A stretch of DNA of 64,000 nt from Thermoanaerobaculia bacterium (lineage in GTDB: Bacteria > Acidobacteriota > Thermoanaerobaculia > Multivoradales > UBA5704). Where the stretch lies: contig DASWME010000013.1 of the NCBI GenBank assembly GCA_036399915.1, positions 1,724 through 65,723 of the forward strand, read 5' to 3'. Positions 1 through 64,000 of the stretch are shown here, piece by piece; the stretch's first letter is position 1, and each line of letters opens with the position of its first letter. The translations under genes were made by a program, and so were the position numbers. The notes beneath the pieces are model-generated. The model did no database searches. It had not been told where the DNA came from and was given only the letters and a program-made list of their open reading frames with translations.

Positions 1-189
1 GCCCGTGCGCAGGAGCGTCCCGCCGAGCGCGTAGGCGCACAGCGGGAGCATGAGCACCAGGTGGGGAAGGATGGTGTCGCCGCTCAGGTCGGTAGGGGAC
101 GGGACCCCCCAGGCAACGCCGAGCAGCGCGACCAGCAGCTTGGCGCCGACGAGCGCGAGGAGCAGCCGTTCCCAGAGATCGCTCTTCAC
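1..189 (-). CDS. Membrane protein, N-terminal part only (runs off window edge)
   Basis: Own translation from GTG at 189 (GAGGT upstream): VKSDLWERLLLALVGAKLLVALLGVAWG...HLVLMLPLCAYALGGTLL; two hydrophobic segments; not in ORF track. Confidence 0.5.
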   Translation of the reverse strand, partial: MKSDLWERLLLALVGAKLLVALLGVAWGVPSPTDLSGDTILPHLVLMLPLCAYALGGTLLRTG

Positions 190-238
190 GAAATCGCTGA
201 CCTCACGGGCTCAGCCGGACGCTCAAGCCGCCCGCTGG

Positions 239-556
239 CTACGGACAGTGGGGGCAATCCGAATCGGCCTCTACCAACCCGCACACCTCGTGACAGTCAT
301 CTTCGCCGAGGAGAGGCTTCTGCTGCTTTTCCTCAGCGAGCCGCCTACCGATCTCCTCGATCCGTGCCTTGATCTTTGCGCCGGCGTCCTCCTCCCAGAT
401 CTCCTGCGGAGTGGTGGGGACGCCTTCCTTCTTCTCAATGATCCAATCGAAATAGCGCTTGTGGAGGGCGGATTCCAACTCGGGCGTCAACGGCATGCCC
501 ATCCCTTGGCTGACCAGCTCAACGATCTCCTTCATGATCTCGTCTTGGCTTGGCAT
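239..556 (-). CDS. Small hypothetical helical protein with Cys-rich C-terminus (CxxxC...CPHCP)
   Basis: 105-aa ORF with protein-like composition; overlapping + ORFs look like shadows. Confidence 0.7.
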   Translation of the reverse strand: MPSQDEIMKEIVELVSQGMGMPLTPELESALHKRYFDWIIEKKEGVPTTPQEIWEEDAGAKIKARIEEIGRRLAEEKQQKPLLGEDDCHEVCGLVEADSDCPHCP

Positions 557-779
557 TGAGACCTCCCATCATAAGAGCGCAGGTTGAGATTTACCAGCCC
601 GCAACACTTCGGCTGGTGGCGTGCGCGTCTGGCGCTGGGCTCTAAAGGCAACGAGCGAAGGCAATATTTTCTTCGGTTGCCTACGAATTTTAGATCAGGA
701 AGACGGGACCGGTCAACCAAGGCGGGGCGGCGGGAGGCGCCGCGAGGGCCGCCTCCCGCCGGGGACCGGTTGGTTCAAC

Positions 780-1382
780 TCAATACTTGACGCTGCAACC
801 GTACGGCTTGGTGGACGCCGGGTCGGGGTTCTTGCCCGCCTTCTCCGCGTCGAGGCCGCGGCCGACGTAGTTCGTGCGCTCCGCCTTCGCCTTGCGCCCC
901 GGCGGGTCGTCGTCGATGGCGCCGTTGTAGGCGATCTTGCCGTCCGTGCCGATGATGAACATGTGCGGCGTGGTGCGGGCGTCATAGGCGTGACCCACGG
1001 TGCCTGTCTCGTCGTAGAGCACGGGGTAGTTGACGCCATTCTTCTGGTTGTACGCCAGGTGCTCGGCCGGCTGCAGATAGTCGCGGTGGCTCGAGCTGGT
1101 GCTGTTGATCCCGAGCCAGACGACCTCGCCGTGCTGCTTCGCGAGCGCGGACATCGTCTTCTCTCGCGCGTGGCGGTCGGAGAAGGGGCAGTTCGGGTTC
1201 ACCCATTCGAGCACCACGACTTTGCCCTTGTAGTCGGCGAGCGAGTAGGTCTTGCCGTCCACGCCCTTGAGCTTGAAGCCGGTGGCCATCTCGCCCACCG
1301 CGCCGCCGGCCAGGGCGGGCACGGCGGCGAGCGACAGGATGGCGAGTCCGAGGAGCGTCGTACGGATCGTCTTGCTGCGCAT
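780..1382 (-). CDS. Exported redoxin (AhpC/TSA, thioredoxin-fold) family protein
   Basis: Signal peptide; GKVVVLEWVNPNCPF, ARTTPHMFII, YNGAIDD, C-terminal GCSVKY. Confidence 0.9.
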   Translation of the reverse strand: MRSKTIRTTLLGLAILSLAAVPALAGGAVGEMATGFKLKGVDGKTYSLADYKGKVVVLEWVNPNCPFSDRHAREKTMSALAKQHGEVVWLGINSTSSSHRDYLQPAEHLAYNQKNGVNYPVLYDETGTVGHAYDARTTPHMFIIGTDGKIAYNGAIDDDPPGRKAKAERTNYVGRGLDAEKAGKNPDPASTKPYGCSVKY

Positions 1383-1383
1383 G

Positions 1384-3231
1384 TCAACCTCCTGAAGTCT
1401 GGTTGGGGATCGGCGCCCGCAGGGTGCGGGGGAGCCTTTCGGAATTGGTTTCATGAGTCTTCGTAGCGGCGGACCTGGGCACCAGCCGGTTGCGGTCCGC
1501 GGACCAGAGCGCTCCGGCGGCGCAGGCCGCGAGCCCCAGCACAAGGGCGAGCCGCAGCGCCCGGCCGGCACCCTCCCGGGCCCGCAGCCAGGCGAGCAGC
1601 CCCATGCCCAGCAGCGCCAGCTCGATCCAGGCGAGCCCCTCCGGGCTCACTTGGCGGGAGAGCGCATAGAGCAGCCAGAGGGTGCTCGCCCCGGCGAGGA
1701 AGCCCAGCCCCTCGCGCAGCCGCGCCAGCCACGGCCCGGGAGCAGGCAGCCGGCGGACCGCCGCCGGCGCCAGGATGAGCACCAGGTAGGGCAGCGCCAG
1801 GCCGAAGCCGACGACGGCGTAGACGGCGCAGACCGCCGCCGGGCCGCGCCCGAAGGCGTAGCCCACCGGCTCCTGGACCAGCGGCACGGGCCAGGCCAGG
1901 GCCAGGGGCGCGGTGAACAGGCCGGCGAGCAGATGGCGCCCGGTGCCCGTCCGGGACGAACCGGCCGGGGCGAGGGGTGCTTCCAGCAGCCCCCACAGGT
2001 TCAAGGTGAGCACCGCCGCCGCCACCGCGAGCAGGGCTCCCAGGGTGGGCTCCTGGAGCGCCGCCCCCCAGCCGGCCGGCAGCCCTCTCCGATGGACGGC
2101 GAGGGCCAGCGCGGCGAGCCCCCAGCAGGCGCCCACGACGCCGGTGGCCGCGGCCGCGGCCCGCTCTCGCACGCCCGTCTCCGCGCCGCGCAGGGCGAAG
2201 GCCTCGCCGGTGAGGAGGGCCAGCACGGTGGGCGCCAGGTTGAGCAGCATGCCGCCGAGCAACGCCCAGAGCAGAAGCCGCGGGAGGGGGTCCGGCGCCA
2301 GGACGGGCGTCTTGACCGGCTTCTCCACCGGCGCGGTCCAGACCGGCACCTCCTGCCGCACCTCCAGGTCGAAGCCCTTGCCGTCCGTCGTCGCGAGGTT
2401 GGACACCGTCCAGGCGAGCGCGACCTTGGCCGGGAGCGCCTTGCCCGCCTCCCGGACTTTCAGCGGCACGTGTAGGTTCACGCGGTCGGGGAAGACCCGG
2501 ACCCGCGGCCGGCCCGCGTCGAGCGCCTCGTGGGGCTCCAGGAAGACGTCGGTCTTCCCCGCCTGTCCGGTGACGCCGCGGAGGCGGATCTCCAGCGCCG
2601 GCGGCTGCCCCGGACGGCTCGCGTCCAGCCCCGCGCCGACCTGGAGCCCCGGCACCTCCCGGGGCAGCCGCGGCAGACGGTCCAGCCAGGCTTTGAGGAG
2701 CGGCACGGTCTCGGGATCGTTCGCGGGTGGATCGCCCACCGGCTGGTCCACGCTCAGCGTGTAGTGGTACGGGATGCAGTCGACCTCGCAGACCAGGTAG
2801 TCGAGATCGGCGGTGATGGGGAGGGGCTCTCCGTCCTCCAGAGACGCTCCCGGCTTGATCGTCGCGCGGACGGGGTAGACCACCTCCTTCTCGTAGCCGA
2901 AGGCCACCAGGCCGCCCGGCAGGTCGAAACGGTGGGGCGTAGGCCAGAGGAGATCCGGCTTGCCCAGCACCTTGGCGGGCTGGAACGCCACCGACGGCGG
3001 GAACCCGGCATCGCCGCTGTTCTTCCAGTAGACGTGCCAGCCGGGAGCAAGACGGAAGTGCAGGCCGAGGAACAGCTCGCCGCTCCGGGGGGCCACCCGC
3101 CAGGGCGTGATCAGCCGCACGCTCGACTGCGGGTTCTTGGACCACTCGCCCGCGGCCCCTCGGGCGGGGGCCGGCGCCAGGAGGACGGTCGCAACGGCGG
3201 CTGAGAGGAGCGCGGTCTTCGGCGCGTTCAT
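1384..3231 (-). CDS. DsbD/ScsB-like protein (N-terminal DsbD domain + TM domain; no C-terminal Trx domain; TM cysteines absent)
   Basis: GWHVYWKNSGDAGFPP and VCEVDCIP N-domain motifs; multi-TM region with GGMLLNLAPTVL; stop abuts redoxin start. Confidence 0.85.
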   Translation of the reverse strand: MNAPKTALLSAAVATVLLAPAPARGAAGEWSKNPQSSVRLITPWRVAPRSGELFLGLHFRLAPGWHVYWKNSGDAGFPPSVAFQPAKVLGKPDLLWPTPHRFDLPGGLVAFGYEKEVVYPVRATIKPGASLEDGEPLPITADLDYLVCEVDCIPYHYTLSVDQPVGDPPANDPETVPLLKAWLDRLPRLPREVPGLQVGAGLDASRPGQPPALEIRLRGVTGQAGKTDVFLEPHEALDAGRPRVRVFPDRVNLHVPLKVREAGKALPAKVALAWTVSNLATTDGKGFDLEVRQEVPVWTAPVEKPVKTPVLAPDPLPRLLLWALLGGMLLNLAPTVLALLTGEAFALRGAETGVRERAAAAATGVVGACWGLAALALAVHRRGLPAGWGAALQEPTLGALLAVAAAVLTLNLWGLLEAPLAPAGSSRTGTGRHLLAGLFTAPLALAWPVPLVQEPVGYAFGRGPAAVCAVYAVVGFGLALPYLVLILAPAAVRRLPAPGPWLARLREGLGFLAGASTLWLLYALSRQVSPEGLAWIELALLGMGLLAWLRAREGAGRALRLALVLGLAACAAGALWSADRNRLVPRSAATKTHETNSERLPRTLRAPIPNQTSGG

Positions 3232-3325
3232 GACGGACTCCACGGGCAAGCCTAACCGACGGCTGTCCGGCTAGAATTTCCGGGGCCGGGAGTTTTACAG
3301 GGAATTTACCCGGCCTTCGCCGAAC

Positions 3326-4600
3326 ATGCGCGTCCACTTTACCAACCTCGGCTGCAAGTTGAACCAGGCGGAGATCGAGCGCCTGGCGCGGGAGTTCGCG
3401 GCCGCCGGCCACAAGGTGGTGGAGTCGCTCGCCGAGGCGGACCTCCACGTCGTCAACTCCTGCACGGTGACGGGCACCGCGGCCCGCGCCTCGCGCAAGG
3501 CGGCCGGCCGGGCGCGGCGGTCGGGCGGCCCGCGACGGACGCGCACCGTGCTGACCGGCTGCCACGTCTCTGAATCGCCCGCGGCGGCGGCGCGGCTCGC
3601 GGGGGTGGACCTCGTCGTGCCCAACGCCGAGAAGGACCGCCTCCTCGCCCGCGTCCACGAGGCCTTCCCCGATGCCATCCCCAGAGCGGACGCGGACCTG
3701 TCCGCGCCCTGCGCGCCCCTGCCGTCCGGCAACACCCGGGCCCTGGTCAAGGTGGAGGACGGCTGCAACATGCGTTGCTCCTTCTGCATCATTCCCTTCA
3801 CCCGGGGGGCGCAACGGAGCCGGCCGCTGCCTGAGGTCGTGACGGAGGTGCGGGACCTCGTCCGCCAGGGCCGCCGCGAGATCGTGATCACGGGCGTCCA
3901 GATCTCGGCCTACCGCTGGCAGGGCGTCCGCCTCGCCGGGCTGGTGCGGGCGCTCCTCGCGGCGACCGACATCCCCCGCCTGCGCCTCACCTCCATCGCA
4001 CCGTGGGACCTCGACGAGCGGCTCCTCGATCTGTGGGAAGACCGCCGCCTCTGCCGCCATCTCCACCTCTCGCTGCAGAGCGGCTCCACCGCCACCCTGC
4101 GCCGCATGCGCCGCCCCTACACGGCGGAGGGCTACCTCGACCTCCTCGGCCGCGTCCGCGCCGCCGTCCCGGGTGTCGCCGTCACCACGGACGTCATCGT
4201 GGGCTTCCCCGGCGAGACCGGGGCGGAGTTCGCCGAGAGCCTCGCCGCCGTCGCAACGGCCGGCTTCGCCAAGGTCCACGTCTTCCCCTACTCCCCGCGC
4301 CCCGGCACCGAGGCCGAGGGGATGCCGGGCCCGGTCCCTCCCGAGGAGAAGAAGGCCCGGGTCGAAGCCATGCTGGAGGTCGCCGCCCGCGCCGAGCGAA
4401 ACTTCCAGCGCGCCCACCTCGGCTCGCGCCAGACCGTCCTTTGGGAGAGGCCGAAGGACGGGATGGGTCACGGGCTGACCGACAATTACCTCCGCGTCCT
4501 CAGCCCGTCCGGGGCCGCCCTCTCGAACCGCTTCAGCGAAGTGGAGCTGGAGGAGATCGCCCAGGACGGAATCGTGGGCAGGATCGTCGCGCCGATGTGA
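3326..4600 (+). CDS. mtaB: tRNA t6A37 methylthiotransferase (radical SAM, MiaB-like family)
   Basis: TNLGCKLNQAE, VNSCTVT, KVEDGCNMRCSFC (CxxxCxxC), HLSLQSGS, DVIVGFPGET, HVFPYSPRPGT. Confidence 0.9.
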   Translation: MRVHFTNLGCKLNQAEIERLAREFAAAGHKVVESLAEADLHVVNSCTVTGTAARASRKAAGRARRSGGPRRTRTVLTGCHVSESPAAAARLAGVDLVVPNAEKDRLLARVHEAFPDAIPRADADLSAPCAPLPSGNTRALVKVEDGCNMRCSFCIIPFTRGAQRSRPLPEVVTEVRDLVRQGRREIVITGVQISAYRWQGVRLAGLVRALLAATDIPRLRLTSIAPWDLDERLLDLWEDRRLCRHLHLSLQSGSTATLRRMRRPYTAEGYLDLLGRVRAAVPGVAVTTDVIVGFPGETGAEFAESLAAVATAGFAKVHVFPYSPRPGTEAEGMPGPVPPEEKKARVEAMLEVAARAERNFQRAHLGSRQTVLWERPKDGMGHGLTDNYLRVLSPSGAALSNRFSEVELEEIAQDGIVGRIVAPM

Positions 4601-4630
4601 CAGAGAAAGGCCAGCGCGCGTAGACCAAGC

Positions 4631-4879
4631 GTGGACCTCTCCTCAGGCTCCCTCGGCTGCTTCGAATGGGTCGTCCGCGTTATCTTCTGGGTGCTTCTCT
4701 GGCTCGGGAGGGACGAACTGGGACCAGGGTGGTTCTGGGGGCTCGCAAGTTTCTGGCTGGCTGGCTGGTGGATCTCTACGCTGGTCCCGGGCGGCCCCTA
4801 CCTCTTCACGTCCCTGCTCGCCTTGATCGACATCGCCCTGGTCCTGGTGGTCCTCCAGGGGGATGTCCGGCTCACCTGA
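4631..4879 (+). CDS. Small integral membrane protein
   Basis: 82-aa Trp-rich hydrophobic ORF filling the mtaB-ubiG gap. Confidence 0.5.
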   Translation: MDLSSGSLGCFEWVVRVIFWVLLWLGRDELGPGWFWGLASFWLAGWWISTLVPGGPYLFTSLLALIDIALVLVVLQGDVRLT

Positions 4880-4914
4880 GATAGGCCATGAATGTTGCTT
4901 GCAGGAGGGCGGCG

Positions 4915-5688
4915 ATGCCGGTCGACAACCAGCTCTACGACGAGATGGCGGACTCGTGGTGGGACGAGGACGGGTTCCTGCACGTCCTGCAGGGGCTCAA
5001 CCCCGCCCGGTTCGGCTACATGCGGCGGGTGATCGTGGACGAGTTGGGAATCGACCCCCGCGGCAGGAAGACCCTCGACGTGGGCTGCGGCGGCGGTCTC
5101 CTCGCCGAGGAGTTCGCGCGGCTGGGCTGCGACGTGACCGGCATCGACCCCTCCGAGAGGTCCCTGGAGGCGGCCCGGGCCCACGCGCGGGAGGAGGGCC
5201 TCGCGATCGGTTACCGCCAAGCCACCGGCGAGCACCTGCCGTTCCCGGACGCGGCGTTCGACCTCGCCTACTGCTGCGACGTCCTGGAGCACGTCGAGGA
5301 TCTGGGGAAGGTCATCGCGGAGATCTCTCGGGTGCTCAAGCCCGGCGGGACCTTCCTTTACGACACGATCAACCGCACCCTACGGAGCAAGCTGGTGATG
5401 ATCAAGCTCCTCCAGGAGTGGAGCTGGACGAGCTTGATGCCCCCCGACCTCCACGACTGGGGGAAGTTCATCAAGCCGCGGGAGCTGGTCTCGCTGATGG
5501 CCGCGCACGGCCTGCGGAACCAGGACCTGACGGGGCTCAACCCCGCCAGCCTGCTCCGCGCCTTCCGAGCCCTCCGAGCCCGCAAGCGGGGCGAGATCAG
5601 CTACCTGGAAGCCGCCCGGCGGATCGGCCTTCGGGAGAGCCGGGACAAGAGCATCCTGTTCATAGGGTACGCGACCAGGACGGACTGA
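4915..5688 (+). CDS. ubiG: UbiG-like SAM-dependent O-methyltransferase
   Basis: WWDEDG..L..LNPAR, LDVGCGGGLLAE, CCDVLEHV, TINRT, HDWGKFIKP. Confidence 0.8.
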   Translation: MPVDNQLYDEMADSWWDEDGFLHVLQGLNPARFGYMRRVIVDELGIDPRGRKTLDVGCGGGLLAEEFARLGCDVTGIDPSERSLEAARAHAREEGLAIGYRQATGEHLPFPDAAFDLAYCCDVLEHVEDLGKVIAEISRVLKPGGTFLYDTINRTLRSKLVMIKLLQEWSWTSLMPPDLHDWGKFIKPRELVSLMAAHGLRNQDLTGLNPASLLRAFRALRARKRGEISYLEAARRIGLRESRDKSILFIGYATRTD

Positions 5689-5757
5689 AGCGGGCCTGGT
5701 CGTCAGCGGCCCGCCGGGCCGTGGCGCATCCCGACCGGCTGTGCTACAAGAGCCCCC

Positions 5758-6564
5758 ATGTTCCTCGCCGCCGCCGTCCAGCTCACCTCGACCTCCGACG
5801 AGGACGCCAACTGGAAGAGCGCCCGGTCGCTGATCGAGCGCGCCGCCTCCTCCGGCGCCCGGTTCGTGGCCACGCCGGAGAACACCAACTACCTCGGTCC
5901 CCACGAGGAGAAGGTGCGGCGCGCCGAGCCGCTCGACGGCCGGACCTGCACCCGCTTCTCCGAGCTCGCCCGGCGGCTCGGCATCCACCTCCTGCTCGGC
6001 TCCTTCAACGAACGCAGCGACGAGGCGTCGCGCTGCTACAACACCAGCGTCTTCTTCTCGCCCGCCGGAGAGGTCCTCGCCACCTACCGCAAGATCCACC
6101 TGTTCGACGTGGACGTGCCCGGCGGGGTGCGCTTCGCCGAGTCGGCGACCTGCAAGCCGGGGGAGGGGACGGCCGTGGTGGAGACCCCCCTCGGCCGTTT
6201 CGGCCTGACGATCTGCTATGACCTGCGCTTCGCGGAGCTGTACCGGCGGCTGACAGACGAGGGGGCGGAGATCCTGATGATCCCCTCCGCCTTCACCCTC
6301 GCCACCGGCAAGGACCACTGGGAGCCGCTGCTGCGCGCCCGCGCCATCGAGACCCAGTGCTGGGTCATCGCCCCGGCCCAGCACGGCCGCCACGACGACC
6401 AGGGTCTCTCCCACACCTGGGGTCACGCCATGATCGTCGATCCCTGGGGGATTCCGGTCGCGACCGCCGCGGACGGCCCCGGCCTCGCCCTCGCCGAGAT
6501 CGACCTCGACCGCGTGGCGCGGGTGCGGCAGGCCATCCCGGTGGCCCGGCACCGGCGGCTGTAG
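5758..6564 (+). CDS. Carbon-nitrogen hydrolase (Nit1/deaminated glutathione amidase-like)
   Basis: E-K-C triad motifs TPE, YRKIHLFD, ICYDLRF; RARAIETQ. Confidence 0.9.
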   Translation: MFLAAAVQLTSTSDEDANWKSARSLIERAASSGARFVATPENTNYLGPHEEKVRRAEPLDGRTCTRFSELARRLGIHLLLGSFNERSDEASRCYNTSVFFSPAGEVLATYRKIHLFDVDVPGGVRFAESATCKPGEGTAVVETPLGRFGLTICYDLRFAELYRRLTDEGAEILMIPSAFTLATGKDHWEPLLRARAIETQCWVIAPAQHGRHDDQGLSHTWGHAMIVDPWGIPVATAADGPGLALAEIDLDRVARVRQAIPVARHRRL

Positions 6565-6590
6565 ATCGTCTGATAGGCTCCTGCCACCCC

Positions 6591-6887
6591 ATGCGCTCCG
6601 GCTATCAACTCTTCAAGCTCTGGCTGCTCGCCGCGCTGCCGCTGACCAAGGACGCGATCCACGTCTACATCGGGTTCCTCTGCCTGCTCGTCGCCCTGAT
6701 CGTCTTCCGCCGCAAGCTGACGTCCTACCAGGCGCTGGTGCCAGGGCTGCTCGTGTCGATCACGATGGAGGTCTTCGACCTGCGGGACGGCTACGGCTGG
6801 ACGGCGAGCGTCCACGACCTTGTCAACACCAACCTGATGCCGTTCGTGCTGGTCACCCTCGCCCGGCTGCAGTCCTTCAACGTCTAG
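6591..6887 (+). CDS. Small membrane protein
   Basis: MRSGYQLFKLWLL...KDAIHVYIG; three hydrophobic segments, 98 aa. Confidence 0.6.
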   Translation: MRSGYQLFKLWLLAALPLTKDAIHVYIGFLCLLVALIVFRRKLTSYQALVPGLLVSITMEVFDLRDGYGWTASVHDLVNTNLMPFVLVTLARLQSFNV

Positions 6888-8479
6888 CAGAAGGCCCCGG
6901 CGGTCTGCCGCGCCTCTCCGCGGTGGCGGACCTCGTTGAGGAGCTGCAAGAGCACGGTGGGATCGACCGGCTTGACCAGGTAGCGGTCGAAGCCGGCCTG
7001 GAGGGCCCGCCGGCGGTCCTCGGGCTGGCCGTAGCCAGTCATGGCGATCAGGGAGATCTCGTCGCCTCCCAGGACCGAGCGGATGCGGCGGGCCACCTCG
7101 TTGCCGTCGAGCCCCGGCAGGCCGATGTCGATCAGGGCCACGTGGGGCCGGCCGGAGAAGGCCCTCTCGATCCCCTCCGGACCGGTGCCCGCCACGGAGA
7201 CCTCGTGCCCCCAGATCTCCAACAGCTCGCGCAGCGACTCGCGGCCGTCCTCGTTGTCTTCCACGATCAGCACGTGGAGCCCGCCTTCGGGCTCGGCGGA
7301 GCGGGCGGCGCGCGAGGGCGCCGGCGGCCTGCGGAACACCGCGGCGTTCTCCTCGGCCAGCAGCGGCAGGCGGACGGTGAACTCGCTCCCCCGGCCAGGG
7401 CCGCCGCTCGCCGCCTCCACCCGGCCGCCGTGCAGCTCGGCGAGGCTCTTGACGAGCGGCAGGCCGAGCCCCAGCCCGCCTTCGGAGCGCTGGCGCGAGC
7501 TCTCCACCTGCGCGAAGGGCGCGAAGATCGTCTGCAGCATCTCCGGCGAGAGGCCGATGCCCGTGTCGCGCACCCGCAGGACGGCCTGCCCGTCCTCGGC
7601 ATCCACGGAGACCCGCAGCCGGCCCCCCCGCGGCGTGTACTTGACGGCGTTCTGGAGCAGGTTGCAGAGCACCTGCTCGAGCCGCACGGGGTCCCCCTGC
7701 ACCAGGGCCGGCCGCGTCTCCACCTCGACCTCCAGGCCGTTGCTCCTGGCGAGGGCCGCCATGCCCAGCTCGGAGAGGCACCGCTCGACGACCTCCTGGA
7801 GGTCGACCTGCCGCTGCTTGAGGATGATCTTGCCGCGGGTGACGCGCGAGACGTCCAGCAGATCGTCCACCATGCGCACGAGGTGGCGGGTCTGGCGCAT
7901 GATGACGTCGCGCTGGCGGACGGCCCGCTCCTCCTTCGACCCCGCCTGATCGAGCACCCACAGGGAGTTGCGGATGGCGGACAGGGGGTTGCGCAGCTCG
8001 TGGCCGAGCATGGCGAGGAACTCGTCCTTCCGGCGGTCGGCCTCGGCTTGGCGGTCGAGCAGGTCGCGCACCTCGTACTGGCGGCGGCGGGCGCGCAGGG
8101 CCGCCTTGACGGCGCTGAGCAGGGTGGTCAAGCGCACGGGCCGCTCGAGGATGGTGGCGTTGCCCAGGGGGGCGACCGTCTCGAGCACCCGCTCGCTGGT
8201 CTCGCCGCCGCGGGTGAAGACGATCAGCGGCAGGTCCGACCAGGGAGGCTGGCGCTCCAGCCCCTCCAGCAGGCCGGCGAGGACCTCCGGGTCGAGCGCC
8301 TCGTCAGCGAGGATCACGGCGCCCGCTCCAGCCTCGATCTCCCGGAGCAGCTCGGCCGAGTCGGCGCAGGCCCGGCTCGGCACCTCCATCGAGGCGAGGA
8401 GCTGGCAGGCGAGGGTGGCGTCGCGGCCGGTGGGCGTCATCACCAGCACGCGCTCTTCGAGCGGACCCGTCTCAAGCAA
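6884..8479 (-). CDS. Hybrid sensor histidine kinase/response regulator (REC-like + HisKA + HATPase_c + REC)
   Basis: FLAMLGHELRNPL, NLLQNAVKYT, DTGIG, GLGLGL, LIVEDN, DIGLPGLDG, LVKP; TTG start. Confidence 0.95.
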   Translation of the reverse strand: MLETGPLEERVLVMTPTGRDATLACQLLASMEVPSRACADSAELLREIEAGAGAVILADEALDPEVLAGLLEGLERQPPWSDLPLIVFTRGGETSERVLETVAPLGNATILERPVRLTTLLSAVKAALRARRRQYEVRDLLDRQAEADRRKDEFLAMLGHELRNPLSAIRNSLWVLDQAGSKEERAVRQRDVIMRQTRHLVRMVDDLLDVSRVTRGKIILKQRQVDLQEVVERCLSELGMAALARSNGLEVEVETRPALVQGDPVRLEQVLCNLLQNAVKYTPRGGRLRVSVDAEDGQAVLRVRDTGIGLSPEMLQTIFAPFAQVESSRQRSEGGLGLGLPLVKSLAELHGGRVEAASGGPGRGSEFTVRLPLLAEENAAVFRRPPAPSRAARSAEPEGGLHVLIVEDNEDGRESLRELLEIWGHEVSVAGTGPEGIERAFSGRPHVALIDIGLPGLDGNEVARRIRSVLGGDEISLIAMTGYGQPEDRRRALQAGFDRYLVKPVDPTVLLQLLNEVRHRGEARQTAGAFC

Positions 8480-8640
8480 CTTCCGTCTCTCCTTCGGCTC
8501 CTTGACTGGTGCGCATCAGAGGCTCGGCGTCACCGGTGCGCTCGCGAGCAGGATTTGCAACGCGCGGAGCCGACATGCAGTTACACCTCGGGCGGCGAGG
8601 CGCTTGCCGCCCGAGGTTCTGCAATTCGGGTGCCGTCGGT

Positions 8641-9462
8641 CTAATGCTCGGGGTCTTCTGTCTTGGGGACGTCGCTGCCGGCCAGCGGGCCGTAGCCGTC
8701 CTTCCCGGGGCGGTCCGGGATGGTGATCAGCGCCTGGCCCACGTTGTTGAAGTAGTTCGATTCCTGCAGGGCGTGGCACATCCCGTTCGGGTCGAGGAAC
8801 CGGCACGGGTTGTCTTTGGTCGCCTTGTAGGGCGGGTTGGCGGTGATGCGGATGATGTAGTCGCCAGGGGGCACGACCGGCTGGCCGTCGCCGCCATCGA
8901 GGACGAAGTACTGGCCGCCGAGGAAGAAACGGTAGGTGTCCGTCCAGCCGTGGCTGATGCCCTGGTTGCCCGACACGCTCAGGGTGCCGCACGAGTGGTA
9001 GACCGGATTCTTCGGCACCTCGCCCAGATAGGCCGGGTTCGGGTCGGTGTCGAGCATGCAGAAGCCGCGCTTGGCCGCCTTCCAGACCTTGCCCGTCCGC
9101 GGGTCGATCAGCTCGTAGGTCGCGTAGTTGCGGAAGTGGAAGTGATCGTGGCAGGTGCTTAGCTCGAACAGCCCGTCGTTGGCCGAGTAGTGCGCCAGCG
9201 GGTCGCCGATGTTGATGTCGGCGGTGCCCATGTTGGCTGTCATGACGGTGAACCGCACCAGCCGGCGCAGGCCCGGGGTGACCTCGCCCTCGATGACGCT
9301 GCAGAAGCTGGCGTCCAGCTTCTCGTCGCGCACCACCCACTGGCGCTCCAGGATGTCCGTGCGCACCACCAGGTCCGGCAGGCCCTGGGCCCTGGCCGGA
9401 GCGCCCACACACAACGCGCCGAGAGCCAGACAGGTCGACGCAAGCAATCTCCTTGTCCTCAC
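8641..9462 (-). CDS. Secreted lysyl oxidase-like copper enzyme
   Basis: Signal peptide; LPDLVV, CHDHFH (Cu site), KRGFCMLD, QGISHGWTDTY match LOX catalytic-domain motifs; GTG start with GGAGG. Confidence 0.85.
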   Translation of the reverse strand: MRTRRLLASTCLALGALCVGAPARAQGLPDLVVRTDILERQWVVRDEKLDASFCSVIEGEVTPGLRRLVRFTVMTANMGTADINIGDPLAHYSANDGLFELSTCHDHFHFRNYATYELIDPRTGKVWKAAKRGFCMLDTDPNPAYLGEVPKNPVYHSCGTLSVSGNQGISHGWTDTYRFFLGGQYFVLDGGDGQPVVPPGDYIIRITANPPYKATKDNPCRFLDPNGMCHALQESNYFNNVGQALITIPDRPGKDGYGPLAGSDVPKTEDPEH

Positions 9463-9608
9463 GATGGATGTCCTCCAGAAGAGCTCTGCGCCCGGGCTTG
9501 GGCGAGAGACGGCCACGCCTCGCGATCCGAGGGGTTTCAACCCATAGAGTGCCACAAAAGGGGGAATCCGGGTCAACCCGGCCCCTCACCTCCCCGCCCT
9601 CCCCTGGG

Positions 9609-11306
9609 CTATTTCCTCTTCGCCTCCATCACCCGTCCGCCCTGGTGCAGCTTCAGCCCGGTCACCTGGCCGCCCTCCCCGCGCACGAACTCCAACTGCG
9701 CGTCCACCTCCTTGAGGAAGAACCGCGTCTCCGACTCGGGGAAGATCTCCAGCTTCGGCTGCCCCGTGGCCTGGGCGAAGATCTTGTCGCCTTCGCGGGT
9801 GATGGTGAGGACGAAGCCGGGACGCAGCTCGTACTCGCCGGCCAAGGCGTCGTAGAGGGCGGGGTCGAGCCGGATCGCCTTGCGCTCCTGGGGAAGGGGA
9901 TCGGTCGTCTTCGTGCCGGACTCCTCCGGGCCGCTGCGGGGCGTAAAGTCCGCGCCCGTGACCCTCCCCTGAGCGTCGCGCCGGAAGTGGAGGCGGGCGT
10001 CGCCGTCCTTGAAGAAGAACTCGTCGCGGGCCGTGGCGAGGATCTCCTGCCTGCTGCCGCCGCTCCTCTGGGAAAACAGCTTCGGTCCCTCGCGGGTGAT
10101 GGTGCGGGTCGTCTGCTCGTCGAAGCGGTAGACGCCCACGTACTCGTCCAGCTTCTTGTCGTCGAGCGTCACCGGCGTCCGCTCCTCGAGCGGCTTGCCC
10201 AGGGCCTTGGCCGCGATGCGCAGGGCCAGGGAGTCCGGCGACGTCTCCGGGCTGTCGCTGTTGGACAGGATGGCCACGAACAGCCCCTCCTCCGGCACGC
10301 GCAGCAGGAAAGACGTGTAGCCGAAGATGCCTCCCCCGTGCTCCAGCACCCGCCGCCCTTCGAGCTCGTAGACCCCGAGGCCATAGCCATAGCGGGTGGA
10401 CCGCCCCGAGCTCAGCCGGGCAGGCGTGAACATCCGTTCCAGGGAAGCCTTCTTGAGCAGCGTCTCGCCCGCCAGGGCCCGGTCCCAGATCGCGAGGTCG
10501 TCCACCGTGGACATCAGCGACCCGGCGGAGTAAGGCTGGGTCATGCTCACGTAGTTGGCATGGCGGAAGCCGTTTTCGTCCCGGGTGTAGCCGGCGGCCC
10601 GGCGGGGGATGACCTCCTCGTGGTGGCCGTACCGGGAGTGGGTCATGCCGAGCTTCTGGAAGATCTCCTCCTCCACGAACCGCTCATAGCTCTTGCCCGA
10701 CGCCTTCTCGATGACGGCCCCGAGGAGGATGTAGGCCGAGTTGTTGTACCGCCACTGCTCGCCCGGCTTGAACTCCAGGGGCTTGTCCTTGAACAGGGCA
10801 ATCACGTCCTCCACCTTCAGGTCCTCCCGGATGCGGGAGAACCACTCCGGCAGGCCCGTGTAGCTCGGGATGCCCGACGTGTGGGTGAGCAGGTGCTCGA
10901 TCGTGATCTTCTCGCCGTGGGTGGGATAGTCCGGGAGGTACTTCGTGACCTCGTCCGCCAGCCGGAGCTTCCCCTGCTCCTCAAGCATCAGGATGGCCGC
11001 CGCCGTGAACTGCTTGGTGACGGACCCGATCTCGAACACCATGTCGGGCGACACCGGCACCCCGAGCTCCAGGTTGGCCATGCCATACCCCTTACGGAGC
11101 ACCACCTGGCCGTCCTTCATCACGAGCACCGCCGCCCCCGGCTGGTCCGCCGGATACGCGGCAGCGAGGAGCCGGTCCGCATAGGCCGCGAGGTCCGCCG
11201 GCGCCGTGGCCGCCCGGGCGGGGGCCAGAGAGAGGGCGAGAACCAGAAGGAAAGCGAACACCACCCGGAAGCGGGCGGGAAACGACTGCGAAGCCTGTAC
11301 GTTCAT
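9609..11306 (-). CDS. Serine hydrolase (beta-lactamase family) with two C-terminal DUF3471-like domains
   Basis: GSVTK (SxxK), YNN, LLTHTSG, HGGG; repeated C-terminal Y.G.Y...ITREG.KL..Q..G. Confidence 0.9.
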   Translation of the reverse strand: MNVQASQSFPARFRVVFAFLLVLALSLAPARAATAPADLAAYADRLLAAAYPADQPGAAVLVMKDGQVVLRKGYGMANLELGVPVSPDMVFEIGSVTKQFTAAAILMLEEQGKLRLADEVTKYLPDYPTHGEKITIEHLLTHTSGIPSYTGLPEWFSRIREDLKVEDVIALFKDKPLEFKPGEQWRYNNSAYILLGAVIEKASGKSYERFVEEEIFQKLGMTHSRYGHHEEVIPRRAAGYTRDENGFRHANYVSMTQPYSAGSLMSTVDDLAIWDRALAGETLLKKASLERMFTPARLSSGRSTRYGYGLGVYELEGRRVLEHGGGIFGYTSFLLRVPEEGLFVAILSNSDSPETSPDSLALRIAAKALGKPLEERTPVTLDDKKLDEYVGVYRFDEQTTRTITREGPKLFSQRSGGSRQEILATARDEFFFKDGDARLHFRRDAQGRVTGADFTPRSGPEESGTKTTDPLPQERKAIRLDPALYDALAGEYELRPGFVLTITREGDKIFAQATGQPKLEIFPESETRFFLKEVDAQLEFVRGEGGQVTGLKLHQGGRVMEAKRK

Positions 11307-11376
11307 GAACTGGAACTCCTTGTCTCTCACAATCCTACGCTGATGAGGTGGGGAAGTTTACAGCGGCCAGGAAGGG

Positions 11377-11407
11377 GCCAGGGGGCAGCCGGCCACTGCC
11401 CCCTGGC
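11377..11407. terminator. 12-bp GC stem-loop
   Basis: GCCAGGGGGCAG-ccggcca-CTGCCCCCTGGC; no clear U-tract. Confidence 0.35.
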
Positions 11408-11463
11408 ATTGCATAGGCGGGGACCGGGGAGGCGGTCGCCAGCCGCTCCCCGGCAGGATTCAG

Positions 11464-11475
11464 TTGTCAAAGAGC
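11464..11475 (-). promoter_or_regulatory. boxA-like element GCTCTTTGACAA
   Basis: Close to the Nus-factor boxA consensus (TGCTCTTTAACA); lies 20 nt after a stop and upstream of a strong hairpin. Confidence 0.35.
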
Positions 11476-11495
11476 TCCGTGCCGCCTCTCTTGCC

Positions 11496-11852
11496 TCAGG
11501 GCTTCACAACCTCAGCCCGTCGGCGCGCACGGCGACCACGCTTGCGGATGGGTCTGATGCCATAGAGCAGGAGCTTCTCCGTCCAAATCCCCAGCATGCC
11601 CTTGATGTAGCTGCGCAGACGGATGGAGGCGTCCTTCCCCTCGGCGACCGCCTCGTGGTACCGCTGGGTCGCATCCTGGGCGGAGGTGTACAGCGTGTCC
11701 CGCAGGCTGCTGAAGGCTTCCGTCCTGGCGTAGGCCTTTTCCAAAGCCTCCCGCAGCGGTGCGACGCCCGCTAGCTCGGACTCGTTCTCACGCACCGCCT
11801 GCAGCAGGCCGTACCACTCGTTGAGGAAGGGGTTCTTCGAAGATCTCGGCAT
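11496..11852 (-). CDS. Hypothetical helical protein with basic tail (paralog of 11934-12347)
   Basis: MPRSSKN...EKLLLYGIRPIRKRGRRARRR; AGGAG RBS. Confidence 0.75.
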   Translation of the reverse strand: MPRSSKNPFLNEWYGLLQAVRENESELAGVAPLREALEKAYARTEAFSSLRDTLYTSAQDATQRYHEAVAEGKDASIRLRSYIKGMLGIWTEKLLLYGIRPIRKRGRRARRRAEVVKP

Positions 11853-11892
11853 GATATTCTCCTTGTGTCGATCCGGTTCCGGAATCGGTAAA

Positions 11893-11919
11893 GGGGGGCG
11901 TGCTCTGAACACGCCCCCC
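11893..11919 (-). terminator. Putative intrinsic terminator/hairpin between the two paralogs
   Basis: GGGGGGCGTG-7nt-CACGCCCCCC stem, followed by TTTA on the - strand. Confidence 0.45.
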
Positions 11920-11933
11920 GGGGGTTCAAGGGA

Positions 11934-12347
11934 CTAGGCGACAGGCTTGACGGACGGGGAGGCCATGGCGCCGGAATCGGTTCCAGGGTTCTCCCCGTTC
12001 GGCTTCTTTTCCTCCTTCTTCTTGCGCGGACGCTTGCGCAGGGGCGAGACGTTGAAGTGCACGAGGAGCTCGCTCCTCGGCCCGATCTTGCCTCTCACCA
12101 CCGAGCGGATCCGGATCGCCGTCTCCTTCGCCCGGTTGACGGCGTCCTTGAGCCGCTGCGTGGCTTCCTGGCGCAGCGCGGTCAGCTCCTCCTGGCGGGC
12201 CTTGAGGCCCTGGATCTCGGCGAGCGACCCGGCCAGGGCCTGACGCTCCGTCTCCAGGATCGGCTGCACCTCGGGGTTCCTGTCGGTGGCGTCGAGCAGC
12301 CCCTTCAGGTCCTTGGTGACCACGGCGTACGAGTTGATGCTGGCCAT
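11934..12347 (-). CDS. Hypothetical helical protein with basic tail (paralog of 11496-11852)
   Basis: ...IRIRSVVRGKIGPRSELLVHFNVSPLRKRPRKKK; AAGGAG RBS. Confidence 0.8.
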   Translation of the reverse strand: MASINSYAVVTKDLKGLLDATDRNPEVQPILETERQALAGSLAEIQGLKARQEELTALRQEATQRLKDAVNRAKETAIRIRSVVRGKIGPRSELLVHFNVSPLRKRPRKKKEEKKPNGENPGTDSGAMASPSVKPVA

Positions 12348-12369
12348 GACTGTTCTCCTTTCTTCCCGC

Positions 12370-12597
12370 TCAGGCCGCCGGGGCGGCCGTCGCCGGATGT
12401 CCGTGAAGGGTGATGGCGACCTTGGACTCGGCCAGGTCGATCGTCACCGGTTGCGAGGTGTTGACCACCAGCTCGACGAAGGCGGCCGCCCCGGCGTCGC
12501 CCTGCGTCTCCTCGACCCGCTCCGGCTTGAGCGGGATCCGGATGATTACGGTGATCATGGACTCCTGCTGCGTCGAAACAACCTGCTGCTCTTCCAT
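12370..12597 (-). CDS. Small hypothetical protein
   Basis: MEEQQVV...75 aa; AAGGAG RBS; first gene behind the promoter at 12707-12735. Confidence 0.55.
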   Translation of the reverse strand: MEEQQVVSTQQESMITVIIRIPLKPERVEETQGDAGAAAFVELVVNTSQPVTIDLAESKVAITLHGHPATAAPAA

Positions 12598-12706
12598 ACA
12601 ACCACTCCTTTCAAAAAACCGGCAGCCTTGATTGGCCTCCGGCTGAAACGCCAATGAGCAGTATCACTGTGATGAACTTCGTGTCAGAGCTGCTTGTTGA
12701 GGCGCA

Positions 12707-12735
12707 ACGGTACGCGAAGATTCTGGGGCTGTCAA
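12707..12735 (-). promoter_or_regulatory. Sigma70-type promoter
   Basis: TTGACA-17 nt-TACCGT on the - strand in an AT-rich intergenic region. Confidence 0.55.
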
Positions 12736-12948
12736 GAGGCAAAACGAGTCAAATTGATATTTCTTTGTGGAGATCTTGTTGTTCGCGTCAAGGCGCTACG
12801 AAAACGAGGCGCCTTTTCCTTTCGGACGCAAGCCGCGCCGAAGCAGGGAGAAAGCAGAAGGGGTAAGAGGCGGAAAAAAAGGGGGGCACCTAGGCCCCAC
12901 CCCATCCAATGCGACGGCAGTCCCGGCCTGAGACTGCCCTGGGAGGGC

Positions 12949-13362
12949 TCAGCGGCGGCGCAGGGTCTCCTCCAGCGCCTCGCGCAGCCAGCCGTGCATC
13001 TCCAGCCGGGCCACCAGGAGCTGGGTGTCGAGGAACTCCTCGAACCTCAGGCTGAGGGCCGACGCCTGCTCCTCCGGCGTGGCCTGCTCCTCGACCAGCG
13101 GCTTGAGCGGCGGGACCGGCTCGCCGCGCGCCTGGTAGAGCGCCTGGTGGAGGTCCAGGATGTCCATCTCCAGCGCTGTGAGGATGCGCTGCAGGTTCTC
13201 CATGGTCGGGTCATGGACCCCCCTCTCGTACAGGCTGATGACCTGCGGCGTCGTCCCCGCCCGCTCGGCCAGCTCCCTCTGCGACAGGTTCGCCCGCCGC
13301 CGCAGCAGCTTCAGCGCCAGAGGCAGCCCCTGGAAGATCCTCCGCTTCTTCGCCTTGCTCAT
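12949..13362 (-). CDS. XRE-family HTH transcriptional regulator
   Basis: LKLLRRRANLSQRELAERAGTTPQVISLYERGVHDPT; ATGA overlap with the upstream gene. Confidence 0.9.
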   Translation of the reverse strand: MSKAKKRRIFQGLPLALKLLRRRANLSQRELAERAGTTPQVISLYERGVHDPTMENLQRILTALEMDILDLHQALYQARGEPVPPLKPLVEEQATPEEQASALSLRFEEFLDTQLLVARLEMHGWLREALEETLRRR

Positions 13363-13604
13363 CGCCGCTCCGCGCCCGGCCCCAGCGCCGCCGCGGCCGA
13401 GCGCAGGTCGTCGATCGCCGGCGTCACCGAGTCCACCACCACGCAGCGGAGCCGGTCGCGCAGCGCTACCGCGTCGTCCTCCGGCCCGTCCTCCCAGAGC
13501 TCGGGCAGGCCCGCGGCCGCGGCTTCCAGCCGCTCGCGGATCCCTTCCAGCTCGCGGGCCAGCTCCGTCAGCAACGCCTTGGCGGAAGCCTGGGCTTCAT
13601 TCAT
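13359..13604 (-). CDS. Small helical 'PAIDDL' protein (paralog of 44988-45218)
   Basis: LEGIRERL...LRCVVVDSVTPAIDDLRSAA; translationally coupled on both sides. Confidence 0.7.
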   Translation of the reverse strand: MNEAQASAKALLTELARELEGIRERLEAAAAGLPELWEDGPEDDAVALRDRLRCVVVDSVTPAIDDLRSAAAALGPGAERR

Positions 13605-13846
13605 CAACGGCATCCCTCCATCTCGACGGCGCCGGGGTCCCCGGGAGCCCGATCCTCCCCGGGTCCCCCGAGCGCCTCGTCCCCGAGCGCCCACAGCCTT
13701 CGTGTCATCCGCACGCATTGCGCGCAGCCGGTCAGCAGGTGGCGCACGATGACCCGCGCCTCCAGCCGGCTCGATGCGCCGCGCAGGAAGCGCGCCAGCG
13801 CCTGCGGGTCGGGATGGGCCGGCCAAGGCTCGTCGAACGCCCTCAT
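13604..13846 (-). CDS. Small zf-HC2-like (anti-sigma-type zinc finger) protein (paralog of 45215-45631)
   Basis: HPDPQALARFLRG...EARVIVRHLLTGCAQC. Confidence 0.7.
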   Translation of the reverse strand: MRAFDEPWPAHPDPQALARFLRGASSRLEARVIVRHLLTGCAQCVRMTRRLWALGDEALGGPGEDRAPGDPGAVEMEGCR

Positions 13847-14037
13847 CGGACCCGAGCCTACGAGCGGTTCTCCCTTGCCGCGATCCGCGAGCCCGCAAAT
13901 CCCCATGAGGTATGCGTCCAAGGGGATGTTTTTCCGCCCGCCGGCAACTTTCCTGTCTGCTCGCAGCGGTGTCTCAGTCACGCAACCGGTGCGCCGGGCG
14001 CTCCACTTCGATTAGACTGCGCGCAAGGAGGCGCGGC

Positions 14038-15534
14038 ATGCCCAAGTCGAGGAAGCTCTCCGCCGAAGCCCTGGCGCTCCTCTACCTGCGCTCCGAGCGC
14101 GGCTGGTCGAAAAAGGAGCTCGCCTCGCACCATGGCTATGCGGACGACAAGCAGATCTCGCGCTATGAGACCGGCGAGAAGACCCTCCACCGCGACCACC
14201 TCGAAGCCCTCGCCGCCCCTCTCGGCCACCCGCCCGAAGCCCTCGACGCCCTGGTCTTCATCCACCGCCTCATCGCGCCCGAGGACCCGCAGGAGCCCGC
14301 CTCCCCCGTTGTCGTCACCCCCGCCGAGCGCCGCCGCATCGACCGCGCCGCCCTCGCCGCCGGCTGGGCCATGGCCGACGCCGTGCGCGACGAGCTGCGC
14401 CGCCGCAAGCGCGCCGAAAAGGCCGCGGCCGACCGCCGCGAGGCCCAGGAGCTGTGGGAGCGCATGAGATCCGCCACCCGCCAGGAGCGCCGCGACCTCG
14501 TCGCCGTCTTCCCGGAGTTCCGGAGCTGGGCCCTGGCGGAGAAGGTCTGCCATGAGAGCGAGCGGGCAGCGGCCCATAGAGCCGAGGACGCCCTGGACCT
14601 GGCGGATCTCGCCCTCTTCATCGCCCGGCGGATGCCGGGGGAGGAGAGCTGGCGCTCCCGCCTGGAGGGCTACTGCTGGGCCTACACCGCCAACGCCCGC
14701 CGGGTGGCCAACGACTTCGCCAAGGCGGACAAGGCCTTCGCCCGGGCCTGGGAGTTCTGGCGGGCCGGAGCCTCCACCACTCCCGAACTGCTCGCGGAGT
14801 GGCGGCTGCTCGACCTCGAAGCCTCACTGCGGCGTGCGCAGCACCGCTTTTCCGAAGCCCTGGAATTGCTCGACCGCGCCAGAGCCGCCAGCGAAGGAGA
14901 TCCCATGGCCGCCGCGCGCATCCTGCTGAAGAAGGAGCAGGTCTTCGAGCAGATGGGGGATATTCAGGGTGCCCTAGAGGCTCTGGCGGAGTCGGCCCCA
15001 TTCATAGAGGGGTCTGGGGATAGCCGTTTACTTTTCGCTTTCCACTTTAAAACTACGAATCATCTCTGGCATCTCGAGCGCTACAAGGAGGCGGCGGACC
15101 AGCTGCCGCACGTGCGCGAGCTGGCGGAACGGCAGGGCGCCGAACTGGACCTCCTGCGGGTGGTCTGGCTGGAGGCGAAGGTGGCGGCCGGCCAGGGCCG
15201 CAAGAAGGAAGCTCTCGTGGGCCTGGAGCTGGTGCGCAGCGAGTTCACGGCCCGTGCTCTCCCCTATGACGCCGCGCTCGCCGCCCTGGATCTGGCGGTG
15301 CTCTGGCTGGAGGAGGGGCGTGCGGCGGAGGTGCGAGAGCTGGCCCTCGCCATGGCGTGGATCTTCCAGGCCCAGGGGATCGCCCGTGAGGCCCTGGCGG
15401 CGCTCGCATTGTTCCGCGACGCAGCCCTGGGGGAGACGGCCACCGTGGAGCTGGTGCGGCGAACGATCGCCGAGCTAGAGAGGGCGAGGCGCTCCGCCCC
15501 TCCCCCTCGGGACGGGCGGAGGGGCCGAGAATGA
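14038..15534 (+). CDS. XRE-HTH + TPR regulator (RRNPP-like architecture), copy 1A
   Basis: N-terminal LRSERGWSKKELA..YADDKQISRYETG; helical TPR-like body (WALAEKVC, ANARRV, LLDLEASL, LALAALDLA); AAGGAGG RBS. Confidence 0.9.
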   Translation: MPKSRKLSAEALALLYLRSERGWSKKELASHHGYADDKQISRYETGEKTLHRDHLEALAAPLGHPPEALDALVFIHRLIAPEDPQEPASPVVVTPAERRRIDRAALAAGWAMADAVRDELRRRKRAEKAAADRREAQELWERMRSATRQERRDLVAVFPEFRSWALAEKVCHESERAAAHRAEDALDLADLALFIARRMPGEESWRSRLEGYCWAYTANARRVANDFAKADKAFARAWEFWRAGASTTPELLAEWRLLDLEASLRRAQHRFSEALELLDRARAASEGDPMAAARILLKKEQVFEQMGDIQGALEALAESAPFIEGSGDSRLLFAFHFKTTNHLWHLERYKEAADQLPHVRELAERQGAELDLLRVVWLEAKVAAGQGRKKEALVGLELVRSEFTARALPYDAALAALDLAVLWLEEGRAAEVRELALAMAWIFQAQGIAREALAALALFRDAALGETATVELVRRTIAELERARRSAPPPRDGRRGRE

Positions 15535-15538
15535 AAGC

Positions 15539-15850
15539 TCACGAGCCACAGTGGGGCCTGCCGCTCGGGTCGATTTGGCAGCCTTCCTTCGCTTGGTTCG
15601 TTGACGGCGGCTGCGGGGTTGGGCTGCTGATGCAGTGGCCACTCGGGTCGATGCGGCATCCTTCCTTGGTCCAGGCGTTTGTGAGGAAGTTCCAGGCGCG
15701 GCTGAAGAGGTCCAGGGAGAGCGGCCAGGAGAGTTGGGCCGGACAGGGGTTTGCGGGCCCGGGCCGCGCGGCGGCGAAGGCCCCGGAGGCGGCGAGCAGG
15801 CCGGCGAGCAGGAGGACCACGGTGGCGCGGCGGAGCGAAGGGGTGGGCAT
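15539..15850 (-). CDS. Secreted peptide precursor with two GCxIDPSG cores (peptide P1)
   Basis: Signal peptide MPTPSLRRATVVLLLAGLLAASGAFA; cores KEGCRIDPSGHC and KEGCQIDPSGRPHC; GGGAG RBS. Confidence 0.8.
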   Translation of the reverse strand: MPTPSLRRATVVLLLAGLLAASGAFAAARPGPANPCPAQLSWPLSLDLFSRAWNFLTNAWTKEGCRIDPSGHCISSPTPQPPSTNQAKEGCQIDPSGRPHCGS

Positions 15851-15958
15851 GACGGAGCTCCCTGGAGAGCGCTCCGGCGCTGGCCCCCCATGGACCGGGC
15901 GGGCGGCTCTCCGGAAAAGGTGTACCAAACGACCATACCCTATGCGTGTTCCGGGAGG

Positions 15959-16960
15959 ATGGCGAGCATGGCCAAGAAGGGGGACCCCAACGTCCTTCGC
16001 CTCGTGGTGTCGTTCCTGCGCTCCTACACGAGGATGACGCAGACGGCATTCGCCGATGCGGCCGGGGTGGCCCAGTCCGACATCTCGCGCTACCAGGCCG
16101 GCCGGCAGACGCCGCCGGAGGAGGCGCTTCGCCGCATGGCCGCGGTGGCGGGCGTGCCCTGGCCGGTGGTGATCCACGTGCGCCGCTTCTATGCCGCGGT
16201 GCTCTCCGTGGTGGCCCGCTGGAGCGCGGTCCAGCCCGGCGGCCCTCCTCTCGACGCCGCCTCCGTGGAGCGTGCCCTGCTGGCCGTGACCCCCTATCTG
16301 CTCGCGGACGCGGCGGCGGAGCCGGAGCGACCGACGCCGGAGGCGGAGTGCCGCGAGGCCGCAGAGATCTGGGCGGACTTGGAGCGCTTCCCCCTGCCGC
16401 AGCGCCGGCGGCTGATCGAGCTATCCCTTCACGCCTCGCGGAGCTGGGCCCTGGCGGAGAGGATCTGCCATGGCAGCGAGGAGGCGGCGGCCCGTAACGC
16501 GGCAGAGGCTCTGGAGCTGGCGGACCTGGCGCTGTCCATCGCCTGGCGCGTCCCGGGGGAGGAGAGCTGGCGCTCCCGGATGGAGGGTTACTGCTGGGCC
16601 TACGTGGCCAACGCCCGCCGGGCGGACAACGACCTCGCGGGAGCGGACGAGGCGTTCGCCCGCGCCTGGGACCTCTGGCGGCGGGGAGCCGAAGCCGATC
16701 CGGGGCTGCCTCCGGAGTGGCGGCTGCTCAACCTGGAAGCCTCCCTGCGGCAGGCGCAGCACCGGTTCCCCGAAGCCCTGGAATTGCTCGACCGGGCCAA
16801 GGCGGCCAGCGAAGACGATCCGGTGGCCGCGGCGCGCATCCTGCTGAAGAAGGAGCACGTCTTCGAGTAGATGGGGAGACACCCAGAGCGCGCTCGCGGC
16901 CCTGGGAGAAGCCGGCCCCGCTCGTGGAAGCCTCAGGGGATTCCCCACCTGCCGTCACTC
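15959..16960 (+). pseudogene. XRE-HTH + TPR regulator copy 1B, truncated
   Basis: Colinear with 1A at offset 1918; CAG->TAG at 16868-16870; homology continues out of frame (APLVEASGDS) to about 16950, then is replaced by lower-GC DNA. Confidence 0.8.
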
Positions 16961-17173
16961 TGCGGATCTTGCGTAGCACAACGTTCTCTGATATCCTTCA
17001 ATAAATTCTCTGTTAGTGCTAGGAACCCACGATCCGCCTCAGCAGCAATCCAGGTATCAGGCCAAGATTCTGACTCACGGTTGTATCGTAGGATCCTCAT
17101 CTTCAGCCCAGAAGAAAGAGAAAGAAGTATGGTTGTGAGAACCCCGTTTCAATTTGCACAGCACATCGCGCCG

Positions 17174-19177
17174 ATGTTCAGCCGGCTTGCGGCGGCCACA
17201 GTCTTGATCCTCCTCGTCGCTTCGGCCCCTGCTCTCGCTCAGGAGAAGGGGAGGGGACCTCGCCCCTTGCCGCCCGAGCAGCTCCATGCCGACGCAAGCG
17301 CGCTCGGCTTGACTCCCGAGGTCGCGGCTCTCATCGCCGACACGCCGTTGATGCGGGACCTCCCCGGCCCTGAGGACACCGCCGAGGTCATCCGCCGCTA
17401 TCTGCGCAAGGGCAATTACGAAAAGTTGTCGCCTGAGCGGTACACCGCGCTGATGGAGGACACCGTGCGCCGCTGGCCCGAAAGCCGCCTCGCGCACGAG
17501 GGGCTGGCCCAAGCCCTCCTTGGCGGCCATGGCGACCCATCGCCGGAGGCGCTGCAGCGCGCCGCCAAGGAGTACCTGGCCGCGGCGGAGATCGGGTTCA
17601 GCCACGGCGAGGTGCACTACGAGATGGTGATCGCGGATGTCCTGGGGAGGACCGGAGACAAAGCTGCCCTCGACGACTACTTCGCCAAGGTCTTCTCCTT
17701 GATCGGCGACGAGAAGGAACGTTACGGTGCGTATCTCTCTTATGCCCAAGCCCTCTCAAGGCTCGGCGACCGCCGCGCCGAGGAGTACTTCCTCAAGGCG
17801 ATCGACGTGAGCCCCGGAGGATTGGATCCTTACGAGCTGTATGCAGTTTATCTGCTCGAAACCGGCCAGCCGCGGAAGGTGTTGGATCTGTTGAGCCCTC
17901 AGGTTCTCGAGTCGGCCGTCTCCACCCGCGATTTCTTCCGCGGCCTGCGCTGCCGCGCGTTAAAGCAGCTGGGCCATGACCCAAAGCAGGAGGCTGACTG
18001 CCAGGTCACGTCACGGCCTGTCCCGCCGTCGGTGGGAGGTGCCGGCTCGGTCCCTTTTGTCTTTGAAGCCGCTGAGGGTCAGAAAGGGGACGGATCCCTT
18101 GAGAGTATCTTCGGCAAGGCACACATCAACAATGCGGATGACTGCCGGTATAACACCAGCCCTGGCTGCGCCTACCACCCGGCTGATCCGAACTTCTACA
18201 AGATCTGTTACAATTTTCTTACCTGGAACCTTGCTGAGATAATCGAGAACGAGGCCTTTACCGAGGCACCAGGATCCCGCGTCGCGGTGGCTTGGACGGT
18301 GCGCGATCGCGTACTCCGTAGCAAGAATCCGGGTGGCAGTCTACCCGCCTGCGGGGGCTTCCCGGGAGGCGGCGGCACCTGCACCTCGGCATGCCCGGCT
18401 CCCAACCTGCCGGAAACCTGTGACATCCAGAAGCGCTACTGCTGCGTTATCCATTCTGGAAGCTTCGTGGACACCCACCGGTCTGTCACCTTTCAGAACA
18501 TCGACTTTGCCTACAGGGTCATTGAGGGCGGGCTCCCGGACCCGGTCTCGGGTTACCTTCCGCAAGGCGCCGGCTGTTCTCTCAACAGTTGCGACGGGAC
18601 CGTCTACTGCAATACCTGGGGCGGTGAGTTGGACTTTGCGCCTGAAGGCCCCATTTTCTTTTACGGCAACCGAGCCACCAGCTACCGCTGCCTGGGATAC
18701 CAGCCCCTCGTCTCCACCGCCTGCAGCATCGTCGCCGGCGAAACCTGCGGCGACTCGGCCGATGGCTCGGGGAGCGACAACTGCTACGGCCGTGCTACGA
18801 GACAGCGGCCCTGGGACGGCACCCAGCTTGCGTGCGGTGCAGGTTGCACGAGCAATGGCTCGATCAAGCGCCTGATCAGTGGTGCAAACCTTTTCAAGAC
18901 ACCAACTGAGACTCCGAAATTCAAGGACCCGGGAGGGAAAGCCTTCCTCCTCGAAGCTGCGCTCGAAAGCGGAACGGGAGCTTCCGTCCGCGTGCAGCTT
19001 CTCAACTCTGCCGGAGCGCTGCTCCATGATTTCGGCACCCTGACCGTCGGCTCGACCACCTACACGAGCTACGAATTCAAGTCCTCAATCGTGATCCTGG
19101 GACCAGGGAGCACGGTGAAGGTCATCAACAACGGACCTTCCGTCATCCTGGTCCGAAAAGTCACGGCCCACGACTAG
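17174..19177 (+). CDS. Secreted TPR + SleB/Hydrolase_2-like Cys-rich protein
   Basis: Signal peptide MFSRLAAATVLILLVASAPALA; TPR-like helices; LAEIIENEAF..RVAVAWTVRDRV resembles the Hydrolase_2 motif; alternative start 17129. Confidence 0.75.
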   Translation: MFSRLAAATVLILLVASAPALAQEKGRGPRPLPPEQLHADASALGLTPEVAALIADTPLMRDLPGPEDTAEVIRRYLRKGNYEKLSPERYTALMEDTVRRWPESRLAHEGLAQALLGGHGDPSPEALQRAAKEYLAAAEIGFSHGEVHYEMVIADVLGRTGDKAALDDYFAKVFSLIGDEKERYGAYLSYAQALSRLGDRRAEEYFLKAIDVSPGGLDPYELYAVYLLETGQPRKVLDLLSPQVLESAVSTRDFFRGLRCRALKQLGHDPKQEADCQVTSRPVPPSVGGAGSVPFVFEAAEGQKGDGSLESIFGKAHINNADDCRYNTSPGCAYHPADPNFYKICYNFLTWNLAEIIENEAFTEAPGSRVAVAWTVRDRVLRSKNPGGSLPACGGFPGGGGTCTSACPAPNLPETCDIQKRYCCVIHSGSFVDTHRSVTFQNIDFAYRVIEGGLPDPVSGYLPQGAGCSLNSCDGTVYCNTWGGELDFAPEGPIFFYGNRATSYRCLGYQPLVSTACSIVAGETCGDSADGSGSDNCYGRATRQRPWDGTQLACGAGCTSNGSIKRLISGANLFKTPTETPKFKDPGGKAFLLEAALESGTGASVRVQLLNSAGALLHDFGTLTVGSTTYTSYEFKSSIVILGPGSTVKVINNGPSVILVRKVTAHD

Positions 19178-19315
19178 AGCCGTTGTTCCGGGCACCGGTG
19201 TCCCGACGCTGGTGCCCCGGTGGCCCGCAGGGCCGGCAGCAACCCTTATTTCTCACAGCGGTACTCCTTTGGTGAAAATTGGCTGGGAAACCTCAGGCAG
19301 GGAGCTAGCAGAAGC

Positions 19316-20049
19316 CTACGAGTTTCTCCAAACCATGGTGATGCCTTCGCAAAGAGAACTGGGCAGGAACCGGTAGGCAGCGTTCTTCAGAGACCCCAGG
19401 ATCACCTGTCGTCCTACGGTCTCACCGGATTCCCCATGCGCGAATCTTGCGTCGAAGTAAAATGACATCGTGCATTCCTCGATCCGAAATCCTACCTCTG
19501 AAGCTAACTCGAGGAGCTCTTTTCGCGTGTACTCCCGGAATGGCCAGGGTTCTGCCGATCCACCCGGATCATCTCGAACGGGTTCCGTCCGAGAAGCAGC
19601 TTCAATCTTTTGGGCAAGGAGGCGGCGTTGGGAATTTGTAGGACAATACACCCATCGTCAACCAACAACGCTCGAACGAAACTTAGCGCAAACTGAGGCG
19701 CCGTGTAAAGATGGTCGAGAACTTCGGCCATCACCACAAAGTCATATCTGGGGAGATCCCGGCGCCAGGTCTCCGTCCGCTGGGTGAGGTTCAGGTCAAA
19801 CCCGAAGTGCCTGCCTTCGGGCGTCACTCGATCCTCTCCGAATCCCAGCGAATCGACTGCGATGCCAAACCGCTCGTGGATCAGCGCCGTCAACCGTGAC
19901 GGACCGATATCCAAGAGCGTCGAACCGGGTCCAACACCGTACCTGTCCAGGATCTCCAGCAGGTACGCGTAGCGGGGCGCGTGATAGGCGACGTAACCTT
20001 GATCCTCGCCATGGATGGCGGCCGCTGAGGGACCTCGCGCCTTTCGCAT
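19316..20049 (-). pseudogene. Class I SAM methyltransferase split by a 1-bp frameshift
   Basis: LLDIGP, DFVVMAEVLDHL, IPNAAS..NPGH in one frame, FREYTRKELL in another; CAT-TTC lost one T near 19540. Confidence 0.75.
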
Positions 20050-20261
20050 CTTTGGAGATCCTACCCCACCCTGCCTCCCCTGGCGGGTTGGCGGCCGTGG
20101 GTCTGGGCACTCACCCATCCCGAGCGCCTCCTAGAGAGGATGCAGAGCGCCGCGAACGGAAAAGGTGGTCCGGCGGACCATAGCCTATGCGCCTTGGCGG
20201 GAGGGAGTCTCCAGCCCGCCCGCTCCATGCGACAGTACGGCCGCACTCCAGGAGGAATTCG

Positions 20262-21425
20262 ATGACCGAGAGCGACCGCGTCACAGGGGACGAGGAGGTG
20301 CCTTTTCAGGCCCGCTGGCTGGCGCGCCTGTCTGTTCGCGAGCGCGGCCGCTACCGGCGGGCGCGGGCGCTGCTCGGCGCCGGCGGCGGCGCGCGGTCCC
20401 TTATCGCTGGGGATTTGGCCCTGGCCGGGCGCGGCGTCTACGAGGCGCTGCTCGCTCGGAGCTGGGCCGTGCGGTTCGACGATCCCGAGGAGATGGTCCA
20501 TCTGGCCGAGACCGCGCTGGAGGTGGCCCGGGGGTTCGCGGTCCGCCGGCGCGGAGTGCGGCGCGTCGCCGACCTCAACGCGCGCGCCTGGGGCGAGCTG
20601 GCCAACGCTTGGCGCGTGGCGGACCGGCTGGGCCCGGCGCAAAAGGCGTTCGGCGAGGCCTTCGCCCTGCTCCAGAGGGGCACGGGCGATCCGTACCTCA
20701 AGGCGCGGCTGTTCGACCTCGAAGCCTCCCTGCTGGGGACGCTGGGGGAGCACCGGCTCGCCCTGCGCCGGCTCGCATACCTTGCCGAGCTGTACCAGGA
20801 GTTGGGCGAGCCCCACCTCGCCGGCCGGGCCCTGGTGGGCCAGGCGCTGTACACGTTCTACGGCGGGCAGGCCGAGGAGGCGGTCAAGCTCAACGCCGAA
20901 GGGCTGGCGCGGCTCGACCGGCGGCGGGACCCGGCCCTGTTCGGGCTGGCGCTGGTCAACCACCTGCTCTTCCTGGTGGACCTCGGGCAGTACCCGCAAG
21001 CGAAGCGGACGCTGTTCGAGCACCGCCGGCACCTGGCGGGCCGCGACCGGGCCACCTCGCTCCGGCTGCGCTGGATCGAGGGACGGATCAGCTACGGCCT
21101 GGGCGAGCTGGGGAGCGCCGAGGCCGCGTTCCGCGAGATAAAGCAGGGGTTCCTGGAGGCCGGCCAGGCGTTCGCGGCGGCGGTGGGCTGCCTGGACCTG
21201 GCCATGGTGCTGGTGCGCCGGGGCAGGCTGGAGGAGGCCGGGAGGATGGTGGGCCTCGCCCGGGCGCACCTGCTGGCGCTGGAGAGCTGCCGCGAGTTCC
21301 TGGGGGTGGTGGTGTATCTCGAGGAGTCGCTCCGGCGGCGCGAGGCCACGGCGGAGCTAGTCGGGGAGACCGTCGCCTTCCTCTGGCGCCGGGAGCTGCA
21401 GGTCGGCTCCCGGCCTCTGCGCTGA
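20262..21425 (+). CDS. TPR-like protein related to the regulator TPR body but lacking an HTH
   Basis: ARAWGELANAWRVAD, LFDLEASL, LRLRWIEGRI, LDLAMV motifs shared with the HTH-TPR copies; GGAGG RBS. Confidence 0.85.
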   Translation: MTESDRVTGDEEVPFQARWLARLSVRERGRYRRARALLGAGGGARSLIAGDLALAGRGVYEALLARSWAVRFDDPEEMVHLAETALEVARGFAVRRRGVRRVADLNARAWGELANAWRVADRLGPAQKAFGEAFALLQRGTGDPYLKARLFDLEASLLGTLGEHRLALRRLAYLAELYQELGEPHLAGRALVGQALYTFYGGQAEEAVKLNAEGLARLDRRRDPALFGLALVNHLLFLVDLGQYPQAKRTLFEHRRHLAGRDRATSLRLRWIEGRISYGLGELGSAEAAFREIKQGFLEAGQAFAAAVGCLDLAMVLVRRGRLEEAGRMVGLARAHLLALESCREFLGVVVYLEESLRRREATAELVGETVAFLWRRELQVGSRPLR

Positions 21426-21447
21426 GCGGCCTTTGGCATGCGTGGCC

Positions 21448-21676
21448 TGACCTGCAGGGCAAGCCGCGTGCCCTTCAGGTCAAAGAGCCTGCCCTTCGGG
21501 TCAAGCGGCGTGCCCTTCAGGTCAAGGCCCTGACCTGCAGGTCAAGCCGCCTGCCCTTCAGGTCAAAGGGCCTGCCCTTCAGGTCAAGCGGCGCGCCCTT
21601 CAGGTCACGCCCATGACCTGCGGGTCAAGCCGCGTGACCTTCAGGTCAAAAGGCCTGACCTTCAGGTCAAGAGGCC
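21448..21676. repeat. Tandem array of 11 units (21 bp; units 4 and 8 are 20 bp) with TG(A/C)CC-N4-GGTCA core
   Basis: Units read directly, e.g. TGACCTGCAGGTCAAGCCGCC; 83-bp higher-order period. Confidence 0.95.
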
Positions 21677-21810
21677 TAGGGTCTGAAGAAGATTTGAGCC
21701 TGCCAGGGCCTGCAATGGCTCTTTGCGGAGAAGGATGGGCATTCCCCTTTCTCTATTCACAATGCACCCCTCTCTGGCTATACTTTCGGGCCAGATCGGC
21801 AGCGCTTGCG

Positions 21811-25461
<3,651 letters not shown>

Positions 25462-25465
25462 CGTG

Positions 25466-25684
25466 TCAGACCTGCCGCGGCGGCTCTTTGGGGTCCGGAT
25501 CGCGGCGGGCCGGCTCGTCCTGGGTGGGAGAGTCGTCCGGCTCGTCGACCGGCGGCTCCTCGAGGGGGGACTCGTCCGGATTGTCCAGGGGCTCGTCGCG
25601 CTTCGGGTGGTCGATCGGCTCGCGGGGGTCGCGGTCGCGGCGGGGGTCGTGGGGGTCCCAGGCGTCGGTTCGGGGAACTCGCAA
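25466..25684 (-). CDS. Small Pro/Asp/Glu-rich disordered protein
   Basis: TTG start after GAGGAGG; MRVPRTDAWDPHDPRRD...EPPRQV, 72 aa. Confidence 0.45.
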   Translation of the reverse strand: MRVPRTDAWDPHDPRRDRDPREPIDHPKRDEPLDNPDESPLEEPPVDEPDDSPTQDEPARRDPDPKEPPRQV

Positions 25685-25765
25685 GGCGTCTCCTCCTCGC
25701 TCCCGGAGCCGCAGCAAGGATCGGGCCGCGCCGGACGGCCCCTTTCTTGCACGGCCCCGTCCGCC

Positions 25766-26185
25766 ATGAATCCGCCCGACAGCTCCCAGTGGCTCCTCCA
25801 GATCGTCTGGCTCCTGCTCCTCGCGGTCCCCATCGCCTGCGTGGCGTGGACGGTGACGCACGAGGAGGTCTTCCGCGAGCCGCGCGAGTACTGCGAGGAG
25901 AGGTCGAAGAGCGCCCGCAACCCCCTGGTGCGGAAGTTCTTCTATCTCTTCACCTGCGAGTACTGCTTCAGCCACTACGTGACGATCTTCTTCCTGATCG
26001 TCACCCGCTACCGGCTGCTGCTCGACGACTGGCGGGGGTACCTCATCGCCTTCTTCGCCCTGGTGGCGGTGGCCAACGTTTACATGAGCTCCTTCAGCCG
26101 GCTGCGCCAGGAGGTGAAGACGGAGAAGCTGAACGCGAAGAAGAAGGAGATCGAGCTGGAGGAGGCGACGAACGGCTCGGCGTAG
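25766..26185 (+). CDS. Small membrane protein with CEYC motif (DUF1360-like)
   Basis: Hydrophobic segments; EEVFREPR, FTCEYCFSHY. Confidence 0.7.
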   Translation: MNPPDSSQWLLQIVWLLLLAVPIACVAWTVTHEEVFREPREYCEERSKSARNPLVRKFFYLFTCEYCFSHYVTIFFLIVTRYRLLLDDWRGYLIAFFALVAVANVYMSSFSRLRQEVKTEKLNAKKKEIELEEATNGSA

Positions 26186-26193
26186 GGGCGCCC

Positions 26194-26727
26194 CTACGGC
26201 TCCGAGGCCTCGTCCAGCTCTTCGACCTCGGCCAGGACCTCCAGGGCGCGCTCGGCGTCCCCGGGGTGGACCTCGACGCGGCTCAGGGCCACGGGTTGGC
26301 CGGTCAGGAGGCTCACCGCCGGCAGGCGCTCCTCCAGGACGCAGGCGTCGATCCCCTCGGACTCGAGCAGGGTCCGCGCGAGGTGGGCTTCCCACGGGGT
26401 GGAGAACCGGCCGACCGTGACCAGGGCCTCGGGCTCCTCAAACTCCTCGGCGGCGCCGGCCCGGGCGTCGTCCTCGGTGACCAGATAGAGGATGGGCCGG
26501 CGGTTGCGTAGCAGCTCGGCCGCCTTCTCCCTGTCCCCGGGGCGGACCTGGAGCCGCACGCCGGCGAGCGAGGAGAGGGGATTGTAGAGGCGGAAGAAGT
26601 GCTCGTCCGCGACCACGGCGTGGATCCCCTCGGCTTCCAGGCAGGCGCGGGCGAGCTGCGCCTCCCAGGGGGAGGAGAAGGTCTCCAGGGTGACCAGCTT
26701 CTCGAGGTCGTATTCCGGATCGGACAT
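26194..26727 (-). CDS. Tandem DUF2007-like domain protein
   Basis: Two copies of LVT..FS.PWEA.LAR..LE.EGI.A.V. Confidence 0.8.
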   Translation of the reverse strand: MSDPEYDLEKLVTLETFSSPWEAQLARACLEAEGIHAVVADEHFFRLYNPLSSLAGVRLQVRPGDREKAAELLRNRRPILYLVTEDDARAGAAEEFEEPEALVTVGRFSTPWEAHLARTLLESEGIDACVLEERLPAVSLLTGQPVALSRVEVHPGDAERALEVLAEVEELDEASEP

Positions 26728-26766
26728 TGACAATCCCGTTAGCAAATCCCAGGCCGTGCGCCCGCT

Positions 26767-26970
26767 TTAGAGGGCGCCGCCGCTCCGCAGCAGGGCCCAG
26801 AGGCCCGCGAGCAGGGCGGCGAAGAACAGCGCCGTGAGCAGCCCGGCCCAGACCCCCGCCGCCCGGCCCCGCCAGTGCGCGGCCGCCAAGGAGGCGCCCA
26901 CCACGCTGAGCAACGCGAAAACCAGAAACAACGCCAGAGGCATCCACATTTCGGACGACGGGGGCGTCAT
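26767..26970 (-). CDS. Small two-TM membrane protein
   Basis: 67-aa hydrophobic ORF, co-oriented with neighbours. Confidence 0.5.
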   Translation of the reverse strand: MTPPSSEMWMPLALFLVFALLSVVGASLAAAHWRGRAAGVWAGLLTALFFAALLAGLWALLRSGGAL

Positions 26971-27027
26971 GGCTTGTCGCGGAAGGGCCGCGGCTCCATG
27001 GTACCTCGGATCGGGTCCGATCCGCGG

Positions 27028-29211
27028 TCATTCCTTGTAGAACCGCGCCCCCCGCGCCGCCATCTCCCGCAGCAGCGCCGCCGGCCGCAGCCGCTCGCCG
27101 TGCTTTGCGGCGTAGCCGTCCAGCCGGTCCACCACCCAGGCGAGGCCGTGGCGGTCCGCCTCGCGCAGCAGGCCGCCGCGGAAGGGCGGGAACCCGAAGC
27201 CGAAGATCACGCCGATGTCCACGTCCGCCGGGTTGGTGAGGATCCCCTCCTCCATGCAGCGGGCGGTCTCGTTGAGCATCTGGAGCCAGCAGCGCTCGAC
27301 GATCTCCTGATCGTCGAGCGGCTTCTCCCGCCAGCCGAGCAGGCGGTAGACCGCCTCGTCCACGCGCTTCTCCCCCTTCCCCCCTTCCTTCTCTTCATAG
27401 AGGTAGAAGCCGCGCCTGGACTTCCGGCCGAGCCGCTGGTCCGCGACCATCCGCTCGAGGACGGGCGGCGGCGCGACGCGGTCGCCCAGGGCCTCGCGGA
27501 CGACGCCGCCGGCGTGACGGGCCACGTCGAGCCCGACCTCGTCGAGCAGGGCGAAGGGGCCCACCGGCCAGCCCCAGCGGGTCATGGCGCGGTCCACCTG
27601 CTCGATGTCGGCTCCCTCGGCGAGCATCCAGGCGGCCTCGTTGAGCATGGTCCCCAGCACGCGCGAGGTGAAGAAGCCGGGGCCGTCCCCCACCACGATG
27701 ACGGTCTTGCCCATCGTCCGCCCCACCTCCACCGTGGTGGCCAGCGTCTCCTCCGACGTGCCGGGGTGGCGGATCACCTCCAGCAGCGGCATCTTGTGGA
27801 CCGGGCTGAAGAAGTGCATGCCCACCACCCTCTCCGGCCGGCGGCTGGCCGCGGCCAGGCGAGCGATGGGGATGGCCGAGGTGTTGGAGGCGAAGATCAA
27901 CCCCTCCGGGGCCACCGCCTCGGTCTCGCGGATCACGGCGCGCTTGACTTCGAGATCCTCGAACACCGCCTCGATCACGAAATCGGCGCGCCGCAGCGCG
28001 TCATAGTCGACCGTCGGCAGGATGCGCCCCATGGCGTTCTTCGCCTCGGCCTCGGTGAGGCGGCGGCGCTTGACCAGCTCGCGGAACTGCTGCGAGCAGA
28101 AACCGTAGCCCCGGCCGACGGCGGCGAGGTCCTTGTCCTTGAGGACGACGGGCACCCCCTGGTTGGCGAGCACCTGGACGATCCCCGAGCCCATGAAGCC
28201 GGCGCCGAGGACGCCCACGGCGCCGACCGGCCGGGCCGCGCGGGCGATCTTCGCCGCCCGGGCTTCCACCTCGTTCTTGGCGAAGAAGAGGGAGATCAGG
28301 CTCTTGGCCGTGTCGGAGACGACCAGCTCGGAGAAGGCGCCGGCCTCGAGGTCCAAGGCGCGGGAGAGCGGCAGCTTCAGCCCCTCGCGGACCACGTCGA
28401 GGGCCACCAGCGGCGCCGGGTAGTGGCCGCCGGTCTTCTCCATCACGCCGACGCGGGCCTTCTCCCACACCAGCCGGCCGCCCAGGGGGGTGCGGGCCAG
28501 CAGGTCTCCGGCGCGGGAGGCGAGGGGTTTCTTTCTCCCCTTCTCCTTCCCTTCGCCGCCGCGCAGCGCGCGCTCGGCCGCCGCGCGCAGGTCGGCCGGG
28601 TGGCAGGTGTCGTCCACCAGCCCCAGGCGTTTCGCCTTGCGGGCGTCCACCTGCTTGCCGGTGAGGATCAGGTCGAGGGCGTCGGGCACGCCGATCAGGC
28701 GCGGCAGGCGCTGGGTGCCGCCGAGGCCGGGGATGAGCCCGAGCTGCACCTCGGGGAATCCCAGCCTGGTCTTGGGATGCTCCGTCGCGACGCGGCGGCG
28801 GCAGGCCAGGGCCAGCTCCAGGCCGCCGCCCAGGCAGGCGCCGTGGATGGCCGCGACCGTGGGGAACGGCAGGCCGGCCAGCCTCTCCATCAGCTCGTGG
28901 CCGCGCTGCAGCATGGCGATCACCGATTCCTTGTCAGAAAGCCGCAGCAGCTCCTCGAGGTCGGCGCCGGCCACGAAGCCGTCCGGCTTGCCGGAGTAGA
29001 CGACGAGTCCCTCCGGCCGCTCCCGCTCCAGAGGGGCGATCCGCTCTTCGAACCAGCCGAGGAGGCGGGTCGAGAGGGTGTTGACCTTCTTGCCGGGATC
29101 GTCCAGGCGCAGCCAGGCGATCCCGTCTTCGTAGGTCAGAGCGCCGGGGGCCGCGCCGGCCGGGGCTTTATTCACATGGGGTTCGGCTTCGATGACGGTC
29201 ATGGCGGGCAT
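27028..29211 (-). CDS. fadJ: Fatty-acid oxidation complex alpha subunit (enoyl-CoA hydratase/3-hydroxyacyl-CoA dehydrogenase)
   Basis: [59 protein letters not shown]. Confidence 0.9.
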
Positions 29212-29215
29212 CCTA

Positions 29216-30199
29216 CTAGCCCAGCTTTCCCAGCGCCTCCTTCGCCTCCTTGAGGCTGGGATCGAGCTTCAGGGCCGTCTGGTATTCGGCGCGGGCCGCG
29301 GCCTTGTTCCCCTTCTTCTCGTAGACCATGCCGAGCCGGAAGTGGGCGTTCGCCAGGGGAGCGCTGTCCGGTCCGGGGGTGTGCCCCAGATAGCGCTTGA
29401 GGCACTCCTCGGCACGGTCGAGACGGCGGCCGGAGAGCGCGCCGGTCCTACCGATCTGATAGAGGGCGTCCCAGTCGTCGGGTTTCGCCTTGAGCAGGCC
29501 CTCGAAGGTCTCGAAGGCGGCGTCCCACTTCTCCTGGCTCTGGTAGAGGGCGCCGAGGGTCAGGCGCGGGCGCGGATCGGCCGGCGCCTTCTGGACCGCC
29601 TCCTTGAGCTCCCGCTCCGCGCCGGCAGCGTCCTTCTGATCCAGGGCGATGGTGGCGTAGGCGACGGCGCCGCGCACGGCGTCGCGCTTCTTGATCTCGG
29701 CGGCCTGCTCGCGCGCCTTCTCCACGCTGCCGCCCATGAACCCCGGCGCCTGCAGGTAGTACTGGATCAGGTCCGAGCGGGCGTCGAGGTTGTTGGGATC
29801 GGCGGCCAGGGCCTTGTCCCAGGCCGCCTTGGCCTTCTTCGCCAGCCCGGGCTGCTTGAAGAGGCTCGCCTGCTGGGCGGCCCGCCCGTAGGCGCGCGCC
29901 AGCCAGAGGTGGTGCTCCGAGCGGCCGGGCGCCAGGGCCGCCGCCTTCTCCAGCCACTCGGCCGCCCGCTCGTACTGCCGCAGGAAGAACCAGGTCTTCC
30001 CCAGGTAGTAGGCGGCCTCGGCGTCCCTCGGGTTGCGGGCGGCGTAGGGCTCGAAAAACTTCCGCGCCTCCTCGTAGCGGCGGCTCTCGAAGAGGTGGAC
30101 CCCGGGAGCCAGCACGTCGTTGGCGGCGCCGGCCGCGGCGGGCCCCAGCAGGGAGAGCATCAAGATCCCCAGCACCAACCAGCTTTTCTCTCTTCTCAT
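29216..30199 (-). CDS. Exported TPR-repeat protein
   Basis: Signal peptide followed by canonical TPR repeats. Confidence 0.85.
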   Translation of the reverse strand: MRREKSWLVLGILMLSLLGPAAAGAANDVLAPGVHLFESRRYEEARKFFEPYAARNPRDAEAAYYLGKTWFFLRQYERAAEWLEKAAALAPGRSEHHLWLARAYGRAAQQASLFKQPGLAKKAKAAWDKALAADPNNLDARSDLIQYYLQAPGFMGGSVEKAREQAAEIKKRDAVRGAVAYATIALDQKDAAGAERELKEAVQKAPADPRPRLTLGALYQSQEKWDAAFETFEGLLKAKPDDWDALYQIGRTGALSGRRLDRAEECLKRYLGHTPGPDSAPLANAHFRLGMVYEKKGNKAAARAEYQTALKLDPSLKEAKEALGKLG

Positions 30200-30205
30200 C
30201 GTCGA

Positions 30206-31261
30206 CTACTTGGGGTAGGCCTCGATATGGACGTCCTCGAAGCGCCAGTCGTAGGAGGGGACCTCGTCCTTGACCTTGCCTTCGGGAAAGGCCATGTCGA
30301 TGATGAACCGGTCGCCTGGTCTGGTCGTCAACTGGCGGACGTTGGCGAACCCGCGGAGCAGGACCGCCTCGCCCGTGGCGGTGTCGGTGACGGTCACCTC
30401 GATCAGGCCGCGGACCATGTCGAGGTCGTTCTCGCAGTGGTAGGTGCGGCCCGGAACCGCCTGGAACGGCTTGACCAGCTTCTTCTTCTTCGGGTGGGTC
30501 AGGCCGATGCCGTAGCGGGACAGAGCGGTGTAGGCGTTGGGGCCCCGGAAGTACAGCATGCCCAACATGTCGAGGTTCCGGTTGAGCACGAACCAGTAGA
30601 CGAGGTGCTTGCCGTCTGGATCGGGGGCATACCAGGGGCCGACGGTGACGTCGAGCGACATCCTGACCCGGCCGTAGGTCCCCGGCGGGACGGCGAAGGC
30701 TACGCGCCCGACCGGCTTGGCCTTCGTCGGCTGGTGCACGAGGCCGTCGGCGTCGAAGCAGACCGCCCCCCCGCACGACGTCACGCTGGCGCTCGCCGAC
30801 AGAGCCGAGGGATCGACCACGATCACGTCACCCGTCTCCCGGTCGGAGATCAGGGCGAAGGCATAGAACTCCCGGGTGCAGCTCACGGCCGCCCGTGCCC
30901 CGGTGACGCTCGTGGCGTCCGCCAGACCCTCGAAGACTTCGGCGAGATGGCGGTGAGAGCGCGGCGCGAGGGAAACCGTGGCGACCTCGCCGAGAGCGGC
31001 GCCACCGGCGCTCGTCAGGCTCACGGTGCATTGCGCGGCGGCCCCGGAAAGGTTGACGAGCTCCAGGCCGGTGGTGCGCGTGCCGATAGCGACGAGATCT
31101 TCCAGGACCACCGTCTGGCCGGGCCTGGCCAGGGCGTCCGCGGCGATCACCGGCATGTCGGCGCTGGTTTCCCCGCCGGGCGGGGACAGGCGGGCCGTGC
31201 CCGCGTAGGCGGCCGTGGCCAGACCGGCGGCGAGGACACAGGCGAGGACAGATCGATTCAT
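30206..31261 (-). CDS. Secreted hypothetical beta-rich protein
   Basis: Signal peptide; 351-aa ORF with good RBS; no family recognised with confidence. Confidence 0.75.
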   Translation of the reverse strand: MNRSVLACVLAAGLATAAYAGTARLSPPGGETSADMPVIAADALARPGQTVVLEDLVAIGTRTTGLELVNLSGAAAQCTVSLTSAGGAALGEVATVSLAPRSHRHLAEVFEGLADATSVTGARAAVSCTREFYAFALISDRETGDVIVVDPSALSASASVTSCGGAVCFDADGLVHQPTKAKPVGRVAFAVPPGTYGRVRMSLDVTVGPWYAPDPDGKHLVYWFVLNRNLDMLGMLYFRGPNAYTALSRYGIGLTHPKKKKLVKPFQAVPGRTYHCENDLDMVRGLIEVTVTDTATGEAVLLRGFANVRQLTTRPGDRFIIDMAFPEGKVKDEVPSYDWRFEDVHIEAYPK

Positions 31262-31351
31262 GCTCAGCCTCCTGAAGGGCGGTCGAGGTCGTAGAGAGAA
31301 GTCTGGTATGGGGACCGTTCTTCGTGAGCGGTGATTATAGACGAGCGCGCC

Positions 31352-31606
31352 TCAGCTCTGCTCCCCTTCCGGCTCCTCGAGACTCTGCACGATCTGGGTG
31401 ACCTCGACCTCAGCCTTGCGGATCTTGCCGCGGCAGAGGTCGAGGAGCTGGGCGGCGCGGCGCAACTCCTCGGCGAGGCGGTCGATGTCGATCTCCTCGC
31501 CCTCGATGCGCTCGAGGATCCCCTCCAGCTCGTCCATGGCCTCGCGGAAGCTCAGAGGGGCTTCCGCGGTCACTGCCGTCGCTGTATTGTCTCGCGGTTC
31601 GCTCAT
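31352..31606 (-). CDS. xseB: Exodeoxyribonuclease VII small subunit
   Basis: SFREAMDELEGILERIE...L..C...I..AE.EV; follows xseA. Confidence 0.9.
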   Translation of the reverse strand: MSEPRDNTATAVTAEAPLSFREAMDELEGILERIEGEEIDIDRLAEELRRAAQLLDLCRGKIRKAEVEVTQIVQSLEEPEGEQS

Positions 31607-32973
31607 GACTCCTCCACTCGGCTCCTGAAGTCCCCCCCGGCGACGCGGGTGGTGACGAGGTCTCCCGGCCGCACCTGGTCCGGTCGGCGGACGACGCGGC
31701 CCGCCTCGTCGCGCGTCAGGCTGAAGCCGCGCTCCAGGGTGCGCTCCGGGGCGAGCTGCAGGCAGAGGCGCTCCAGGCCCTGCAGGGTGGCCGCCGCCTC
31801 GCGCACCCGGCCGCGGGCGGTCCCCGCGATCCGCTCGCCGGCGCGGACGCGCTCGCGCTCGCGCTCGCCCAGCCGGCGCGGCGCCAACTCGGCGAGCCGG
31901 CCGCGCAGGGCGCCCTGCCGGCGCTCGGCCTCGCGCAGGGCGCTCCGTCCCAGGCGGGCCAGGGCGCGGGCGTGCTCCTCGATCCGCCCGCCGGCGGCGG
32001 CGAGACGCATGCGGGCGAGGCTCACCCCCCGCTCGGCGCGGCCCAGCGCCTCGCGGCCGGCGCGCAGCGGCTCCAGGGCGCCCCGCGCCAGGGCCCGCCG
32101 CAGCTCCTCTACGGACTGGTCAGCGCGGGCCATCCGTTCGATCAGGAACTCGGCCACCTTGGTGGGCGTCTTGAAGGCGGTGTGGGAGACCATGTCGGCG
32201 ATGGCGCGGTCGATCTCATGCCCGAGGCCGGTCAGCACCGGGAACGGCGCGCGGGCGATGGCCTCGGCGATCGAGCGGCTGTCGAACGCCGCGAGGTCGG
32301 TGCGCGAGCCGCCGCCGCGGATCAGCACCGCGCAGTCCACCGGCAGGCCCGCCAGGGCGGCGAGCGCGGAGACCACGTCGCGCTCGGCCTCCCGCCCCTG
32401 CACCGAGGCGTGCACGAAGAGGACGCGGAAGCCGTAGCCGCTCTCGGCGAGGCCGGAGAGGAAGTCGTGGTAGGCGGCGCTGCCGTGCGAGGTGATGAGG
32501 GCGATCGCGAGCGGCAGGTCCGGCAGCGGCAGGCCGCGGTTGCGCTCCAGGAGGCCGGCGGCGGCCAGCGCCGCCAGCGTCTCCCGGCGGCGCCGCTCCA
32601 GCAGGCCGAGGGTGAAGGCCGGGTCCACCTCGCGCACGCAGAGCTGCAGGCGCCCGCCCGGCGCGTAGAAGTCGAGGCTCCCCCGGCAGCGCACCTGCAC
32701 GCCGTCGGTGAGCCGCTGCTCCGAGGCCGCGAGCAGGCGCTGGATCTTGAGGAAGTCCCCCCTCCAGATCACCGCGTCCAGCTTGCCGACGATCTCGTCG
32801 CGCTCGCCCTTCTCGACCAGCTCGAAGTAGACGTGCCCGCGGGCGCTGGGCCGCACCCGCTGCGCCTCCCCCACCACCCAGACCGAGGGGAAGGCCTCGC
32901 CGAGGAAGTCGCGCACCTCTCCACAGAGCTGCGAGACGCTGTAGGTCGGCTCGAACAGGGGGAGGACGGTCAG
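31603..32973 (-). CDS. xseA: Exodeoxyribonuclease VII large subunit (start probably upstream of GTG 32916)
   Basis: VWVVGE, GHVYF, LIRGGGS..DL..F, GLGHEID, TPTKVAE, LERGFS; YSVSQL lies upstream of the first GTG. Confidence 0.9.
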   Translation of the reverse strand: MTVLPLFEPTYSVSQLCGEVRDFLGEAFPSVWVVGEAQRVRPSARGHVYFELVEKGERDEIVGKLDAVIWRGDFLKIQRLLAASEQRLTDGVQVRCRGSLDFYAPGGRLQLCVREVDPAFTLGLLERRRRETLAALAAAGLLERNRGLPLPDLPLAIALITSHGSAAYHDFLSGLAESGYGFRVLFVHASVQGREAERDVVSALAALAGLPVDCAVLIRGGGSRTDLAAFDSRSIAEAIARAPFPVLTGLGHEIDRAIADMVSHTAFKTPTKVAEFLIERMARADQSVEELRRALARGALEPLRAGREALGRAERGVSLARMRLAAAGGRIEEHARALARLGRSALREAERRQGALRGRLAELAPRRLGERERERVRAGERIAGTARGRVREAAATLQGLERLCLQLAPERTLERGFSLTRDEAGRVVRRPDQVRPGDLVTTRVAGGDFRSRVEES

Positions 32974-33021
32974 GCTTACGCTCCCGGAGCGGCCGGCCGG
33001 CGGATCAGCCGGCCCGGCGGC

Positions 33022-33570
33022 TCAATGATACGACTTCAGCTCCTTGCTCGACGAAAGCGGGATCGACTCCGCCCACTCCACGGCCTTCTTCTCCCCAGCC
33101 GTCAGCTTGCCGAGGAAGTCCACCGCCTCGTCGCGCTCGCGGAACAGGCGCCAGATGAAGGTGTGGCCGGCGGGCGCCGTGAAGTAGGTGTAGTGCCTGG
33201 CCCCGTTCGAGAGGTCGAAGCCGAGGTTGGTCTCGCCGTTGACCCCTACGCAGGCCACCGCGATGGCCCGGTAGGCGAGGGCGAGCGCCTTGACGGCGTC
33301 CTCGTAGTCCCCCAGCTCCTCGCGCGAGAGCGGCGAGTGGTAGACGGCGATCCTGGCGCCGTCCTCCTCGGCCAGCAGGTTGTAGGGAATGTCGTGGCGG
33401 TCCATCGCGTCCCTGGTCTCGCTGGTGGTGACGAAGACGTCCTCCGTCCCCGCGACCTTGTAGGTGATCGCGTAGACCTCCCTGTCCAACTGGGCGAACG
33501 TCTCGGCGAGGATGCTCTCGTCCTCGATCGTGAAGTAGTAGAGGCGGTTCATCATGCGTCGTGCTGCCAT
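33022..33570 (-). CDS. Hypothetical protein
   Basis: 182-aa globular-looking ORF with GGAGG upstream. Confidence 0.75.
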   Translation of the reverse strand: MAARRMMNRLYYFTIEDESILAETFAQLDREVYAITYKVAGTEDVFVTTSETRDAMDRHDIPYNLLAEEDGARIAVYHSPLSREELGDYEDAVKALALAYRAIAVACVGVNGETNLGFDLSNGARHYTYFTAPAGHTFIWRLFRERDEAVDFLGKLTAGEKKAVEWAESIPLSSSKELKSYH

Positions 33571-33735
33571 CTTCAGTGAATCCTCCAGAGTGATCTCTCC
33601 GTTGCCGGTCTGTACGGCTGCCGCGGGGCGGACCCGGGAACCCGGTCAAAAAGCCTGTACGGGTGGAACGGGGTGGCGGGCGAGGTCTTTTCTGCGCCCC
33701 GGCGCCTGATTGTATCAAACCGTCACACCCACCCG

Positions 33736-34335
33736 TCATAATTCCGCCACCGGACGGTAGTGGGGCGGCTCCGGCAGGAGGAGACCGAGCAGGAAACCGG
33801 CCGCGCAGCCGCCAAGGTGGGCGGCGTTGTCGATGCCCGGCGTCGAGAAGCCGAGGAAGACGTTGACGCCGGCCCAGAAGAGGAGCTGCAGGAGGAGCGA
33901 CCTGGCCTGAGGGGTGAGGACGTCCCGCCGCTTCAGGAGGAAGGCGATGAGGGCGCCCATCAGCCCGAAGATGGCCCCGGAGGCGCCGGCGGAGAGGTCC
34001 GCCCGGCTGAACATCACGCTGGTGATGGAGCCGGCGATCCCGCTGATGAAGTAGACCAGGAGCAGCCACCCGGACCCCAGCAGGATCTCGAACAGGGCGC
34101 CGAGCTGGTAGAGCGCCCAGCCGTTCACCAGCAGGTGGAAGAAACCGATGTGGAGGAACATGCTGGCCACCAGCCGCCAGTACTGGCCCCCCCGGACCAG
34201 AGATGGGACGTTGGCCCCCAGGGTCACCAGCGCCCGCTCATCGGTCGAGCCGCCCAGGAGCGTCTCGGTCAGGAACAGGATTCCGATCATGACGAGGAGA
34301 AAGGTCGTGACGGGAGTCCGCCGGCCGAGGAGCAT
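33736..34335 (-). CDS. Rhomboid family intramembrane serine protease
   Basis: YWRL..SMFLH...H...N, GASGAIFG, NAAHLGG. Confidence 0.9.
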   Translation of the reverse strand: MLLGRRTPVTTFLLVMIGILFLTETLLGGSTDERALVTLGANVPSLVRGGQYWRLVASMFLHIGFFHLLVNGWALYQLGALFEILLGSGWLLLVYFISGIAGSITSVMFSRADLSAGASGAIFGLMGALIAFLLKRRDVLTPQARSLLLQLLFWAGVNVFLGFSTPGIDNAAHLGGCAAGFLLGLLLPEPPHYRPVAEL

Positions 34336-34368
34336 GGGGGCGATGGTATCGCGTTTTGCGCGAGATCT

Positions 34369-36957
34369 TTACGGATAGATCCCCCGCGACACCCGCGCCT
34401 TGAGCCCCCGCTTCACCCGCACCTCGACCGGCCGGAACCCATTGGGGTCCGCCGGTCGGTCGGAGCTGTAGGCCAGGAAATAGCGGCTGCGCAGCTCCTC
34501 GCTGATGCGGCCGTAGACGCCCGCCAGCTCCTCGGCGCGGTCGATGAAGAAGGCCCGGCCGCCGGTCGCCTCCGCCAGCTCGGCGAGCTTGCTCCTGGCA
34601 CCGAGCTTCAGCTCGGAGAGGCCGAGCCCGATCGTATAGATGGCGACGCCGCTCCGGCGGGCGTAGGAGAGCGCGTCCTCCCAGGAGGTGCTGCTGAAGG
34701 TGTCGTCGCCGTCGGTCAGCAGCACCAGGGCGCGCTGCCCCCGCTCGGCGCGGAAGTAGTAGAGGGCGGTGATGACGGCGTCGTAGAGCGCCGTGCGGCC
34801 GAACGCCCGCAGGCCCTCCAGCGACAGGCTCACCGCCTCGGCGTCGTCCACCGGCGGTATCAGGAGCACAGGGCGGGAGGAGAAGCCGAGAGTGAAGCAG
34901 CGGTCCTTCGGGGTGAGCAGGTTGTGCACGAAGCCGGCGGCGGCCCGCTCGGCCTCGGCCAGCGAAGATGCCATCGAGAAGGAGGTGTCGATGGCGATCC
35001 CCAGCGACAGCGGCAGGTCCACCTGCTCGAAGCGGACGATCTTCTGCGGCCTGCCGGCCTCGAGCACCTCGAAGTCCGACGCCGGGAGTCCCCGCACCGG
35101 GTGGCCGGAGGAGTCGAGGACCGTGGCGAAGAGCTCCACCAGGTCCACCTCGACCTCGCCCAGGTTGGCCGGCGCGCGCAGGAAGCGCACGTCCTCGGCC
35201 TGGCTGCCGTCGTCGAGCCGCGCCATGACGGTGAGATAGGCGAGGTCCCCTGCGGACGGCACCTCGATCTCCCGCTGCCAGGGGGGGTCGGCGAGGGTGG
35301 CGACCGTGCGGTCGTTGACGCGGAACTCGACGCTCTCGACCCGCCGCTCCTCGGGCACCACCACCTCGGCCCGCGCCAGGACCTTGCCCGCCGCGCGGCG
35401 GCCCCGCGGCGGATCGGTGATCAGCACCCGCAGCCGGCCGCGCGCCTGGTTGAGCACCACCTGGTCCCAGGCCACCAGGCCGCCTTCGGCGTCGTAGCCC
35501 TCGACGCGCACCACCTGCTCGTGGGGGACCTCGGCCAGCCGCAGCTCGGCCGAGTAGGGCGGCCGGGTGCGCGAAAGCTGGGGCTGGCCGTCCACCAGGA
35601 AGGCCACTCTGGCGATGCGGCGGCCCGAGACCACCGCCTCGGCCCGCCAGACGCCGAGCACCACTTCGGAGGGGGGCGGTACCAGCAGCAGCGTGTCGGG
35701 CCCGGTGACGCCGCCCGGCCGCACCGTCTCGCCGCCCAGGGCCCTGGCCGTCAGCTCGGGGGAGATGTGCCGCTCCGGCCGCTCCGGGACACGGAAGCCG
35801 CGGACGACGGCGGTCTCGGCGCCGCTGGTCTCGTCCCTGACCCGCAGCCGCAGCACGAAGCTCTGTCCCGGGCGGAGCGCCCGCTCCAGCAGCAGGGCGG
35901 CGGGCGCGCCAGGCGCTGGCGGCGGCACCTGGTAGCGCACCCGGAAGTCTTCGAAGACGGCGTCTCCACGCTCGACGACGCCGTCGACGGTGAGGCGCAC
36001 CCGCTGCCGGCCGCCCCCGGTGTCCGCGGCCGCCATGCCGGCGGCGGACGGCAGGCTCAACAGCGCGCGGGCGAGGAGGCGCTGGCCCTGGCGGGAGGGG
36101 AAGTCGAGGTCCAGCCCGCCCAGCTCCAGGGGCTCCGGCGCGGGCGGCAGCGGCGTCGCCGCCGCCTCGCGGGCCCAGGCGGCGAGGCCGGGGGGACCCC
36201 ACAGCAGCGCGATCCGGTTCTCCGGACGCACCCAGCGGAAGTCGCGGGCCGCCTCCGCCGGGCGGTCGCTGGCGCCGTAGGTGGCGGCGCTCAAGTCCTG
36301 CGTCGTGCCGTCTCCCAGTCCGTCGATCCCGGTGACGCGGTCCACCCGCTTGGAATCGGGGCAGAAGAAGCGGTCGAGGCGCTTGCCGGGCAGGCGCGCC
36401 AGGTCCGCCTGGAGGAGCCAGAACTCCATCTCGCTGGTGTAGAGGGCGCGCTTCGAGTCGATGGGCAGCCAGAGCCGGAACGGCTCGTCCGAGGAAGGGC
36501 GGTAGAGGATCAGCTCCTTCGCGGCGCCGTCCACGGTTGGATAGGACCAGATCTCCAGCGGCTTGAAGGCGGCGGCGCAGTCCACCACCCGCCGCTCCGC
36601 CGGCCGGCCGCGCAGGAAGACGAGCTGGGCCCGCGCGTCGCGCGGCGAGGGGAACTCGCCGGCCACGAGGCGCCGGCGGCGCTCGATCCCCTGGCGCAGC
36701 TCGTTGCCGGGCGTTTCGGGGATTGGATCCCGGTCGAGGAATTCGCGGATGAACCGCTCGCGCCCGGCTTCGTCCAGGGCCGCCAGCGCCTGGCGCTGCT
36801 CGGGCGGGAGCAGCAGCCCCGGACCGTCCTGGAAGAACGCCCGCTGCGGCTCGGGCCAGAGGGTGGGGTCGGAGGGAGAGGGCGATTGGGCGAGGGCGGG
36901 GAGGGCGAGGAGGAGAAGGGAGAGGCCGATCCGGCCGGGGGAGTGAGGGCCCCTCAC
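34369..36957 (-). CDS. Exported VWA-domain protein (GWxTD-like N-domain, Ig-like modules), paralog 1
   Basis: RDP.PETPGNE..R, LEIWSY; MIDAS DTSFSM / T / LLTDGDD. Confidence 0.85.
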   Translation of the reverse strand: MRGPHSPGRIGLSLLLLALPALAQSPSPSDPTLWPEPQRAFFQDGPGLLLPPEQRQALAALDEAGRERFIREFLDRDPIPETPGNELRQGIERRRRLVAGEFPSPRDARAQLVFLRGRPAERRVVDCAAAFKPLEIWSYPTVDGAAKELILYRPSSDEPFRLWLPIDSKRALYTSEMEFWLLQADLARLPGKRLDRFFCPDSKRVDRVTGIDGLGDGTTQDLSAATYGASDRPAEAARDFRWVRPENRIALLWGPPGLAAWAREAAATPLPPAPEPLELGGLDLDFPSRQGQRLLARALLSLPSAAGMAAADTGGGRQRVRLTVDGVVERGDAVFEDFRVRYQVPPPAPGAPAALLLERALRPGQSFVLRLRVRDETSGAETAVVRGFRVPERPERHISPELTARALGGETVRPGGVTGPDTLLLVPPPSEVVLGVWRAEAVVSGRRIARVAFLVDGQPQLSRTRPPYSAELRLAEVPHEQVVRVEGYDAEGGLVAWDQVVLNQARGRLRVLITDPPRGRRAAGKVLARAEVVVPEERRVESVEFRVNDRTVATLADPPWQREIEVPSAGDLAYLTVMARLDDGSQAEDVRFLRAPANLGEVEVDLVELFATVLDSSGHPVRGLPASDFEVLEAGRPQKIVRFEQVDLPLSLGIAIDTSFSMASSLAEAERAAAGFVHNLLTPKDRCFTLGFSSRPVLLIPPVDDAEAVSLSLEGLRAFGRTALYDAVITALYYFRAERGQRALVLLTDGDDTFSSTSWEDALSYARRSGVAIYTIGLGLSELKLGARSKLAELAEATGGRAFFIDRAEELAGVYGRISEELRSRYFLAYSSDRPADPNGFRPVEVRVKRGLKARVSRGIYP

Positions 36958-39506
36958 GGGTAATACCCCCGCGCCGTCCGCGCCTTGAGGCCTCCCTTCT
37001 TGAGCTTGACGTCTACCGTACGGAACCCGCCCTGGCCGCCGATCTCGGTGGAGTTGTAGGCCACCAGGTAGCGGCTGCGCAGCTCGTTCTCGATCTGCTT
37101 ATAGATGCCCGGCAGCTCCTCGGCGTTGTGGGTGAAGAAGACCCGGCCGCCGGTAGCCTTGGCGAACTCCTCGAGCTTGGCGTGGACCGCGGCCTCGAAC
37201 GGCGGCAGGTTGAGACCGATGGCGTAGATGGCGACCCCGCTCCTGCGAGCGTACTCCAGGGCGTCCTTGTAGTTGATGTTGCTCGCGTTGTCGTCGCCGT
37301 CCGAGAGCAGCACCAGGGCCCGTTGACCCTGGACGCCGCGGAAGTAGTAGAGGCTGTGCACCAGGGCGTCATGCAGCGCCGTATCGCCCACGGCCTGGAG
37401 CCCTTCGATGGCCTGCACCACGGCGCCCACGTCGTCCGTGGGCGGCATCTCCAGCCGCGGCCGGCGGGCGAAGCTCACGGCGAAGGCCTTGTCGCGCGGC
37501 GTCAGGACGCCCTCCAGGAACCCGGCGGCGGCCTTCTGCGTGTCCACCATGGAGCCGGCCATGGACCCCGAGGTGTCGATCAGCACGCCGACGACCAGCG
37601 GCAGGTTCTGCACCAGCTCGAACTTGGCGATCTCCTGCGGCTTGCCCGACTCGTAGACCTCGAAGTCCTCCTGCTTCAAGTCGCGCACGAGGTTGCCGGA
37701 GCGGTCCGTCACCGCCACGTACAGCTCCACCAGGTTGACGTCCACCTCCGACACGTACTGCGGCGACTTCAGGTAGCGCACGGCCTCGGCCCGGGTGCCG
37801 TCGTCCAGGGTGGCCAGCACCGTGAGGTAGACGAGGTCGGCGTCGGCCGGCACGGAGACCTCGGCCTGCCACGGCGGCTTGGTGAGGGAAGCCACCGCAC
37901 GGTCGTTGACGCGGAACTCCAACGACTGGATGCGCCGGCCGTCGGGCACCACCACCTCGGCGCGGGCCAGGGTGCGCCCCTGGACCTTGACGCCCTTGCC
38001 CGGCGAGACGATGCGCACGTTGAAGGCGCCGCGCGGCTGGTTGAGGATCACCTCGTCGGCGGCCACCAGCTTGCCCTCGGCGTCGTACCCCTGGGCACGG
38101 ACGGTCTGCTCGGTGGGGAAGCGCTCCAGCCGCACCTCGACCGCGAAGGGGCGCCTGGCGACGGTGAGCTGGGGCTTGCCGTCCACCAGGAACGTCACCT
38201 TCTGAATGCGCTCGCCGGTCACGATCGCCTCGGTACGCCAGAGCCCCACCAGGATGTCCTCGGCCGGCGGCAGCAGGATCAGGCTGTCCGGGCCGGCCAC
38301 GGTTGAGACCGGCACCAGCTCGCCCGAGGCGGCGTTGGCGGGCCTGGGCTCGGGCGTCGGCTCCGACGGCACCCGGAAGCCCCGCGAGATCCTCGCTTCG
38401 CCGCCGCCCACCTCGTCATGGACCTTGAGCCGCATCACGTAGTTCGACTTCGGGCGCAACGGCCGGTCGATGGCCAGCACGACCGGCTCCCCCGGCTTCG
38501 GGACGGGGTGCTGGAAGCGCATCCTGAAGTCTTCGAGCGGCTGGCCTTCCTGCTCCACCAGCCCCTCGACGATCAGGCGGATCCCCGGCTTGCCCTCCTG
38601 GACTGTCTTGAACCCGGCATCCGCCGGCAGGGTGACCAGGGCGCGGGTCACCAGGCGCTGGCCCTCGCGGTCGGGGAAGCGGAGCTCCGCCGAGGCGACC
38701 TTGAGGTCCGGCGACGGCGAGGGCAGCTCGGTGGCCGCGGCTTCGCGCGCCCAGCGGGCGAGGTCGGCCGGCGGCGCCAGCAACGGGGAAGCGTCCTTCG
38801 GCCGGACCCGCACGCCTCTGCCCGCGTGGGCCCCGGTCAGTCCGGGAACGCCGGTGGCCTGGTCGACGGTCTTCGCCTCCTTGCAGTTCTGGAGGTCGAA
38901 GCGCACGGCGCGGAACGTCTTGCCATGCTGCTCCTCCCACTGCTCGAGCCAGTACTCCATGAGCGGCGTGTAGAGCGCCCGCTTCGAGTCGCTGGGCAGC
39001 CAGAGGCGGTAGGGCTCCCCCTTGCCGGGCGTGTAGACCACGGCCTGCCGCTGCAGCGGCTTGCCGTCCGGGCCGATCCCGCCGCCGCGGTAGGTCCAGA
39101 CCTCCAGCGGCTTGAAGACCGCGCCGCAGTCCACCACCCGCCGGTCCTCGGGCATCCCGTTCAGGAACAGGAGCTGGGCCCGCACGTCCCGCGGCGAGAG
39201 GAACTGGTCCTCGGCCAGCCGCTGGCGGCGCGCGACGCCTTCGCGCAGCTCGTTGGCCTTGGTCTCGGGGACCGGGTCGCGGTCCAGGAACTCCCGGATC
39301 CAGCGGGCCCGCGCCTCGGGGTTGAAGCTGCGCAGGTCGGTGCGCTGCTCCGGCGTGAGGAGCAATCCGGGGCCGTCCTGGAGGAAGGCCCGCTCCGGCT
39401 CGGGCCAGAGGGTCGGATCGTTCTCCTGCAGGCCCTCGGCCCCCAGGGGCGCGAACGGGAGAAGGATGAAAAGGAGGAGGAAGAACAGCGGGATCCGGTA
39501 TCTCAC
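36954..39506 (-). CDS. Exported VWA-domain protein (GWxTD-like N-domain, Ig-like modules), paralog 2
   Basis: Colinear with paralog 1; DTSGSM, TALHD, LLSDGDD. Confidence 0.85.
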   Translation of the reverse strand: MRYRIPLFFLLLFILLPFAPLGAEGLQENDPTLWPEPERAFLQDGPGLLLTPEQRTDLRSFNPEARARWIREFLDRDPVPETKANELREGVARRQRLAEDQFLSPRDVRAQLLFLNGMPEDRRVVDCGAVFKPLEVWTYRGGGIGPDGKPLQRQAVVYTPGKGEPYRLWLPSDSKRALYTPLMEYWLEQWEEQHGKTFRAVRFDLQNCKEAKTVDQATGVPGLTGAHAGRGVRVRPKDASPLLAPPADLARWAREAAATELPSPSPDLKVASAELRFPDREGQRLVTRALVTLPADAGFKTVQEGKPGIRLIVEGLVEQEGQPLEDFRMRFQHPVPKPGEPVVLAIDRPLRPKSNYVMRLKVHDEVGGGEARISRGFRVPSEPTPEPRPANAASGELVPVSTVAGPDSLILLPPAEDILVGLWRTEAIVTGERIQKVTFLVDGKPQLTVARRPFAVEVRLERFPTEQTVRAQGYDAEGKLVAADEVILNQPRGAFNVRIVSPGKGVKVQGRTLARAEVVVPDGRRIQSLEFRVNDRAVASLTKPPWQAEVSVPADADLVYLTVLATLDDGTRAEAVRYLKSPQYVSEVDVNLVELYVAVTDRSGNLVRDLKQEDFEVYESGKPQEIAKFELVQNLPLVVGVLIDTSGSMAGSMVDTQKAAAGFLEGVLTPRDKAFAVSFARRPRLEMPPTDDVGAVVQAIEGLQAVGDTALHDALVHSLYYFRGVQGQRALVLLSDGDDNASNINYKDALEYARRSGVAIYAIGLNLPPFEAAVHAKLEEFAKATGGRVFFTHNAEELPGIYKQIENELRSRYLVAYNSTEIGGQGGFRTVDVKLKKGGLKARTARGYYP

Positions 39507-39603
39507 GCGCGGCCTCGATGCACGCCCGGTGCCACTCCATCACCCCATCCGAACGACCGGGTTGGCACGGTTTCGCGGAAAGACTACTATGGGCGGGTTC
39601 GCC

Positions 39604-40743
39604 ATGCCGAAGATCCTGCGCAACCAACCGATCCGCACCTGGGAAGCCGGGGACAGTGTCCAGGGCTTCGCGCTCCTCACCAAGAAGGAGATGCGCCAGG
39701 ACCGCAACGGCAAGAGCTTTCTGGACCTGGAGATCACGGACGCGAGCGGCTCCATGGTGGCCAAGGTGTGGTCCGACAGCCCGGCCCTCAGCGGCAGCTT
39801 CGAGCCCCACCAGTTCGTCGCCTTCCGCGGCTCGGTGAAGAACTACCGCGACCAGCTCCAGCTCACCATCGACGACTGCCGCCAAGCCACCGAGGGGGAC
39901 CGGCACTACGGCTTCGACGAGTCGAAGCTCATCCCGTCCACGCGCGAGGACATCGATGATCTCTGGATGCGACTCCAGCGCACCTACGCGGAGGGCGTGG
40001 ACCGGCCGGTGCTGCGCCGCCTGGCCACGGAGACGCTGGCGGTCCACGGCCCGGCCCTGCGCGAGCATCCGGCGGCCAAGTCGATGCACCACGCCTACCG
40101 CGGCGGCCTGCTCGAGCATGTGGTCTCCATGGCGGAGCTGGCCCTGCTCGTCTGCGGCCACTACCGGGACCTCGACCGCGACCTCCTGCTGCTCGGCGTG
40201 CTCTTCCACGACCTCGGCAAGCTGCGCGAGCTGGGGGCCATGCCGGTCAACGACTACACCCTCGAAGGCCGGCTCGTCGGGCACGTCGTCATCGGCCGCG
40301 ACCTGCTGATCGAGCGTTGCGCCGCCATCGCGGGCTTCCCCGAGGACCTGCGGCTGCTGCTCGAGCACCTGGTCCTCTCCCACCAGGGCAGGAAGGAGTT
40401 CGCCTCGCCGGTGGAGCCGATGACCCCCGAGGCCCTGGCCCTCCACTTCATCGACGACCTCGACTCCAAGATCAACCAGCTCCGCGCCTCCCGCGAGGCC
40501 GCGACCGGTATGCAGTACCACCGCGGCCTCGGCCGCTACGTGTATCTGCCGGCGCCGCCCTCCCCCGAGGAGCGCCAGGAGATGGCCGAGCAGGCCGAGA
40601 TCGCGGCGATCGCCGCCGAGCCCCACGCCCTCGAGGTCGCGGAGATGGAGATGCCGCCCGAGCTGGACCCCCTGGCCGAGGCCGAGCCCGCCGCCGAGGA
40701 GGAGGCGGAGGAGGTCCAGGCGCCACTGTTTCGTGCGGAGTAG
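39604..40743 (+). CDS. OB-fold + HD-domain 3'-5' exoribonuclease (YhaM/Cbf1 family)
   Basis: L.DASG...AKVW, PAAKSMHHAYRGGLLEH, HDLGK, SHQG, P.TPEA..LH.IDDLD. Confidence 0.85.
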   Translation: MPKILRNQPIRTWEAGDSVQGFALLTKKEMRQDRNGKSFLDLEITDASGSMVAKVWSDSPALSGSFEPHQFVAFRGSVKNYRDQLQLTIDDCRQATEGDRHYGFDESKLIPSTREDIDDLWMRLQRTYAEGVDRPVLRRLATETLAVHGPALREHPAAKSMHHAYRGGLLEHVVSMAELALLVCGHYRDLDRDLLLLGVLFHDLGKLRELGAMPVNDYTLEGRLVGHVVIGRDLLIERCAAIAGFPEDLRLLLEHLVLSHQGRKEFASPVEPMTPEALALHFIDDLDSKINQLRASREAATGMQYHRGLGRYVYLPAPPSPEERQEMAEQAEIAAIAAEPHALEVAEMEMPPELDPLAEAEPAAEEEAEEVQAPLFRAE

Positions 40744-40760
40744 CTGCCGCCGAAAACGAA

Positions 40761-40784
40761 GAGCGCCGCCCCCAGGCGGCGCTC
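40761..40784. terminator. Intrinsic terminator between convergent genes
   Basis: GAGCGCCGCC-ccca-GGCGGCGCTC stem; TTCGTTTT follows on the - strand. Confidence 0.6.
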
Positions 40785-40807
40785 CCTTCAGGTCACGTTT
40801 TCGCTCT

Positions 40808-41512
40808 TCAGGGATCGAGACGGATGCGGAAATCGGCCTGGTTGCCCCAGGTAGGCGCGGCCGTGCAACTGAACACCGGCCAGCCCCAGGAGAGGATGGC
40901 CCGAGCCTTGAGCGTCCGGCCATTGTTGGGCAGCGACAGCAGGCGCCAGTCGGACTGCACCACGGCGGCGAAGTACCAGTTCGGGTTCACGCCGAAGGCT
41001 TCGTCGTGGATGTGGAACCCGTTGATGTTCACCGGCACCAGGCCCGCGCCGTAATCGACACAGAAGAGGACGAACTCGTGGCTCCCCGGAGCCGCGCAGA
41101 TCTGGCCACCGAAGCCGAAGCGCTGCCGGATCTCGATGGTGCAGGCCAGTTCCTCGCGCTGCGGGTGATAGCCGCAAGACTTGATCGCCTCATAGAAGGT
41201 GCTGCCCGTGTTGGTGATGATCTGGGTCGATGGAGACGTCGGGCCCGGAGCCACAGCCGCCGCGGCGGCGGATTCGCCCGTCGCCTCGCTCGACGCCGCG
41301 GCGGTCGTCGTCCCCGCGGCCTGAACCGAATCGTCCGCCGTGCACCCGCTGTACTTGGCGCTGACCTCCTCGGGCGACAGGCCGGCGTTGAGGTCGGACT
41401 GCACCTGCTGACGGGTAATCACACAGTTCTGCGCGAAGCTGCTGGACAGCCCCCCCAGCAGCAGCAGAACAGCCAGAATCGCGATCCGCAAGAATCCAGG
41501 TTGACGCAGCAT
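40808..41512 (-). CDS. Secreted Cys-containing hypothetical protein
   Basis: Signal peptide; Ala/Thr linker; compact C-terminal domain ending ARAILSW...P.WGN. Confidence 0.75.
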   Translation of the reverse strand: MLRQPGFLRIAILAVLLLLGGLSSSFAQNCVITRQQVQSDLNAGLSPEEVSAKYSGCTADDSVQAAGTTTAAASSEATGESAAAAAVAPGPTSPSTQIITNTGSTFYEAIKSCGYHPQREELACTIEIRQRFGFGGQICAAPGSHEFVLFCVDYGAGLVPVNINGFHIHDEAFGVNPNWYFAAVVQSDWRLLSLPNNGRTLKARAILSWGWPVFSCTAAPTWGNQADFRIRLDP

Positions 41513-41698
41513 GGATCTCTCCTTTCAAGGTCCGGAGACCTCGTCCAAGTTCTGAGATGAATGCCGCGGGGCCCCATCGGCCCGGGGAAGCTAACAGATG
41601 TTAAGAATATTTGCAAGTGGCGATCACGCGCCGAATCAGCGACGACCGGCGCTCCCGGCTCCGGCGAGCTAGGATAGGGTAAGGGGGGAGGGGAACGC

Positions 41699-43270
<1,572 letters not shown>

Positions 43271-43275
43271 AGCGT

Positions 43276-43830
43276 CCGCCGGCGCAACGACAAGGCCTGC
43301 CCGCGCAGTCGGTGGATCCGCCGGCGCGGCGAGGACGTCCGCCGGCGCCGCGACACCTCCCGCCTGCAGCTCGACGAGGCCCGCCCGCGTAGCTGGTTCA
43401 TCCGCCTGCGCAGTTGGTCGAACCGCCCGCGTCTCGACAAATCCCGCCTGCAGCTCGACAAGGCCCGCCGGCGCGGCGAGAGCGTCCGCCCGCGTCTCGA
43501 CAAGGCCCGCCTGCCTGGCCGGTTGATCCGCCCGCAGCTCGACGAGGCCCGCCTGCGCAGTTGGTTGACCCGCCGCTGCAGGCGGGAGGACAAATTGCTC
43601 AGGCGGTAGGCCCGCCTGCTCAGGCGGCTGAGCAAATGACCCAGGCGGAAGGCCCGCTTGCCCAGGCGGGAGGACAAATTACTCAGGCGGCTGAGCAAGT
43701 TACGCAGGCGGGAGGACAAACTGCGCAGGCGGGAGAACAAATTGCGCCGGCGGTTGGCCAAATTCCTCGGGCGGACGAGCCAGCTGCGCAGGCGGGAGAA
43801 GAAATTGCGCCGGCGGTAGGCCCGCCGGCG
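43276..43830. repeat. Bipartite 21-bp array: 15 CCGCCNG-core units then 12 inverted CNGGCGG-core units
   Basis: Cores fall exactly every 21 nt (43276...43570; 43579...43810); the two cores are reverse complements. Confidence 0.92.
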
Positions 43831-43881
43831 CCGGCACGAGAAAGGAATGACAAGCGCGCCTTCGAAGGCCTGGCCCCCGGC

Positions 43882-44991
43882 TCAGGCGAAAGGCACCGGG
43901 CTCACGCGGACGCCCTGCAGCCGGAACGCCCGCCGCAGTTCCGGGGCCAGGAAGCTCCACTGACGGCGGTCCAGCCGCCCGGCCGCGGCGTCCTCCGCAT
44001 AGATCGCCAACGCGCCCAGCGCCAGGTCGAGGCCCGGCCGGCCCGCGAAGCGCGTGGCCAACTCCTCCACAGGGGCGCTCAACTCCCCGCCTCTCCCCAG
44101 CTCCCTCAGCACGAGCCCCAGATCGATCGTCGCCAGAGTGGTTTCGGGAAGCAGGCGCCGCGCGATCAGCTTGCGCCGCACCGCCTCCAGCAGGGGCTCG
44201 GCCGCCGCGACCTCGCCCGCGCCTGCAGCCACCCGGCCCTCCATCCAATACAGGGCGAACAGCGCCTTCTCATGGCGCACCCCTCCGTAGAGCCTCCAAG
44301 CGCTCTCGCGGGCCTGCCTCGCCTTCGCGGCCTCGCCGGCTGCCGCGAAGCAGAGCGCCAGGCCCAGGCCGCTGCGCACGGCCAGCCAGGCCTCCCCCGC
44401 GCGCTCCAGCGCCCGCCAGGCCCGCCGCAGCAGCGGCGCCGCCCACCCCGTCTCGCCCTCCTCCACATACAGCAGGCCGAGCAGCGCCCGGCACGCCTCC
44501 TCCTCCTTGCCATTCTGCGCCTGGCCAAAGAGCTGCAAGCCGTGGTGCAGCAGCGCGGCGGCTTCCGCGGTGCGCCCCTGGTCCCAGCGCAGCAGGCCCA
44601 GGGCGCGGCAGAACCGCCCGCGGCCCGCGGCTTCGAGCGTAAGGTACTGCGCCCGCTCCAGAAGGGCTTCCGCGGTTTCGACGTGGCCCATCAGCCGGCG
44701 CGCCGTGGCCGTCAGGCACAAAGCGCGCGCCAGGCCCTCGCTCTTGGCCGCGGGCGCGAGCCTGCCGCGTGTGCCCAGCCGCACGCAGAGCTCCGCCCCC
44801 AGGGTCGCCAGCTCGTTGGCCCGCCGCGGCGCGAACGGCAGCGCGGCCTGCGCTTCCTCCAGCACCAGCTCGTAGAGCTCCAGGCTGTGAAAGCGCTCCT
44901 CCTTTACGCGCTCCATCCGCTCCTCCCCGGCACCCGCCATGAGCTCGCCGAGCAGGCGCACCGTCTGTGGCTTCGATTTGGGAGGGCTCAT
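43882..44991 (-). CDS. TPR-like protein without HTH (related to 20262-21425)
   Basis: LTATARRLMG, LGLLRWDQG, LYWMEGRVAA, LATIDLGL; ATGA-coupled to the upstream gene. Confidence 0.8.
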   Translation of the reverse strand: MSPPKSKPQTVRLLGELMAGAGEERMERVKEERFHSLELYELVLEEAQAALPFAPRRANELATLGAELCVRLGTRGRLAPAAKSEGLARALCLTATARRLMGHVETAEALLERAQYLTLEAAGRGRFCRALGLLRWDQGRTAEAAALLHHGLQLFGQAQNGKEEEACRALLGLLYVEEGETGWAAPLLRRAWRALERAGEAWLAVRSGLGLALCFAAAGEAAKARQARESAWRLYGGVRHEKALFALYWMEGRVAAGAGEVAAAEPLLEAVRRKLIARRLLPETTLATIDLGLVLRELGRGGELSAPVEELATRFAGRPGLDLALGALAIYAEDAAAGRLDRRQWSFLAPELRRAFRLQGVRVSPVPFA

Positions 44992-45218
44992 TCTTCGTCC
45001 TCAGAGGCGGCCGCGCTGAGGTCGTCGATGGCAGGCACGACCAGATCGATGAGCACGCAGCCGATCACGTCGCGCAGCTCCGGCTCCACGTCCCCCAGGC
45101 GCACCCCGTGCTCGGGTTGCGGCGGCAGGGCTGCGGAGATGCGCTTCAACCGGTCGCGGATCGCATACAGGTCCTGCACCACCTCGCGGAGTTGCTCCCG
45201 CGCCTCGGCCTCGGTCAT
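44988..45218 (-). CDS. Small helical 'PAIDDL' protein (paralog of 13359-13604)
   Basis: LYAIRDRL...LRDVIGCVLIDLVVPAIDDLSAAA. Confidence 0.7.
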   Translation of the reverse strand: MTEAEAREQLREVVQDLYAIRDRLKRISAALPPQPEHGVRLGDVEPELRDVIGCVLIDLVVPAIDDLSAAASEDEE

Positions 45219-45631
45219 CTGGCTTTCCTGTGGAAGGGGAGGACGGCCCGCGGCCGCCGCAGACCCTTGGGCCCGGCCGGCACCGGCTCGGGCTCTTCGC
45301 CGTGGAGAAGGCGCAGCACCGCTTCGATGTTCGCTTGCGCGCTCTGCAGCTCCGCGATGATCTCCCTCGCCAGCTCCTCCGGAGTCTCTTCGCCGAGGTC
45401 CTCCTCCGGGGCGGGCCGCACGAACTGGTGGATCTCCGCCAGCGCGCCGGCCGCGCCCAGACCCCACAACCGACGCGTCACCCGCAGGCACCGCGGGCAG
45501 CCGCTCAGTAGGTGGCGCACCACGGCGCGCGCCTCGGGACCAGGCAGGCTGGCGCGCATGAAAAGCTCCAGGTCCCTCTCCTCAGGATGGCGGGTTGGCG
45601 CGGATCGGAGGCTCTCGCCCGGGATGATCAT
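45215..45631 (-). CDS. zf-HC2-like zinc finger protein (paralog of 13604-13846)
   Basis: HPEERDLELFMRA...EARAVVRHLLSGCPRC..TRRLW.LG. Confidence 0.7.
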   Translation of the reverse strand: MIIPGESLRSAPTRHPEERDLELFMRASLPGPEARAVVRHLLSGCPRCLRVTRRLWGLGAAGALAEIHQFVRPAPEEDLGEETPEELAREIIAELQSAQANIEAVLRLLHGEEPEPVPAGPKGLRRPRAVLPFHRKAR

Positions 45632-45806
45632 GTTCCGCGCGATTGTGGCGGCTCGGCGGGACCGTCAAGACATCACTTAGGAGATTGGCGAACCTTTGAA
45701 TACAATACGCGGGTAGCGCCCGGGAGTGTCGCCTCCGCCGTGTCACGTCCCACACGCCGGAGGCACCGAGGTACTGTGGAGCCCTTCCTTCCATGGAGAT
45801 CGTTGC

Positions 45807-47279
45807 ATGCCGCGCAAGCTCACGTTCCGGCAGCTTCTCCTGTCCATCCTGGCGCTCTGGCACGACGTCAGCCAGAAGGAGATGGCCGCCGCCGCCGGCA
45901 TGTCCCAGAGCCGCGTCTCCCAGCATCTGAGCCGCGAGCGCGGCGGCGAGATCAAGGACGAGGACTTCGAGCGCCTGCTGGCGGCCCTGAAAGCCAAGCC
46001 CGCGGAGGTGCGGCTGGTGACGGCCTGCCTCGAAGGCCTCGACGCCCTGGAGGCGTCCGAGGACCTCACTGAGGAGGAGCGGGCCGAGATCGAGGAGGCG
46101 GCGCTCGCCGCCGCGCGCTTCGCCCGCGAAGGCCTCACCGAGGCCGTCCGCCGCTCCCGGACGGTGCCGGTCGAGGCCTACCCCGAGCCCCAGCAGGTCA
46201 AAGTGGCCCGCCGCCGGGCCGAGGAGCAGTGGCGGCTGTTGGCGGACCTTCCGTCCGAGGCCAGGCTGGCCGTGGTAAGCGTGGCCGCGGAGTTCCAGAA
46301 CTGGGCGCTCTGCGAAAGAATCTGCGCCGAATCCACGCAGCGAGCGTCGCGCAGCGTCGAGGAGGCGGCAGACCTGGCGCGGCTCGCCGAGGCCATCGCG
46401 GAGCAGGTCCGCGGACCCGAGGGCTGGCGCCTGCGGGTCCAGAGCTACGCCAGCGCGCACGGGGCGAACGCCCTCCGCGTCGCCGGCGAGCTGAGGGCGG
46501 CAGAGGCTGGCCTCGAGAGGGCCAGGCGGCTCTGGCACGCGGGCTCAGATCCCCATGGGCTGCTCGATCCCGGCCGGCTGCTCGACCTGGAGGCGTCCCT
46601 GCGCCGGGATCAACGCCATTTCGCCGAGGCCCTGGCCCTCCTCGACCAAGCCGCGGCCGTGGGCCGCTCCCCCGGGCGCGTCCTGATCAAGAAGGGGTTC
46701 ACGCTGGAGGTCCTGGGCGAGTACGAGCGCGCCATCGAGGCCCTCCTCAGGGCGGCACCCCTGGTGGAGCGCCAGGGCGATTCGCGGCTGCTCTACATGC
46801 AGCGCTTCAACCTGGCCGTCCTCTGCTGCCATCTGGGCCGCTTCTCCGAGGCCACCGAGCTGCTGGACCAGGTGCGGGACCTGGTTACGGAAAGAGGCGA
46901 CGCCATCGAGCTCAACCGCGTGACCTGGCTGGAGGGCCGCATCGCCGCCGGGCTGGGCCGGCCGCACGAGGCTCTCCGGCTCCTGAGGCAGGCCCGGGAG
47001 AGGTTCGCCGCGGAGAGGATGTCGTACGACGTGGCCCTGGCGCTGCTCGAAGAGGCGGTGCTCCTCCTGGACCAGGGCCGTGCTGCCGAGGTCAAGGTCC
47101 TGGCCCAGGAGCTGACCGAGGTGTTCCAGTCGAAAGGAGTGCACCGCGAGGCCCTGGCCGCCCTGCGGCTCTTCAAGGATGCGGCGGACCAGGAAACCGC
47201 CACGGCCGCGCTGGCCCGCCGGGTCCTCGCCTACCTCTTCCGGGCTCGCCACGACCACGGCCTGCGGTTCGAGTCATGA
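45807..47279 (+). CDS. XRE-HTH + TPR regulator, copy 2A
   Basis: VSQKEMAAAAGMSQSRVSQHL HTH; TPR body with WALCERIC, ANALRV, LLDLEASL. Confidence 0.9.
   Translation: MPRKLTFRQLLLSILALWHDVSQKEMAAAAGMSQSRVSQHLSRERGGEIKDEDFERLLAALKAKPAEVRLVTACLEGLDALEASEDLTEEERAEIEEAALAAARFAREGLTEAVRRSRTVPVEAYPEPQQVKVARRRAEEQWRLLADLPSEARLAVVSVAAEFQNWALCERICAESTQRASRSVEEAADLARLAEAIAEQVRGPEGWRLRVQSYASAHGANALRVAGELRAAEAGLERARRLWHAGSDPHGLLDPGRLLDLEASLRRDQRHFAEALALLDQAAAVGRSPGRVLIKKGFTLEVLGEYERAIEALLRAAPLVERQGDSRLLYMQRFNLAVLCCHLGRFSEATELLDQVRDLVTERGDAIELNRVTWLEGRIAAGLGRPHEALRLLRQARERFAAERMSYDVALALLEEAVLLLDQGRAAEVKVLAQELTEVFQSKGVHREALAALRLFKDAADQETATAALARRVLAYLFRARHDHGLRFES
46210..47279 (+). repeat. About 1.07-kb direct repeat of 47982-49051 (shared TPR-coding region)
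   Basis: Gapless at offset 1772, roughly 90% identical by eye; 5' HTH regions unrelated. Confidence 0.9.
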
Positions 47280-47507
47280 GCAGGGTCGGCCGTCGGGGTC
47301 CATGCCGCAGCCTGCCTCAATCTCGGGCCCAGGCTGGGGAGCGGTGTTGCAGTGGCCGCTGGGGTCCATCCCGCAGCCTTCCTTGGTGGACGATCCGCTG
47401 CCAAGCAAGGACAGAAACGTCCGGAACGGGCCGAGGAGGTCGGGCCGGGGGCCCGGCGAGGTGAGGAGGGAGGAGGCAAGGGCCAGGGCGACGAGGATGC
47501 GTTGCAT
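47274..47507 (-). CDS. Secreted peptide precursor with two GCGMDPxG cores (peptide P2)
   Basis: MQRILVALALASSLL...; cores KEGCGMDPSGHC and EAGCGMDPDGRPC; shares the TCATGA stop palindrome with 2A. Confidence 0.8.
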   Translation of the reverse strand: MQRILVALALASSLLTSPGPRPDLLGPFRTFLSLLGSGSSTKEGCGMDPSGHCNTAPQPGPEIEAGCGMDPDGRPCS

Positions 47508-47623
47508 GGGATCATCTCCTGCGCGGCGCCCGGCCGCGGCCGCCATGGCTCGCGCGGGCCGCGCCCGTAATCTTAGGTGTGGGGCCGGCGAAAATTCGCC
47601 AATTTCCTAAGTGGGGGGATCGG

Positions 47624-49051
47624 ATGAGACGAGAGCATCTGCTGGCCCGCCTGCTGCGGGCGGTCTCCGGCAAGACCCAGGAGCAGTTCGGCGAGGAAAC
47701 CGGCGTGCACCCCTCCCTCATCGCCTTGATCGAGCTGGGGAAGGCCACGCCCGGCCGCGACCTTCTGGAGCGAATGGCGCGCTGCGCCTCGATCTCCCTG
47801 CCGGACGCCGACGAGGTCCTCGGCTCGTACGAGACGCTCCGCAGGACGCCCCAAAGGCAGGGCGGTGGTGTGGAGGACCTCTTCCGCGAGATCACGGAGA
47901 GGTTCGATACCTGGGCCAGGGCTGCCTACGGCCGTCTCCTGCGCCTCCCCCTGCCGGACCAGTCGCCGCGGGAGGAGGATCGCCGCCGGGCCGAGGAGCA
48001 GTGGCGGTTGTTGGCGGATCTCCCATCAGAGTCCAGGCTGGCGGTGGTGCGCGTGGCCGCGGAGTACCAGAACTGGGCGCTCTGCGAAAGGGTTTGCGCC
48101 GAATCGACGCAGCGAGCATCGAGCAACGTGGAGGAAGCGACGGCCCTGGCACGCCTCGCCGAGGAGATCGCGGAGCGGGTCCGCGGCCCCGAGGCCTGGC
48201 GCCTGCGGGTCCAGGGCTATGCCAGCGCGCACGGGGCGAACGCGCTGCGCGTCGCCGGCGAGCTGAGAGCGGCGGAGGCTGGCCTCGAGAAGGCCAGGCG
48301 GCTCTGGCACGCGGGCTCGGACCCCGAGGGATTGCTCGATCCCGGCCGTCTGCTCGACCTGGAGGCGTCCTTGCGCAGAGATCAACGCCGCTTTGCCGAG
48401 GCCCTGGCCCTGCTCGACGAAGCCGCGGCCGTGGGCCGCTCCCCCGGGCGCGTCCTGATCAAGAAGGGATTCACGCTGGAGGTCATGGGCGAGTACGAGC
48501 ACGCCATCGAGACCCTCCTTCAGGCGGCGCACGTGGTGGAGCGCCAGGGCGATGCGCGGCTTCTCTACATGCAGCGCTTCAACCTGGCCGTCCTCTGCTG
48601 CCATGTGGGCCGCTTCTCCGAGGCCACCGAATTGCTGGACCAGGTGCGGGACCTGGTTACGAAAAGGGGCGACGCCATCGAGCTCAACCGCGTGACCTGG
48701 CTGGAAGGCCGCATCGCGGCGGGCCTGGGCCGGCCGCACGAGGCCCTACGGCTCCTGAAGCAGGCGCGGGAGAGGTTCGCCGCGGAGAGGATGTCGTACG
48801 ACGTGGCCCTGGCGCTGCTGGAGGAGGCGGTGCTGCTCCTGGACCAGGGCCGCGCTGCCGAGGTCAAGGTCCTGGCCCGGGAGCTGACCAGGGTGTTCAA
48901 GTCGAAGGGAGTGCACCGCGAGGCCCTGGCCGCCCTGCGGTTGTTCAAGGATGCGGCGGACCAGGAAACCGCCACGGCCAGGCTGGCCCGCCGGGTGCTC
49001 GCCTACCTCTTCCGGACCCGCCACGACCCCGGCCTGCGGTTCGAGTCATAA
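47624..49051 (+). CDS. XRE-HTH + TPR regulator, copy 2B
   Basis: KTQEQFGEETGVHPSLIALIELG HTH; TPR body near-identical to 2A. Confidence 0.9.
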   Translation: MRREHLLARLLRAVSGKTQEQFGEETGVHPSLIALIELGKATPGRDLLERMARCASISLPDADEVLGSYETLRRTPQRQGGGVEDLFREITERFDTWARAAYGRLLRLPLPDQSPREEDRRRAEEQWRLLADLPSESRLAVVRVAAEYQNWALCERVCAESTQRASSNVEEATALARLAEEIAERVRGPEAWRLRVQGYASAHGANALRVAGELRAAEAGLEKARRLWHAGSDPEGLLDPGRLLDLEASLRRDQRRFAEALALLDEAAAVGRSPGRVLIKKGFTLEVMGEYEHAIETLLQAAHVVERQGDARLLYMQRFNLAVLCCHVGRFSEATELLDQVRDLVTKRGDAIELNRVTWLEGRIAAGLGRPHEALRLLKQARERFAAERMSYDVALALLEEAVLLLDQGRAAEVKVLARELTRVFKSKGVHREALAALRLFKDAADQETATARLARRVLAYLFRTRHDPGLRFES

Positions 49052-50977
49052 ACCGGGGTTGCACCGGCCGTTGACACCACCTACATCTACGACGACCCCG
49101 CGGTGCCGTTGTCCAAAGGCCGCCTGACGAAGATCGCCAGAAGCGGCTCCGAGGTCGCCTACGCCTACGACCGCTTCGGAAGGGTCACCCAGGATGGCGA
49201 GCTGACCTATCGATACGACCAGAACGGCAACCGCGCCGAGATCGGCTATCCTGGAGGGGTGACCGCGCGCTTGACGCACAACTTCGCCGACCGGGACGCC
49301 TCGCTGGAGGTGCAGGCGGGGAGCGCGGCCCCGCAGGCGATCGTTTCCGGCGCCCGCTACAAGCCCTTCGGCCCGCTCGCCGGCTTCACCTTCGGTAACG
49401 GCCTGGCCGAGATCCGGAGCTTCGATCCGCGCTACTTCCCCAGCCGCATCGAAGTGCCGGGGCGGTTGGACCAGCTCTACTCGACCGACAGGGTCGGCAA
49501 CGTTCTCAGCCTCAACCGGGCGGTGGGAGCGGACCGCTTCTTCTCGACCTTTGTCTATCAAGATCCACAGTACTTCTTGACCGAAGGCAACGGCCCCTGG
49601 GGACGGCGGGCCTGGAGCTACGACCGCATCGGCAACCGACTGAGCGAGATCCCCCCGGTCGACCTCGATCCGCCGGTGGAGATCTTCACCTACTCCTACC
49701 CCTCCAACCAGGCGGGCGGCCATAACCCCAAGCTGTCACGTATTGAACCGGCGCCGGGAGGAGAGCCGGGGAGCCATTTAGATTACGGCTACGATGCGTC
49801 CGGCAACGAGACCACGGTAGCCGCAGTCACCGGCGAAGAATCGGGCCGGACGAGCTTCCTTACGTACAGCGCCGAGAGCCGCCTCTCCCGGCTCTCGACG
49901 AGCGATGGGACGGCTTCGACCGAGCTGCTCTACGATGGCCGCGGGTTCCTGCGGCGCTCCCGGCTGACCTTCTCGAACTCCACTGACTTCGAGCAAACCG
50001 AGCCCACCTACAGCTCTGAAGGGCTGCTGTTAGCTCGCAAGATCCACCAGCAGAACACCCGCGGCGGGCGAGGAGATACGGGAGCCCCACCCTCGAGCCG
50101 AGTCGTCATGGAGACGGCCTACCTCTTCTACTTCGCGGGCCGGCCGGTGGCGCAGTTGACGCGACCGCAGGCGGGAGGGGGAGCGGATACGCTCCTCTAC
50201 CTCACGACCGATCATTTAGGCACGCCTATCCAGGCCACGGACGTGGCGGGCATGCTCGTGTGGGAGGGAGGACTCGATCCGTTCGGCACGCCGTTCGTTT
50301 TCCCTGCCCCCCGGCCTCCAGGGGAGGGTGAAGACCCGCAGGAGCCGCCCGAAGGTGAAGATCAGAGCGCCGCAGCCACGGCAACGATGGAGAGCGCAGG
50401 GATTTTCCTACGCTTCCCCGGCCAGTGGGATGACTCGAGTTTCCGCTCGCATGGTTTGCGGGGAGGGTTGTATTACAACGTGCACCGTTACTACGACGTG
50501 AGCACAGGCCGGTACACGAGGCCGGATCCGATTGGGCTGGCCGGCGGCGAAAACCTATATGTGTACGTCGGCGGAAACCCGATCACGTCCGTAGATCCAA
50601 CGGGCTTAATCGACGAGACTCGCTTCCCCACGCCCGACGAGATCGCCGAACTAACGCAGCGTCACTGTGCTCGCCAGGCCATTCTGCGGAACTACGGCGA
50701 CATGCGAGAGGCAAACTGGAGGCGCTCTGACAAGTACTTCCACTGCAAAGCAACCTGCGAGGCAGCAAGGTGTGGCACATTCGGCTTCAAGGAGGCTTGT
50801 GGGCTCGGCGACTTGCGCGAGTTCTTCGACCGACTGTTGGGAGATCCGATCAGCGCCTCGCAGGCGGATCAAGCGGCTAACCGTTTTGGCCGTGAGGAAG
50901 CGGGCAGGAAACCGAACTTGACTTGCCAGATTATCTGTTCGCAATATCGGCCGGCAGGCTTGCCGGAGAGGTACTGA
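49052..50977 (+). CDS. N-terminally truncated (orphan) RHS/YD-repeat protein with serum amyloid A-like C-terminal tip
   Basis: YD repeats (YAYDRFGR, YRYDQNGNR, WSYDRIGNR), DHLGTP, LRFPGQ, YYNVHRYYD, PDPIG...NP...DPTG core end; first possible start GTG 49103. Confidence 0.9.
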   Translation, partial: TGVAPAVDTTYIYDDPAVPLSKGRLTKIARSGSEVAYAYDRFGRVTQDGELTYRYDQNGNRAEIGYPGGVTARLTHNFADRDASLEVQAGSAAPQAIVSGARYKPFGPLAGFTFGNGLAEIRSFDPRYFPSRIEVPGRLDQLYSTDRVGNVLSLNRAVGADRFFSTFVYQDPQYFLTEGNGPWGRRAWSYDRIGNRLSEIPPVDLDPPVEIFTYSYPSNQAGGHNPKLSRIEPAPGGEPGSHLDYGYDASGNETTVAAVTGEESGRTSFLTYSAESRLSRLSTSDGTASTELLYDGRGFLRRSRLTFSNSTDFEQTEPTYSSEGLLLARKIHQQNTRGGRGDTGAPPSSRVVMETAYLFYFAGRPVAQLTRPQAGGGADTLLYLTTDHLGTPIQATDVAGMLVWEGGLDPFGTPFVFPAPRPPGEGEDPQEPPEGEDQSAAATATMESAGIFLRFPGQWDDSSFRSHGLRGGLYYNVHRYYDVSTGRYTRPDPIGLAGGENLYVYVGGNPITSVDPTGLIDETRFPTPDEIAELTQRHCARQAILRNYGDMREANWRRSDKYFHCKATCEAARCGTFGFKEACGLGDLREFFDRLLGDPISASQADQAANRFGREEAGRKPNLTCQIICSQYRPAGLPERY

Positions 50978-50986
50978 GGGTTGGCG

Positions 50987-51142
50987 ATGTCGAAATCACC
51001 GCGTGTCCTTTCGTTGGCCATTCTCGCGGCGTTGGTGGTCGCGGCGGTCATCTTTACGTGGCTTTGGCGGCAGCTTCAGATCGATAGGTGTCTTGACCGC
51101 GGAGGCAGTTGGGATTACTCCGCGGGTGCGTGCAAGCAGTAG
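50987..51142 (+). CDS. Candidate immunity protein, 51 aa, single TM + Cys pair (below ORF-track cutoff)
   Basis: Own translation MSKSPRVLSLAILAALVVAAVIFTWLWRQLQIDRCLDRGGSWDYSAGACKQ; GAGG upstream; 9 nt after the RHS stop. Confidence 0.7.
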   Translation: MSKSPRVLSLAILAALVVAAVIFTWLWRQLQIDRCLDRGGSWDYSAGACKQ

Positions 51143-51216
51143 CAATTGCGGCTTCTGCGGTAGGATGGGGCAAGACACCCATGGGACCGCTACCTTGATC
51201 AGGCACGCTGGGACTG

Positions 51217-51312
51217 ATGGCCGCTGTAGCCAGCGGCGAGGGCTCAGGGCGGACGAGTTTCCTCGACTACAGCGCCGAAAGCCGCCTCTCCCGGCTCTCG
51301 ACGAGCGATGGA
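51217..51312 (+). pseudogene. Relic fragment of a second RHS core
   Basis: Encodes SGRTSFLDYSAESRLSRLSTSDG vs SGRTSFLTYSAESRLSRLSTSDG at 49817-49909. Confidence 0.8.
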
Positions 51313-51420
51313 ATTTGCGGTTCTTACCCGCGTTCGACACCTGGAAGTTGTAGGTAAGAGGGGTGGCTCGCGCGCCCCACACAGGACCGCCCCTACAGTC
51401 AGATCCGTTGTGATACCCCA

Positions 51421-51786
51421 CTAGCCGCGCCGCCCGGTCTTCTTCGGCTGCTGCTTCAGGGCGGCGCGGATCCTCTCGTCGATGACATGGGCGACATAGT
51501 CGTCGAGGCTGCGCCAGTCCGGCTCCTGGGTTCGGGCAGGGCCGGCGCCGTCCTGGCCCGATCTGTCCTCGAAGAAGTAGGTGAGGGGCACGCCGAGCTG
51601 CTCGGCCAGCCGGCAGAGCAGGTTCACCGACAGGCGCTTGCCGCCCTTGCGGCGGAACAGGTCGCTGACCTGGCCGGGCGTATACCCCTGAGCTTCCTCA
51701 AAGGGCCTCACCCCGCCGCGCTCGCGGAGGAGACCCTTCAGCCGGTCGAGGGTCCTCTGCTCCGCGGGATGCCGGGGGACGGCCAT
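51421..51786 (-). CDS. XRE-like HTH regulator (cI-like position)
   Basis: FEEAQGYTPGQVSDLFRR...LSVNLLCRLAEQLGVPLTYFF. Confidence 0.75.
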   Translation of the reverse strand: MAVPRHPAEQRTLDRLKGLLRERGGVRPFEEAQGYTPGQVSDLFRRKGGKRLSVNLLCRLAEQLGVPLTYFFEDRSGQDGAGPARTQEPDWRSLDDYVAHVIDERIRAALKQQPKKTGRRG

Positions 51787-51819
51787 TTCAAAAAAAGGAT
51801 CGCCTGAACCGGCTCGCGG

Positions 51820-51888
51820 TGTCAAGCGAGAGAGATGGCGGCATTTCCGAAACAATCCATTGACAGTTCGGAAGGGTGGTCATAGTCT
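51820..51888. promoter_or_regulatory. Back-to-back sigma70 promoters with operator-like inverted repeat
   Basis: TTGACA on - (51825-51820) and on + (51860-51865); + -10 TAGTCT at 17-nt spacing; TTCCGAA-N15-TTCGGAA. Confidence 0.7.
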
Positions 51889-51894
51889 TCGTCC

Positions 51895-52185
51895 ATGCAA
51901 CCAAACCATCCGCGTCGCGTTCGCAAGGGCGCCCGGCTGAAGGCTGGCCGGGCCGTGGCGAGCAGCCCGATCCAGGCCCGCCGCCTCGAGCTCAATCTCA
52001 CGCAGGACGATGTCGGCCAGATGGTAGGGGTGACGGGCCGGCACATCGCGAACATCGAAGCCGGCCGGGTCGCTCAGCCTCCGGAGTGGCTGTTCCTGCT
52101 GGCCGATGCGCTGAAGGTGGATCCGATGGTGCTGTTCCAGTGGTTCAAGGCGGCGCAGCGGAGCCTCGCCGGGGTGCGGACGTGA
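51895..52185 (+). CDS. XRE-family HTH regulator (cro-like position, probably leaderless)
   Basis: IQARRLELNLTQDDVGQMVGVTGRHIANIEAGR; ATG 6 nt after the -10 box. Confidence 0.85.
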   Translation: MQPNHPRRVRKGARLKAGRAVASSPIQARRLELNLTQDDVGQMVGVTGRHIANIEAGRVAQPPEWLFLLADALKVDPMVLFQWFKAAQRSLAGVRT

Positions 52186-52210
52186 GGGGCTCGCGGACGC
52201 TGGCGGCACC

Positions 52211-52333
52211 GGCCCGACCGCGGCCGCCTGCGCCAGGCCGCGGAGATCCCGGACGATCTGGGGCTCAGCCCGACGTTCGTGCCGTTCCTGACGATCGAGG
52301 CGTACGGGTACCTGGATTAGAATGTCCGCCGGC
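52211..52333 (+). repeat. Right copy (attR-like): orphan 3' end of malate synthase
   Basis: Encodes [34 protein letters not shown] vs ace[35 protein letters not shown]. Confidence 0.9.
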
Positions 52334-52398
52334 AGAAAACAGGCGTCAGACGCGGAAAAGAGGGTAAGATAGGCCATCTTCGGAAATAGGAGGCGGGC

Positions 52399-52746
52399 AT
52401 GCATGGCAAGAAGACCCCGGCAGTCCTCTGGTTGACGGTTGCACTCCTGGGGCTGGTGGCCACGGGCTGCGGCAAGGGATACAAGCAGATCGTGGTCATC
52501 GACAGCGGGGCGGCGGAGTGGGTGACCCTCGGGAGGGGTCCCAGGAAGCCACAGGAGGAGAAGATCTGGGTCCCCGGCAGAACCCTGGTCTTCCGCACGG
52601 ACTCGACGGTTCCGGGCGCCCCGACCAGCGCCAAAGGCAAGGCCGGGCACGTCTACCGGCTCAACGACCAGTTGGAGATGGAGGAGATCGGCGAGTTTCC
52701 GCTCACCATGCCCAACGACACGCTGGCGTACCAGTACGGGACTTGA
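52399..52746 (+). CDS. Putative lipoprotein
   Basis: Signal peptide with lipobox VATG-C; AGGAGG RBS. Confidence 0.7.
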   Translation: MHGKKTPAVLWLTVALLGLVATGCGKGYKQIVVIDSGAAEWVTLGRGPRKPQEEKIWVPGRTLVFRTDSTVPGAPTSAKGKAGHVYRLNDQLEMEEIGEFPLTMPNDTLAYQYGT

Positions 52747-52877
52747 GGGCGGCCGCGCTCTCCTCCCGGTCGTCGGACGGCGAGCCCTGCGCTGGCGGCC
52801 AGGTTCTCCTCGGCATAGACCTTGGTGGAGCGGCGCGCGGATGGAGCGCCTCCTCCGGGAGCGGTATACTGCGAGGC

Positions 52878-53108
52878 ATGTCACCCACGGCTGAAGAGGT
52901 GCTCAAGCAGGCGCTCACGCTTGATGAGAGCGATCGAGCCTCGGTCGCCGGAGCCTTGATCGAGAGCCTCCACGAGCAGGTGGATCCGGACGCCGAAGAG
53001 GCCTGGGACGCGGTAATCCGGCGACGGGTCGAGGAGTTGGAGTCGGGAGCCGTTGAGACGATTCCTTGGACCGAAGTGAGGAAGCGTCTGTTCCGTGGCT
53101 TCGAGTGA
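52878..53108 (+). CDS. Putative addiction module antitoxin (TIGR02574-like)
   Basis: AL.L...DRA..A..LIESL...AW...I.RR..EL.SG....IPW.EV. Confidence 0.85.
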   Translation: MSPTAEEVLKQALTLDESDRASVAGALIESLHEQVDPDAEEAWDAVIRRRVEELESGAVETIPWTEVRKRLFRGFE

Positions 53109-53391
53109 GCTACGTTGGCATCCCGCAGCGCTTACGGATGCAGAGGAGGCGAGGAGCTGGTACGCGGAGCGCAGTCCCTTGGCCGCCCGCGGGTTCCTCC
53201 TTGCTCTCGATCAGGGCATCAAAGCGATCCTGGAGGCGCCGGAACGCTGGCCCAAGCATCGCTACGGATGCCGGCGCTATGTCTTCCCGAATCAGTACCC
53301 GTACACGCTGATCTATCGGCTCACGCCAGGCGTTGAAATCGTCGCGGTGGCCCATCAGAAGCGGCGGCCTGGCTATTGGAGGCACCGTTGA
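53095..53391 (+). CDS. ParE/RelE-family toxin
   Basis: HPAA..D..EA..WY, PERWP, FPY.LIYR, IVAVAHQKRRPGYW; overlaps the antitoxin. Confidence 0.85.
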   Translation: MASSELRWHPAALTDAEEARSWYAERSPLAARGFLLALDQGIKAILEAPERWPKHRYGCRRYVFPNQYPYTLIYRLTPGVEIVAVAHQKRRPGYWRHR

Positions 53392-54426
53392 CTAGAACAT
53401 ATACGCCACAGCGAAGGCCACCTGCGCGCCCATCATCATCAGGTACATGTGCTTCCAGGAGGGGTGGTTCTCCGTCGCGGTGAGCGAGTCCGGATCGCGC
53501 AGCAGCAGGTAGACCGTGTAGACGCCCCAGACTGTGAACAGCACGCCGAAAGCGGTGAGGAGCCAGGGGTTGCCGGTGAGGATGGGGTGCGACGGGTTCT
53601 GGGGATCGGGGAGGAAGGCGCCCAGGGGCACGAAGAGCCAGGGGAGCACGAAGAACGGGGCGATGATCCAGGCGGCTTTCTTGACGCCGTAGAGGATCGG
53701 CAGCGTCTTGCAGCCGCCGGCGCGGTCCCCCTCGATGTCGGCGAAGTCCTTGGTGGACGAGGCGCCGATCAGGAACAGGCCGATGACGCCGCCGATGTAC
53801 CAGGGCTCCGTGTACCAGACGTGGGCCACCATGGCCCATCCCGCCACCTTGAGCAGGACGCCGCGGGGGATCGCGATGGTGAAGTTGGCGAGCATGCCGC
53901 GCGTCTTGGTCCGCCCCAGCTCCGGCGCCGAGTAGACGAAGGTGAAGAGCAGGCCCGCGAGATAGATGAAGAACGTCACGTGCTCGGCGAGGGGCGCCGT
54001 GAGCTTCTGCTCGAGGGTCACGTACGGATAGGGGACCACCAGCCAGGTGGGGATCAGCGCCAGGGCGTAGAAGAGCCAGGTGAAGCCCCAGGCTTCGCGC
54101 AGCGAGAGGGCGCCGGTGACCAGCGGCCGGTTGGGCTTGTTGAGCCGGTCGATCTCGAGGTCGTAGATCTGGTTGATGGCGTTCGAGGCCGCGTTCATGA
54201 AGCTCGCGCAGAGGGAGCCCAGGACGACCGTGAGCACCACCGAGGGGGTGAGGCTGCGGGAGGGGTCCGGGTTGTGCACCGAGCCGAAGGCGCAGATCGA
54301 GCCGGAGACGATGCCCAGCAGCGGCGGCAGCAGGGTGAACGGGCGCGCGAGCTGCGTATAGAGCTGGAGCTTGGACGCCCCCGGCTTGCCCGGGACGGAA
54401 GACGACGAAACGGCTGCGGACTTCAT
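53392..54426 (-). CDS. UbiA-family prenyltransferase (DGGGP-synthase/chlorophyll-synthase-like branch)
   Basis: NQIYDLEIDRLNKPNRPL, YSAP, KDFADIEGD..GCKTLP. Confidence 0.9.
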   Translation of the reverse strand: MKSAAVSSSSVPGKPGASKLQLYTQLARPFTLLPPLLGIVSGSICAFGSVHNPDPSRSLTPSVVLTVVLGSLCASFMNAASNAINQIYDLEIDRLNKPNRPLVTGALSLREAWGFTWLFYALALIPTWLVVPYPYVTLEQKLTAPLAEHVTFFIYLAGLLFTFVYSAPELGRTKTRGMLANFTIAIPRGVLLKVAGWAMVAHVWYTEPWYIGGVIGLFLIGASSTKDFADIEGDRAGGCKTLPILYGVKKAAWIIAPFFVLPWLFVPLGAFLPDPQNPSHPILTGNPWLLTAFGVLFTVWGVYTVYLLLRDPDSLTATENHPSWKHMYLMMMGAQVAFAVAYMF

Positions 54427-54435
54427 GCGCGGACC

Positions 54436-55776
54436 TCAGACGACCCAGGGCGCGAAGATCACGGCGACCAGGGCCCCCACCAGGGTGTTGAGAAAGTTCA
54501 GGGCTTCGTTGTCGAGCAACTGGCGCCGTTCGAGGGCCGCTCCCACGACGCTCTCGAAGGTGGTGCCGACGAAGGCGGCGAAGACCACGGGCAGCACGCC
54601 GTGCCAGGAGAACAGGCCGAGGGCGGCGCCGAGGACGGCGATCACCGCCGCGGCGAGGATGCCCGCGAGCGTGCCTTCGAGGGAGACGGCGCCCTCGGTG
54701 CCGCGGGGCACGGGGCGGAAGTTGGTGACGAGGAAGGTGCGGCGCCCGATGAGCTGGCCGATCTCGCTGGAGGAGGTGTCGGCGGCGGCGGTGGCGAAGG
54801 CCCCGGCGAAGGCCAGGGCGAAGAGCACGGGATGCGGGGTCAGCGCCGCGAACACCGCGCAGGCGGTGGCCACCCCGGCGTTGGCGAGGGCGTGGCGCGC
54901 CCCCCGCCGTCCCTTGTTCTCCTGGGCCAGCTTCGCCGCCTCCTTCTTGCGGTAGCCGAGCTTGGTGGCTGCGCTGCCGAGGACGAAGAAGGCCAGCAGG
55001 AGCAGGTAGCCGCGCCAGTCGAGGAAGGCGTAGATGACGAATCCCACGAGGAAGCCCACCACCACGCCCGAACGGTTCACGGTGCGGGCCGCGTAGGCCG
55101 CGACGGCGAGCGCCGCGTTGACGGCGACGGCGAGCAGCAGCCTGAGGGGGAGGCCGTCCTGGGCCAGGAACTCCCCCCAGCGGCCCTCGGTGAGCACGAG
55201 GCCGAGCAGGAAGAGCCCGGAGACGAGCGGCACGCCGATGTTGTCGTCGAGCCCCTGCGGCAGCGATTCGAGGGCAGCGGCGAAAAGGGCGGTCGCAAAG
55301 GCGACGGCGAGCGCGAAGGGCCGCTCGTAGCGGCCCGGCGCCGTCCACACCAGCAGGGCGAAGGCGGCGAAGCCGCCGAAGACGACGTAGGCGAGGCTTC
55401 CCACCCAGCTCTTCCGGGGGTTCCACGGCAGCTTGCGCCGGCCGAAGCTCATGCCGGCCACCGAGGCCATGCCGTCGCCGAAGGCGAGAATCCCCCACGT
55501 TGCCGCGGCGACCTCGAGGCGCTGGTAGAAGACCAGGATCAGCAGCAGGACGGCGAGCGGGTAGAGGATGATGCCGATCGAGGCGCCGGCCGCGTGCTCG
55601 GCCTCGCGCCAGAGCTTGCGGCCGCCGATCTTCGGGAGGAGGAAGAGGTTGAAAGCCAGGGCGCTCGCGGCACACACGGCCGACCAGAAGGGGCCCAGGT
55701 AACGTAGGGAGAAGGCGATCAGCCCCACGCCCATGTGGACGACCTTGCGCGCCAGCTCGCCGCGGGTCAGCGCCAC
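54436..55776 (-). CDS. Phytol/dolichol-kinase-like + DUF92 membrane fusion protein
   Basis: N-half ELARKVVH, GDGMAS..G...PWNPRKSWVGS; C-half VLANAG, AADTSSSEIG, GTEGAVSLEGT, NEALNFLNT. Confidence 0.8.
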   Translation of the reverse strand: MALTRGELARKVVHMGVGLIAFSLRYLGPFWSAVCAASALAFNLFLLPKIGGRKLWREAEHAAGASIGIILYPLAVLLLILVFYQRLEVAAATWGILAFGDGMASVAGMSFGRRKLPWNPRKSWVGSLAYVVFGGFAAFALLVWTAPGRYERPFALAVAFATALFAAALESLPQGLDDNIGVPLVSGLFLLGLVLTEGRWGEFLAQDGLPLRLLLAVAVNAALAVAAYAARTVNRSGVVVGFLVGFVIYAFLDWRGYLLLLAFFVLGSAATKLGYRKKEAAKLAQENKGRRGARHALANAGVATACAVFAALTPHPVLFALAFAGAFATAAADTSSSEIGQLIGRRTFLVTNFRPVPRGTEGAVSLEGTLAGILAAAVIAVLGAALGLFSWHGVLPVVFAAFVGTTFESVVGAALERRQLLDNEALNFLNTLVGALVAVIFAPWVV

Positions 55777-56756
55777 TGTCCGCTGTCTTTCAACCAGGCC
55801 ACCGTCGCGGCCAGCCCCTCGGTCAGCGGGCGCCAGCGGTAGCCCAGTTCGCGCTCGGCGCGCGCCGAGCTGTAGGCCCAGTCGTGCTTGTAGACCTCGA
55901 CGAGATCCGGGGTGAGCTGGGGCGTCGAGCCGCGCAGGCGGGCCCAGGCCTTCTGCGCCGCGCCCGCGGCCTTGGCGAGGGGGTCGGGGATGCGGAGCGT
56001 GGGGATCTTCGCTCCGGTCAGCCGCCCGACCAGGCCGTAGAACTCGGCGAGGGTGACGTTCTCCCCGCCCAGGACGTAGCGCCCGCCGGGGGACGGCTTC
56101 TCCAGGACGAGGGCGATGCCGCGGGCCACGTCGTCCACGTAAACGTAGTTCCAGCGCCGCTCGGGGCTGCCGATGAGACCCGGCAGGCGGCCGTGGACGA
56201 GGTCCAGGATGTGGCGCACCACGATGTTGCCTTCCGTCATCTCGCCGGGGCCGTAGGTCACGCCGGGGTAGACCACGTCGAGGGGGACGCCGGCGGCCAT
56301 GGCCCGGCGCGCCAGGCGGTCGGAAAAGGCCTTGGTGCGCTCGTAGTCGTTGATCCAGGCGCGGTCGCGCGGCTCGGCGGACTCGTCGAGCACCGTGCCG
56401 TCCGTCGGTCCCAGGGCGATGAAGCTGGAGACGTAGAGCAGCCGCCGCACGGTGCCCGCCTCCTCAGCCGCCGCCAGGATGTTCTCCAGGCCGCCGACGT
56501 TGATGCGGTCGAACTGCTCGCGCGGCGCCAGGATCTTGACCAGCGCCGCCGCGTGCACCACGGCGTCGCATCCCTCCAGGGCCCGGCCGAGGCTCGCGCG
56601 ATCCGTCACGTCCCCTTCGGCGAACTCGACGCCCGCCGCAAAGCGCTCGCGGGACGAGCCGCGGCGCACGAGCAGGCGCAGATCGTGCTGCGAGGCAAGC
56701 TCGGAGACGATGCGCCGGCCGAGGAAGCCGGTGCCGCCGGTGACGAGGATCTTCAT
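55767..56756 (-). CDS. NAD-dependent epimerase/dehydratase (HpnA/DFR-like SDR)
   Basis: TGGTGFLG, HAAA, INVGG..N, YERTK, VYPG..YGPG, GGRYVLGGEN. Confidence 0.88.
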   Translation of the reverse strand: MKILVTGGTGFLGRRIVSELASQHDLRLLVRRGSSRERFAAGVEFAEGDVTDRASLGRALEGCDAVVHAAALVKILAPREQFDRINVGGLENILAAAEEAGTVRRLLYVSSFIALGPTDGTVLDESAEPRDRAWINDYERTKAFSDRLARRAMAAGVPLDVVYPGVTYGPGEMTEGNIVVRHILDLVHGRLPGLIGSPERRWNYVYVDDVARGIALVLEKPSPGGRYVLGGENVTLAEFYGLVGRLTGAKIPTLRIPDPLAKAAGAAQKAWARLRGSTPQLTPDLVEVYKHDWAYSSARAERELGYRWRPLTEGLAATVAWLKDSGQWR

Positions 56757-56775
56757 GGCGATGCTACCAGGGATT

Positions 56776-57672
56776 CTACCTCACGGTGTCCCACAGATCT
56801 CTCAGGGCGTCGTCCAGGGTCCGCCGCGGCTCCCAGCCGAGGGCGCGCAGCCGGCTGGCGTCGCCGGCGAGGTAGGGGATGTCGTAGGGACGGGCGGGAT
56901 AGACCCCTTCCTTGACCTCGGCGTCGACGCCCGAGATCTCGCGCAGGCGGTTCAGGGCGTCGCGCATCTGGACGGCCCTGCCGGTGGCCAGGTTGTAGAC
57001 CGTCCCCCGCTCCCCCTTCTCCGCCAGGACCCGGTAGGCCTCGGCTCCGTCGTCGACGTGGACGAAGTCGCGCCATGTCGAGAGGTTGCCCGCCTCGAGG
57101 ACCGCTTGCCGTTCACCGCGCCGGATCTCGGCGAGCTTGGCAGCCCAGCCCGCGAGGGAGAACTTGGCGGCCTGCCCCGGCCCCAGCAGATTGAACGAAC
57201 GGGCGATCACGGCGTCGTGGGCCACGGCGAGCCGCTCGGATGCGGCCTTGGTCAAGGCGTAGGGAGTCTGGGGAGCGATGCGCCGGTGCTCGGAGATCGG
57301 CTGCTCCTCCCGTGGGACCATGCCGTAGACGTCGGCGCTCGACGCGATCACGACGCGCCGGCCCGCCGCTGCGACGAGCAGGTTCTCGGTGCCCACGACG
57401 TTGACCCAGTAATAGTCGGGGATCAGCTTCGAGTCCCAGGATTCGCCGACGTGGGCCAGGCCCGCGAGGTTGACGATCGCGTCGGGATCGGCCGCACGGA
57501 TCACCTCTTCCAGGGCCGCCGGGTCCAGCAGATCCGCCGCGTAGAGGTCCGCGCCCGCCACCGCCGGACGGGTGTTGATATAGGTCCCGCTCACGCGGTC
57601 CCCGCGTTCGAGGAGGTGCCGGGCGAGCCGGGACCCCACGAAGCCGCCGATGCCGGTGATCAGGACCCGCAT
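56776..57672 (-). CDS. GDP-sugar reductase/dehydratase (Rmd/Gmd-like SDR)
   Basis: TGIGGFVG, HLAG-like LAHVGESW, SSADVYG, PYALTK, RDFVHVDD. Confidence 0.85.
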   Translation of the reverse strand: MRVLITGIGGFVGSRLARHLLERGDRVSGTYINTRPAVAGADLYAADLLDPAALEEVIRAADPDAIVNLAGLAHVGESWDSKLIPDYYWVNVVGTENLLVAAAGRRVVIASSADVYGMVPREEQPISEHRRIAPQTPYALTKAASERLAVAHDAVIARSFNLLGPGQAAKFSLAGWAAKLAEIRRGERQAVLEAGNLSTWRDFVHVDDGAEAYRVLAEKGERGTVYNLATGRAVQMRDALNRLREISGVDAEVKEGVYPARPYDIPYLAGDASRLRALGWEPRRTLDDALRDLWDTVR

Positions 57673-57675
57673 GGC

Positions 57676-58662
57676 TCAGCAGTCCTGCAACCGCGCCTGG
57701 CGGGCCGCCAGTGTCCGCCGCCAGTAGTCGAGGAGGTCCTGGACCGTCTGCTCGAAGGGGATGCGCGGCTCCCAGCCGGTGTCGGCGCGGAACTTCGAGC
57801 TGTCGCCGATCAGGATCTCGACGTCGGACGGGCGCAGGCGGTCCGGATCGACCTCGACCCTGACCTCCACCCTGGAGAACGAGAGCACGAGGTCCAGCAT
57901 GTCGCGGATGCGGATGCCCTTGCCGCTGGCGATGTTGTAGACCTCGCCGGGCTTCGCCCGGGTGACGGCGAGCCAGTAGGCGCGGACCATGTCGCGCACG
58001 TCGGTGAAGTCGCGGATGGCCTCGATGTTGCCCACGCGGATGACCGGCTCCTGCAGGCCCAGCTCGATGGCGGCCACCTGGCTGCAGAAGTTGGAGGTGA
58101 CGAAGACGTGCCCCCGCCGCGGGCCGGTGTGGTTGAAGCCGCGGGTGCGGACGACCTTGAGGCCGTAGCTTTTGAAGTACTGGTAGCCAAGGTAGTCCTG
58201 CGCCACCTTGGAGACGGCGTAGGGGGAGAGCGGCCGCAGGGGGTTGGTCTCCTTGATCGGCACCTCGTCCGGGAGCACCAGGCCGTACTGCTCGCTCGAG
58301 CAGGCGATCTGCACCACCGGATCGAGCCGCAGGCCGCGGATGGCCTCGAACAGGTTCGTCTGCCCGGTGGCGTTGGTGACGATCGTGTCGTTGGGAGCGT
58401 TCCAGCTCGACGGCACGAAGCTCTGGGCCGCGAGGTGGAAGACGAGGTCCGGCCGCGAGACCTCGAGGGCGCGATGCATCGAGGTGTAGTCCCGCAGGTC
58501 GGCTTCGATCAGCTTGATCTTCCTGTCGAGGTGCTCCACGTTGTCCATCCGGCTGCGCCAGCGGAAGGTGCCGTAGACCTCGACACCTGGCTGCTCGGCC
58601 AGGATGTACTCCGCCAGGTGGGACCCGGCGAAGCCGGTGATGCCGGTGATCAAAGCCCTCAT
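57676..58662 (-). CDS. GDP-mannose 4,6-dehydratase family SDR
   Basis: TGITGFAGSHL, HLAAQSFV..SW, SSEQYG, SPYAVSK, FNHTGPRR, RDFTDVRD. Confidence 0.85.
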   Translation of the reverse strand: MRALITGITGFAGSHLAEYILAEQPGVEVYGTFRWRSRMDNVEHLDRKIKLIEADLRDYTSMHRALEVSRPDLVFHLAAQSFVPSSWNAPNDTIVTNATGQTNLFEAIRGLRLDPVVQIACSSEQYGLVLPDEVPIKETNPLRPLSPYAVSKVAQDYLGYQYFKSYGLKVVRTRGFNHTGPRRGHVFVTSNFCSQVAAIELGLQEPVIRVGNIEAIRDFTDVRDMVRAYWLAVTRAKPGEVYNIASGKGIRIRDMLDLVLSFSRVEVRVEVDPDRLRPSDVEILIGDSSKFRADTGWEPRIPFEQTVQDLLDYWRRTLAARQARLQDC

Positions 58663-59537
58663 TGACTCCTCCCTTCTCGCAGTTCCCGCAGCTGGGCCAG
58701 CGTCTCCTCCAGCCCCCCTCGCCAAGGCTCCACGCGCCGGCCGGCGATCTCTTCGAAGCGCGTCACGTCCAGCACCGAGTAGGCCGGACGGGGCGCGGGC
58801 CGGGGGAACTCGGCGGTCGTGACGGGCACGACTTCGATCCCGCCGGCGACCCCGCCGCGCCAGAGACGGGCGATCTCGACCGCGAAAGCGTACCAGGAGA
58901 CGGGCTCCCGGTTGCGGTAGTGGACGATCCCGGTGGCGCCCAGCCTGGCGAGATCGAGCAGCGCCGCGGCCAGAAAGCGCGAGTAGGTGGGGCACCCCTC
59001 CTGGTCGCGCACCACCCGCAGCGGCAGCTTTCCCGCCTCGATGAGGTCGACCATGGCGGCCACGAAGCTGGGCCCGCCGGGGCCGAACAACCAACTCGTC
59101 CGCACCACCAGCGAGCGGTCGCAGGCGAGCGCCCGCCGCTCCCCCTCGAGCTTGCTCCGCCCGTAGACCGACCGCGGCGCGGCCGGGGCGTCCTCGCGGT
59201 ACGGCTCGCGGGCCTCGCCGTCGAAGACGTAGTCGGTGGAGACGTGGACCAGCCGCGCCCCCGCGCTCTCCGCCGCGGCGGCGACGTGGGCCACCGCCTC
59301 GCCGTTGACCGCGAACGCCCGCTCCCTCTCCGTCTCGCAGTCGTCGACCCGGGTGAGGGCCGCGCAGTTGACGATCAGCCCGGGCCGGAACTCCCGCGCC
59401 CAGCTGAGCAGGCGGTCGCGGTCCGTGACGTCCGCCTGCTCGCGGGAGAGCCCGAGGGCGTCCCAGCCGTGGGACCGGGCTGCCGCGACCACCGCCTGGC
59501 CCAGCATGCCGGTCCCGCCGAAGACCAGACAGCGCAT
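58659..59537 (-). CDS. rfbD: dTDP-4-dehydrorhamnose reductase
   Basis: GGTGMLG, NCAALT.VD.CE, HVSTDYVFDG, YG.SKLEGE, DQ.G.PT, RPAYSVL. Confidence 0.92.
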   Translation of the reverse strand: MRCLVFGGTGMLGQAVVAAARSHGWDALGLSREQADVTDRDRLLSWAREFRPGLIVNCAALTRVDDCETERERAFAVNGEAVAHVAAAAESAGARLVHVSTDYVFDGEAREPYREDAPAAPRSVYGRSKLEGERRALACDRSLVVRTSWLFGPGGPSFVAAMVDLIEAGKLPLRVVRDQEGCPTYSRFLAAALLDLARLGATGIVHYRNREPVSWYAFAVEIARLWRGGVAGGIEVVPVTTAEFPRPAPRPAYSVLDVTRFEEIAGRRVEPWRGGLEETLAQLRELREGRSQ

Positions 59538-59542
59538 CGCCA

Positions 59543-60619
59543 CTAGGTGATCCCGACCTCCGAGTTGTCCCCCAGCATGAAGCGGTAGGCCTTGGGCTTG
59601 TAATCGGTCTTGACGATGCGCACGTTGCGGCCGATCAGCGAGCCGTCGATGCGCAGGGGGATGTCCCGGATCTCGCAGTCGGCGAGGACGATCGAGTTCT
59701 CCATCTCGCAACGGATGAGGGTGCAGCGCTCGCCGATCGAGGTGTAGGGGCCGATGAAGGCGTGCTCCAGCCGGGTGCCGTCGCCGATCACCACCGGTCC
59801 GCGCACCAGCGAGTCGATCAGCTCCACACCCTCGCCGATCTGCACCCGCCCCTCGATGCGGCTGCCGCTGCCGATCTCTCCGCGGTTGGCGCCGCGCCGC
59901 ACCTCCAGGGTCTCCAGGACGATGCGGTTGGCTTCCAGCATGTCCTCGAGCTTGCCGGTGTCCTTCCACCAGCCGCGGACGATGTGGGGGTGGACGTCGA
60001 GGCCGCGGTCGATCAGGTCCTGAATGGCGTCGGTGATCTCCAGCTCGCCGCGGGCCGAGGGCTTGATCCGCCGGACCGACTCGAAGATCGAGGAGTCGAA
60101 CATGTAGACCCCCACCAGCGCCAGGTTGCTCTTCGGCTCGCGGGGCTTCTCCGCCAGCCGCCAGACCTTGCCCGCAGACGTCAGCTCGGCCACCCCGAAC
60201 TGCTCCGGGTTGGGGACCTCGGCGAGCAGGATCTCGGAGTTGCAGCCGAGGGTGCGGAACTCCTCCACCAGGGCGGTGATGCCGCCGGCGATCAGGTTGT
60301 CTCCCAGGTACATCACGAAAGGGGCGTCGCCGAGGAACTCCTCGGCGACCTTCACGGCGTGGGCGAGGCCGAGCGGGGCTTCCTGGTCGATGTAGGTGAC
60401 GCGGGCACCGAACCGCGAGCCGTCGCCCACCGCCGCGCAGATCTCGCCACGGGTGTCGCCGACGATGATGCCGATCTCCGTGATGCCCGCCGCCACGATC
60501 GACTCGATGGCGTAGAAGAGCACCGGCTTGTTGGCGACCGGCACGAGCTGCTTGGCGGAGGTGTGGGTGAGGGGACGCAGGCGCGTCCCCTTGCCGCCCG
60601 AAAGGATCAAGCCCTTCAT
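59543..60619 (-). CDS. rfbA: Glucose-1-phosphate thymidylyltransferase (long form)
   Basis: LSGGKGTRLRPLT, KQLVPVANKP, GLAHAV, YLGDN, SARGELEITDA, WWKDTG; left-handed beta-helix tail. Confidence 0.92.
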   Translation of the reverse strand: MKGLILSGGKGTRLRPLTHTSAKQLVPVANKPVLFYAIESIVAAGITEIGIIVGDTRGEICAAVGDGSRFGARVTYIDQEAPLGLAHAVKVAEEFLGDAPFVMYLGDNLIAGGITALVEEFRTLGCNSEILLAEVPNPEQFGVAELTSAGKVWRLAEKPREPKSNLALVGVYMFDSSIFESVRRIKPSARGELEITDAIQDLIDRGLDVHPHIVRGWWKDTGKLEDMLEANRIVLETLEVRRGANRGEIGSGSRIEGRVQIGEGVELIDSLVRGPVVIGDGTRLEHAFIGPYTSIGERCTLIRCEMENSIVLADCEIRDIPLRIDGSLIGRNVRIVKTDYKPKAYRFMLGDNSEVGIT

Positions 60620-60621
60620 GT

Positions 60622-62958
60622 CTACGGTTCGATGGTCGAGCTGCGGCTGTTCAGGTCGAGGAACGTGCCGACGTTCTTCAGGGTGAGCGAGAAGCGGATG
60701 TCCTTGTCGCGCACGCGCGGTCCGCTCCCCGCCCGGAAGTCGCGCAGCTCGAGCCGCAGGCCATAGCACTGCGCGGCGTAGTTCATCACGATCTGCTGCT
60801 GCTGCAGGAGCTGCTGCTCGAAGTCGTAATTGAGCTGCCCTTCCAGCCGCAGCCGCCACGCGGGCAGCGCCAGGGCGCCGTTCAACCGCACCTGGTTGCT
60901 CAGGCTCCTGCCCGTCTCGGGGCGGGCGCGCGTGAACCAGGTCACGCCGAGGTAGTTGCCGGCGCCGAACCCGTAGTTGCCGGTCAGGCCGGTCGAGGAG
61001 ATGCCGCTGAACAGGGTGTCGTAGTCGGCTTCCAGCTTCAGGGTGACGCGGTCGGTCGGGTTGAAGCGCAGCAGCGCCTCGATGGGACCCGCGGTCGTGT
61101 TCACCGTGCGGTCGGCCGCGGAGACCTGGAGCGGCTGCGAGGGGTCGAAGCCGTAGTTGCGGGCGATCTCGAAGAACAATACCTCGCGGGCGATCCCGTT
61201 CTCCGTATCGGGCTTGCCCAGGATGCGCTGGTCGAGCGCGATGCGTCCGACGTTGGTCGAGATCGGCGTGTCCACCTCGTCGAAGAGCGGCACCCGCTGG
61301 GGGTCCTCGATGTCGCCCAGATAGGTGTAGGTCCAGCGCGGCTCGATGACGTGCTTGAAGCGGCCGAACCCGCCCATCTTGCGGGTGAAAATGCGGGAGA
61401 AGGAGGGGCCGACGATCTGGGCGCTGGCGACGGGGAACGTGCGCGTCAGGGTCTCGCCGGAGAAGTCGCGCAGCGTCGCGTCGAGGCTGTCGCCGTACCA
61501 GGTCACCCGCTCGCCGCCAGTGACCGAGAGCGACAGCCAGGGGAACGAGCGGATGGGCAGCGTGATCTGCGGCAGGGCGTCGAATCGCCCGTAGGCGCCG
61601 CTGTAGCTGGTGGGCCGGCCGATGTCGAGGTAGTCGAGCGAGCTGTCGATCTCGAGGTAGAACGGCGTCCGCCCGAGGCGGGTCGAGCGCAGCCGGTACT
61701 CGATCTCGGGAAGGCGCCGGTGCTCGAGCGTCTGGCCGGCGGTGACGAAGGTCTCCCGGCTGTTGAGCAGCAGGTTCAGGAGATGGGGCCCCCAGTTGCC
61801 GGTGACGAACGCGCGGCTGTCGATGAAGCGCAGGGTATTGCGCTCGAAGCTGCGCTCGAAGTCGCGGAAGAAGTTGAAGTCCGAGTAGTCCTGGAACTGT
61901 ACGACGCCGCGCATCCCCCAGGGAAGGTCGTCGGTGGTGTGGTTCCACTCCACCTTCCAGCGCCAGTCGTCGATCTCCGGGTCGCGCACGTAATAGCCCA
62001 GCAGGTCGCCCCGGGTGCCCGTGGTCGGCCGGTAGCGGAACTCGTTGCCGAAGCCGAGGAAGCTCGCCGAGAAGAGATCGAGGTGGATCGTCGTGTCGTA
62101 GCTGCGGCCCAGGGTCTGGAAGTAGGCGAGGCCGAGCGAGGCGCCGCGCCGGTCGGAGTAGCCGAAGTTGGGGATCAGGAAGCCGGAGCTGCGCTCGCTC
62201 TTGACCGGCCAGAGGATGTAGGGGGCGTAGAAGACGGGCACCTTTTTCGCGCGCATCGAGGCGGAGCGAACGTGGGCGTAGCCCTCCGCCTCGACCCGCG
62301 CCTGCCGGAGGCGGAAGCTCCAGTCCGGCACCTCCTGGTTGCAGGAGGTGAAGACGCCGTTCTGGATCTCGTAGGTGTCGTCCCCGGTCTTCTCGACCTC
62401 GGTGCCCTTGAAGTAGTAGTCCGGGGAGACCTGGCCGGAGGCGTTGGTGAGCGTGCCCGTCTTGGTGTCGAGGTCGAAGACGATGGTGTCGCCCGCCAGC
62501 CGGCGGGGGCCCTGGTCCAGGACCACGCTGCCGCGGGCGGTGACCACCTTGGTCTTGAGGTCGATCTCCGCCTGCTCGGCCTTGAGGTCGATGTCCTGGT
62601 AGCGGATCTGCACGCCGCCGGTCAGCACGGCGTAGTCCTCGCGCCTGTACTCGAGGTTGGCGGCGCTGCCGGCCGCGCTGCCGCCGCCCCGGTCGTCGGT
62701 GAACTTGAGCTGGAAGTCCAGGCGGTCCGGGCCCGCGCCGGGCGGGCCGGCCGGCGGCTGCGGAGCCGGTGCCGGCGTCGTCTGCGGCGCGCCGGAGGGC
62801 TGCCCTCCCGGCGGGGGCGGCGGGGCCACGGGCTCGATGGGACCCGTGGGCGGCGCCGCCGGCGGCGGCTGATCCTGCTGCGGTGTCTGCGCCGCGGCAG
62901 GCAGGCCGAGGCAGAGCAGCAGCAGGATGCCGGGCAGGATGGAAGGGCCTCTGCGCAT
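60622..62958 (-). CDS. lptD: LPS-assembly outer-membrane protein LptD
   Basis: Signal peptide, OstA-like N-domain, FTSC...PDW, SGFLIP, C-terminal barrel with QCY. Confidence 0.85.
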   Translation of the reverse strand: MRRGPSILPGILLLLCLGLPAAAQTPQQDQPPPAAPPTGPIEPVAPPPPPGGQPSGAPQTTPAPAPQPPAGPPGAGPDRLDFQLKFTDDRGGGSAAGSAANLEYRREDYAVLTGGVQIRYQDIDLKAEQAEIDLKTKVVTARGSVVLDQGPRRLAGDTIVFDLDTKTGTLTNASGQVSPDYYFKGTEVEKTGDDTYEIQNGVFTSCNQEVPDWSFRLRQARVEAEGYAHVRSASMRAKKVPVFYAPYILWPVKSERSSGFLIPNFGYSDRRGASLGLAYFQTLGRSYDTTIHLDLFSASFLGFGNEFRYRPTTGTRGDLLGYYVRDPEIDDWRWKVEWNHTTDDLPWGMRGVVQFQDYSDFNFFRDFERSFERNTLRFIDSRAFVTGNWGPHLLNLLLNSRETFVTAGQTLEHRRLPEIEYRLRSTRLGRTPFYLEIDSSLDYLDIGRPTSYSGAYGRFDALPQITLPIRSFPWLSLSVTGGERVTWYGDSLDATLRDFSGETLTRTFPVASAQIVGPSFSRIFTRKMGGFGRFKHVIEPRWTYTYLGDIEDPQRVPLFDEVDTPISTNVGRIALDQRILGKPDTENGIAREVLFFEIARNYGFDPSQPLQVSAADRTVNTTAGPIEALLRFNPTDRVTLKLEADYDTLFSGISSTGLTGNYGFGAGNYLGVTWFTRARPETGRSLSNQVRLNGALALPAWRLRLEGQLNYDFEQQLLQQQQIVMNYAAQCYGLRLELRDFRAGSGPRVRDKDIRFSLTLKNVGTFLDLNSRSSTIEP

Positions 62959-62967
62959 GAGCGACGG

Positions 62968-64000
62968 TTAGTCTATGCGCTCGACGATCATCGCGGTAGC
63001 CTCGCCGCCGCCGATGCAGATGGCGGCGCAGCCGAGGCGGCCGCCGCGCTCCCGCAGGGCGCTCAGCAGGGTGACCAGGATGCGGGCTCCGGACGCGCCG
63101 ATCGGGTGCCCCAGGGCGACCGCGCCGCCGCGGACGTTGATCCGGTCGGCCGGCAGCCCGAGGTCGCGCATGAAGGCGAGCGCCACTACCGCGAAGGCCT
63201 CGTTGACCTCCCACAAGTCGATATCGGCGGCCTTGAGGCCGGCCCGCTCGAGCACGGCGCGCACGGCCCCGGCCGGCGCCGTGGTGAACCACTCCGGCTT
63301 CTGCGCCAGTGAGGCGTGGGCGACGACGCGGGCGAGCGGCTTGACGCCCCGCCGGGCCGCCTCGGCGGCCGTCGAGAGCACCAGGGCGGCGGCGCCGTCG
63401 TTGATCTTGCTGGCGTTGCCGGCCGTCACGGTGCCGCCCTCCTGCTGGAAGGCGGGGCGCAGCGTGGGCATGCGCGCGAGGTCGGCCTTGAACGGCTCCT
63501 CGTCGCGATCGACGACGGCCGGGTCGCCCTTCTTGCGGGGGATCTGGACGGGCACGATCTCCTCGGCGGAGAGCCCCTTCTCCGTGGCCTCGCGGGCGCG
63601 GCGGTAGCTCTCGTGCGCGTAGGCGTCCTGCTCCTCGCGGCTGAACTTGTACTCGGCGGCGCAGGTCTCGGCGCAGCTGCCCATGTGCAGGTCGCCGTAG
63701 GGGTCCCACAGGCCGTCGTGGATCATCGAGTCGATCAGCTTGCCATGCCCCAGGCGCAGGCCGTCGCGGGTGCCCGCCGCGAGGTAGGGGGCCTGGCTCA
63801 TGCTCTCCATGCCGCCGGCGACAACGAACCCGAAGTCGCCGCACCGCAGGTCGTTGGCGGCGATCATGGCGGCCCGCATGCCGGAGCCGCAGACCTTGTT
63901 GAGGGTGAGGGCGCCGGTGGCCACGGGGCAGCCGGCGCCGATCGCCGCCTGGCGGGCCGGGGCCTGGCCCTGGCCGGCCGTCAGCACGCAGCCCATGTTG
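62968..64000 (-). CDS. Acetyl-CoA acetyltransferase (thiolase), 5' end outside window
   Basis: NKVCGSG, GGMESMS, TAGNASKINDGAAA, EVNEAF, GHPIGASG, CIGGG. Confidence 0.93.
   Translation of the reverse strand, partial: NMGCVLTAGQGQAPARQAAIGAGCPVATGALTLNKVCGSGMRAAMIAANDLRCGDFGFVVAGGMESMSQAPYLAAGTRDGLRLGHGKLIDSMIHDGLWDPYGDLHMGSCAETCAAEYKFSREEQDAYAHESYRRAREATEKGLSAEEIVPVQIPRKKGDPAVVDRDEEPFKADLARMPTLRPAFQQEGGTVTAGNASKINDGAAALVLSTAAEAARRGVKPLARVVAHASLAQKPEWFTTAPAGAVRAVLERAGLKAADIDLWEVNEAFAVVALAFMRDLGLPADRINVRGGAVALGHPIGASGARILVTLLSALRERGGRLGCAAICIGGGEATAMIVERID

Follow-up and report, generated by a model that had tools for sequence, protein, structure and literature searches.

Organization of the cassette

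The stretch of DNA analysed, a window of 64,000 nt from a Thermoanaerobaculia bacterium, hosts two copies of a cassette made up of homologous genes. As the original prediction held, gene order and orientation are the same at the two loci (Table 1). At each locus a ZF-PAI-X operon is divergent from A, a gene encoding an HTH-TPR regulator; the small gene pep is convergent with A, and is followed by a second HTH-TPR gene, B. Tblastn comparison of locus 1 to locus 2 gave E values of 2.5e-66 (A1 to A2), 6.6e-13 (ZF), 2.9e-10 (PAI) and 4.4e-10 (pep), the corresponding pairwise identities being 42%, 53%, 45% and 47%. The third gene of the operon varies, and encodes an HTH-only paralogue at locus 1 (XRE1, 35% identical to the N-terminal 124 aa of A1) and a TPR-only paralogue at locus 2 (TPR2, with 30-31% identity to the A1 and A2 TPRs). 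A gene matching TPR2 was found by tblastn at the same operon position in 9 related loci.

Table 1. Position of the cassette genes and associated features in the window
Feature	Position	Strand	Description
XRE1	12949-13362	-	HTH-only, 137 aa; Pfam HTH_3, E 1.8e-14; start overlaps PAI1 stop by 4 nt
PAI1	13359-13613	-	small helical protein, 84 aa
ZF1	13604-13843	-	about 79 aa; first gene of the leftward operon
A1	14038-15534	+	HTH-TPR regulator, 498 aa; Pfam HTH_19, HTH_3, TPR_MalT, TPR_12
pep1	15539-15850	-	103-aa precursor; convergent with A1, 4 nt separating the stop codons
Hairpin	15882-15896	-	in the presumed pep1 5' leader; loop AUGGG, 36 nt 5' of the start codon
Putative promoter/operator block	15911-15944	+	divergent pep1/B1 region; GGAAAAGGTG-N8-GACCATACCCTATG
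B1	15968-16870	+	HTH-TPR paralogue, pseudogene; remnants to ~16950; Pfam HTH_31, E 1e-8
C3	20156-21425	+	distant TPR-only paralogue, the third such, after locus 1 cargo; coordinates also given as 20187-21425
TPR2	43882-44991	-	TPR-only, 369 aa; start overlaps PAI2 stop
PAI2	44988-45218	-	76 aa; start overlaps ZF2 stop
ZF2	45215-45631	-	138 aa as ORF, 114 aa as annotated in the public protein collection
A2	45807-47279	+	HTH-TPR regulator, 490 aa; Pfam TPR_12, E 4.8e-12, and HTH matches
pep2	47274-47507	-	about 77 aa (90 aa if started at an in-frame ATG further upstream); overlaps A2 stop by 6 nt
B2	47624-49051	+	intact second HTH-TPR

The pep precursors

The pep1 product starts with a signal-like N-terminus and a leader that has LFSRAWNFLTNAW at its end; of its two units, KEGCRIDPSGHC and KEGCQIDPSGRPHC, the latter is located 2 residues from the C-terminus. 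The pep2 units are KEGCGMDPSGHC and EAGCGMDPDGRPC, and the last is found 1 residue from the end. In the six-frame translation of the window, the motif C-x-x-D-P-x-G occurs twice in each of the two pep genes and, outside of these, only in one stop-interrupted frame. A profile of the family retrieved 1603 representatives. Precursors range from 71 to 135 aa, and feature a signal-like N-terminus, basic and then hydrophobic in 40/40 precursors, a Trp-containing leader and 1-4 units fitting the consensus [K/D]-x-G-[C/P/G/A]-x-[I/L/M/A]-D-P-x-G. In the 101 units identified in these 40 precursors, G, D-P and G are near-invariant and linkers are variable; the last unit is located 0-6 residues from the C-terminus. 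The third codon positions of pep vary while residues are retained (dN/dS 0.17-0.47), and by this measure the reading frame is under protein-level selection. The sequencing runs containing the locus are DNA runs only.

The cysteines of the GCxxDPxG signature proposed at the outset turned out to be dispensable. Entire precursors carry Pro, Gly or Ala instead, and what is conserved is therefore a short linear motif, not a folded domain. Several unit types (CGIDP, C[RNHQ]IDP, CSADP, CGMDP, PGLDP) are found per genome. Units inside a single precursor often differ, as the CNIDPDGRC, CGIDPDGRC and CHIDPNGRC units of the L007 precursor. Each unit is preceded by K, D or E, and no recognised protease sites were found around the units.

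HTH-TPR regulators

In A1 an XRE-type HTH occupies residues 9-79. It is followed by a linker helix of 50 residues and by a TPR-like superhelix that runs to residue 486, and the same three parts are seen in its AF2 model (pLDDT 90). Pfam searches confirmed the association of XRE-type HTH and TPR in both A and B; the HTH of A2 additionally gives a weak Sigma70_r4 match (E 0.0018). The A1 relatives, 1231 in number, are all generically named. In Foldseek searches the A1 model matched LGN/Pins and Rap proteins with E about 1e-5. Eukaryotic LGN ranked above Rap, RapJ-PhrC being third, and at the level of the model the likeness is generic to TPR superhelices.

B1 had been listed simply as an HTH-TPR gene, and is in fact a decayed, truncated pseudogene. 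It is open for 302 codons down to a TAG at 16868-16870, and continues with two frameshifted remnants, whose residual homology to A1 ends at ~16950, at the low-GC DNA. B2 is intact. Its TPR part is 89-91% identical to the A2 TPR (88% at the DNA level, 46209-46508 vs 47981-48280), but the HTHs of B2 and A2 are unrelated. The same pattern is found in all six loci hosting two intact paralogues: the A and B TPRs are mutual closest relatives, 77-98% identical, and the HTH domains are 19-29% identical. In the clade-2 loci L024, L026, L028 and L033, gene 1 best matches A2 and gene 2 best matches B2 over the full length, HTH included. Homogenisation of the TPRs within a locus, next to distinct HTHs, points to concerted evolution maintaining one sensor specificity per locus. 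B is truncated or decaying in >20 loci, and forms of 266 aa are near-neutral (dN/dS 0.65-1.08). C3 is 28-32% identical to the TPRs of A1, A2 and B2, and probably starts downstream of the ATG listed for it.

The ZF-PAI unit

ZF1 carries the motif H-P-x3-L-x2-F-x-R-G...V-R-H-L-L-x-G-C-x2-C, in which H-x4-C-x2-C resembles the zinc motif of anti-sigma domains. PAI1 ends with the motif C-V-[VL]-x-D-x-[VI]-x-P-A-I-x-D-L, and matches no Pfam or NCBIfam family. Stop and start codons of ZF and PAI overlap, and the two are fused in one ORF in L002, L005, L033 and protein P0279; ZF and PAI thus belong to a single unit. By tblastn, ZF and/or PAI are divergent from A in 31/43 loci, and a dN/dS of 0.09 in the L019/L020 pair denotes strong constraint on PAI.

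ZF-PAI might keep A or B sequestered via their sigma-region-4-like HTH and release them in response to redox or zinc, pep being incidental. ZF shares with the ZAS anti-sigma factors (zf-HC2: ChrR, RsrA, RsiW) a His...His-x-n-Cys-x2-Cys pattern in a short helical domain at the N-terminus, preceded by an L-x2-[FY]-x2-G-x-L helix (H-P-x3-L-x2-F-x-R-G-x-L in ZF). ChrR and RsiW are on top of the Foldseek matches of the fused-form model, and the Sigma70_r4 match of A2, the conserved position and the constraint on PAI fit as well. Yet all the similarity scores are below significance: zf-HC2 matches of ZF relatives stop at E 0.026 (15.1 bits vs a cutoff of 22.2), and Foldseek matches have E > 1. The spacing is H-x4-C-x2-C rather than H-x3-C-x2-C, ZF is fused or coupled to another C-terminal helical domain (PAI), no ECF sigma factor is adjacent to ZF nor is any sigma factor found in the cassette, and the equally conserved pep gene would be left unexplained. 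Such a switch is improbable as an explanation of its own, and may be a component of the peptide-sensing circuit discussed below rather than a rival to it.

Shared cis-elements

A hairpin is found 32-39 nt 5' of the pep start codon in 28/32 loci. Its covariation score in 26 curated loci is 0.374, vs 0.194 upon shuffling, and 0/500 shuffles reach 0.374; G.U pairs are found on the pep-sense strand. The block of the pep1/B1 region includes a symmetric TAnnnTA element and is conserved across clade-1 loci. A copy of this B-type promoter block is located upstream of C3 (20158-20189), and CCATANCCTATG has two occurrences in the window, where 0.12 would be expected. A and pep have in common the leader element GGTnCACCTTTTCC, located downstream of a symmetric -10-like element, and are on this ground probably co-regulated.

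Distribution and linkage

The cassette was identified at 43 loci in 24 assemblies, several per genome. All are Acidobacteriota, and the cassette is so far restricted to this phylum, mainly to the class Thermoanaerobaculia. No relatives were found on viral contigs. The constant core is formed by the ZF-PAI operon, the divergent A gene and the convergent pep gene; B often comes next, divergent from pep. The predicted linkage of HTH-TPR and peptide genes across Acidobacteriota genomes was borne out, as pep is convergent with, and abuts, A in 38/39 loci having that DNA, with stop codons ranging from a 6 nt overlap to about 20 nt apart. A pep HMM matched 45 of 8905 ORFs in 769 kb, each adjoining a family member, and reverse searches from the peptides P0150, P0048 and P0003 recovered the same neighbours.

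Peptides and receptors had also been predicted to form allelic pairs. Peptide types do follow receptor clades, but no covariation specific to the TPR was detected beyond shared locus ancestry: with HTH distance controlled, the partial Mantel correlation between peptide and TPR distances is r = 0.05 (p = 0.28), and peptide distance follows HTH slightly better than TPR.

Flanking DNA and cargo

From about 0.70-0.72, G+C falls to 0.58-0.63 in the DNA following locus 1 and to 0.62-0.66 in that following locus 2. Locus 1 is also followed by a tRNA-Arg gene, and the cargo interrupting the decayed B1 has no recognisable function. Locus 2 is inside an insertion of ~9 kb bounded by a duplicated malate-synthase 3' end, and an RHS C-terminal fragment with a SAA-like tip is found 52 nt after B2. 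This cargo, made up of RHS repeats, RHS core and a variable C-terminal tip, with a small membrane ORF and another RHS fragment coming next, is organized as orphan RHS C-terminal toxin fragments are, but is not part of the conserved cassette and is missing beside related loci. The RHS fragment and the low-GC gene are parts of local insertions. A ParE toxin gene adjoins the island.

The cassette had been thought to control antagonistic cargo. It could be the control module of mobile or island-borne RHS toxins, lytic enzymes or restriction systems, acting via operons on the B or the ZF side; the RHS fragment, the 9 kb insertion, the low-GC DNA, the tRNA gene and ParE are all compatible with this, as is a Type ISP/MmeI-like methyltransferase-specificity protein found after ZF-PAI in 5 related loci (PF18135, E 2.5e-61). 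Genes beyond B differ from locus to locus, however, and leave cargo control unsupported. Only three protein clusters, corresponding to the HTH-TPR family, ZF/PAI and pep, are common to >12 loci, and the other flanking genes are unrelated and mostly ordinary chromosomal genes, for the most part housekeeping or sensor-kinase. Decay of B, the lack of viral relatives, the presence of tRNA genes near just 3/40 related loci, the failure to see an integrase in the 9 kb insertion and the nature of the locus 1 cargo all contribute to make this role quite improbable.

Resemblance to peptide-sensing systems

The cassette is best read, tentatively, as an RRNPP-like peptide-sensing circuit. RRNPP systems (Rap-Phr, NprR-NprX, PlcR-PapR, Rgg-SHP, PrgX-PrgQ, AimR-AimP) are found in Bacillota and their mobile elements. 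As in these, the cassette associates a TPR-type receptor, here predicted to be cytoplasmic, to an adjoining small ORF with a signal-like N-terminus and a conserved short motif at the C-terminus, and paralogous pairs are multiple in a genome. A and B share with PlcR, NprR, Rgg, PrgX and AimR an N-terminal XRE-type HTH. The divergent pep/B arrangement recalls rgg/shp, and the overlapping transcription of receptor and peptide genes recalls prgX/prgQ. Candidate RRNPP pairs have been defined as receptors of 250-500 aa with TPRs and an adjacent propeptide-like ORF, at -60 to +400 bp, with a signal-like N-terminus (PMC10075063); receptors of 490-498 aa with HTH and TPR, next to a small ORF, fit this gene-level signature.

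According to this reading, pep would be exported via Sec by its N-terminal segment, and cleaved, either periplasmically or extracellularly, to yield 1-4 short peptides centred on G-x-x-[I/L/M/A]-D-P-x-G, closed by a Cys-Cys bridge in most variants. Once taken back up, the peptides would bind to A, and also to any intact B, in the concave groove of the TPR superhelix, and the XRE-type HTHs would shift transcription from the bidirectional ZF/A and pep/B promoters, and from other copies of the promoter block, as that upstream of C3. A and B would thus couple one signal to two DNA-binding specificities, with ZF-PAI (anti-sigma-like), XRE1 (HTH-only) and TPR2 (TPR-only) serving as modulators.

Besides the gene signature, support comes from the tight linkage of pep and receptor, the leader element that A and pep share, the homogenised sensors of A and B, and the best PDB matches of the A1 model, which are peptide-binding TPR domains (LGN/Pins, Rap). 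The several unit types per genome parallel the Rap-Phr paralogues of Bacillus. The precursor also fits a multi-copy peptide precursor: as in duplicated-core Phr and yeast alpha-factor, a signal peptide (signal-like in pep) and a leader precede tandem near-identical units with variable linkers, though pep lacks recognised protease sites. In Phr, too, the peptide unit can be repeated within the gene (PMC10075063).

Other data weaken the same reading. Sequence homology to RRNPP receptors was not detectable, the generic HTH giving a weak PlcR match (E 0.22), no RRNPP-specific Pfam or NCBIfam families were matched, and the TPR-fold likeness is generic. Peptides do not covary specifically with the TPR, and units in one precursor often differ. 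Peptidase, exporter/transporter and oligopeptide permease genes are neither found in the cassette nor conserved nearby, and in a diderm host the peptide must cross the outer membrane twice as well. Precursors are longer than validated RRNPP propeptides, which measure 21-50 aa (PMC10075063). Cassettes differ from RRNPP systems also for the Trp-containing leader, the tandem units, usually with a Cys pair, the pairing at a locus of two receptors whose sensors are homogenised and whose HTH domains differ, the accompanying ZF-PAI operon and the absence from viral contigs.

Some of these observations fit as well a different arrangement, in which A and B are ordinary XRE-TPR factors sensing a protein partner (ZF-PAI, TPR-only paralogues) or a small molecule, and pep is their main target, a secreted peptide with repeats that would act outside the cytoplasm and never return to the cell. 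It might be antimicrobial, a protease-inhibitor-like nine-residue disulfide loop, metal/Ca-binding or surface-active. Linkage and common promoters would be equally expected, the lack of TPR-specific covariation and of uptake or processing genes in the cassette is in its favour, the anti-sigma-like ZF-PAI offers an alternative partner, and TPR homogenisation could equally serve A-B hetero-oligomerisation. Judging from the conserved hairpin in the 5' leader and from the SD-proximal elements, the output of pep itself may be under elaborate control. However, both cysteines are lost in whole clades, which argues against a function dependent on the disulfide loop; a conserved linear motif of 8-10 residues, variable in copy number and located at the C-terminal end, is typical of released peptides, and several orthogonal cassette types per genome are harder to reconcile with a single effector function. 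The arrangement is possible, if rather doubtful.

The proposal of an undescribed peptide-sensing module thus stands in part. The module is linked and its receptor has a Rap-like fold in the model; pep, ZF and PAI are covered by no Pfam or NCBIfam model, and no published description was found in the literature searched. Receptor homology and TPR covariation do not back the sensing role. In gene layout, the cassette is reminiscent of the peptide quorum-sensing systems known from Gram-positive bacteria, here in Acidobacteriota.

Organization of the two cassettes

The two loci carry homologous genes in the same order and orientation, as claimed in the original prediction, and every component has a tblastn homologue in the other locus. 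In both, a ZF and a PAI gene, coding for small proteins, are divergent from the HTH-TPR regulator gene A; A converges with pep, a gene encoding a small precursor with D-P-x-G units, and a second HTH-TPR gene, B, follows. Locus 1 and locus 2 proteins match with E-values of 2.5e-66 for A (42% identity), 6.6e-13 for ZF (53%), 2.9e-10 for PAI (45%) and 4.4e-10 for pep (47%). These values, and the 43 related loci described in the next section, exclude chance or artefact as the source of the cassette. The stop and start codons of ZF, PAI and the gene next to PAI overlap, so that the three genes form one operon. XRE-type HTH (HTH_3, HTH_19, HTH_31) and TPR domains were identified by Pfam in A and B of both loci, the HTH alone in XRE1, the third operon gene of locus 1, and a weak TPR signal in its locus 2 counterpart TPR2. 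The pep, ZF and PAI proteins have no match in Pfam, and NCBIfam adds none. In the six-frame translation of the window the motif C-x-x-D-P-x-G is found twice in each pep gene and once elsewhere, in a frame broken by a stop codon.

B1 is a broken gene. A TAG replaces a Gln codon after KKEHVFE, and two frameshifted stretches beyond it, GDTQSALAALGEAGP then APLVEASGDS, match A1; the homology ends near 16950, where low-GC DNA starts. C3, another paralogue in the window, was considered as the missing 3' half of B1 and discarded, since it is a separate paralogue, TPR-only and 28-32% identical, and is preceded by a promoter block of its own.

Coordinates of the cassettes and of other features of the window
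Feature	Position	Strand	Remarks
Locus 1	12949-16960		XRE1, PAI1, ZF1 (-); A1 (+); pep1 (-); B1 (+)
Locus 2	43882-49051		TPR2, PAI2, ZF2 (-); A2 (+); pep2 (-); B2 (+)
pep leader hairpin, locus 1	15882-15896	-	
pep leader hairpin, locus 2	~47534-47557	-	
Promoter/operator block	15911-15944		before B1
Promoter/operator block	20156-20189		before C3
C3	20156-21425		TPR-only paralogue
Converted tract, locus 2	46209-47276 vs 47981-49048		
Locus 1 cargo	17129-19177		
tRNA-Arg(CCT)	19778-19851	+	only tRNA gene in window
21-nt-period array	21444-21677		11 copies, 3' of C3
21-nt-period array	43288-43574 and 43578-43826		~25 copies, 3' of TPR2
Malate synthase	41699-43270		
Malate synthase 3' end copies	~43150-43283 and ~52205-52345		
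RHS protein	49103-50977		truncated at N-terminus
Membrane ORF	50981-51142		53 aa
Second RHS fragment	~51223-51311		83% repeat of 49820-49908
ParE-family toxin gene	53095-53391	+	PF05016, E 6.5e-14
Small helical proteins	11496-11912 and 11934-12347	-	137-138 aa
Large paralogues	34369-37098 and 36954-39539	-	~910 and 862 aa

Distribution of the cassette

A pattern scan of one genome per species (185,579 species) retrieved 43 loci (given here as L numbers) from 24 assemblies, a single genome having at most four of them. All are from Acidobacteriota MAGs (Thermoanaerobaculia, unclassified Acidobacteriota and one Holophagales). The gene order found in the window, ZF/PAI, A convergent with pep, then B, is repeated in related loci according to tblastn, motif and ORF analyses. 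The Cys-based motif missed pep-like ORFs located between A and B in L026, L027, L029, L033, L034, L037, L038 and L042; since these were found without it, pep is present in 38 of the 39 loci having DNA downstream of A, missing in L011 only. The linkage of peptide and HTH-TPR genes across genomes, suggested as a check of the original prediction, is hence found in nearly all loci, and in the same 38 pep directly adjoins A, the two overlapping by 6 nt at one extreme and lying about 20 nt apart at the other. A pep HMM matched 45 of 8905 ORFs (769 kb), all adjoining a family member; these include second and third pep copies in L026, L028, L039 and L040. Starting from the peptides, the contigs encoding the related proteins P0150, P0048 and P0003 were found to have cassette neighbours. 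In L028, at 393-5300, three regulator/peptide units (A-pep-B-pep-B'-pep) follow one another in tandem, which shows that the repeating unit is an HTH-TPR gene convergent with a pep gene.

The size of the pep family is visible through profile searches, not through word-index searches. The profile retrieved 1603 representatives at 50% identity (E <= 1e-3), the best 150 of which are all 83-169 aa long. Word-index protein searches gave nine matches for pep1 and four for ZF2, all named "hypothetical". Receptor relatives make up at least 1231 clusters at 90% identity, all with generic names. No relative was found in 2.9 million viral contigs, and a phage origin, of the arbitrium (AimR-AimP) kind, was rejected on this ground; no phage genes were recognised in the shared protein clusters or among the Pfam matches of the flanks. 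Literature searches on RRNPP systems, the peptide quorum sensing systems of Bacillota (Rap, Rgg, NprR, PlcR, PrgX, AimR), in Acidobacteria, diderms or Thermoanaerobaculia returned no relevant report. Pep, ZF-PAI and the whole cassette have neither a Pfam or NCBIfam model nor a description in the literature searched.

The peptide precursors

Judging from sequence, a basic segment opens all 40 precursors and leads into a hydrophobic stretch. A spacer of variable length, a leader motif fitting [FL]-x-x-[LI]-W (e.g. LFSRAWNFLTNAW) and one to four units come next, the units being joined by linkers of 2-30 residues rich in Pro, Ser, Thr and Ala, and the last unit lying 0-6 residues ahead of the stop codon. 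In the 101 units aligned, positions 3 and 8 are always Gly and Pro, respectively, position 7 is Asp in 97 and position 10 Gly in 100. Position 1 is Lys (57), Asp (28) or Glu (11), position 4 Cys (83), Pro (8), Gly (6) or Ala (4), position 6 Ile (50), Leu (23), Ala (12) or Met (8); positions 2, 5 and 9 are variable. Units of the Cys type continue with x-C.

The peptide was originally described by the motif GCxxDPxG. The pep genes were confirmed at both loci, but the cysteines are replaced in whole precursors at seven related loci, where units read KEGPGLDPSG (L027, L029, L033, L034), KAGAIADPDG (L026) or KNGGSLDPDG (L037, L042). In these precursors every unit has Pro, Gly or Ala for the first Cys, the second Cys is absent, and the whole precursor switches type together. 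Conservation therefore concerns a short, linear, turn-rich motif rather than a domain stabilised by disulfides.

All synonymous third positions are used in the codons of the invariant Gly, Pro and Asp residues, and dN/dS of pep ranges from 0.17 to 0.47, from which it follows that the minus-strand frame is coding and under selection. ORFs antisense to pep (e.g. 15531-16037, plus strand) were discarded, because signal-like N-terminus, motif and synonymous variation all fit the minus-strand frame. RiPP precursors are accompanied by modifying enzymes that recognise the leader; next to pep no enzyme gene is conserved.

The receptors

The receptor sequences, which match Pfam families TPR_12, TPR_16 and TPR_MalT, show neither a signal peptide nor a transmembrane segment. 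Their TPR domain has a conserved helix, Y-x-W-A-x-x-A-N-A-R-R-V-A-N-D. The AF2 model of A1 (46-sequence alignment, pLDDT 90, pTM 0.76) predicts an XRE domain of five helices, which a linker helix of 50 residues connects to a TPR-like superhelix with some 16 helices. In Foldseek searches against PDB the best matches of the model are peptide-binding TPR domains of LGN/Pins and Rap proteins (RapJ-PhrC ranking third, followed by RapI, RapF, RapH and the phage phi3T Rap), with E-values of about 1e-5 to 1e-4 and target-normalised TM-scores of 0.52-0.71, a similarity generic to TPR superhelices. PDB sequence searches retrieved relatives through the HTH only, PlcR among them (E 0.22), and none of the RRNPP-specific families of Pfam or NCBIfam matches the receptors.

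Where both paralogues are intact (six loci), A and B always match each other best over their last 345 residues, at 77-98% identity, as opposed to 19-29% for the HTH parts. The clade-2 loci L024, L026, L028 and L033 have a first gene best matching A2 and a second best matching B2 over the full length, HTH included. There, A and B diverged before the loci did, and homogenisation has since acted on the TPR domains inside each locus. B measures 120-316 aa in more than 20 loci. Forms of 266 aa are almost neutral (dN/dS 0.65-1.08, against 0.22-0.24 for A), those of 125 aa are under moderate constraint (0.27-0.49). As B is often lost, and the 266-aa forms are nearly neutral, the indispensable core consists of ZF-PAI, A and the convergent pep.

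The ZF-PAI operon

ZF and PAI are fused in a single ORF in L002, L005, L033 and P0279. ZF fits the motif H-P-x3-L-x2-F-x-R-G-x-L...V-R-H-L-L-x-G-C-x2-C, and its H-x4-C-x2-C pattern is that of zinc-binding anti-sigma (ZAS) domains, H-x3-C-x2-C, with one extra residue. Three ZF relatives match zf-HC2 (PF13490) below threshold (best E 0.026, 15.1 bits vs a cutoff of 22.2). The model of the fused protein P0279 (pLDDT 79) has ChrR (probability 0.63) and RsiW as top Foldseek matches, both non-significant (E 1.4-5.4). No sigma factor gene, as a candidate ECF partner, was found in the window cassettes or in the clusters common to related loci. PAI, a helical domain resembling a hairpin, is strongly constrained (dN/dS 0.09).

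The gene after PAI varies. It encodes a TPR-only paralogue in locus 2 and in nine related loci (tblastn), an HTH-only paralogue in locus 1 and a PAS histidine kinase in two loci. In five (L011, L013, L016, L024, L032) ZF-PAI is directly followed by a gene for a Type ISP/MmeI-like methyltransferase-specificity protein of about 800 aa, with a C-terminal specificity domain of the Type ISP kind (PF18135, E 2.5e-61) and a match, though a weak one, to MmeI methyltransferase. In the remaining loci no gene in the same orientation follows.

Conserved elements in the intergenic regions

The region between pep and B is conserved across very divergent loci. In clade 1 it features the block GGAAAAGGTG-N8-GACCATA[AC]CCTATG, whose symmetric TAnnnTA core could be a bidirectional -10 element. 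The related CCAT[AG]nnnTATG is found between ZF and A. GGTnCACCTTTTCC lies downstream of the latter towards A and downstream of the symmetric core towards pep, so that A and pep share a leader or operator element. In clade 2 both regions carry instead the palindrome GAAAnTTTC. CCATANCCTATG occurs twice in the window, vs 0.12 expected; in a loose scan allowing 2 mismatches the leader motif has 815 matches, and it is specific only as an exact or longer block. A promoter/operator block of about 34 bp, GGAAAAGGTG-N8-GACCATANCCTATG, precedes both B1 and C3, the C3 copy being the full clade-1 block. The DNA to the left of the C3 block weakly resembles the 5' region of pep, so that a third cassette may have left a remnant here.

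In 28 of 32 loci a hairpin with the loop A[U/G/C]GG[A/G] is located 32-39 nt upstream of the pep start, and is followed by an AGGGAG-type Shine-Dalgarno sequence. CsrA-type regulators bind GGA in a hairpin loop plus GGA at the Shine-Dalgarno sequence. In 26 curated loci stem covariation is 0.374 vs 0.194 in shuffled alignments, with none of 500 shuffles reaching the observed value and slid controls at 0.07-0.16; the register was chosen for maximal pairing, and a palindromic operator that co-evolves could give a similar signal. G.U pairs are found on the pep-sense strand. No Rfam family matches anywhere in the window, this hairpin included. At the other end of pep, the A and pep stop codons either overlap or lie no more than 6 nt from each other in the two window loci and in most related ones; in a minority the distance reaches about 20 nt. 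In either case the two transcripts must overlap at their 3' ends.

Flanking DNA

G+C content drops past both loci, and the cassettes had been proposed to control antagonistic cargo. This part of the prediction was not upheld. Genes past B are unrelated from locus to locus, and only three protein clusters (HTH-TPR family, ZF/PAI, pep) are common to more than 12 loci; the association with antagonistic genes is thus local to the window and not a property of the cassette.

Locus 2 lies within an insertion of about 9 kb, bracketed by a duplicated, degenerate malate synthase 3' end with a stop codon in each copy. The last ~110 nt of the malate synthase gene, the stop and ~13 nt are repeated ~9 kb downstream at 84% identity, and the sequence looks like an insertion at the 3' end of this gene. 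The segment hosts 21-nt tandem arrays, locus 2, RHS C-terminal fragments, a small membrane ORF and two HTH genes; no integrase was seen in it. The truncated RHS protein has a serum-amyloid-A-like C-terminal tip (PF00277, E 3.3e-23) and is followed by the membrane ORF and the second RHS fragment; by sequence, these are an orphan toxin/immunity-like array. Just to the right of the insertion lies the ParE-family gene, overlapped by an upstream antitoxin-like ORF ending at 53108.

Locus 1 is followed by a low-GC gene, and Pfam and PDB sequence searches with this cargo gave only weak TPR/HEAT-like matches. The tRNA gene sits between the low-GC cargo truncating B1 and the C3 promoter block. A tRNA-linked island as the general context of the cassette was dismissed, as a tRNA gene is near 3 of 40 related loci only. 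The 21-nt-period arrays located directly 3' of C3 and TPR2 have different units, and no reading frame in them gives a convincing protein. Their period corresponds to two helical turns, and they may be iteron-like binding-site arrays. To the left of locus 1 are two adjacent paralogous genes for small helical proteins with a basic C-terminal tail, without Pfam match; a homologue is found to the right of the cassette in L007 (13079-13462). Two adjacent large paralogues, 70-85% identical in DNA blocks, account for repeat families D6-D9 and D12.

Comparison with RRNPP systems

In RRNPP systems the propeptide is exported (by Sec or PptAB) and cut to a mature peptide of 5-10 residues, usually from its C-terminal part, which is re-imported by an oligopeptide permease and binds the receptor directly, altering its activity. 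The cassette resembles them in having a receptor with a TPR-type domain, devoid of visible membrane-targeting segments, an N-terminal HTH DNA-binding domain, as in all subfamilies except Rap, and a small propeptide-like gene adjoining the receptor gene. The RRNPP_detector rule places a propeptide gene of 10-100 aa at -60 to +400 bp from the receptor gene (PMC10075063); pep products measure 71-135 aa, about half exceeding the 100-aa default. No transporter gene is found in or near the cassette in the window and in the related loci. As homology to RRNPP receptors is lacking, the claim is that the cassette works like an RRNPP system, not that it is a member of the group.

An RRNPP-like circuit is the best-supported mechanism, and we hold it possible, at somewhat less than even chance. 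Linkage, gene-level signature, precursor architecture and receptor fold count in its favour, as do the single sensor specificity kept at each locus by gene conversion and the presence of several cassette types per genome. Against it stand the missing RRNPP receptor homology, the generic nature of the fold similarity, a negative partial Mantel test, the heterogeneity of units within a precursor, the absence of processing and uptake genes and the diderm envelope to be crossed. As to the covariation of receptors and peptides expected in the original prediction, peptide types follow receptor clades; the Mantel test, controlling for HTH distance, gave no TPR-specific coevolution (r = 0.05, p = 0.28). 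The negative test would suit the main rival, in which pep is a secreted product under regulation and the TPR domain responds to something different, possibly ZF-PAI; we consider this rival rather unlikely, if only slightly less likely than the circuit.

In its most extended form, the RRNPP-like reading would be a peptide-based cell-cell signalling system native to a diderm phylum, evolved separately from those of Firmicutes, with two receptors, modulators and orthogonal channels; taken as a whole this is doubtful. Precursors exported through Sec would yield a D-P-x-G peptide in several copies, with optional disulfide closure, to be read by two cytoplasmic HTH-TPR receptors, whose sensors would be kept identical by gene conversion while their DNA-binding domains differ. 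Anti-sigma-like ZF-PAI and the "half-receptor" paralogues would act as modulators, and soil Thermoanaerobaculia would run several orthogonal channels per genome.

Sensing of peptide pheromones by cytoplasmic TPR proteins counts as a hallmark of Bacillota and of the mobile elements they carry; for diderm bacteria, reliance on small-molecule autoinducers is assumed (PMC10075063). If the cassette is a signalling system, this mode of communication would extend to a new phylum and a new type of envelope. The cassette is not rare (more than 1600 pep representatives, more than 1200 receptor clusters), is multi-copy and is under selection. The soil Acidobacteriota hosting it are abundant and barely cultivated, and a signalling system would come with defined candidate ligands, D-P-x-G peptides of 8-10 residues, and receptors, testable in vitro without culture. 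Even if pep is not the ligand, there remain three unannotated protein families (pep, ZF and PAI), a clear example of paralogous regulators evolving in concert within one domain only, and a set of conserved cis-elements.

Follow-up and report, generated by a model that had tools for sequence, protein, structure and literature searches.

The stretch of DNA analysed here, referred to as the window, comprises 64,000 nt from a Thermoanaerobaculia bacterium (assembly GCA_036399915.1, contig DASWME010000013.1, positions 1,724 to 65,723). It carries a small gene, P1, whose open reading frame translates as MPTPSLRRATVVLLLAGLLAASGAFAAARPGPANPCPAQLSWPLSLDLFSRAWNFLTNAWTKEGCRIDPSGHCISSPTPQPPSTNQAKEGCQIDPSGRPHCGS followed by a stop. 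The P1 precursor is built of a signal peptide, a Trp-rich amphipathic helix and two Cys-bounded cores joined by a linker, and the gene lies between two putative regulators, A1 and A2. A paralogous gene, P2, is flanked in the same manner by B1 and B2 at a second locus, termed locus B. Both loci are accompanied by accessory genes (Table 1). A preliminary description of P1 had placed the cores at 15632-15667 and 15548-15589 with a Pro-rich stretch between them; both intervals are exact, and 4 of the 14 linker residues are Pro. That description did not mention the putative receptors, the second locus with its P2 paralogue, the hairpin in the 5′ leader or the accessory operon.

Table 1. Features of the P1 locus, of locus B and of related genes in the window (positions count from the first letter of the window).
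Feature	Position	Strand	Remarks
P1 precursor gene	15539..15850	-	103 aa; stop codon 15539-15541; 100% match to P0001
P1 Sec-type signal peptide MPTPSLRRATVVLLLAGLLAASGAFA	15773..15850	-	19-aa mean hydropathy 2.13; helix 4-22 in AlphaFold model
P1 Trp-rich amphipathic helix WPLSLDLFSRAWNFLTNAW	15671..15727	-	family consensus LLSRAWSFLTGLWSK
P1 core 1 KEGCRIDPSGHC	15632..15667	-	9-residue Cys-to-Cys loop; loop position 2 = R; hairpin E65-67/E73-75 (AlphaFold)
P1 linker ISSPTPQPPSTNQA	15590..15631	-	Pro/Ser/Thr-rich
P1 core 2 KEGCQIDPSGRPHC	15548..15589	-	11-residue loop; loop position 2 = Q; then GS and stop codon
P1 5′ leader hairpin	15853..15920	-	23 bp; 68 bits with covariance model R1
Palindromic box CATAGGGTATG	15934..15944	.	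divergent promoter region
Second box sequence TTTCGTGACA			named beside CATA-N3-TATG
A1, convergent putative receptor	14038..15534	+	498 aa; XRE-type HTH and TPR superhelix; no membrane segment
A1 Gln301	14938..14940	+	alignment column 302, TPR helix A position 9; strongest covariation with loop position 2
A1 Asn341	15058..15060	+	alignment column 342, position 9 of next TPR helix A; second covarying position
A2, divergent regulator	15959..16870	+	303 aa; different HTH type; ends at column 305 of 494
Accessory Cys-motif gene RHLLTGCAQCVRMTRRLW	13604..13906	-	divergent from A1; relatives in 33 loci; no known family
Accessory small acidic protein	13359..13613	-	84 aa; relatives in 43 loci; no known family
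TPR-like paralogue without HTH	20262..21425	+	387 aa; upstream CATAGCCTATG box at 20179-20189
P2 paralogue	47274..47507	-	77 aa; cores KEGCGMDPSGHC and EAGCGMDPDGRPC
Degenerate leader hairpin upstream of P2	47511..47573	-	14.3 bits, E 0.31; weak on its own
B1, convergent putative receptor	45807..47279	+	490 aa; 3′ end overlaps P2 stop by 6 nt
B2, divergent putative receptor	47624..49051	+	475 aa, P0010
Locus B accessory operon	43882..45631	-	Cys-motif protein 45215-45631; small acidic protein 44988-45218; TPR-like protein 43882-44991

Translating the window in all six frames yields four occurrences of the pattern GCx[IM]DPxG; 200 first-order Markov resamples contain none. All four sites lie within P1 and P2, two small ORFs of the same build (the start codon of P2 is set by the leader match). 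An AlphaFold model of P1, of low confidence (pLDDT 60.6), has a helix at residues 42-60 and a beta-hairpin at each core, and DPxG forms the tip of the 9-residue Cys-to-Cys loop, at the turn of the modelled hairpin. As modelled, this placement fits a structural turn and not a cleavage site.

The peptide family is large, with at least 1603 clusters at 50% identity (E <= 0.001). Eight close metagenome homologues were found, and 100 genome matches were confirmed, of which the 80 listed represent 44 species-level assemblies (manual count). All 80 belong to Thermoanaerobaculia or to unclassified Acidobacteriota MAGs, with up to 5 peptide loci per genome among the matches listed. The family has no Pfam, NCBIfam or Rfam entry. 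Profile scans gave no Pfam or NCBIfam match for P1 or P2, and scans of the peptides and accessory proteins with Pfam, NCBIfam and PADLOC returned nothing useful. A phage-borne, arbitrium-like system is unsupported because the viral contigs of IMG/VR contain no relatives.

Among 96 homologues the precursors are of the secreted type and carry 1-4 units of the form [KDE]xGC-x-I-D-P-[NDS]-G-x-C, which bears out the preliminary view of P1 as a multicore precursor; conservation of the motif, one of the points on which that view had been made to depend, holds among the homologues. Seven motif residues (K, G, C, D, P, G, C) show no variation across a 10-sequence alignment, and Asp is retained in 228 of the 231 cores of the 96 precursors; the corresponding counts for Pro, Gly and both Cys are uninformative because the search pattern demanded these residues. 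The linkers between cores vary in length and sequence, and 65 of the 96 precursors end 2 aa past the last Cys. Fourteen residue types occur at loop position 2, which is hypervariable and yet identical between the cores of one precursor in 46.6% of core pairs (13.5% when shuffled, 0/2000), whereas loop position 6 shows no concordance among the cores of one precursor.

The signal peptide and the amphipathic helix had both been proposed for P1, and the homologues bear on each. In the 90 homologues with a called start, the stretch preceding the hydrophobic core of the signal peptide contains 3 K/R and 0 D/E (medians), the median of the mean Kyte-Doolittle hydropathy over the best 12-residue stretch is 2.9, and a small-x-small site follows the hydrophobic core in 89 of 90. 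These are Sec-type features, and in P1 cleavage would occur after AFA. A twin-arginine export signal, prompted by a conserved RR, was rejected because just 58 of 90 have the RR and the hydrophobicity of the core is too high; a lipoprotein signal was rejected because no Cys follows the hydrophobic core. As for the helix, the segment has a family consensus (Table 1), and its hydrophobic moment (1.20 versus 0.68 for shuffles) is by itself only suggestive because about 8% of shuffles attain the observed median. The conserved amphipathic segment before the first core could serve as a recognition element.

The peptide genes are regularly associated with genes for HTH-TPR proteins. One such gene adjoins the 3′ end of the peptide gene in 89 of 98 cases (72 full-length and 17 fragments, the latter due to a frameshift or contig end), and a divergent HTH regulator is located about 114 bp upstream of 79 of the 98 peptide genes (34 full-length, 31 mid-length and 14 short). 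Some peptide loci, for example L017 and L071, form tandem arrays. In A2 the cut-off falls just before a lower-GC stretch. HTH_31 and HTH_3 score above the Pfam cut-offs in A2 and B2 and more weakly in A1 and B1, and Pfam TPR matches in the receptors include TPR_12 and TPR_2. The receptors have no membrane segment (highest 19-aa mean hydropathy 1.1-1.3). The two receptors of one locus are more alike in the TPR domain (median identity 65%, versus 49% between loci) than in the HTH domain (21%); for B2 and B1 the figures are 90% and only 20%.

An AlphaFold receptor model (pLDDT 88.5) consists of an HTH, a linker and a TPR superhelix. Foldseek with this model retrieves peptide-binding TPR proteins, including RapJ-PhrC (4gyo, E 2e-5), RapF, RapI and PlcR-PapR (2qfc). 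The best matches are eukaryotic LGN/Pins TPR domains, which rank above Rap and PlcR, and the match of the modelled fold is to TPR proteins in general. At the sequence level, phmmer of receptor B2 against PDB chains gave no match with E < 0.1, and no RRNPP-specific Pfam or NCBIfam family was found in the receptors at E <= 0.1.

The sequence of the peptide loop and that of the receptor covary. Mutual information between loop position 2 and the receptor columns, computed on 119 non-redundant pairs, peaks at columns 302, 342 and 301 (z = 13.3-13.5, with a column median of 1.9 and a 95th percentile of 5.5), these z scores being inflated by shared ancestry; the last core of the precursor gives the strongest correlation (z = 14.1). 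In a sister-pair test on 54 non-overlapping nearest-neighbour pairs, column 302 is the best of 318 columns (Fisher p = 6.7e-5, about 0.02 after correction for 318 columns) and is the only one to stand out, the value for column 342 being p = 0.18. Receptors that share the residue at column 302 are two- to thirteen-fold likelier to share loop position 2 at any overall TPR identity, and the effect is two- to five-fold in the well-populated identity bins. When a predictor was trained on genome loci and tested on independent metagenome loci, column 302 gave 12 of 39 correct against 4.3 by chance (0/5000), and column 342 gave 21 of 39.

An alignment to the canonical TPR consensus places columns 302 and 342 in two neighbouring TPR motifs, each at position 9 of helix A. 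They are located in model helices 274-287 and 311-327 (Phe283 and Val323 in B2 numbering). The pairings of position 2 with receptor residues are H with E-H/D, N with E-H/N, G with [G/A]-F/V and R with [S/G/A]-N, and they are chemically sensible; B1 has Gly at column 301, Phe298 at column 302 and Val at column 342. There are exceptions to this residue code, for example L104 and L155. The receptor pair of one locus agrees at column 302 in 24 of 28 cases and at column 342 in 25 of 28, where chance agreement is 0.18-0.21. This statistical evidence predicts cognate specificity between peptide and receptor.

A further conserved element is found in the 5′ leader of the peptide genes. It is a hairpin of 65 nt, at the base of which UUUCC pairs with the Shine-Dalgarno sequence GGGAG, and the structure is backed by base-pair covariation. 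With a model made from a curated seed alignment and a covariance model, all 61 matches in genome-derived loci are directly upstream of peptide ORFs; a further 61 matches come from metagenome loci, every one on the peptide strand, and include one orphan leader lacking a peptide ORF. A global MAFFT alignment of 66 leaders followed by RNAalifold was gappy and yielded no useful structure. Rfam has no match to the leader at gathering score; mir-296, the sole match at E <= 1, is at chance level (17 bits versus a gathering score of 66). A DNA palindrome acting as an operator is disfavoured because G-U wobble pairs outnumber A-C pairs on the peptide-sense strand (148 versus 55). Judging from its pairing, the hairpin would control translation of the peptide by hiding the Shine-Dalgarno sequence.

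By motif count, a CATA-N3-TATG box is common to the peptide promoter and the divergent accessory operon. A badly spaced two-part regular expression linking the two promoters matched no more often than in shuffled sequence, and a scan for sigma-70 promoters and intrinsic terminators around P1 found nothing. The other conserved genes of the module fall into three families with no enzyme signatures. The locus B Cys-motif protein has no match with E < 0.1 among PDB sequences, and the TPR-like paralogue has a weak match to NsdA_fam_reg (24 bits versus a cut-off of 75). The peptide family, the leader RNA and the three accessory protein families are wholly unannotated. BLAST clustering of the 6-kb flanks of 83 loci gave no ORF family in more than 8 loci besides the TPR genes and their opposite-strand ORFs, and no modifying enzyme, protease, transporter, exporter, immunity gene or permease is conserved in these neighbourhoods. 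Some peptide loci adjoin polymorphic-toxin genes, for example the RHS tip at 49103-50977. This gene encodes a true RHS protein (66.5 bits on TIGR03696), and scans of P1 and P2 gave no NCBIfam or Pfam match to an RHS-associated core domain, which in autoproteolytic RHS proteins has catalytic aspartates and terminates in a DPxGL motif.

We lean towards the view that Thermoanaerobaculia have a signalling module of peptide and receptor that resembles RRNPP systems but is made of unrelated parts, and that P1 supplies its pro-peptide. A signalling role had been suggested in the preliminary description and gains support from the HTH-TPR regulators that flank nearly every locus and from the covariation of a loop residue with groove residues. 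The module may operate as follows. The precursor would be exported by Sec and its signal peptide removed. Each core would form a beta-hairpin around the Asp-Pro-x-Gly turn, closed by a Cys-Cys disulfide, and proteases would cut the Pro/Ser/Thr/Ala-rich linkers to give 2-4 peptides of about 9-12 residues. The covariation suggests that the peptide then enters the cytoplasm and docks in the concave TPR groove of both flanking regulators, with loop position 2 as the specificity residue, presumably read by helix A position 9 at columns 302 and 342. The two regulators, with unlike HTH domains and matching TPR pockets, may control the peptide promoter and the divergent accessory operon, as the conserved cis elements (the CATA-N3-TATG box on both promoters) suggest. 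By masking the Shine-Dalgarno sequence, the leader hairpin could add translational control of the peptide.

Several observations weigh against the signalling model. Acidobacteriota are a Gram-negative phylum, and a peptide of 1-1.3 kDa would therefore need to pass the outer membrane on its way out and again on its way in, and then be imported, although the module has no conserved transporter or protease. The receptor is in the cytoplasm, which would reduce the disulfide. Moreover, A2, the divergent regulator of P1 itself, is truncated. The absent sequence homology to RRNPP receptors, the match to TPR folds in general, the inflation of mutual information by shared ancestry and the exceptions to the residue code also count against the model. 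None of the public RNA runs contains the stretch.

P1 could instead be a secreted effector (an antimicrobial or defensin-like hairpin, a loop that inhibits proteases or a peptide that binds metal), with the HTH-TPR proteins sensing another ligand. We regard this as unlikely but deserving of weight, since secreted effectors commonly contain beta-hairpin repeats closed by disulfides and a Trp-rich amphipathic helix, genomes hold several diversified paralogues, some loci are next to polymorphic-toxin genes, and the module has no import system. An effector, however, leaves unexplained why the loop residue tracks the groove-facing position 9 in phylogenetically independent pairs, why the two receptors of a locus have the same pocket residues beside unlike HTH domains, and why position 2 is uniform among the cores of a precursor while position 6 is not. 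Nor is an immunity gene or exporter conserved nearby.

Less likely still is a switch within a single cell, with no communication between cells. The TPR proteins would act as a partner switch or a chaperone-like check, binding the cores while the precursor awaits export or binding a form of it that is periplasmic or retained. Such binding would account for the covariation with no passage through the outer membrane and no re-import; it suits cytoplasmic receptors, and an SD-occluding leader suggests tight translational control. The Sec-type signal peptide in 89 of 90 homologues and the paired Cys point outside the cytoplasm, however, and multiple cores with protease-prone linkers suggest that the cores are released.

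It is very improbable that P1 gives rise to a ribosomally synthesised and post-translationally modified peptide with tailoring enzymes encoded at another site in the genome. Several cores preceded by a conserved segment are reminiscent of the multi-core precursors of modified peptides, but the remark in the preliminary description that no modifying enzyme lies nearby extends to all 83 loci, where no enzyme family recurs in the 6-kb flanks; in addition, the N-terminus is a secretion signal and not a leader for cytoplasmic enzymes, and no Pfam or NCBIfam precursor family matches. The earlier idea that the cores free themselves by spontaneous or RHS-like Asp-Pro cleavage can hardly be credited: Asp-Pro bonds are acid-labile and the tripeptide pattern DPxG shared with RHS is the sole support, but P1 lacks the RHS-associated core domain found in the real RHS protein of the window, the near-invariant D, P and G fit a turn, and DPxG is in the middle of a Cys-closed loop, at the hairpin turn, and therefore cleavage would open the loop and not free the core.

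The papers cited here describe gene-encoded peptide signalling with cytoplasmic TPR receptors only in Bacillota and their mobile elements (PMC10075063, PMC9765709, PMC12700828). The proposed signalling module resembles the RRNPP(A) systems (for example PlcR-PapR, NprR-NprX, PrgX-cCF10, Rgg-SHP, Rap-Phr and AimR-AimP) in having a small secreted-type pro-peptide gene beside a cytoplasmic receptor with an N-terminal XRE-type HTH and a TPR-type domain, in the divergent or convergent gene layout known from rgg/shp and prgX/prgQ, in several paralogous systems per genome, in the covarying specificity of peptide and receptor, and in the structural matches to RapJ-PhrC, RapF, RapI and PlcR-PapR. In RRNPP(A) systems an N-terminal HTH is present in all subfamilies except Rap. 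The differences are also considerable. The receptors have no detectable sequence homology, and the host is an acidobacterium, in contrast to Bacillota, their plasmids and phages. RRNPP signals are short, linear, unmodified oligopeptides re-imported by an oligopeptide permease, whereas the cores here, with paired Cys and a turn motif, are predicted to be Cys-closed DPxG hairpins. Here, a peptide gene has a receptor on either side, the two differing in their HTH domains, an SD-occluding leader hairpin is conserved, and a conserved accessory operon is attached.

It is possible, although we would not count on it, that soil Thermoanaerobaculia use many parallel, orthogonal cell-to-cell channels made of disulfide-stapled beta-hairpin pheromones excised from a multi-core precursor, paired HTH-TPR receptors and a simple code in which one or two receptor residues read a single peptide residue. 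If true, these channels would be an independently evolved or anciently diverged RRNPP counterpart in a Gram-negative phylum, one equipped with an RNA leader switch of its own and with an output operon encoding three uncharacterised protein families. Peptide-TPR receptor communication would then not be bound to the Gram-positive cell plan, and the question would arise how a peptide signal passes two membranes. Acidobacteriota are an abundant soil phylum that is hard to culture, and to our knowledge little is known of their signalling. A compact specificity code between loop position 2 and TPR position 9 could also be used for orthogonal signalling pairs.

Three other systems are partly similar. 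Tandemly duplicated Phr pro-peptides of phage Rap-Phr systems contain more than one copy of a putative pheromone, and proteolysis outside the cell sets the copies free (PMC11343458). P1 likewise has several peptide copies in one precursor; the pheromones of Bacillus phages are linear and 5-6 residues long, whereas the units here, 1-4 per precursor, are bounded by Cys, span 9-12 residues and agree with one another in a single putative specificity residue. In filamentous cyanobacteria, the RGSGR peptides of PatS and HetN act on HetR, a cytoplasmic DNA-binding regulator. This is also a gene-encoded peptide signal with a cytoplasmic DNA-binding regulator in a Gram-negative-type bacterium, but PatS has neither a Sec signal peptide nor Cys loops, HetR is not an HTH-TPR protein, and we know of no gene-neighbourhood rule for PatS/HetR comparable to that of the peptide-HTH-TPR loci. 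Finally, the plant Bowman-Birk inhibitors and SFTI-1 have disulfide-closed 9-residue loops. Like the cores here, these are Cys-to-Cys loops of nine residues containing Pro and repeated in one precursor; they differ in register and residues, CTKSIPPxC as opposed to CxIDPxGxC, and no connection to a protease is apparent for the cores.

The anatomy of the P1 locus is that of a peptide-receptor signalling module. Its parts would be a secreted multi-core pro-peptide, two cytoplasmic receptors with one common pocket and different DNA-binding heads, promoter boxes common to the peptide gene and an output operon, and a translational leader on the peptide gene. What the analysis shows is the peptide family, its conserved gene order, the fold type of the receptors, the covariation of peptide and receptor, and that within the leader RNA. 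We infer export, disulfide formation, cleavage, import and binding of the peptide, as well as the direction of regulation. Features of the window and of related loci are collected in the table below.

Features of the peptide modules (L017, L024 and L057 are homologous loci with their own numbering)
Feature	Position	Strand	Basis or remark
P1 gene	15539-15850	-	ORF, 103 residues
P1 core 1, KEGCRIDPSGHC	15632-15667	-	translation
P1 core 2, KEGCQIDPSGRPHC	15548-15589	-	translation
P1 linker, ISSPTPQPPSTNQA	between cores 1 and 2	-	translation
P1 leader	15853-15920	-	covariance model, 68 bits
A1, receptor flanking P1	14038-15534	+	HMM, convergent
A2, receptor flanking P1, truncated	15959-16870	+	HMM, divergent
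P2 gene, same build as P1	47274-47507	-	cores KEGCGMDPSGHC and EAGCGMDPDGRPC
B1, receptor flanking P2	45807-47279	+	HMM, convergent
B2, receptor flanking P2	47624-49051	+	HMM, divergent
Accessory operon genes	13359-13906 (-), 43882-45631 (-), 20262-21425 (+)		HMM
CATA-N3-TATG sites, window	15934-15944, 20179-20189		second site upstream of TPR-like gene
CATA-N3-TATG sites, L017	5362, 7870, 10413		
CATA-N3-TATG site, L024	7883		
CATA-N3-TATG site, L057	7659		

Translation of P1 reproduces exactly the features and both core sequences of the preliminary description. In the cores of the paralogue P2, Met replaces Ile, and loop position 2, the hypervariable residue of the Cys-bounded loop, is Gly. 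Translated in six frames, the window (69.6% GC) has four copies of the motif GCx[IM]DPxG, two in P1 and two in P2, versus no copy in 200 Markov resamples. A low-confidence AlphaFold model of P1 (pLDDT 60.6) has helices at 4-22 and 42-60 and draws each core as a beta-hairpin with DPSG as the turn. P1 also has a fifth, unpaired cysteine, Cys36 (15743-15745, ANPCPAQ), between the signal peptide and the helix, which homologues do not keep.

P1 belongs to a family for which Pfam and NCBIfam have no model. A word-indexed protein search gives eight metagenome homologues, each with two to four cores, and a profile search of 1.84 billion representative proteins gives 1603 clusters at E <= 0.001 (665 at E <= 1e-10), among which there is no named member. 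A one-genome-per-species scan yields 100 confirmed matches; the 80 matches listed are all from MAGs labelled Thermoanaerobaculia, Thermoanaerobaculaceae, Thermoanaerobaculum or unclassified Acidobacteriota and come, by our count, from 44 assemblies with at most five loci each. No relative was found among IMG/VR viral contigs. Based on 231 cores of 96 distinct precursors, the core unit is [K/D/E]-[E/T/A]-G-C-x-I-D-P-[N/D/S]-G-x-C, with a nine-residue Cys-to-Cys loop in 189 cores. Two cores are present in 54 precursors, three in 27, four in nine and one in six, and 65 of the 96 end two residues beyond their last Cys. The segment before core 1 has the consensus LLSRAWSFLTGLWSK, with two Trp seven positions apart, and its helical hydrophobic moment exceeds that of shuffles by a modest margin only. 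Sec signal peptide features mark the N-terminus of 89 of 90 homologues.

Peptide and receptor covary. In the family as a whole, 14 different residues occur at loop position 2, which is identical in 46.6% of within-precursor core pairs versus 13.5% when shuffled (0/2000 shuffles). Loop position 6 shows no within-precursor concordance, thus recent duplication alone does not explain the uniformity of position 2. In the genome loci, the mutual information of position 2 with alignment columns of the convergent receptor reaches z of 11.1 (column 302), 8.7 (301) and 7.4 (342), with control labels at 6.8 at most. When genome and metagenome loci are combined into 119 non-redundant pairs, z is 13.3-13.5 for columns 302, 342 and 301, over a background with a column median of 1.9 and a 95th percentile of 5.5; of the cores in a precursor, the last correlates best with the receptor columns. 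His at position 2 goes with Glu-His at columns 301-302 and Asp at 342, Asn with Glu-His and Asn, Gly with [Gly/Ala]-Phe and Val, and Arg with [Ser/Gly/Ala]-Asn at 301-302, pairings which make physical sense. B1 and B2 have Gly-Phe at columns 301-302 and Val at 342, so P2 and its receptors fit the Gly class of this code.

Three controls were run against shared ancestry. A predictor trained on the genome loci and applied to 39 independent metagenome loci is correct in 12 by column 302 (4.3 by chance; 0/5000 shuffles) and in 21 by column 342. In every bin of overall TPR identity, loci that share column 302 have a higher chance of also sharing position 2, by a factor of two to five where bins are well populated and of thirteen in the small bin above 80%. 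Among 54 non-overlapping nearest-neighbour receptor pairs, column 302 changes in 26 of the 34 that differ at position 2 versus 4 of the 20 that do not (Fisher p = 6.7e-5, the best of 318 columns; corrected, about 0.02). Column 342 does not reach significance here. Of 28 loci, 24 have the same residue at column 302 in both receptors, and 25 do so at column 342 (chance about 0.2). The motifs ILLKK-x-x-V-x-x-x-M-G-D and R-F-N-x-A-x-N-L were aligned to the canonical 34-residue TPR consensus. In this register, position 9 of helix A falls on column 302 in one repeat and on column 342 in the next, while columns 301 and 339 correspond to positions 8 and 6; such positions face the concave ligand-binding groove. 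In the B2 model the four columns map to helices 274-287 and 311-327. The first-ranked rival reading makes the P1 peptide a secreted effector merely regulated by neighbour genes; set beside the covariation, this appears rather unlikely.

Returning to the signalling module, its receptors have a predicted TPR-type fold. The AlphaFold model of B2 (pLDDT 88.5) comprises an HTH, a long linker helix and a TPR superhelix, and its best PDB matches in Foldseek are peptide-binding TPR domains, with LGN/Pins first, RapJ-PhrC at rank 6, and RapF, RapI and PlcR-PapR further down. Sequence searches match the receptors to no solved structure or RRNPP model. On fold matches of this kind the predicted architecture is that of RRNPP receptors, a likeness of build for which we claim no homology. 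The HTH domains of the two receptors in a locus are unlike (median identity 21%), and TPR identity has a median of 65% (up to 94%) within a locus versus 49% between loci. No hydrophobic segment of membrane-spanning type was found in the receptors. The main difficulties for the module are the host's two membranes, the reducing cytoplasm and the lack of a transporter in the module. Given the Sec features, an intracellular partner switch is a quite improbable alternative.

Descriptions of RRNPP(A) peptide quorum sensing come from Bacillota and from the plasmids and phages of these bacteria (PMC10075063, PMC9765709, PMC12700828), and multi-pheromone Phr precursors are known within it (PMC11343458). 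The P1 module would work likewise, but its receptors have no sequence match to RRNPP models and its listed loci come from outside Bacillota; it is therefore set outside the family. Full-text searches gave nothing relevant linking RRNPP with Acidobacteria, or Thermoanaerobaculia with quorum sensing.

Gene order is conserved, as seen when six-frame ORFs of all loci are compared with HMMs from the window's own genes. An XRE-HTH and TPR gene on the opposite strand abuts the 3' side of the peptide gene (median gap 21 nt); among 98 peptide genes it is full-length in 72 cases and a fragment, due to frameshifts or contig ends, in 17. On the 5' side, at about 114 bp, there is a second, divergent HTH gene: 34 copies are full-length, 31 span about 260 alignment columns and 14 consist of the HTH alone. 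P2, B1 and B2 form a second complete module 31 kb from P1. When all flanking ORFs are clustered by BLAST, every other family is limited to at most 8 of the 83 loci, hence no conserved enzyme, protease or transporter, which bears out the earlier remark that no modifying enzyme is nearby. A modified peptide would need enzymes encoded at a distance, and we give this very little credence. Self-cleavage at Asp-Pro or in the manner of RHS proteins, once raised as conceivable, is unsupported: the RHS core domain of the window's genuine RHS protein is absent from P1, and the P1 model places DPxG at the hairpin turn. The peptide and convergent receptor genes end 4 nt apart in locus A (15534/15539) and overlap by 6 nt in locus B (47274-47279), and no intrinsic terminator was found there, so that the transcripts would overlap at their 3' ends and might interfere with each other as antisense RNAs.

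The divergent intergenic region is conserved across loci and contains a 65-nt hairpin of 23 base pairs immediately 5' of the peptide start codon, in which UUUCC at the base pairs with the Shine-Dalgarno GGGAG. Of the cells in a seed alignment checked by hand, 88% are paired versus 41-55% with the partner strand slid, 13 pairs are changed on both sides, and 0/500 shuffles reach any of five measures; a model-fitted alignment gives a similar pairing result. Run over the 931 kb of genome-derived loci, the covariance model finds 61 leaders, each on the strand of a peptide gene and ending at its start codon, and none elsewhere. The 66 metagenome loci add 61 more, again always on the peptide strand, with only a few ends spot-checked against peptide starts. 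The P2 copy is degenerate (14.3 bits, E 0.31), and this match fixes the P2 start codon at 47507. Rfam has no family matching the leader. G-U pairs outnumber A-C on the sense strand (148 versus 55), which favours an RNA structure and disfavours a DNA palindrome. The apical loop (C)AUGG is nearly invariant, which suggests a sequence-specific partner. In locus L111, one of the metagenome loci, an orphan leader (986-1051, 38 bits) runs directly into the 3' end of the convergent receptor gene (1064-2590), and the peptide ORF expected in between is missing; it looks like a module that lost its peptide gene.

More sensitive HMMs from the two window copies bring out another operon, transcribed divergently from the convergent receptor gene. 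Its products are a protein with the motif RHLLxGCxxCxxxTRRLW (33 loci), a small acidic protein (about 80 residues; 43 loci) and a TPR-like protein of about 370-390 residues without HTH (about 15-20 loci); family searches gave no known family for any of the three. These are candidate output genes of the peptide module. Upstream of the leader lies a palindromic box, CATA-N3-TATG, with 27 copies in 936 kb (about 1.3 expected, by our estimate from base composition). Peptide genes account for 21 of these, at 60-140 nt upstream. The remaining six are near the 5' ends of accessory genes, one of them upstream of the window's TPR-like gene and five inside, or immediately ahead of, the Cys-motif or small-protein frames. 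A second conserved box, TTTCGTGACA(C), was seen by eye between receptor and accessory operon, about 60-80 nt beyond the convergent receptor start (L014, L018, L021, L026, L034 and others), sometimes as part of the inverted repeat TTCGTG-A-CACGAA.

A2 ends in ILLKKEHVFE at column 305 of 494, and exactly at this break GC drops from 0.70-0.74 to 0.56-0.62 (about 16900-20200), which looks like an insertion that truncated A2. The low-GC stretch has an ORF (16871/17129-19177; 682-768 aa) with a signal peptide, a Cys-rich C-terminal half and no family match. Directly downstream of B2, also in lower GC (0.60-0.66), an RHS-repeat C-terminal fragment (49103-50977, +) has an RHS-associated core (TIGR03696, 66.5 bits); the tip beyond this core matches Pfam SAA (serum amyloid A; E 3e-23). 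In L017 (3493-10322), L071, L014, L026, L064 and L001, two or three peptide-receptor units stand in tandem. The three L017 units have the same leader (76.8 bits each) and almost the same peptide, a sign of recent local duplication.

Follow-up and report, generated by a model that had tools for sequence, protein, structure and literature searches.

The feature described here lies in a 64,000-nt stretch of DNA (hereafter the window), which belongs to contig C13 of the 6.37-Mb assembly of a Thermoanaerobaculia MAG, a soil acidobacterium, with 68.8% G+C. A 21-bp repeat array occupies the whole gap between aceB and a convergent gene encoding a 369-aa protein, here called the regulator gene. The features at this locus and at the far end of the adjoining insert are as follows.

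41699-43270, plus strand: aceB, malate synthase A, 523 aa (Pfam MS_TIM-barrel 1.7e-106, MS_C, MS_N)
43163-43283, plus strand: left copy of a 121-nt direct repeat, comprising the aceB 3' end, its TAG and the first CCGCC core
43268-43577, plus strand: A half, 15 units of 21 nt in one orientation, core (C)CCGCCnGCG at unit positions 9-17
43570-43585, no strand: central dyad CCGCC-GCTGCA-GGCGG, the point at which the polarity switches
43578-43834, plus strand: B' half, 12 units CGGnnGnnCAAATTnCnCAGG (reverse complement CCGCCTGCGCAATTTGTCC) with GGCGG cores
43797-43831, minus strand: terminator-like hairpin, a 10-bp G+C stem (GCGCCGGCGG/CCGCCGGCGC) followed by the T-rich AATTTCTTCT
43882-44991, minus strand: regulator gene, 369 aa, no Pfam match, TGA at 43882-43884
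52213-52333, plus strand: right copy of the 121-nt direct repeat, 84% identical to the left one and consisting of a detached fragment of the aceB 3' end

The TAG stop codon of aceB (43268-43270) forms the opening triplet of repeat unit 1. Fourteen exact CCGCC cores start at 43276, 43318 and 43339 and from there every 21 nt up to 43570. The remaining one of the 15 A-half units reads CTGCC at the in-phase position 43297. GGCGG starts at 43581 and recurs every 21 nt until 43812, which gives 12 units, likewise in phase with one another. When 43268-43860 is cut into 21-mers, CCGCC occupies unit positions 9-13 and GGCGG straddles the unit boundary, so that the phase of the GGCGG cores of the B' half is shifted by 11 nt from that of the CCGCC cores. 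The B' half also carries an A-tract (AAATT) whose place in the unit is constant, a complete CCGCC-N6-GGCGG site (43612-43627), and extra CCGCC cores at 43612 and 43822 which keep the A-half phase within the second half. Its outermost units make up the terminator-like hairpin, which lies on the same strand as the regulator gene, and the same hairpin letters occur in the copies on contigs C19 and C385. TRF reported periods of 21, 42, 63 and 84 over 43288-43826. An earlier reading made from the letters alone (hereafter the sequence-only reading) had described two opposed arrays in exact 21-nt phase, and this description holds for 43268-43834 with 15 CCGCC-type units, one of them CTGCC, and 12 GGCGG units.

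Blastn located this bipartite element of ~550 bp at exactly ten loci genome-wide (contigs C13, C18, C19, C148, C153, C176, C320, C366, C380 and C385). The best pairwise alignments between copies reach 70-82% identity, the order of unit subtypes is kept across copies, and the gaps of the ten-way alignment are all multiples of 21, i.e. whole-unit indels. Within each copy the cores of either type share one phase (127 of 132 CCGCC and 117 of 121 GGCGG cores), and the offset between the two types is +11 in ten out of ten. No phase slip was found among these 244 cores, despite 18-30% divergence between copies. As the centre-to-centre distances between cores equal 11 + 21n, the cores of both arms come to lie on one side of a 10.5-bp helix. 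The central dyad is present in all ten copies with its loop letters kept in most, and each copy holds one to four full CCGCC-N6-GGCGG sites, central dyad included. Unit logos showed a contiguous, nearly invariant core and variable, arm-specific flanking positions. A pattern of four cores at 21-nt spacing matched 36 times in the host genome; the same pattern reversed, which served as control, gave no match there and two across 41 genomes. Unit positions 3, 6, 9, 12, 15 and 21 are G or C in all ten copies, a period-3 pattern without coding constraint.

The proteins encoded beside the ten copies are mutually unrelated and include malate synthase, a glycosyltransferase-like, an AsmA-like and a permease protein, among others. 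The proposed link of the array to a TPR/peptide cassette fails, as the intact regulator gene adjoins just two of the ten copies (C13 and C19). Searching with the 369-aa protein, tblastn returned two close copies, one remnant and eight distant paralogues, and no element copy was seen beside any of the eight paralogue loci. Nor was the suspicion of random VNTRs borne out, the arrays being homologous dispersed copies. It is well supported that the feature is a dispersed, phase-locked, non-coding repeat element which is not tied to aceB and the regulator gene.

Similar bipartite arrays had been suggested as a search target in related MAGs. None of the family studied here was found by BLAST in 92 genomes of the same family or by pattern search in 401 genomes of the class. 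The closest relatives of aceB come from Thermoanaerobaculia MAGs, and in the closest of them, L001, no array follows aceB. The slot after the AsmA-like gene, where the C366 copy resides, contains a different repeat block in one congener and none in another (L140). In the former, L139 (G009:C12:1059100-1061300), ~20-nt direct and inverted repeats (CCGCTCGAAGACGCTCC / GGAAAAAACACTCTCCGAG) lie at about 200-510, directly after the AsmA-like stop. One JGI metagenome, Ga0134122, contained three contigs with ~14-unit arrays (CCGTCCGCCTGGGTAATTTGG and variants) that have period 21, GGCGG at +11 and five full CCGCC-N6-GGCGG sites each; their non-core letters differ.

Arrays with a period of 21 are common in the host. 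TRF over the whole genome yielded 224 merged arrays with period 21 or its multiples (21, 42, 63, 84). They represent numerous unit families unrelated to one another, in most of which the unit consists of a palindrome of 14-16 bp and a spacer. In the window itself, 21444-21677 harbours a 21-bp array of ~11 units from a different family, built of TGACCT-TC-AGGTCA palindromes and containing a 1-nt phase slip. Head-to-head 21-nt arrays of other families were observed at C344:12111-12378, C379:14450-14619, C380:3175-3385 and C254:59258-59519; these have unequal arms, with e.g. ACGGTCCGCCCCGAGGTCTGG switching to its own reverse complement.

The copies of the studied family recombine, and on being copied to new sites they have taken along 20-130 nt of adjoining gene tails. 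Outer parts of each half cluster along with their flanks: in the outer A half C148 groups with C385 (87%) and C153 with C366 (88%), and in the outer B half C13, C19 and C385 form one group (94-97%). Between copies, the inner parts (64-93% alike over pairs; 80-93% for the inner B part) vary less than the outer ones. The C385 copy combines an A flank from one group with a B flank from another, and the copies are thus mosaics. With X, Y and Z as working gene labels, the flank combinations X+Y, X+big gene, Z+big gene and aceB+Y were seen, and remnants of the tails of aceB, X, Z and Y adjoin other copies. Alongside the C19 copy lie 22 nt of the aceB tail, alongside C385 and C18 the last codons of the C148 gene, alongside C153 the tail of the C366 gene, and alongside C385 also the final 27 codons of the regulator gene; beside C380 a shorter look-alike of the regulator-gene tail was recognised by eye only. 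A sharp leader edge, GGTGAAGAGTTTCGGCTGA, recurs in three copies, each in its own context; the C148 gene takes its final codons and its stop from it. The elements hence reshuffle gene 3' ends and flanks.

In outline, the element repeats an oriented core of 8-9 nt, (C)CCGCCnGC(G), in one direction every 21 bp, that is every two helical turns. At the CCGCC-N6-GGCGG dyad the polarity flips; beyond it the cores point the other way and are offset by 11 nt, which places the cores of both arms on one face of the double helix. We propose that the element is recognised at the level of DNA: this same-face row of half-sites and full sites would be read by a DNA-binding protein, sequence-specific and probably a dimer, and core and phasing would be kept because of it. 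The element may persist as a semi-selfish repeat that is harmless directly after stop codons, and its outermost B units would happen to provide the regulator gene with a hairpin terminator. We infer the DNA-level reading of the core because it is oriented, nearly invariant, on one helix face and free of slips in 244 instances, because half of the element is incapable of forming unit hairpins, because another metagenome has arrays of the same grammar with different non-core letters, and because AAATT holds its phase despite a genomic G+C content of 69%; the function of the element is putative. A protein-binding array was one of three options raised by the sequence-only reading, and it is the most plausible of them given the exact two-turn spacing in all ten copies, the single helix face shared by both arms and the recurrence of the grammar in another organism, although no binder was found. 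Taken together, we give about even odds (roughly 0.5) to the interpretation that the array is one copy of a ~550-bp non-coding repeat whose cores lie on one side of the helix and are read by a putative DNA-binding protein. Several points stand against it. No candidate gene for a binding protein was identified and no constant neighbour gene accompanies the ten copies. Since the 21-bp period is common to many unit sequences that have no relation to each other, a separate binder for each family is unlikely, and a generic mechanism may set the period. The exact phase could partly stem from unit-wise slippage and gene conversion instead of selection. As the family is missing from the 92 and 401 genomes searched, any function is dispensable. 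Moreover, the model does not explain why conservation is higher at every third unit position than at the two positions in between.

Other explanations have to be weighed against a bound protein. According to the sequence-only reading, each half has an Arg-rich heptad frame that continues in frame from the stop of the gene next to it, the aceB TAG or the TGA of the regulator gene. This is correct for both stops, and the two frames are poor in stop codons; read-through into Arg-rich tails had been considered on this basis. Translation, be it of such tails or of separate small heptad-repeat proteins (RLxNLxS, with leucines at a/d spacing), would also agree with the phase of genes whose end meets the edge of an element (five of seven independent, well-supported cases in phase, p about 0.045), with third positions in G or C as in the genes of the host genome, and with the mycobacterial MIRU, which insert in such a way that an ORF within them becomes coupled to the adjacent gene (PMC12548453). 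Part of the in-phase bias, however, arises in one group because the sharp edge GGTGAAGAGTTTCGGCTGA itself supplies the stop of the C148 gene. Nei-Gojobori estimates, computed for six frames, gave a pN/pS of 1.4-1.9 in the two stop-poor Arg-rich frames, and among aligned paralogous copies third unit positions were the least variable in the A half (0.19 vs 0.31 and 0.36) as well as in the B' half (0.11 vs 0.18 and 0.21), a combination opposite to that of a conserved protein. The variable core letter interchanges L, P and R; C148, C385, C153 and C366 have a second in-frame stop within a few codons, and several copies contain internal stops. In the window, the A-half frame lacks a start codon until an in-frame TTG near its end. 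A tRNA scan of the genome detected no tRNA-CUA that could act as suppressor. The 164-aa ORF on the minus strand was searched against 5.8 billion protein clusters, where none of 5584 candidate proteins sharing short words reached E <= 0.001, and it had no Pfam match. Unit logos, positional diversity, pN/pS, stop counts, protein search, Pfam and tRNA scan all led us to reject a coding role, and translation in either form is highly improbable. Two tempting stories are thereby removed, namely programmed Arg-rich read-through tails and, with the cassette link, a device of the peptide/TPR cassette.

An action at the RNA level is a live rival, even though we regard it as rather unlikely. The element would then be a 3'-UTR element like REP/BIME, serving as a two-way terminator or insulator through hairpins or a Rho-loading tract and protecting the upstream mRNA. 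E. coli REPs provide a precedent: in 3'UTRs they have a double role as terminators and stabilisers, and their presence between convergent genes correlates with higher expression of the two genes (bioRxiv 10.64898/2026.03.23.713779). Consistent with this, several copies begin at or a few nt from stop codons, each half is richer in C than in G along the direction of the incoming gene, the minus strand forms a 10-bp G+C hairpin with T-rich tail at 43831-43797, and folding was stronger than in shuffles for the whole element (z -3.8) and for the minus strand of the B half (z -2.2). RNA of the A half, however, is less structured than its shuffles (z +1.4), and since the units are not palindromes, hairpin-based explanations fail for half of the element. 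The edge hairpin is limited to the copies sharing the regulator-gene flank. At 1.24-1.5 the C/G ratio stays within the genome's 95th-99th percentile and G makes up ~30%, which is unlike a classic rut tract; the skew is too weak for a call. About 7 of the 20 element sides meet a gene pointing away. The long RNA duplexes or alternative hairpins between converging transcripts that the sequence-only reading had envisaged are weakly supported at best, as the arms are complementary at 5-7 of 21 positions. Outside the core, complementarity of the arms amounts to 31% within a copy and 32% between copies, which indicates that the arms do not co-evolve. From this pairing at the core only and from the folding of the separate halves, we rejected a selected giant hairpin. 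A search of Rfam 15 returned two matches only, both at chance level (E about 0.9). Among sequencing runs no RNA run was found, and the one DNA run, that of the source soil metagenome, contributed nothing further.

The position of the array at the edge of an insert raises the question of an integration site. About 9 kb is inserted at the 3' end of aceB, as the 121-nt duplication of this end indicates, and the array is the first item inside the left junction. In agreement with the sequence-only reading, the first core (43276-43280) is included in this direct repeat (43163-43283 vs 52213-52333, 84% identical). The array might accordingly be an arm-type binding region (attP arm) of the ~9-kb island or a site at which a recombinase swaps flanks. 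It begins exactly at the end of the aceB duplication, which takes in one core, and the flanks of the family do come in combinations. The detached right copy retains relative-like sequence: it keeps GAGGCGTACGGGTAC (E-A-Y-G-Y), as does the closest relative L001, and the functional aceB has E-A-Y-R-Y. This right copy is followed by one solitary GTCCGCCGGC core and, in contrast to the left end, by no array. No integrase or recombinase was recognised in the ORF listing or on reading 50.8-52.4 kb, and Pfam searches with seven ORFs between 38.4 and 47.3 kb gave malate synthase and TPR matches only. Most of the other copies show no sign of an island, and ordinary homologous exchange between 550-bp repeats explains the mosaicism equally well. 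We thus consider a role in integration or flank exchange improbable. An empty site was not obtained: probing with the gene downstream of the island, the aceB 3'-end motif was present in none of five congener regions, and in congener G004 aceB does not adjoin that gene. The insert contains the TPR/peptide cassette, an RHS-type toxin C-terminal gene (49103-50977, named by eye from its sequence) and two small HTH-like genes (51421-51855 and 51895-52185). The other live rival needs no reader at all. As a selfish or neutral minisatellite, the element would owe its phase to whole-unit slippage, unequal exchange and gene conversion among the ten copies, and its head-to-head layout to a template switch at a palindrome. 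Indels that are all whole units, inner parts more alike over copies than outer parts, the absence of the family from congeners, the very unequal arms of other head-to-head arrays, and an orthologous AsmA-like slot that differs between congeners are all compatible with such an origin. It is, however, difficult to reconcile with 244 cores free of slips in copies this divergent, when the 82 other period-20-22 TRF rows of the genome have a median of 2% indels and just 35% of them are indel-free. It also leaves open why core and +11 offset are conserved in another organism with different non-core letters, and why AAATT keeps one unit position at this G+C content. A neutral origin is possible, although in our view unlikely.

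We did not find strictly two-turn-phased arrays with opposed polarity and a fixed +11 offset in the searchable literature; the repeat class is not described there, and none of its nearest analogues has this architecture. Arrays bound by small dimeric proteins include parC/ParR of R1, the omega heptads of pSM19035, sopC/SopB of F and plasmid iterons. Such centromere- or operator-type arrays consist of short sites, direct and inverted, which are phased by whole helical turns and include palindromic sites among half-sites. The element resembles them in its whole-turn phasing, with period 21 and the +11 offset in all copies. In contrast to them it is chromosomal and occurs in ten unrelated intergenic places without cognate, replication or partition genes nearby; as the flanking genes are unrelated and include no adjacent Rep, ParR/ParB or omega gene, the element does not qualify as an iteron or par centromere. 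Nor does it qualify as an attP arm, with no recombinase recognised in the parts of the island that were read and no array at its right end, or as a member of the Rfam families, given the two matches mentioned above.

Among dispersed repeats, BrickBuilt, a minisatellite-bearing MITE of Porphyromonas gingivalis, comes close (PMC4596501). Both elements are species-restricted, always intergenic and multi-copy (19 copies there, 10 here), and both have a body of spacer-less tandem units of ~21-23 nt with leader or tail pieces, here the edge GGTGAAGAGTTTCGGCTGA. Unlike BrickBuilt, the element described here reverses polarity at a dyad and keeps a phase of exactly two helical turns. It shares with MITEs the multi-copy, intergenic, non-coding nature and the restricted host range, but terminal inverted repeats outside the arrays were absent (A-side leader against reverse-complemented B-side flank 16, shuffles 15.5 +/- 2.3), no target-site duplication was seen at the sharp edge, and the edges differ between copy groups. 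REP/BIME and REPINs with RAYT (PMC2817692, PMC3116915, PMC3733652) are similar in being G+C-rich, extragenic, regularly spaced and of alternating orientation, often placed after stop codons and between convergent genes, and the genome studied here also has Y1-transposase-like genes. However, REP units are imperfect palindromes of 20-40 nt, whereas the A-half units here have a CCGCC without partner and fold at z +1.4, and where REPs number in the hundreds, as lone or paired hairpins, the genome here has 10 copies, each a composite of 27 units. The genome has ten Y1_Tnp matches, six of them strong, yet none lies within 2.5 kb of any copy, where a cognate RAYT flanked by the same repeats would be expected, and a GTAG/CGTC tag is absent from the unit logos. 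MIRU of mycobacteria (PMC12548453) are intergenic tandem repeats at gene boundaries as well, with an internal frame in the neighbour's phase. Their units measure 40-100 bp and are found at start codons inside operons, in contrast to the 21-bp units here, whose frame is without coding constraint and which abut stop codons. The GGGNATC heptamer repeats of Xanthomonas and Nostoc (PMC4692102) are also abundant, dispersed, non-coding and enriched near stop codons, but they are 7-nt G-tract units forming quadruplexes, and the 21-nt units follow no G-tract rule.

Beyond the family itself, the element might act in cis within a chromosomal system of Thermoanaerobaculia that has yet to be described. A protein or enzyme acting in trans would recognise CCGCC-N6-GGCGG sites and half-sites, lay them down or maintain them at a two-turn ruler, build same-face rows of ~270 bp per arm and copy these rows beside stop codons. 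We regard this wider proposal as doubtful; if true, the 21-bp rule of more than 200 unrelated arrays would reflect one molecular ruler and not chance. The conserved oriented core and the strict phase point to DNA-level recognition, and the family is a good test case for the class of two-turn-phased arrays.

Two genomic neighbourhoods of these arrays contain further features. At C204:629-973 and C204:1552-1875, a gene for a Y1 transposase (RAYT-like) lies ~580 bp from a 15-unit 21-bp array of another family (GGCGCCGGCGACACCGTCGCC). In the B-side flank of two copies of the studied family (C148:6377-6440 and C153:26841-26900), a sigma-70-like promoter (TTGACG, 18 nt, TACGAT) begins ~10 nt past the last B' unit, and its predicted target is a large secreted or lipoprotein-like gene with the signal peptide MALRIGPLRF...
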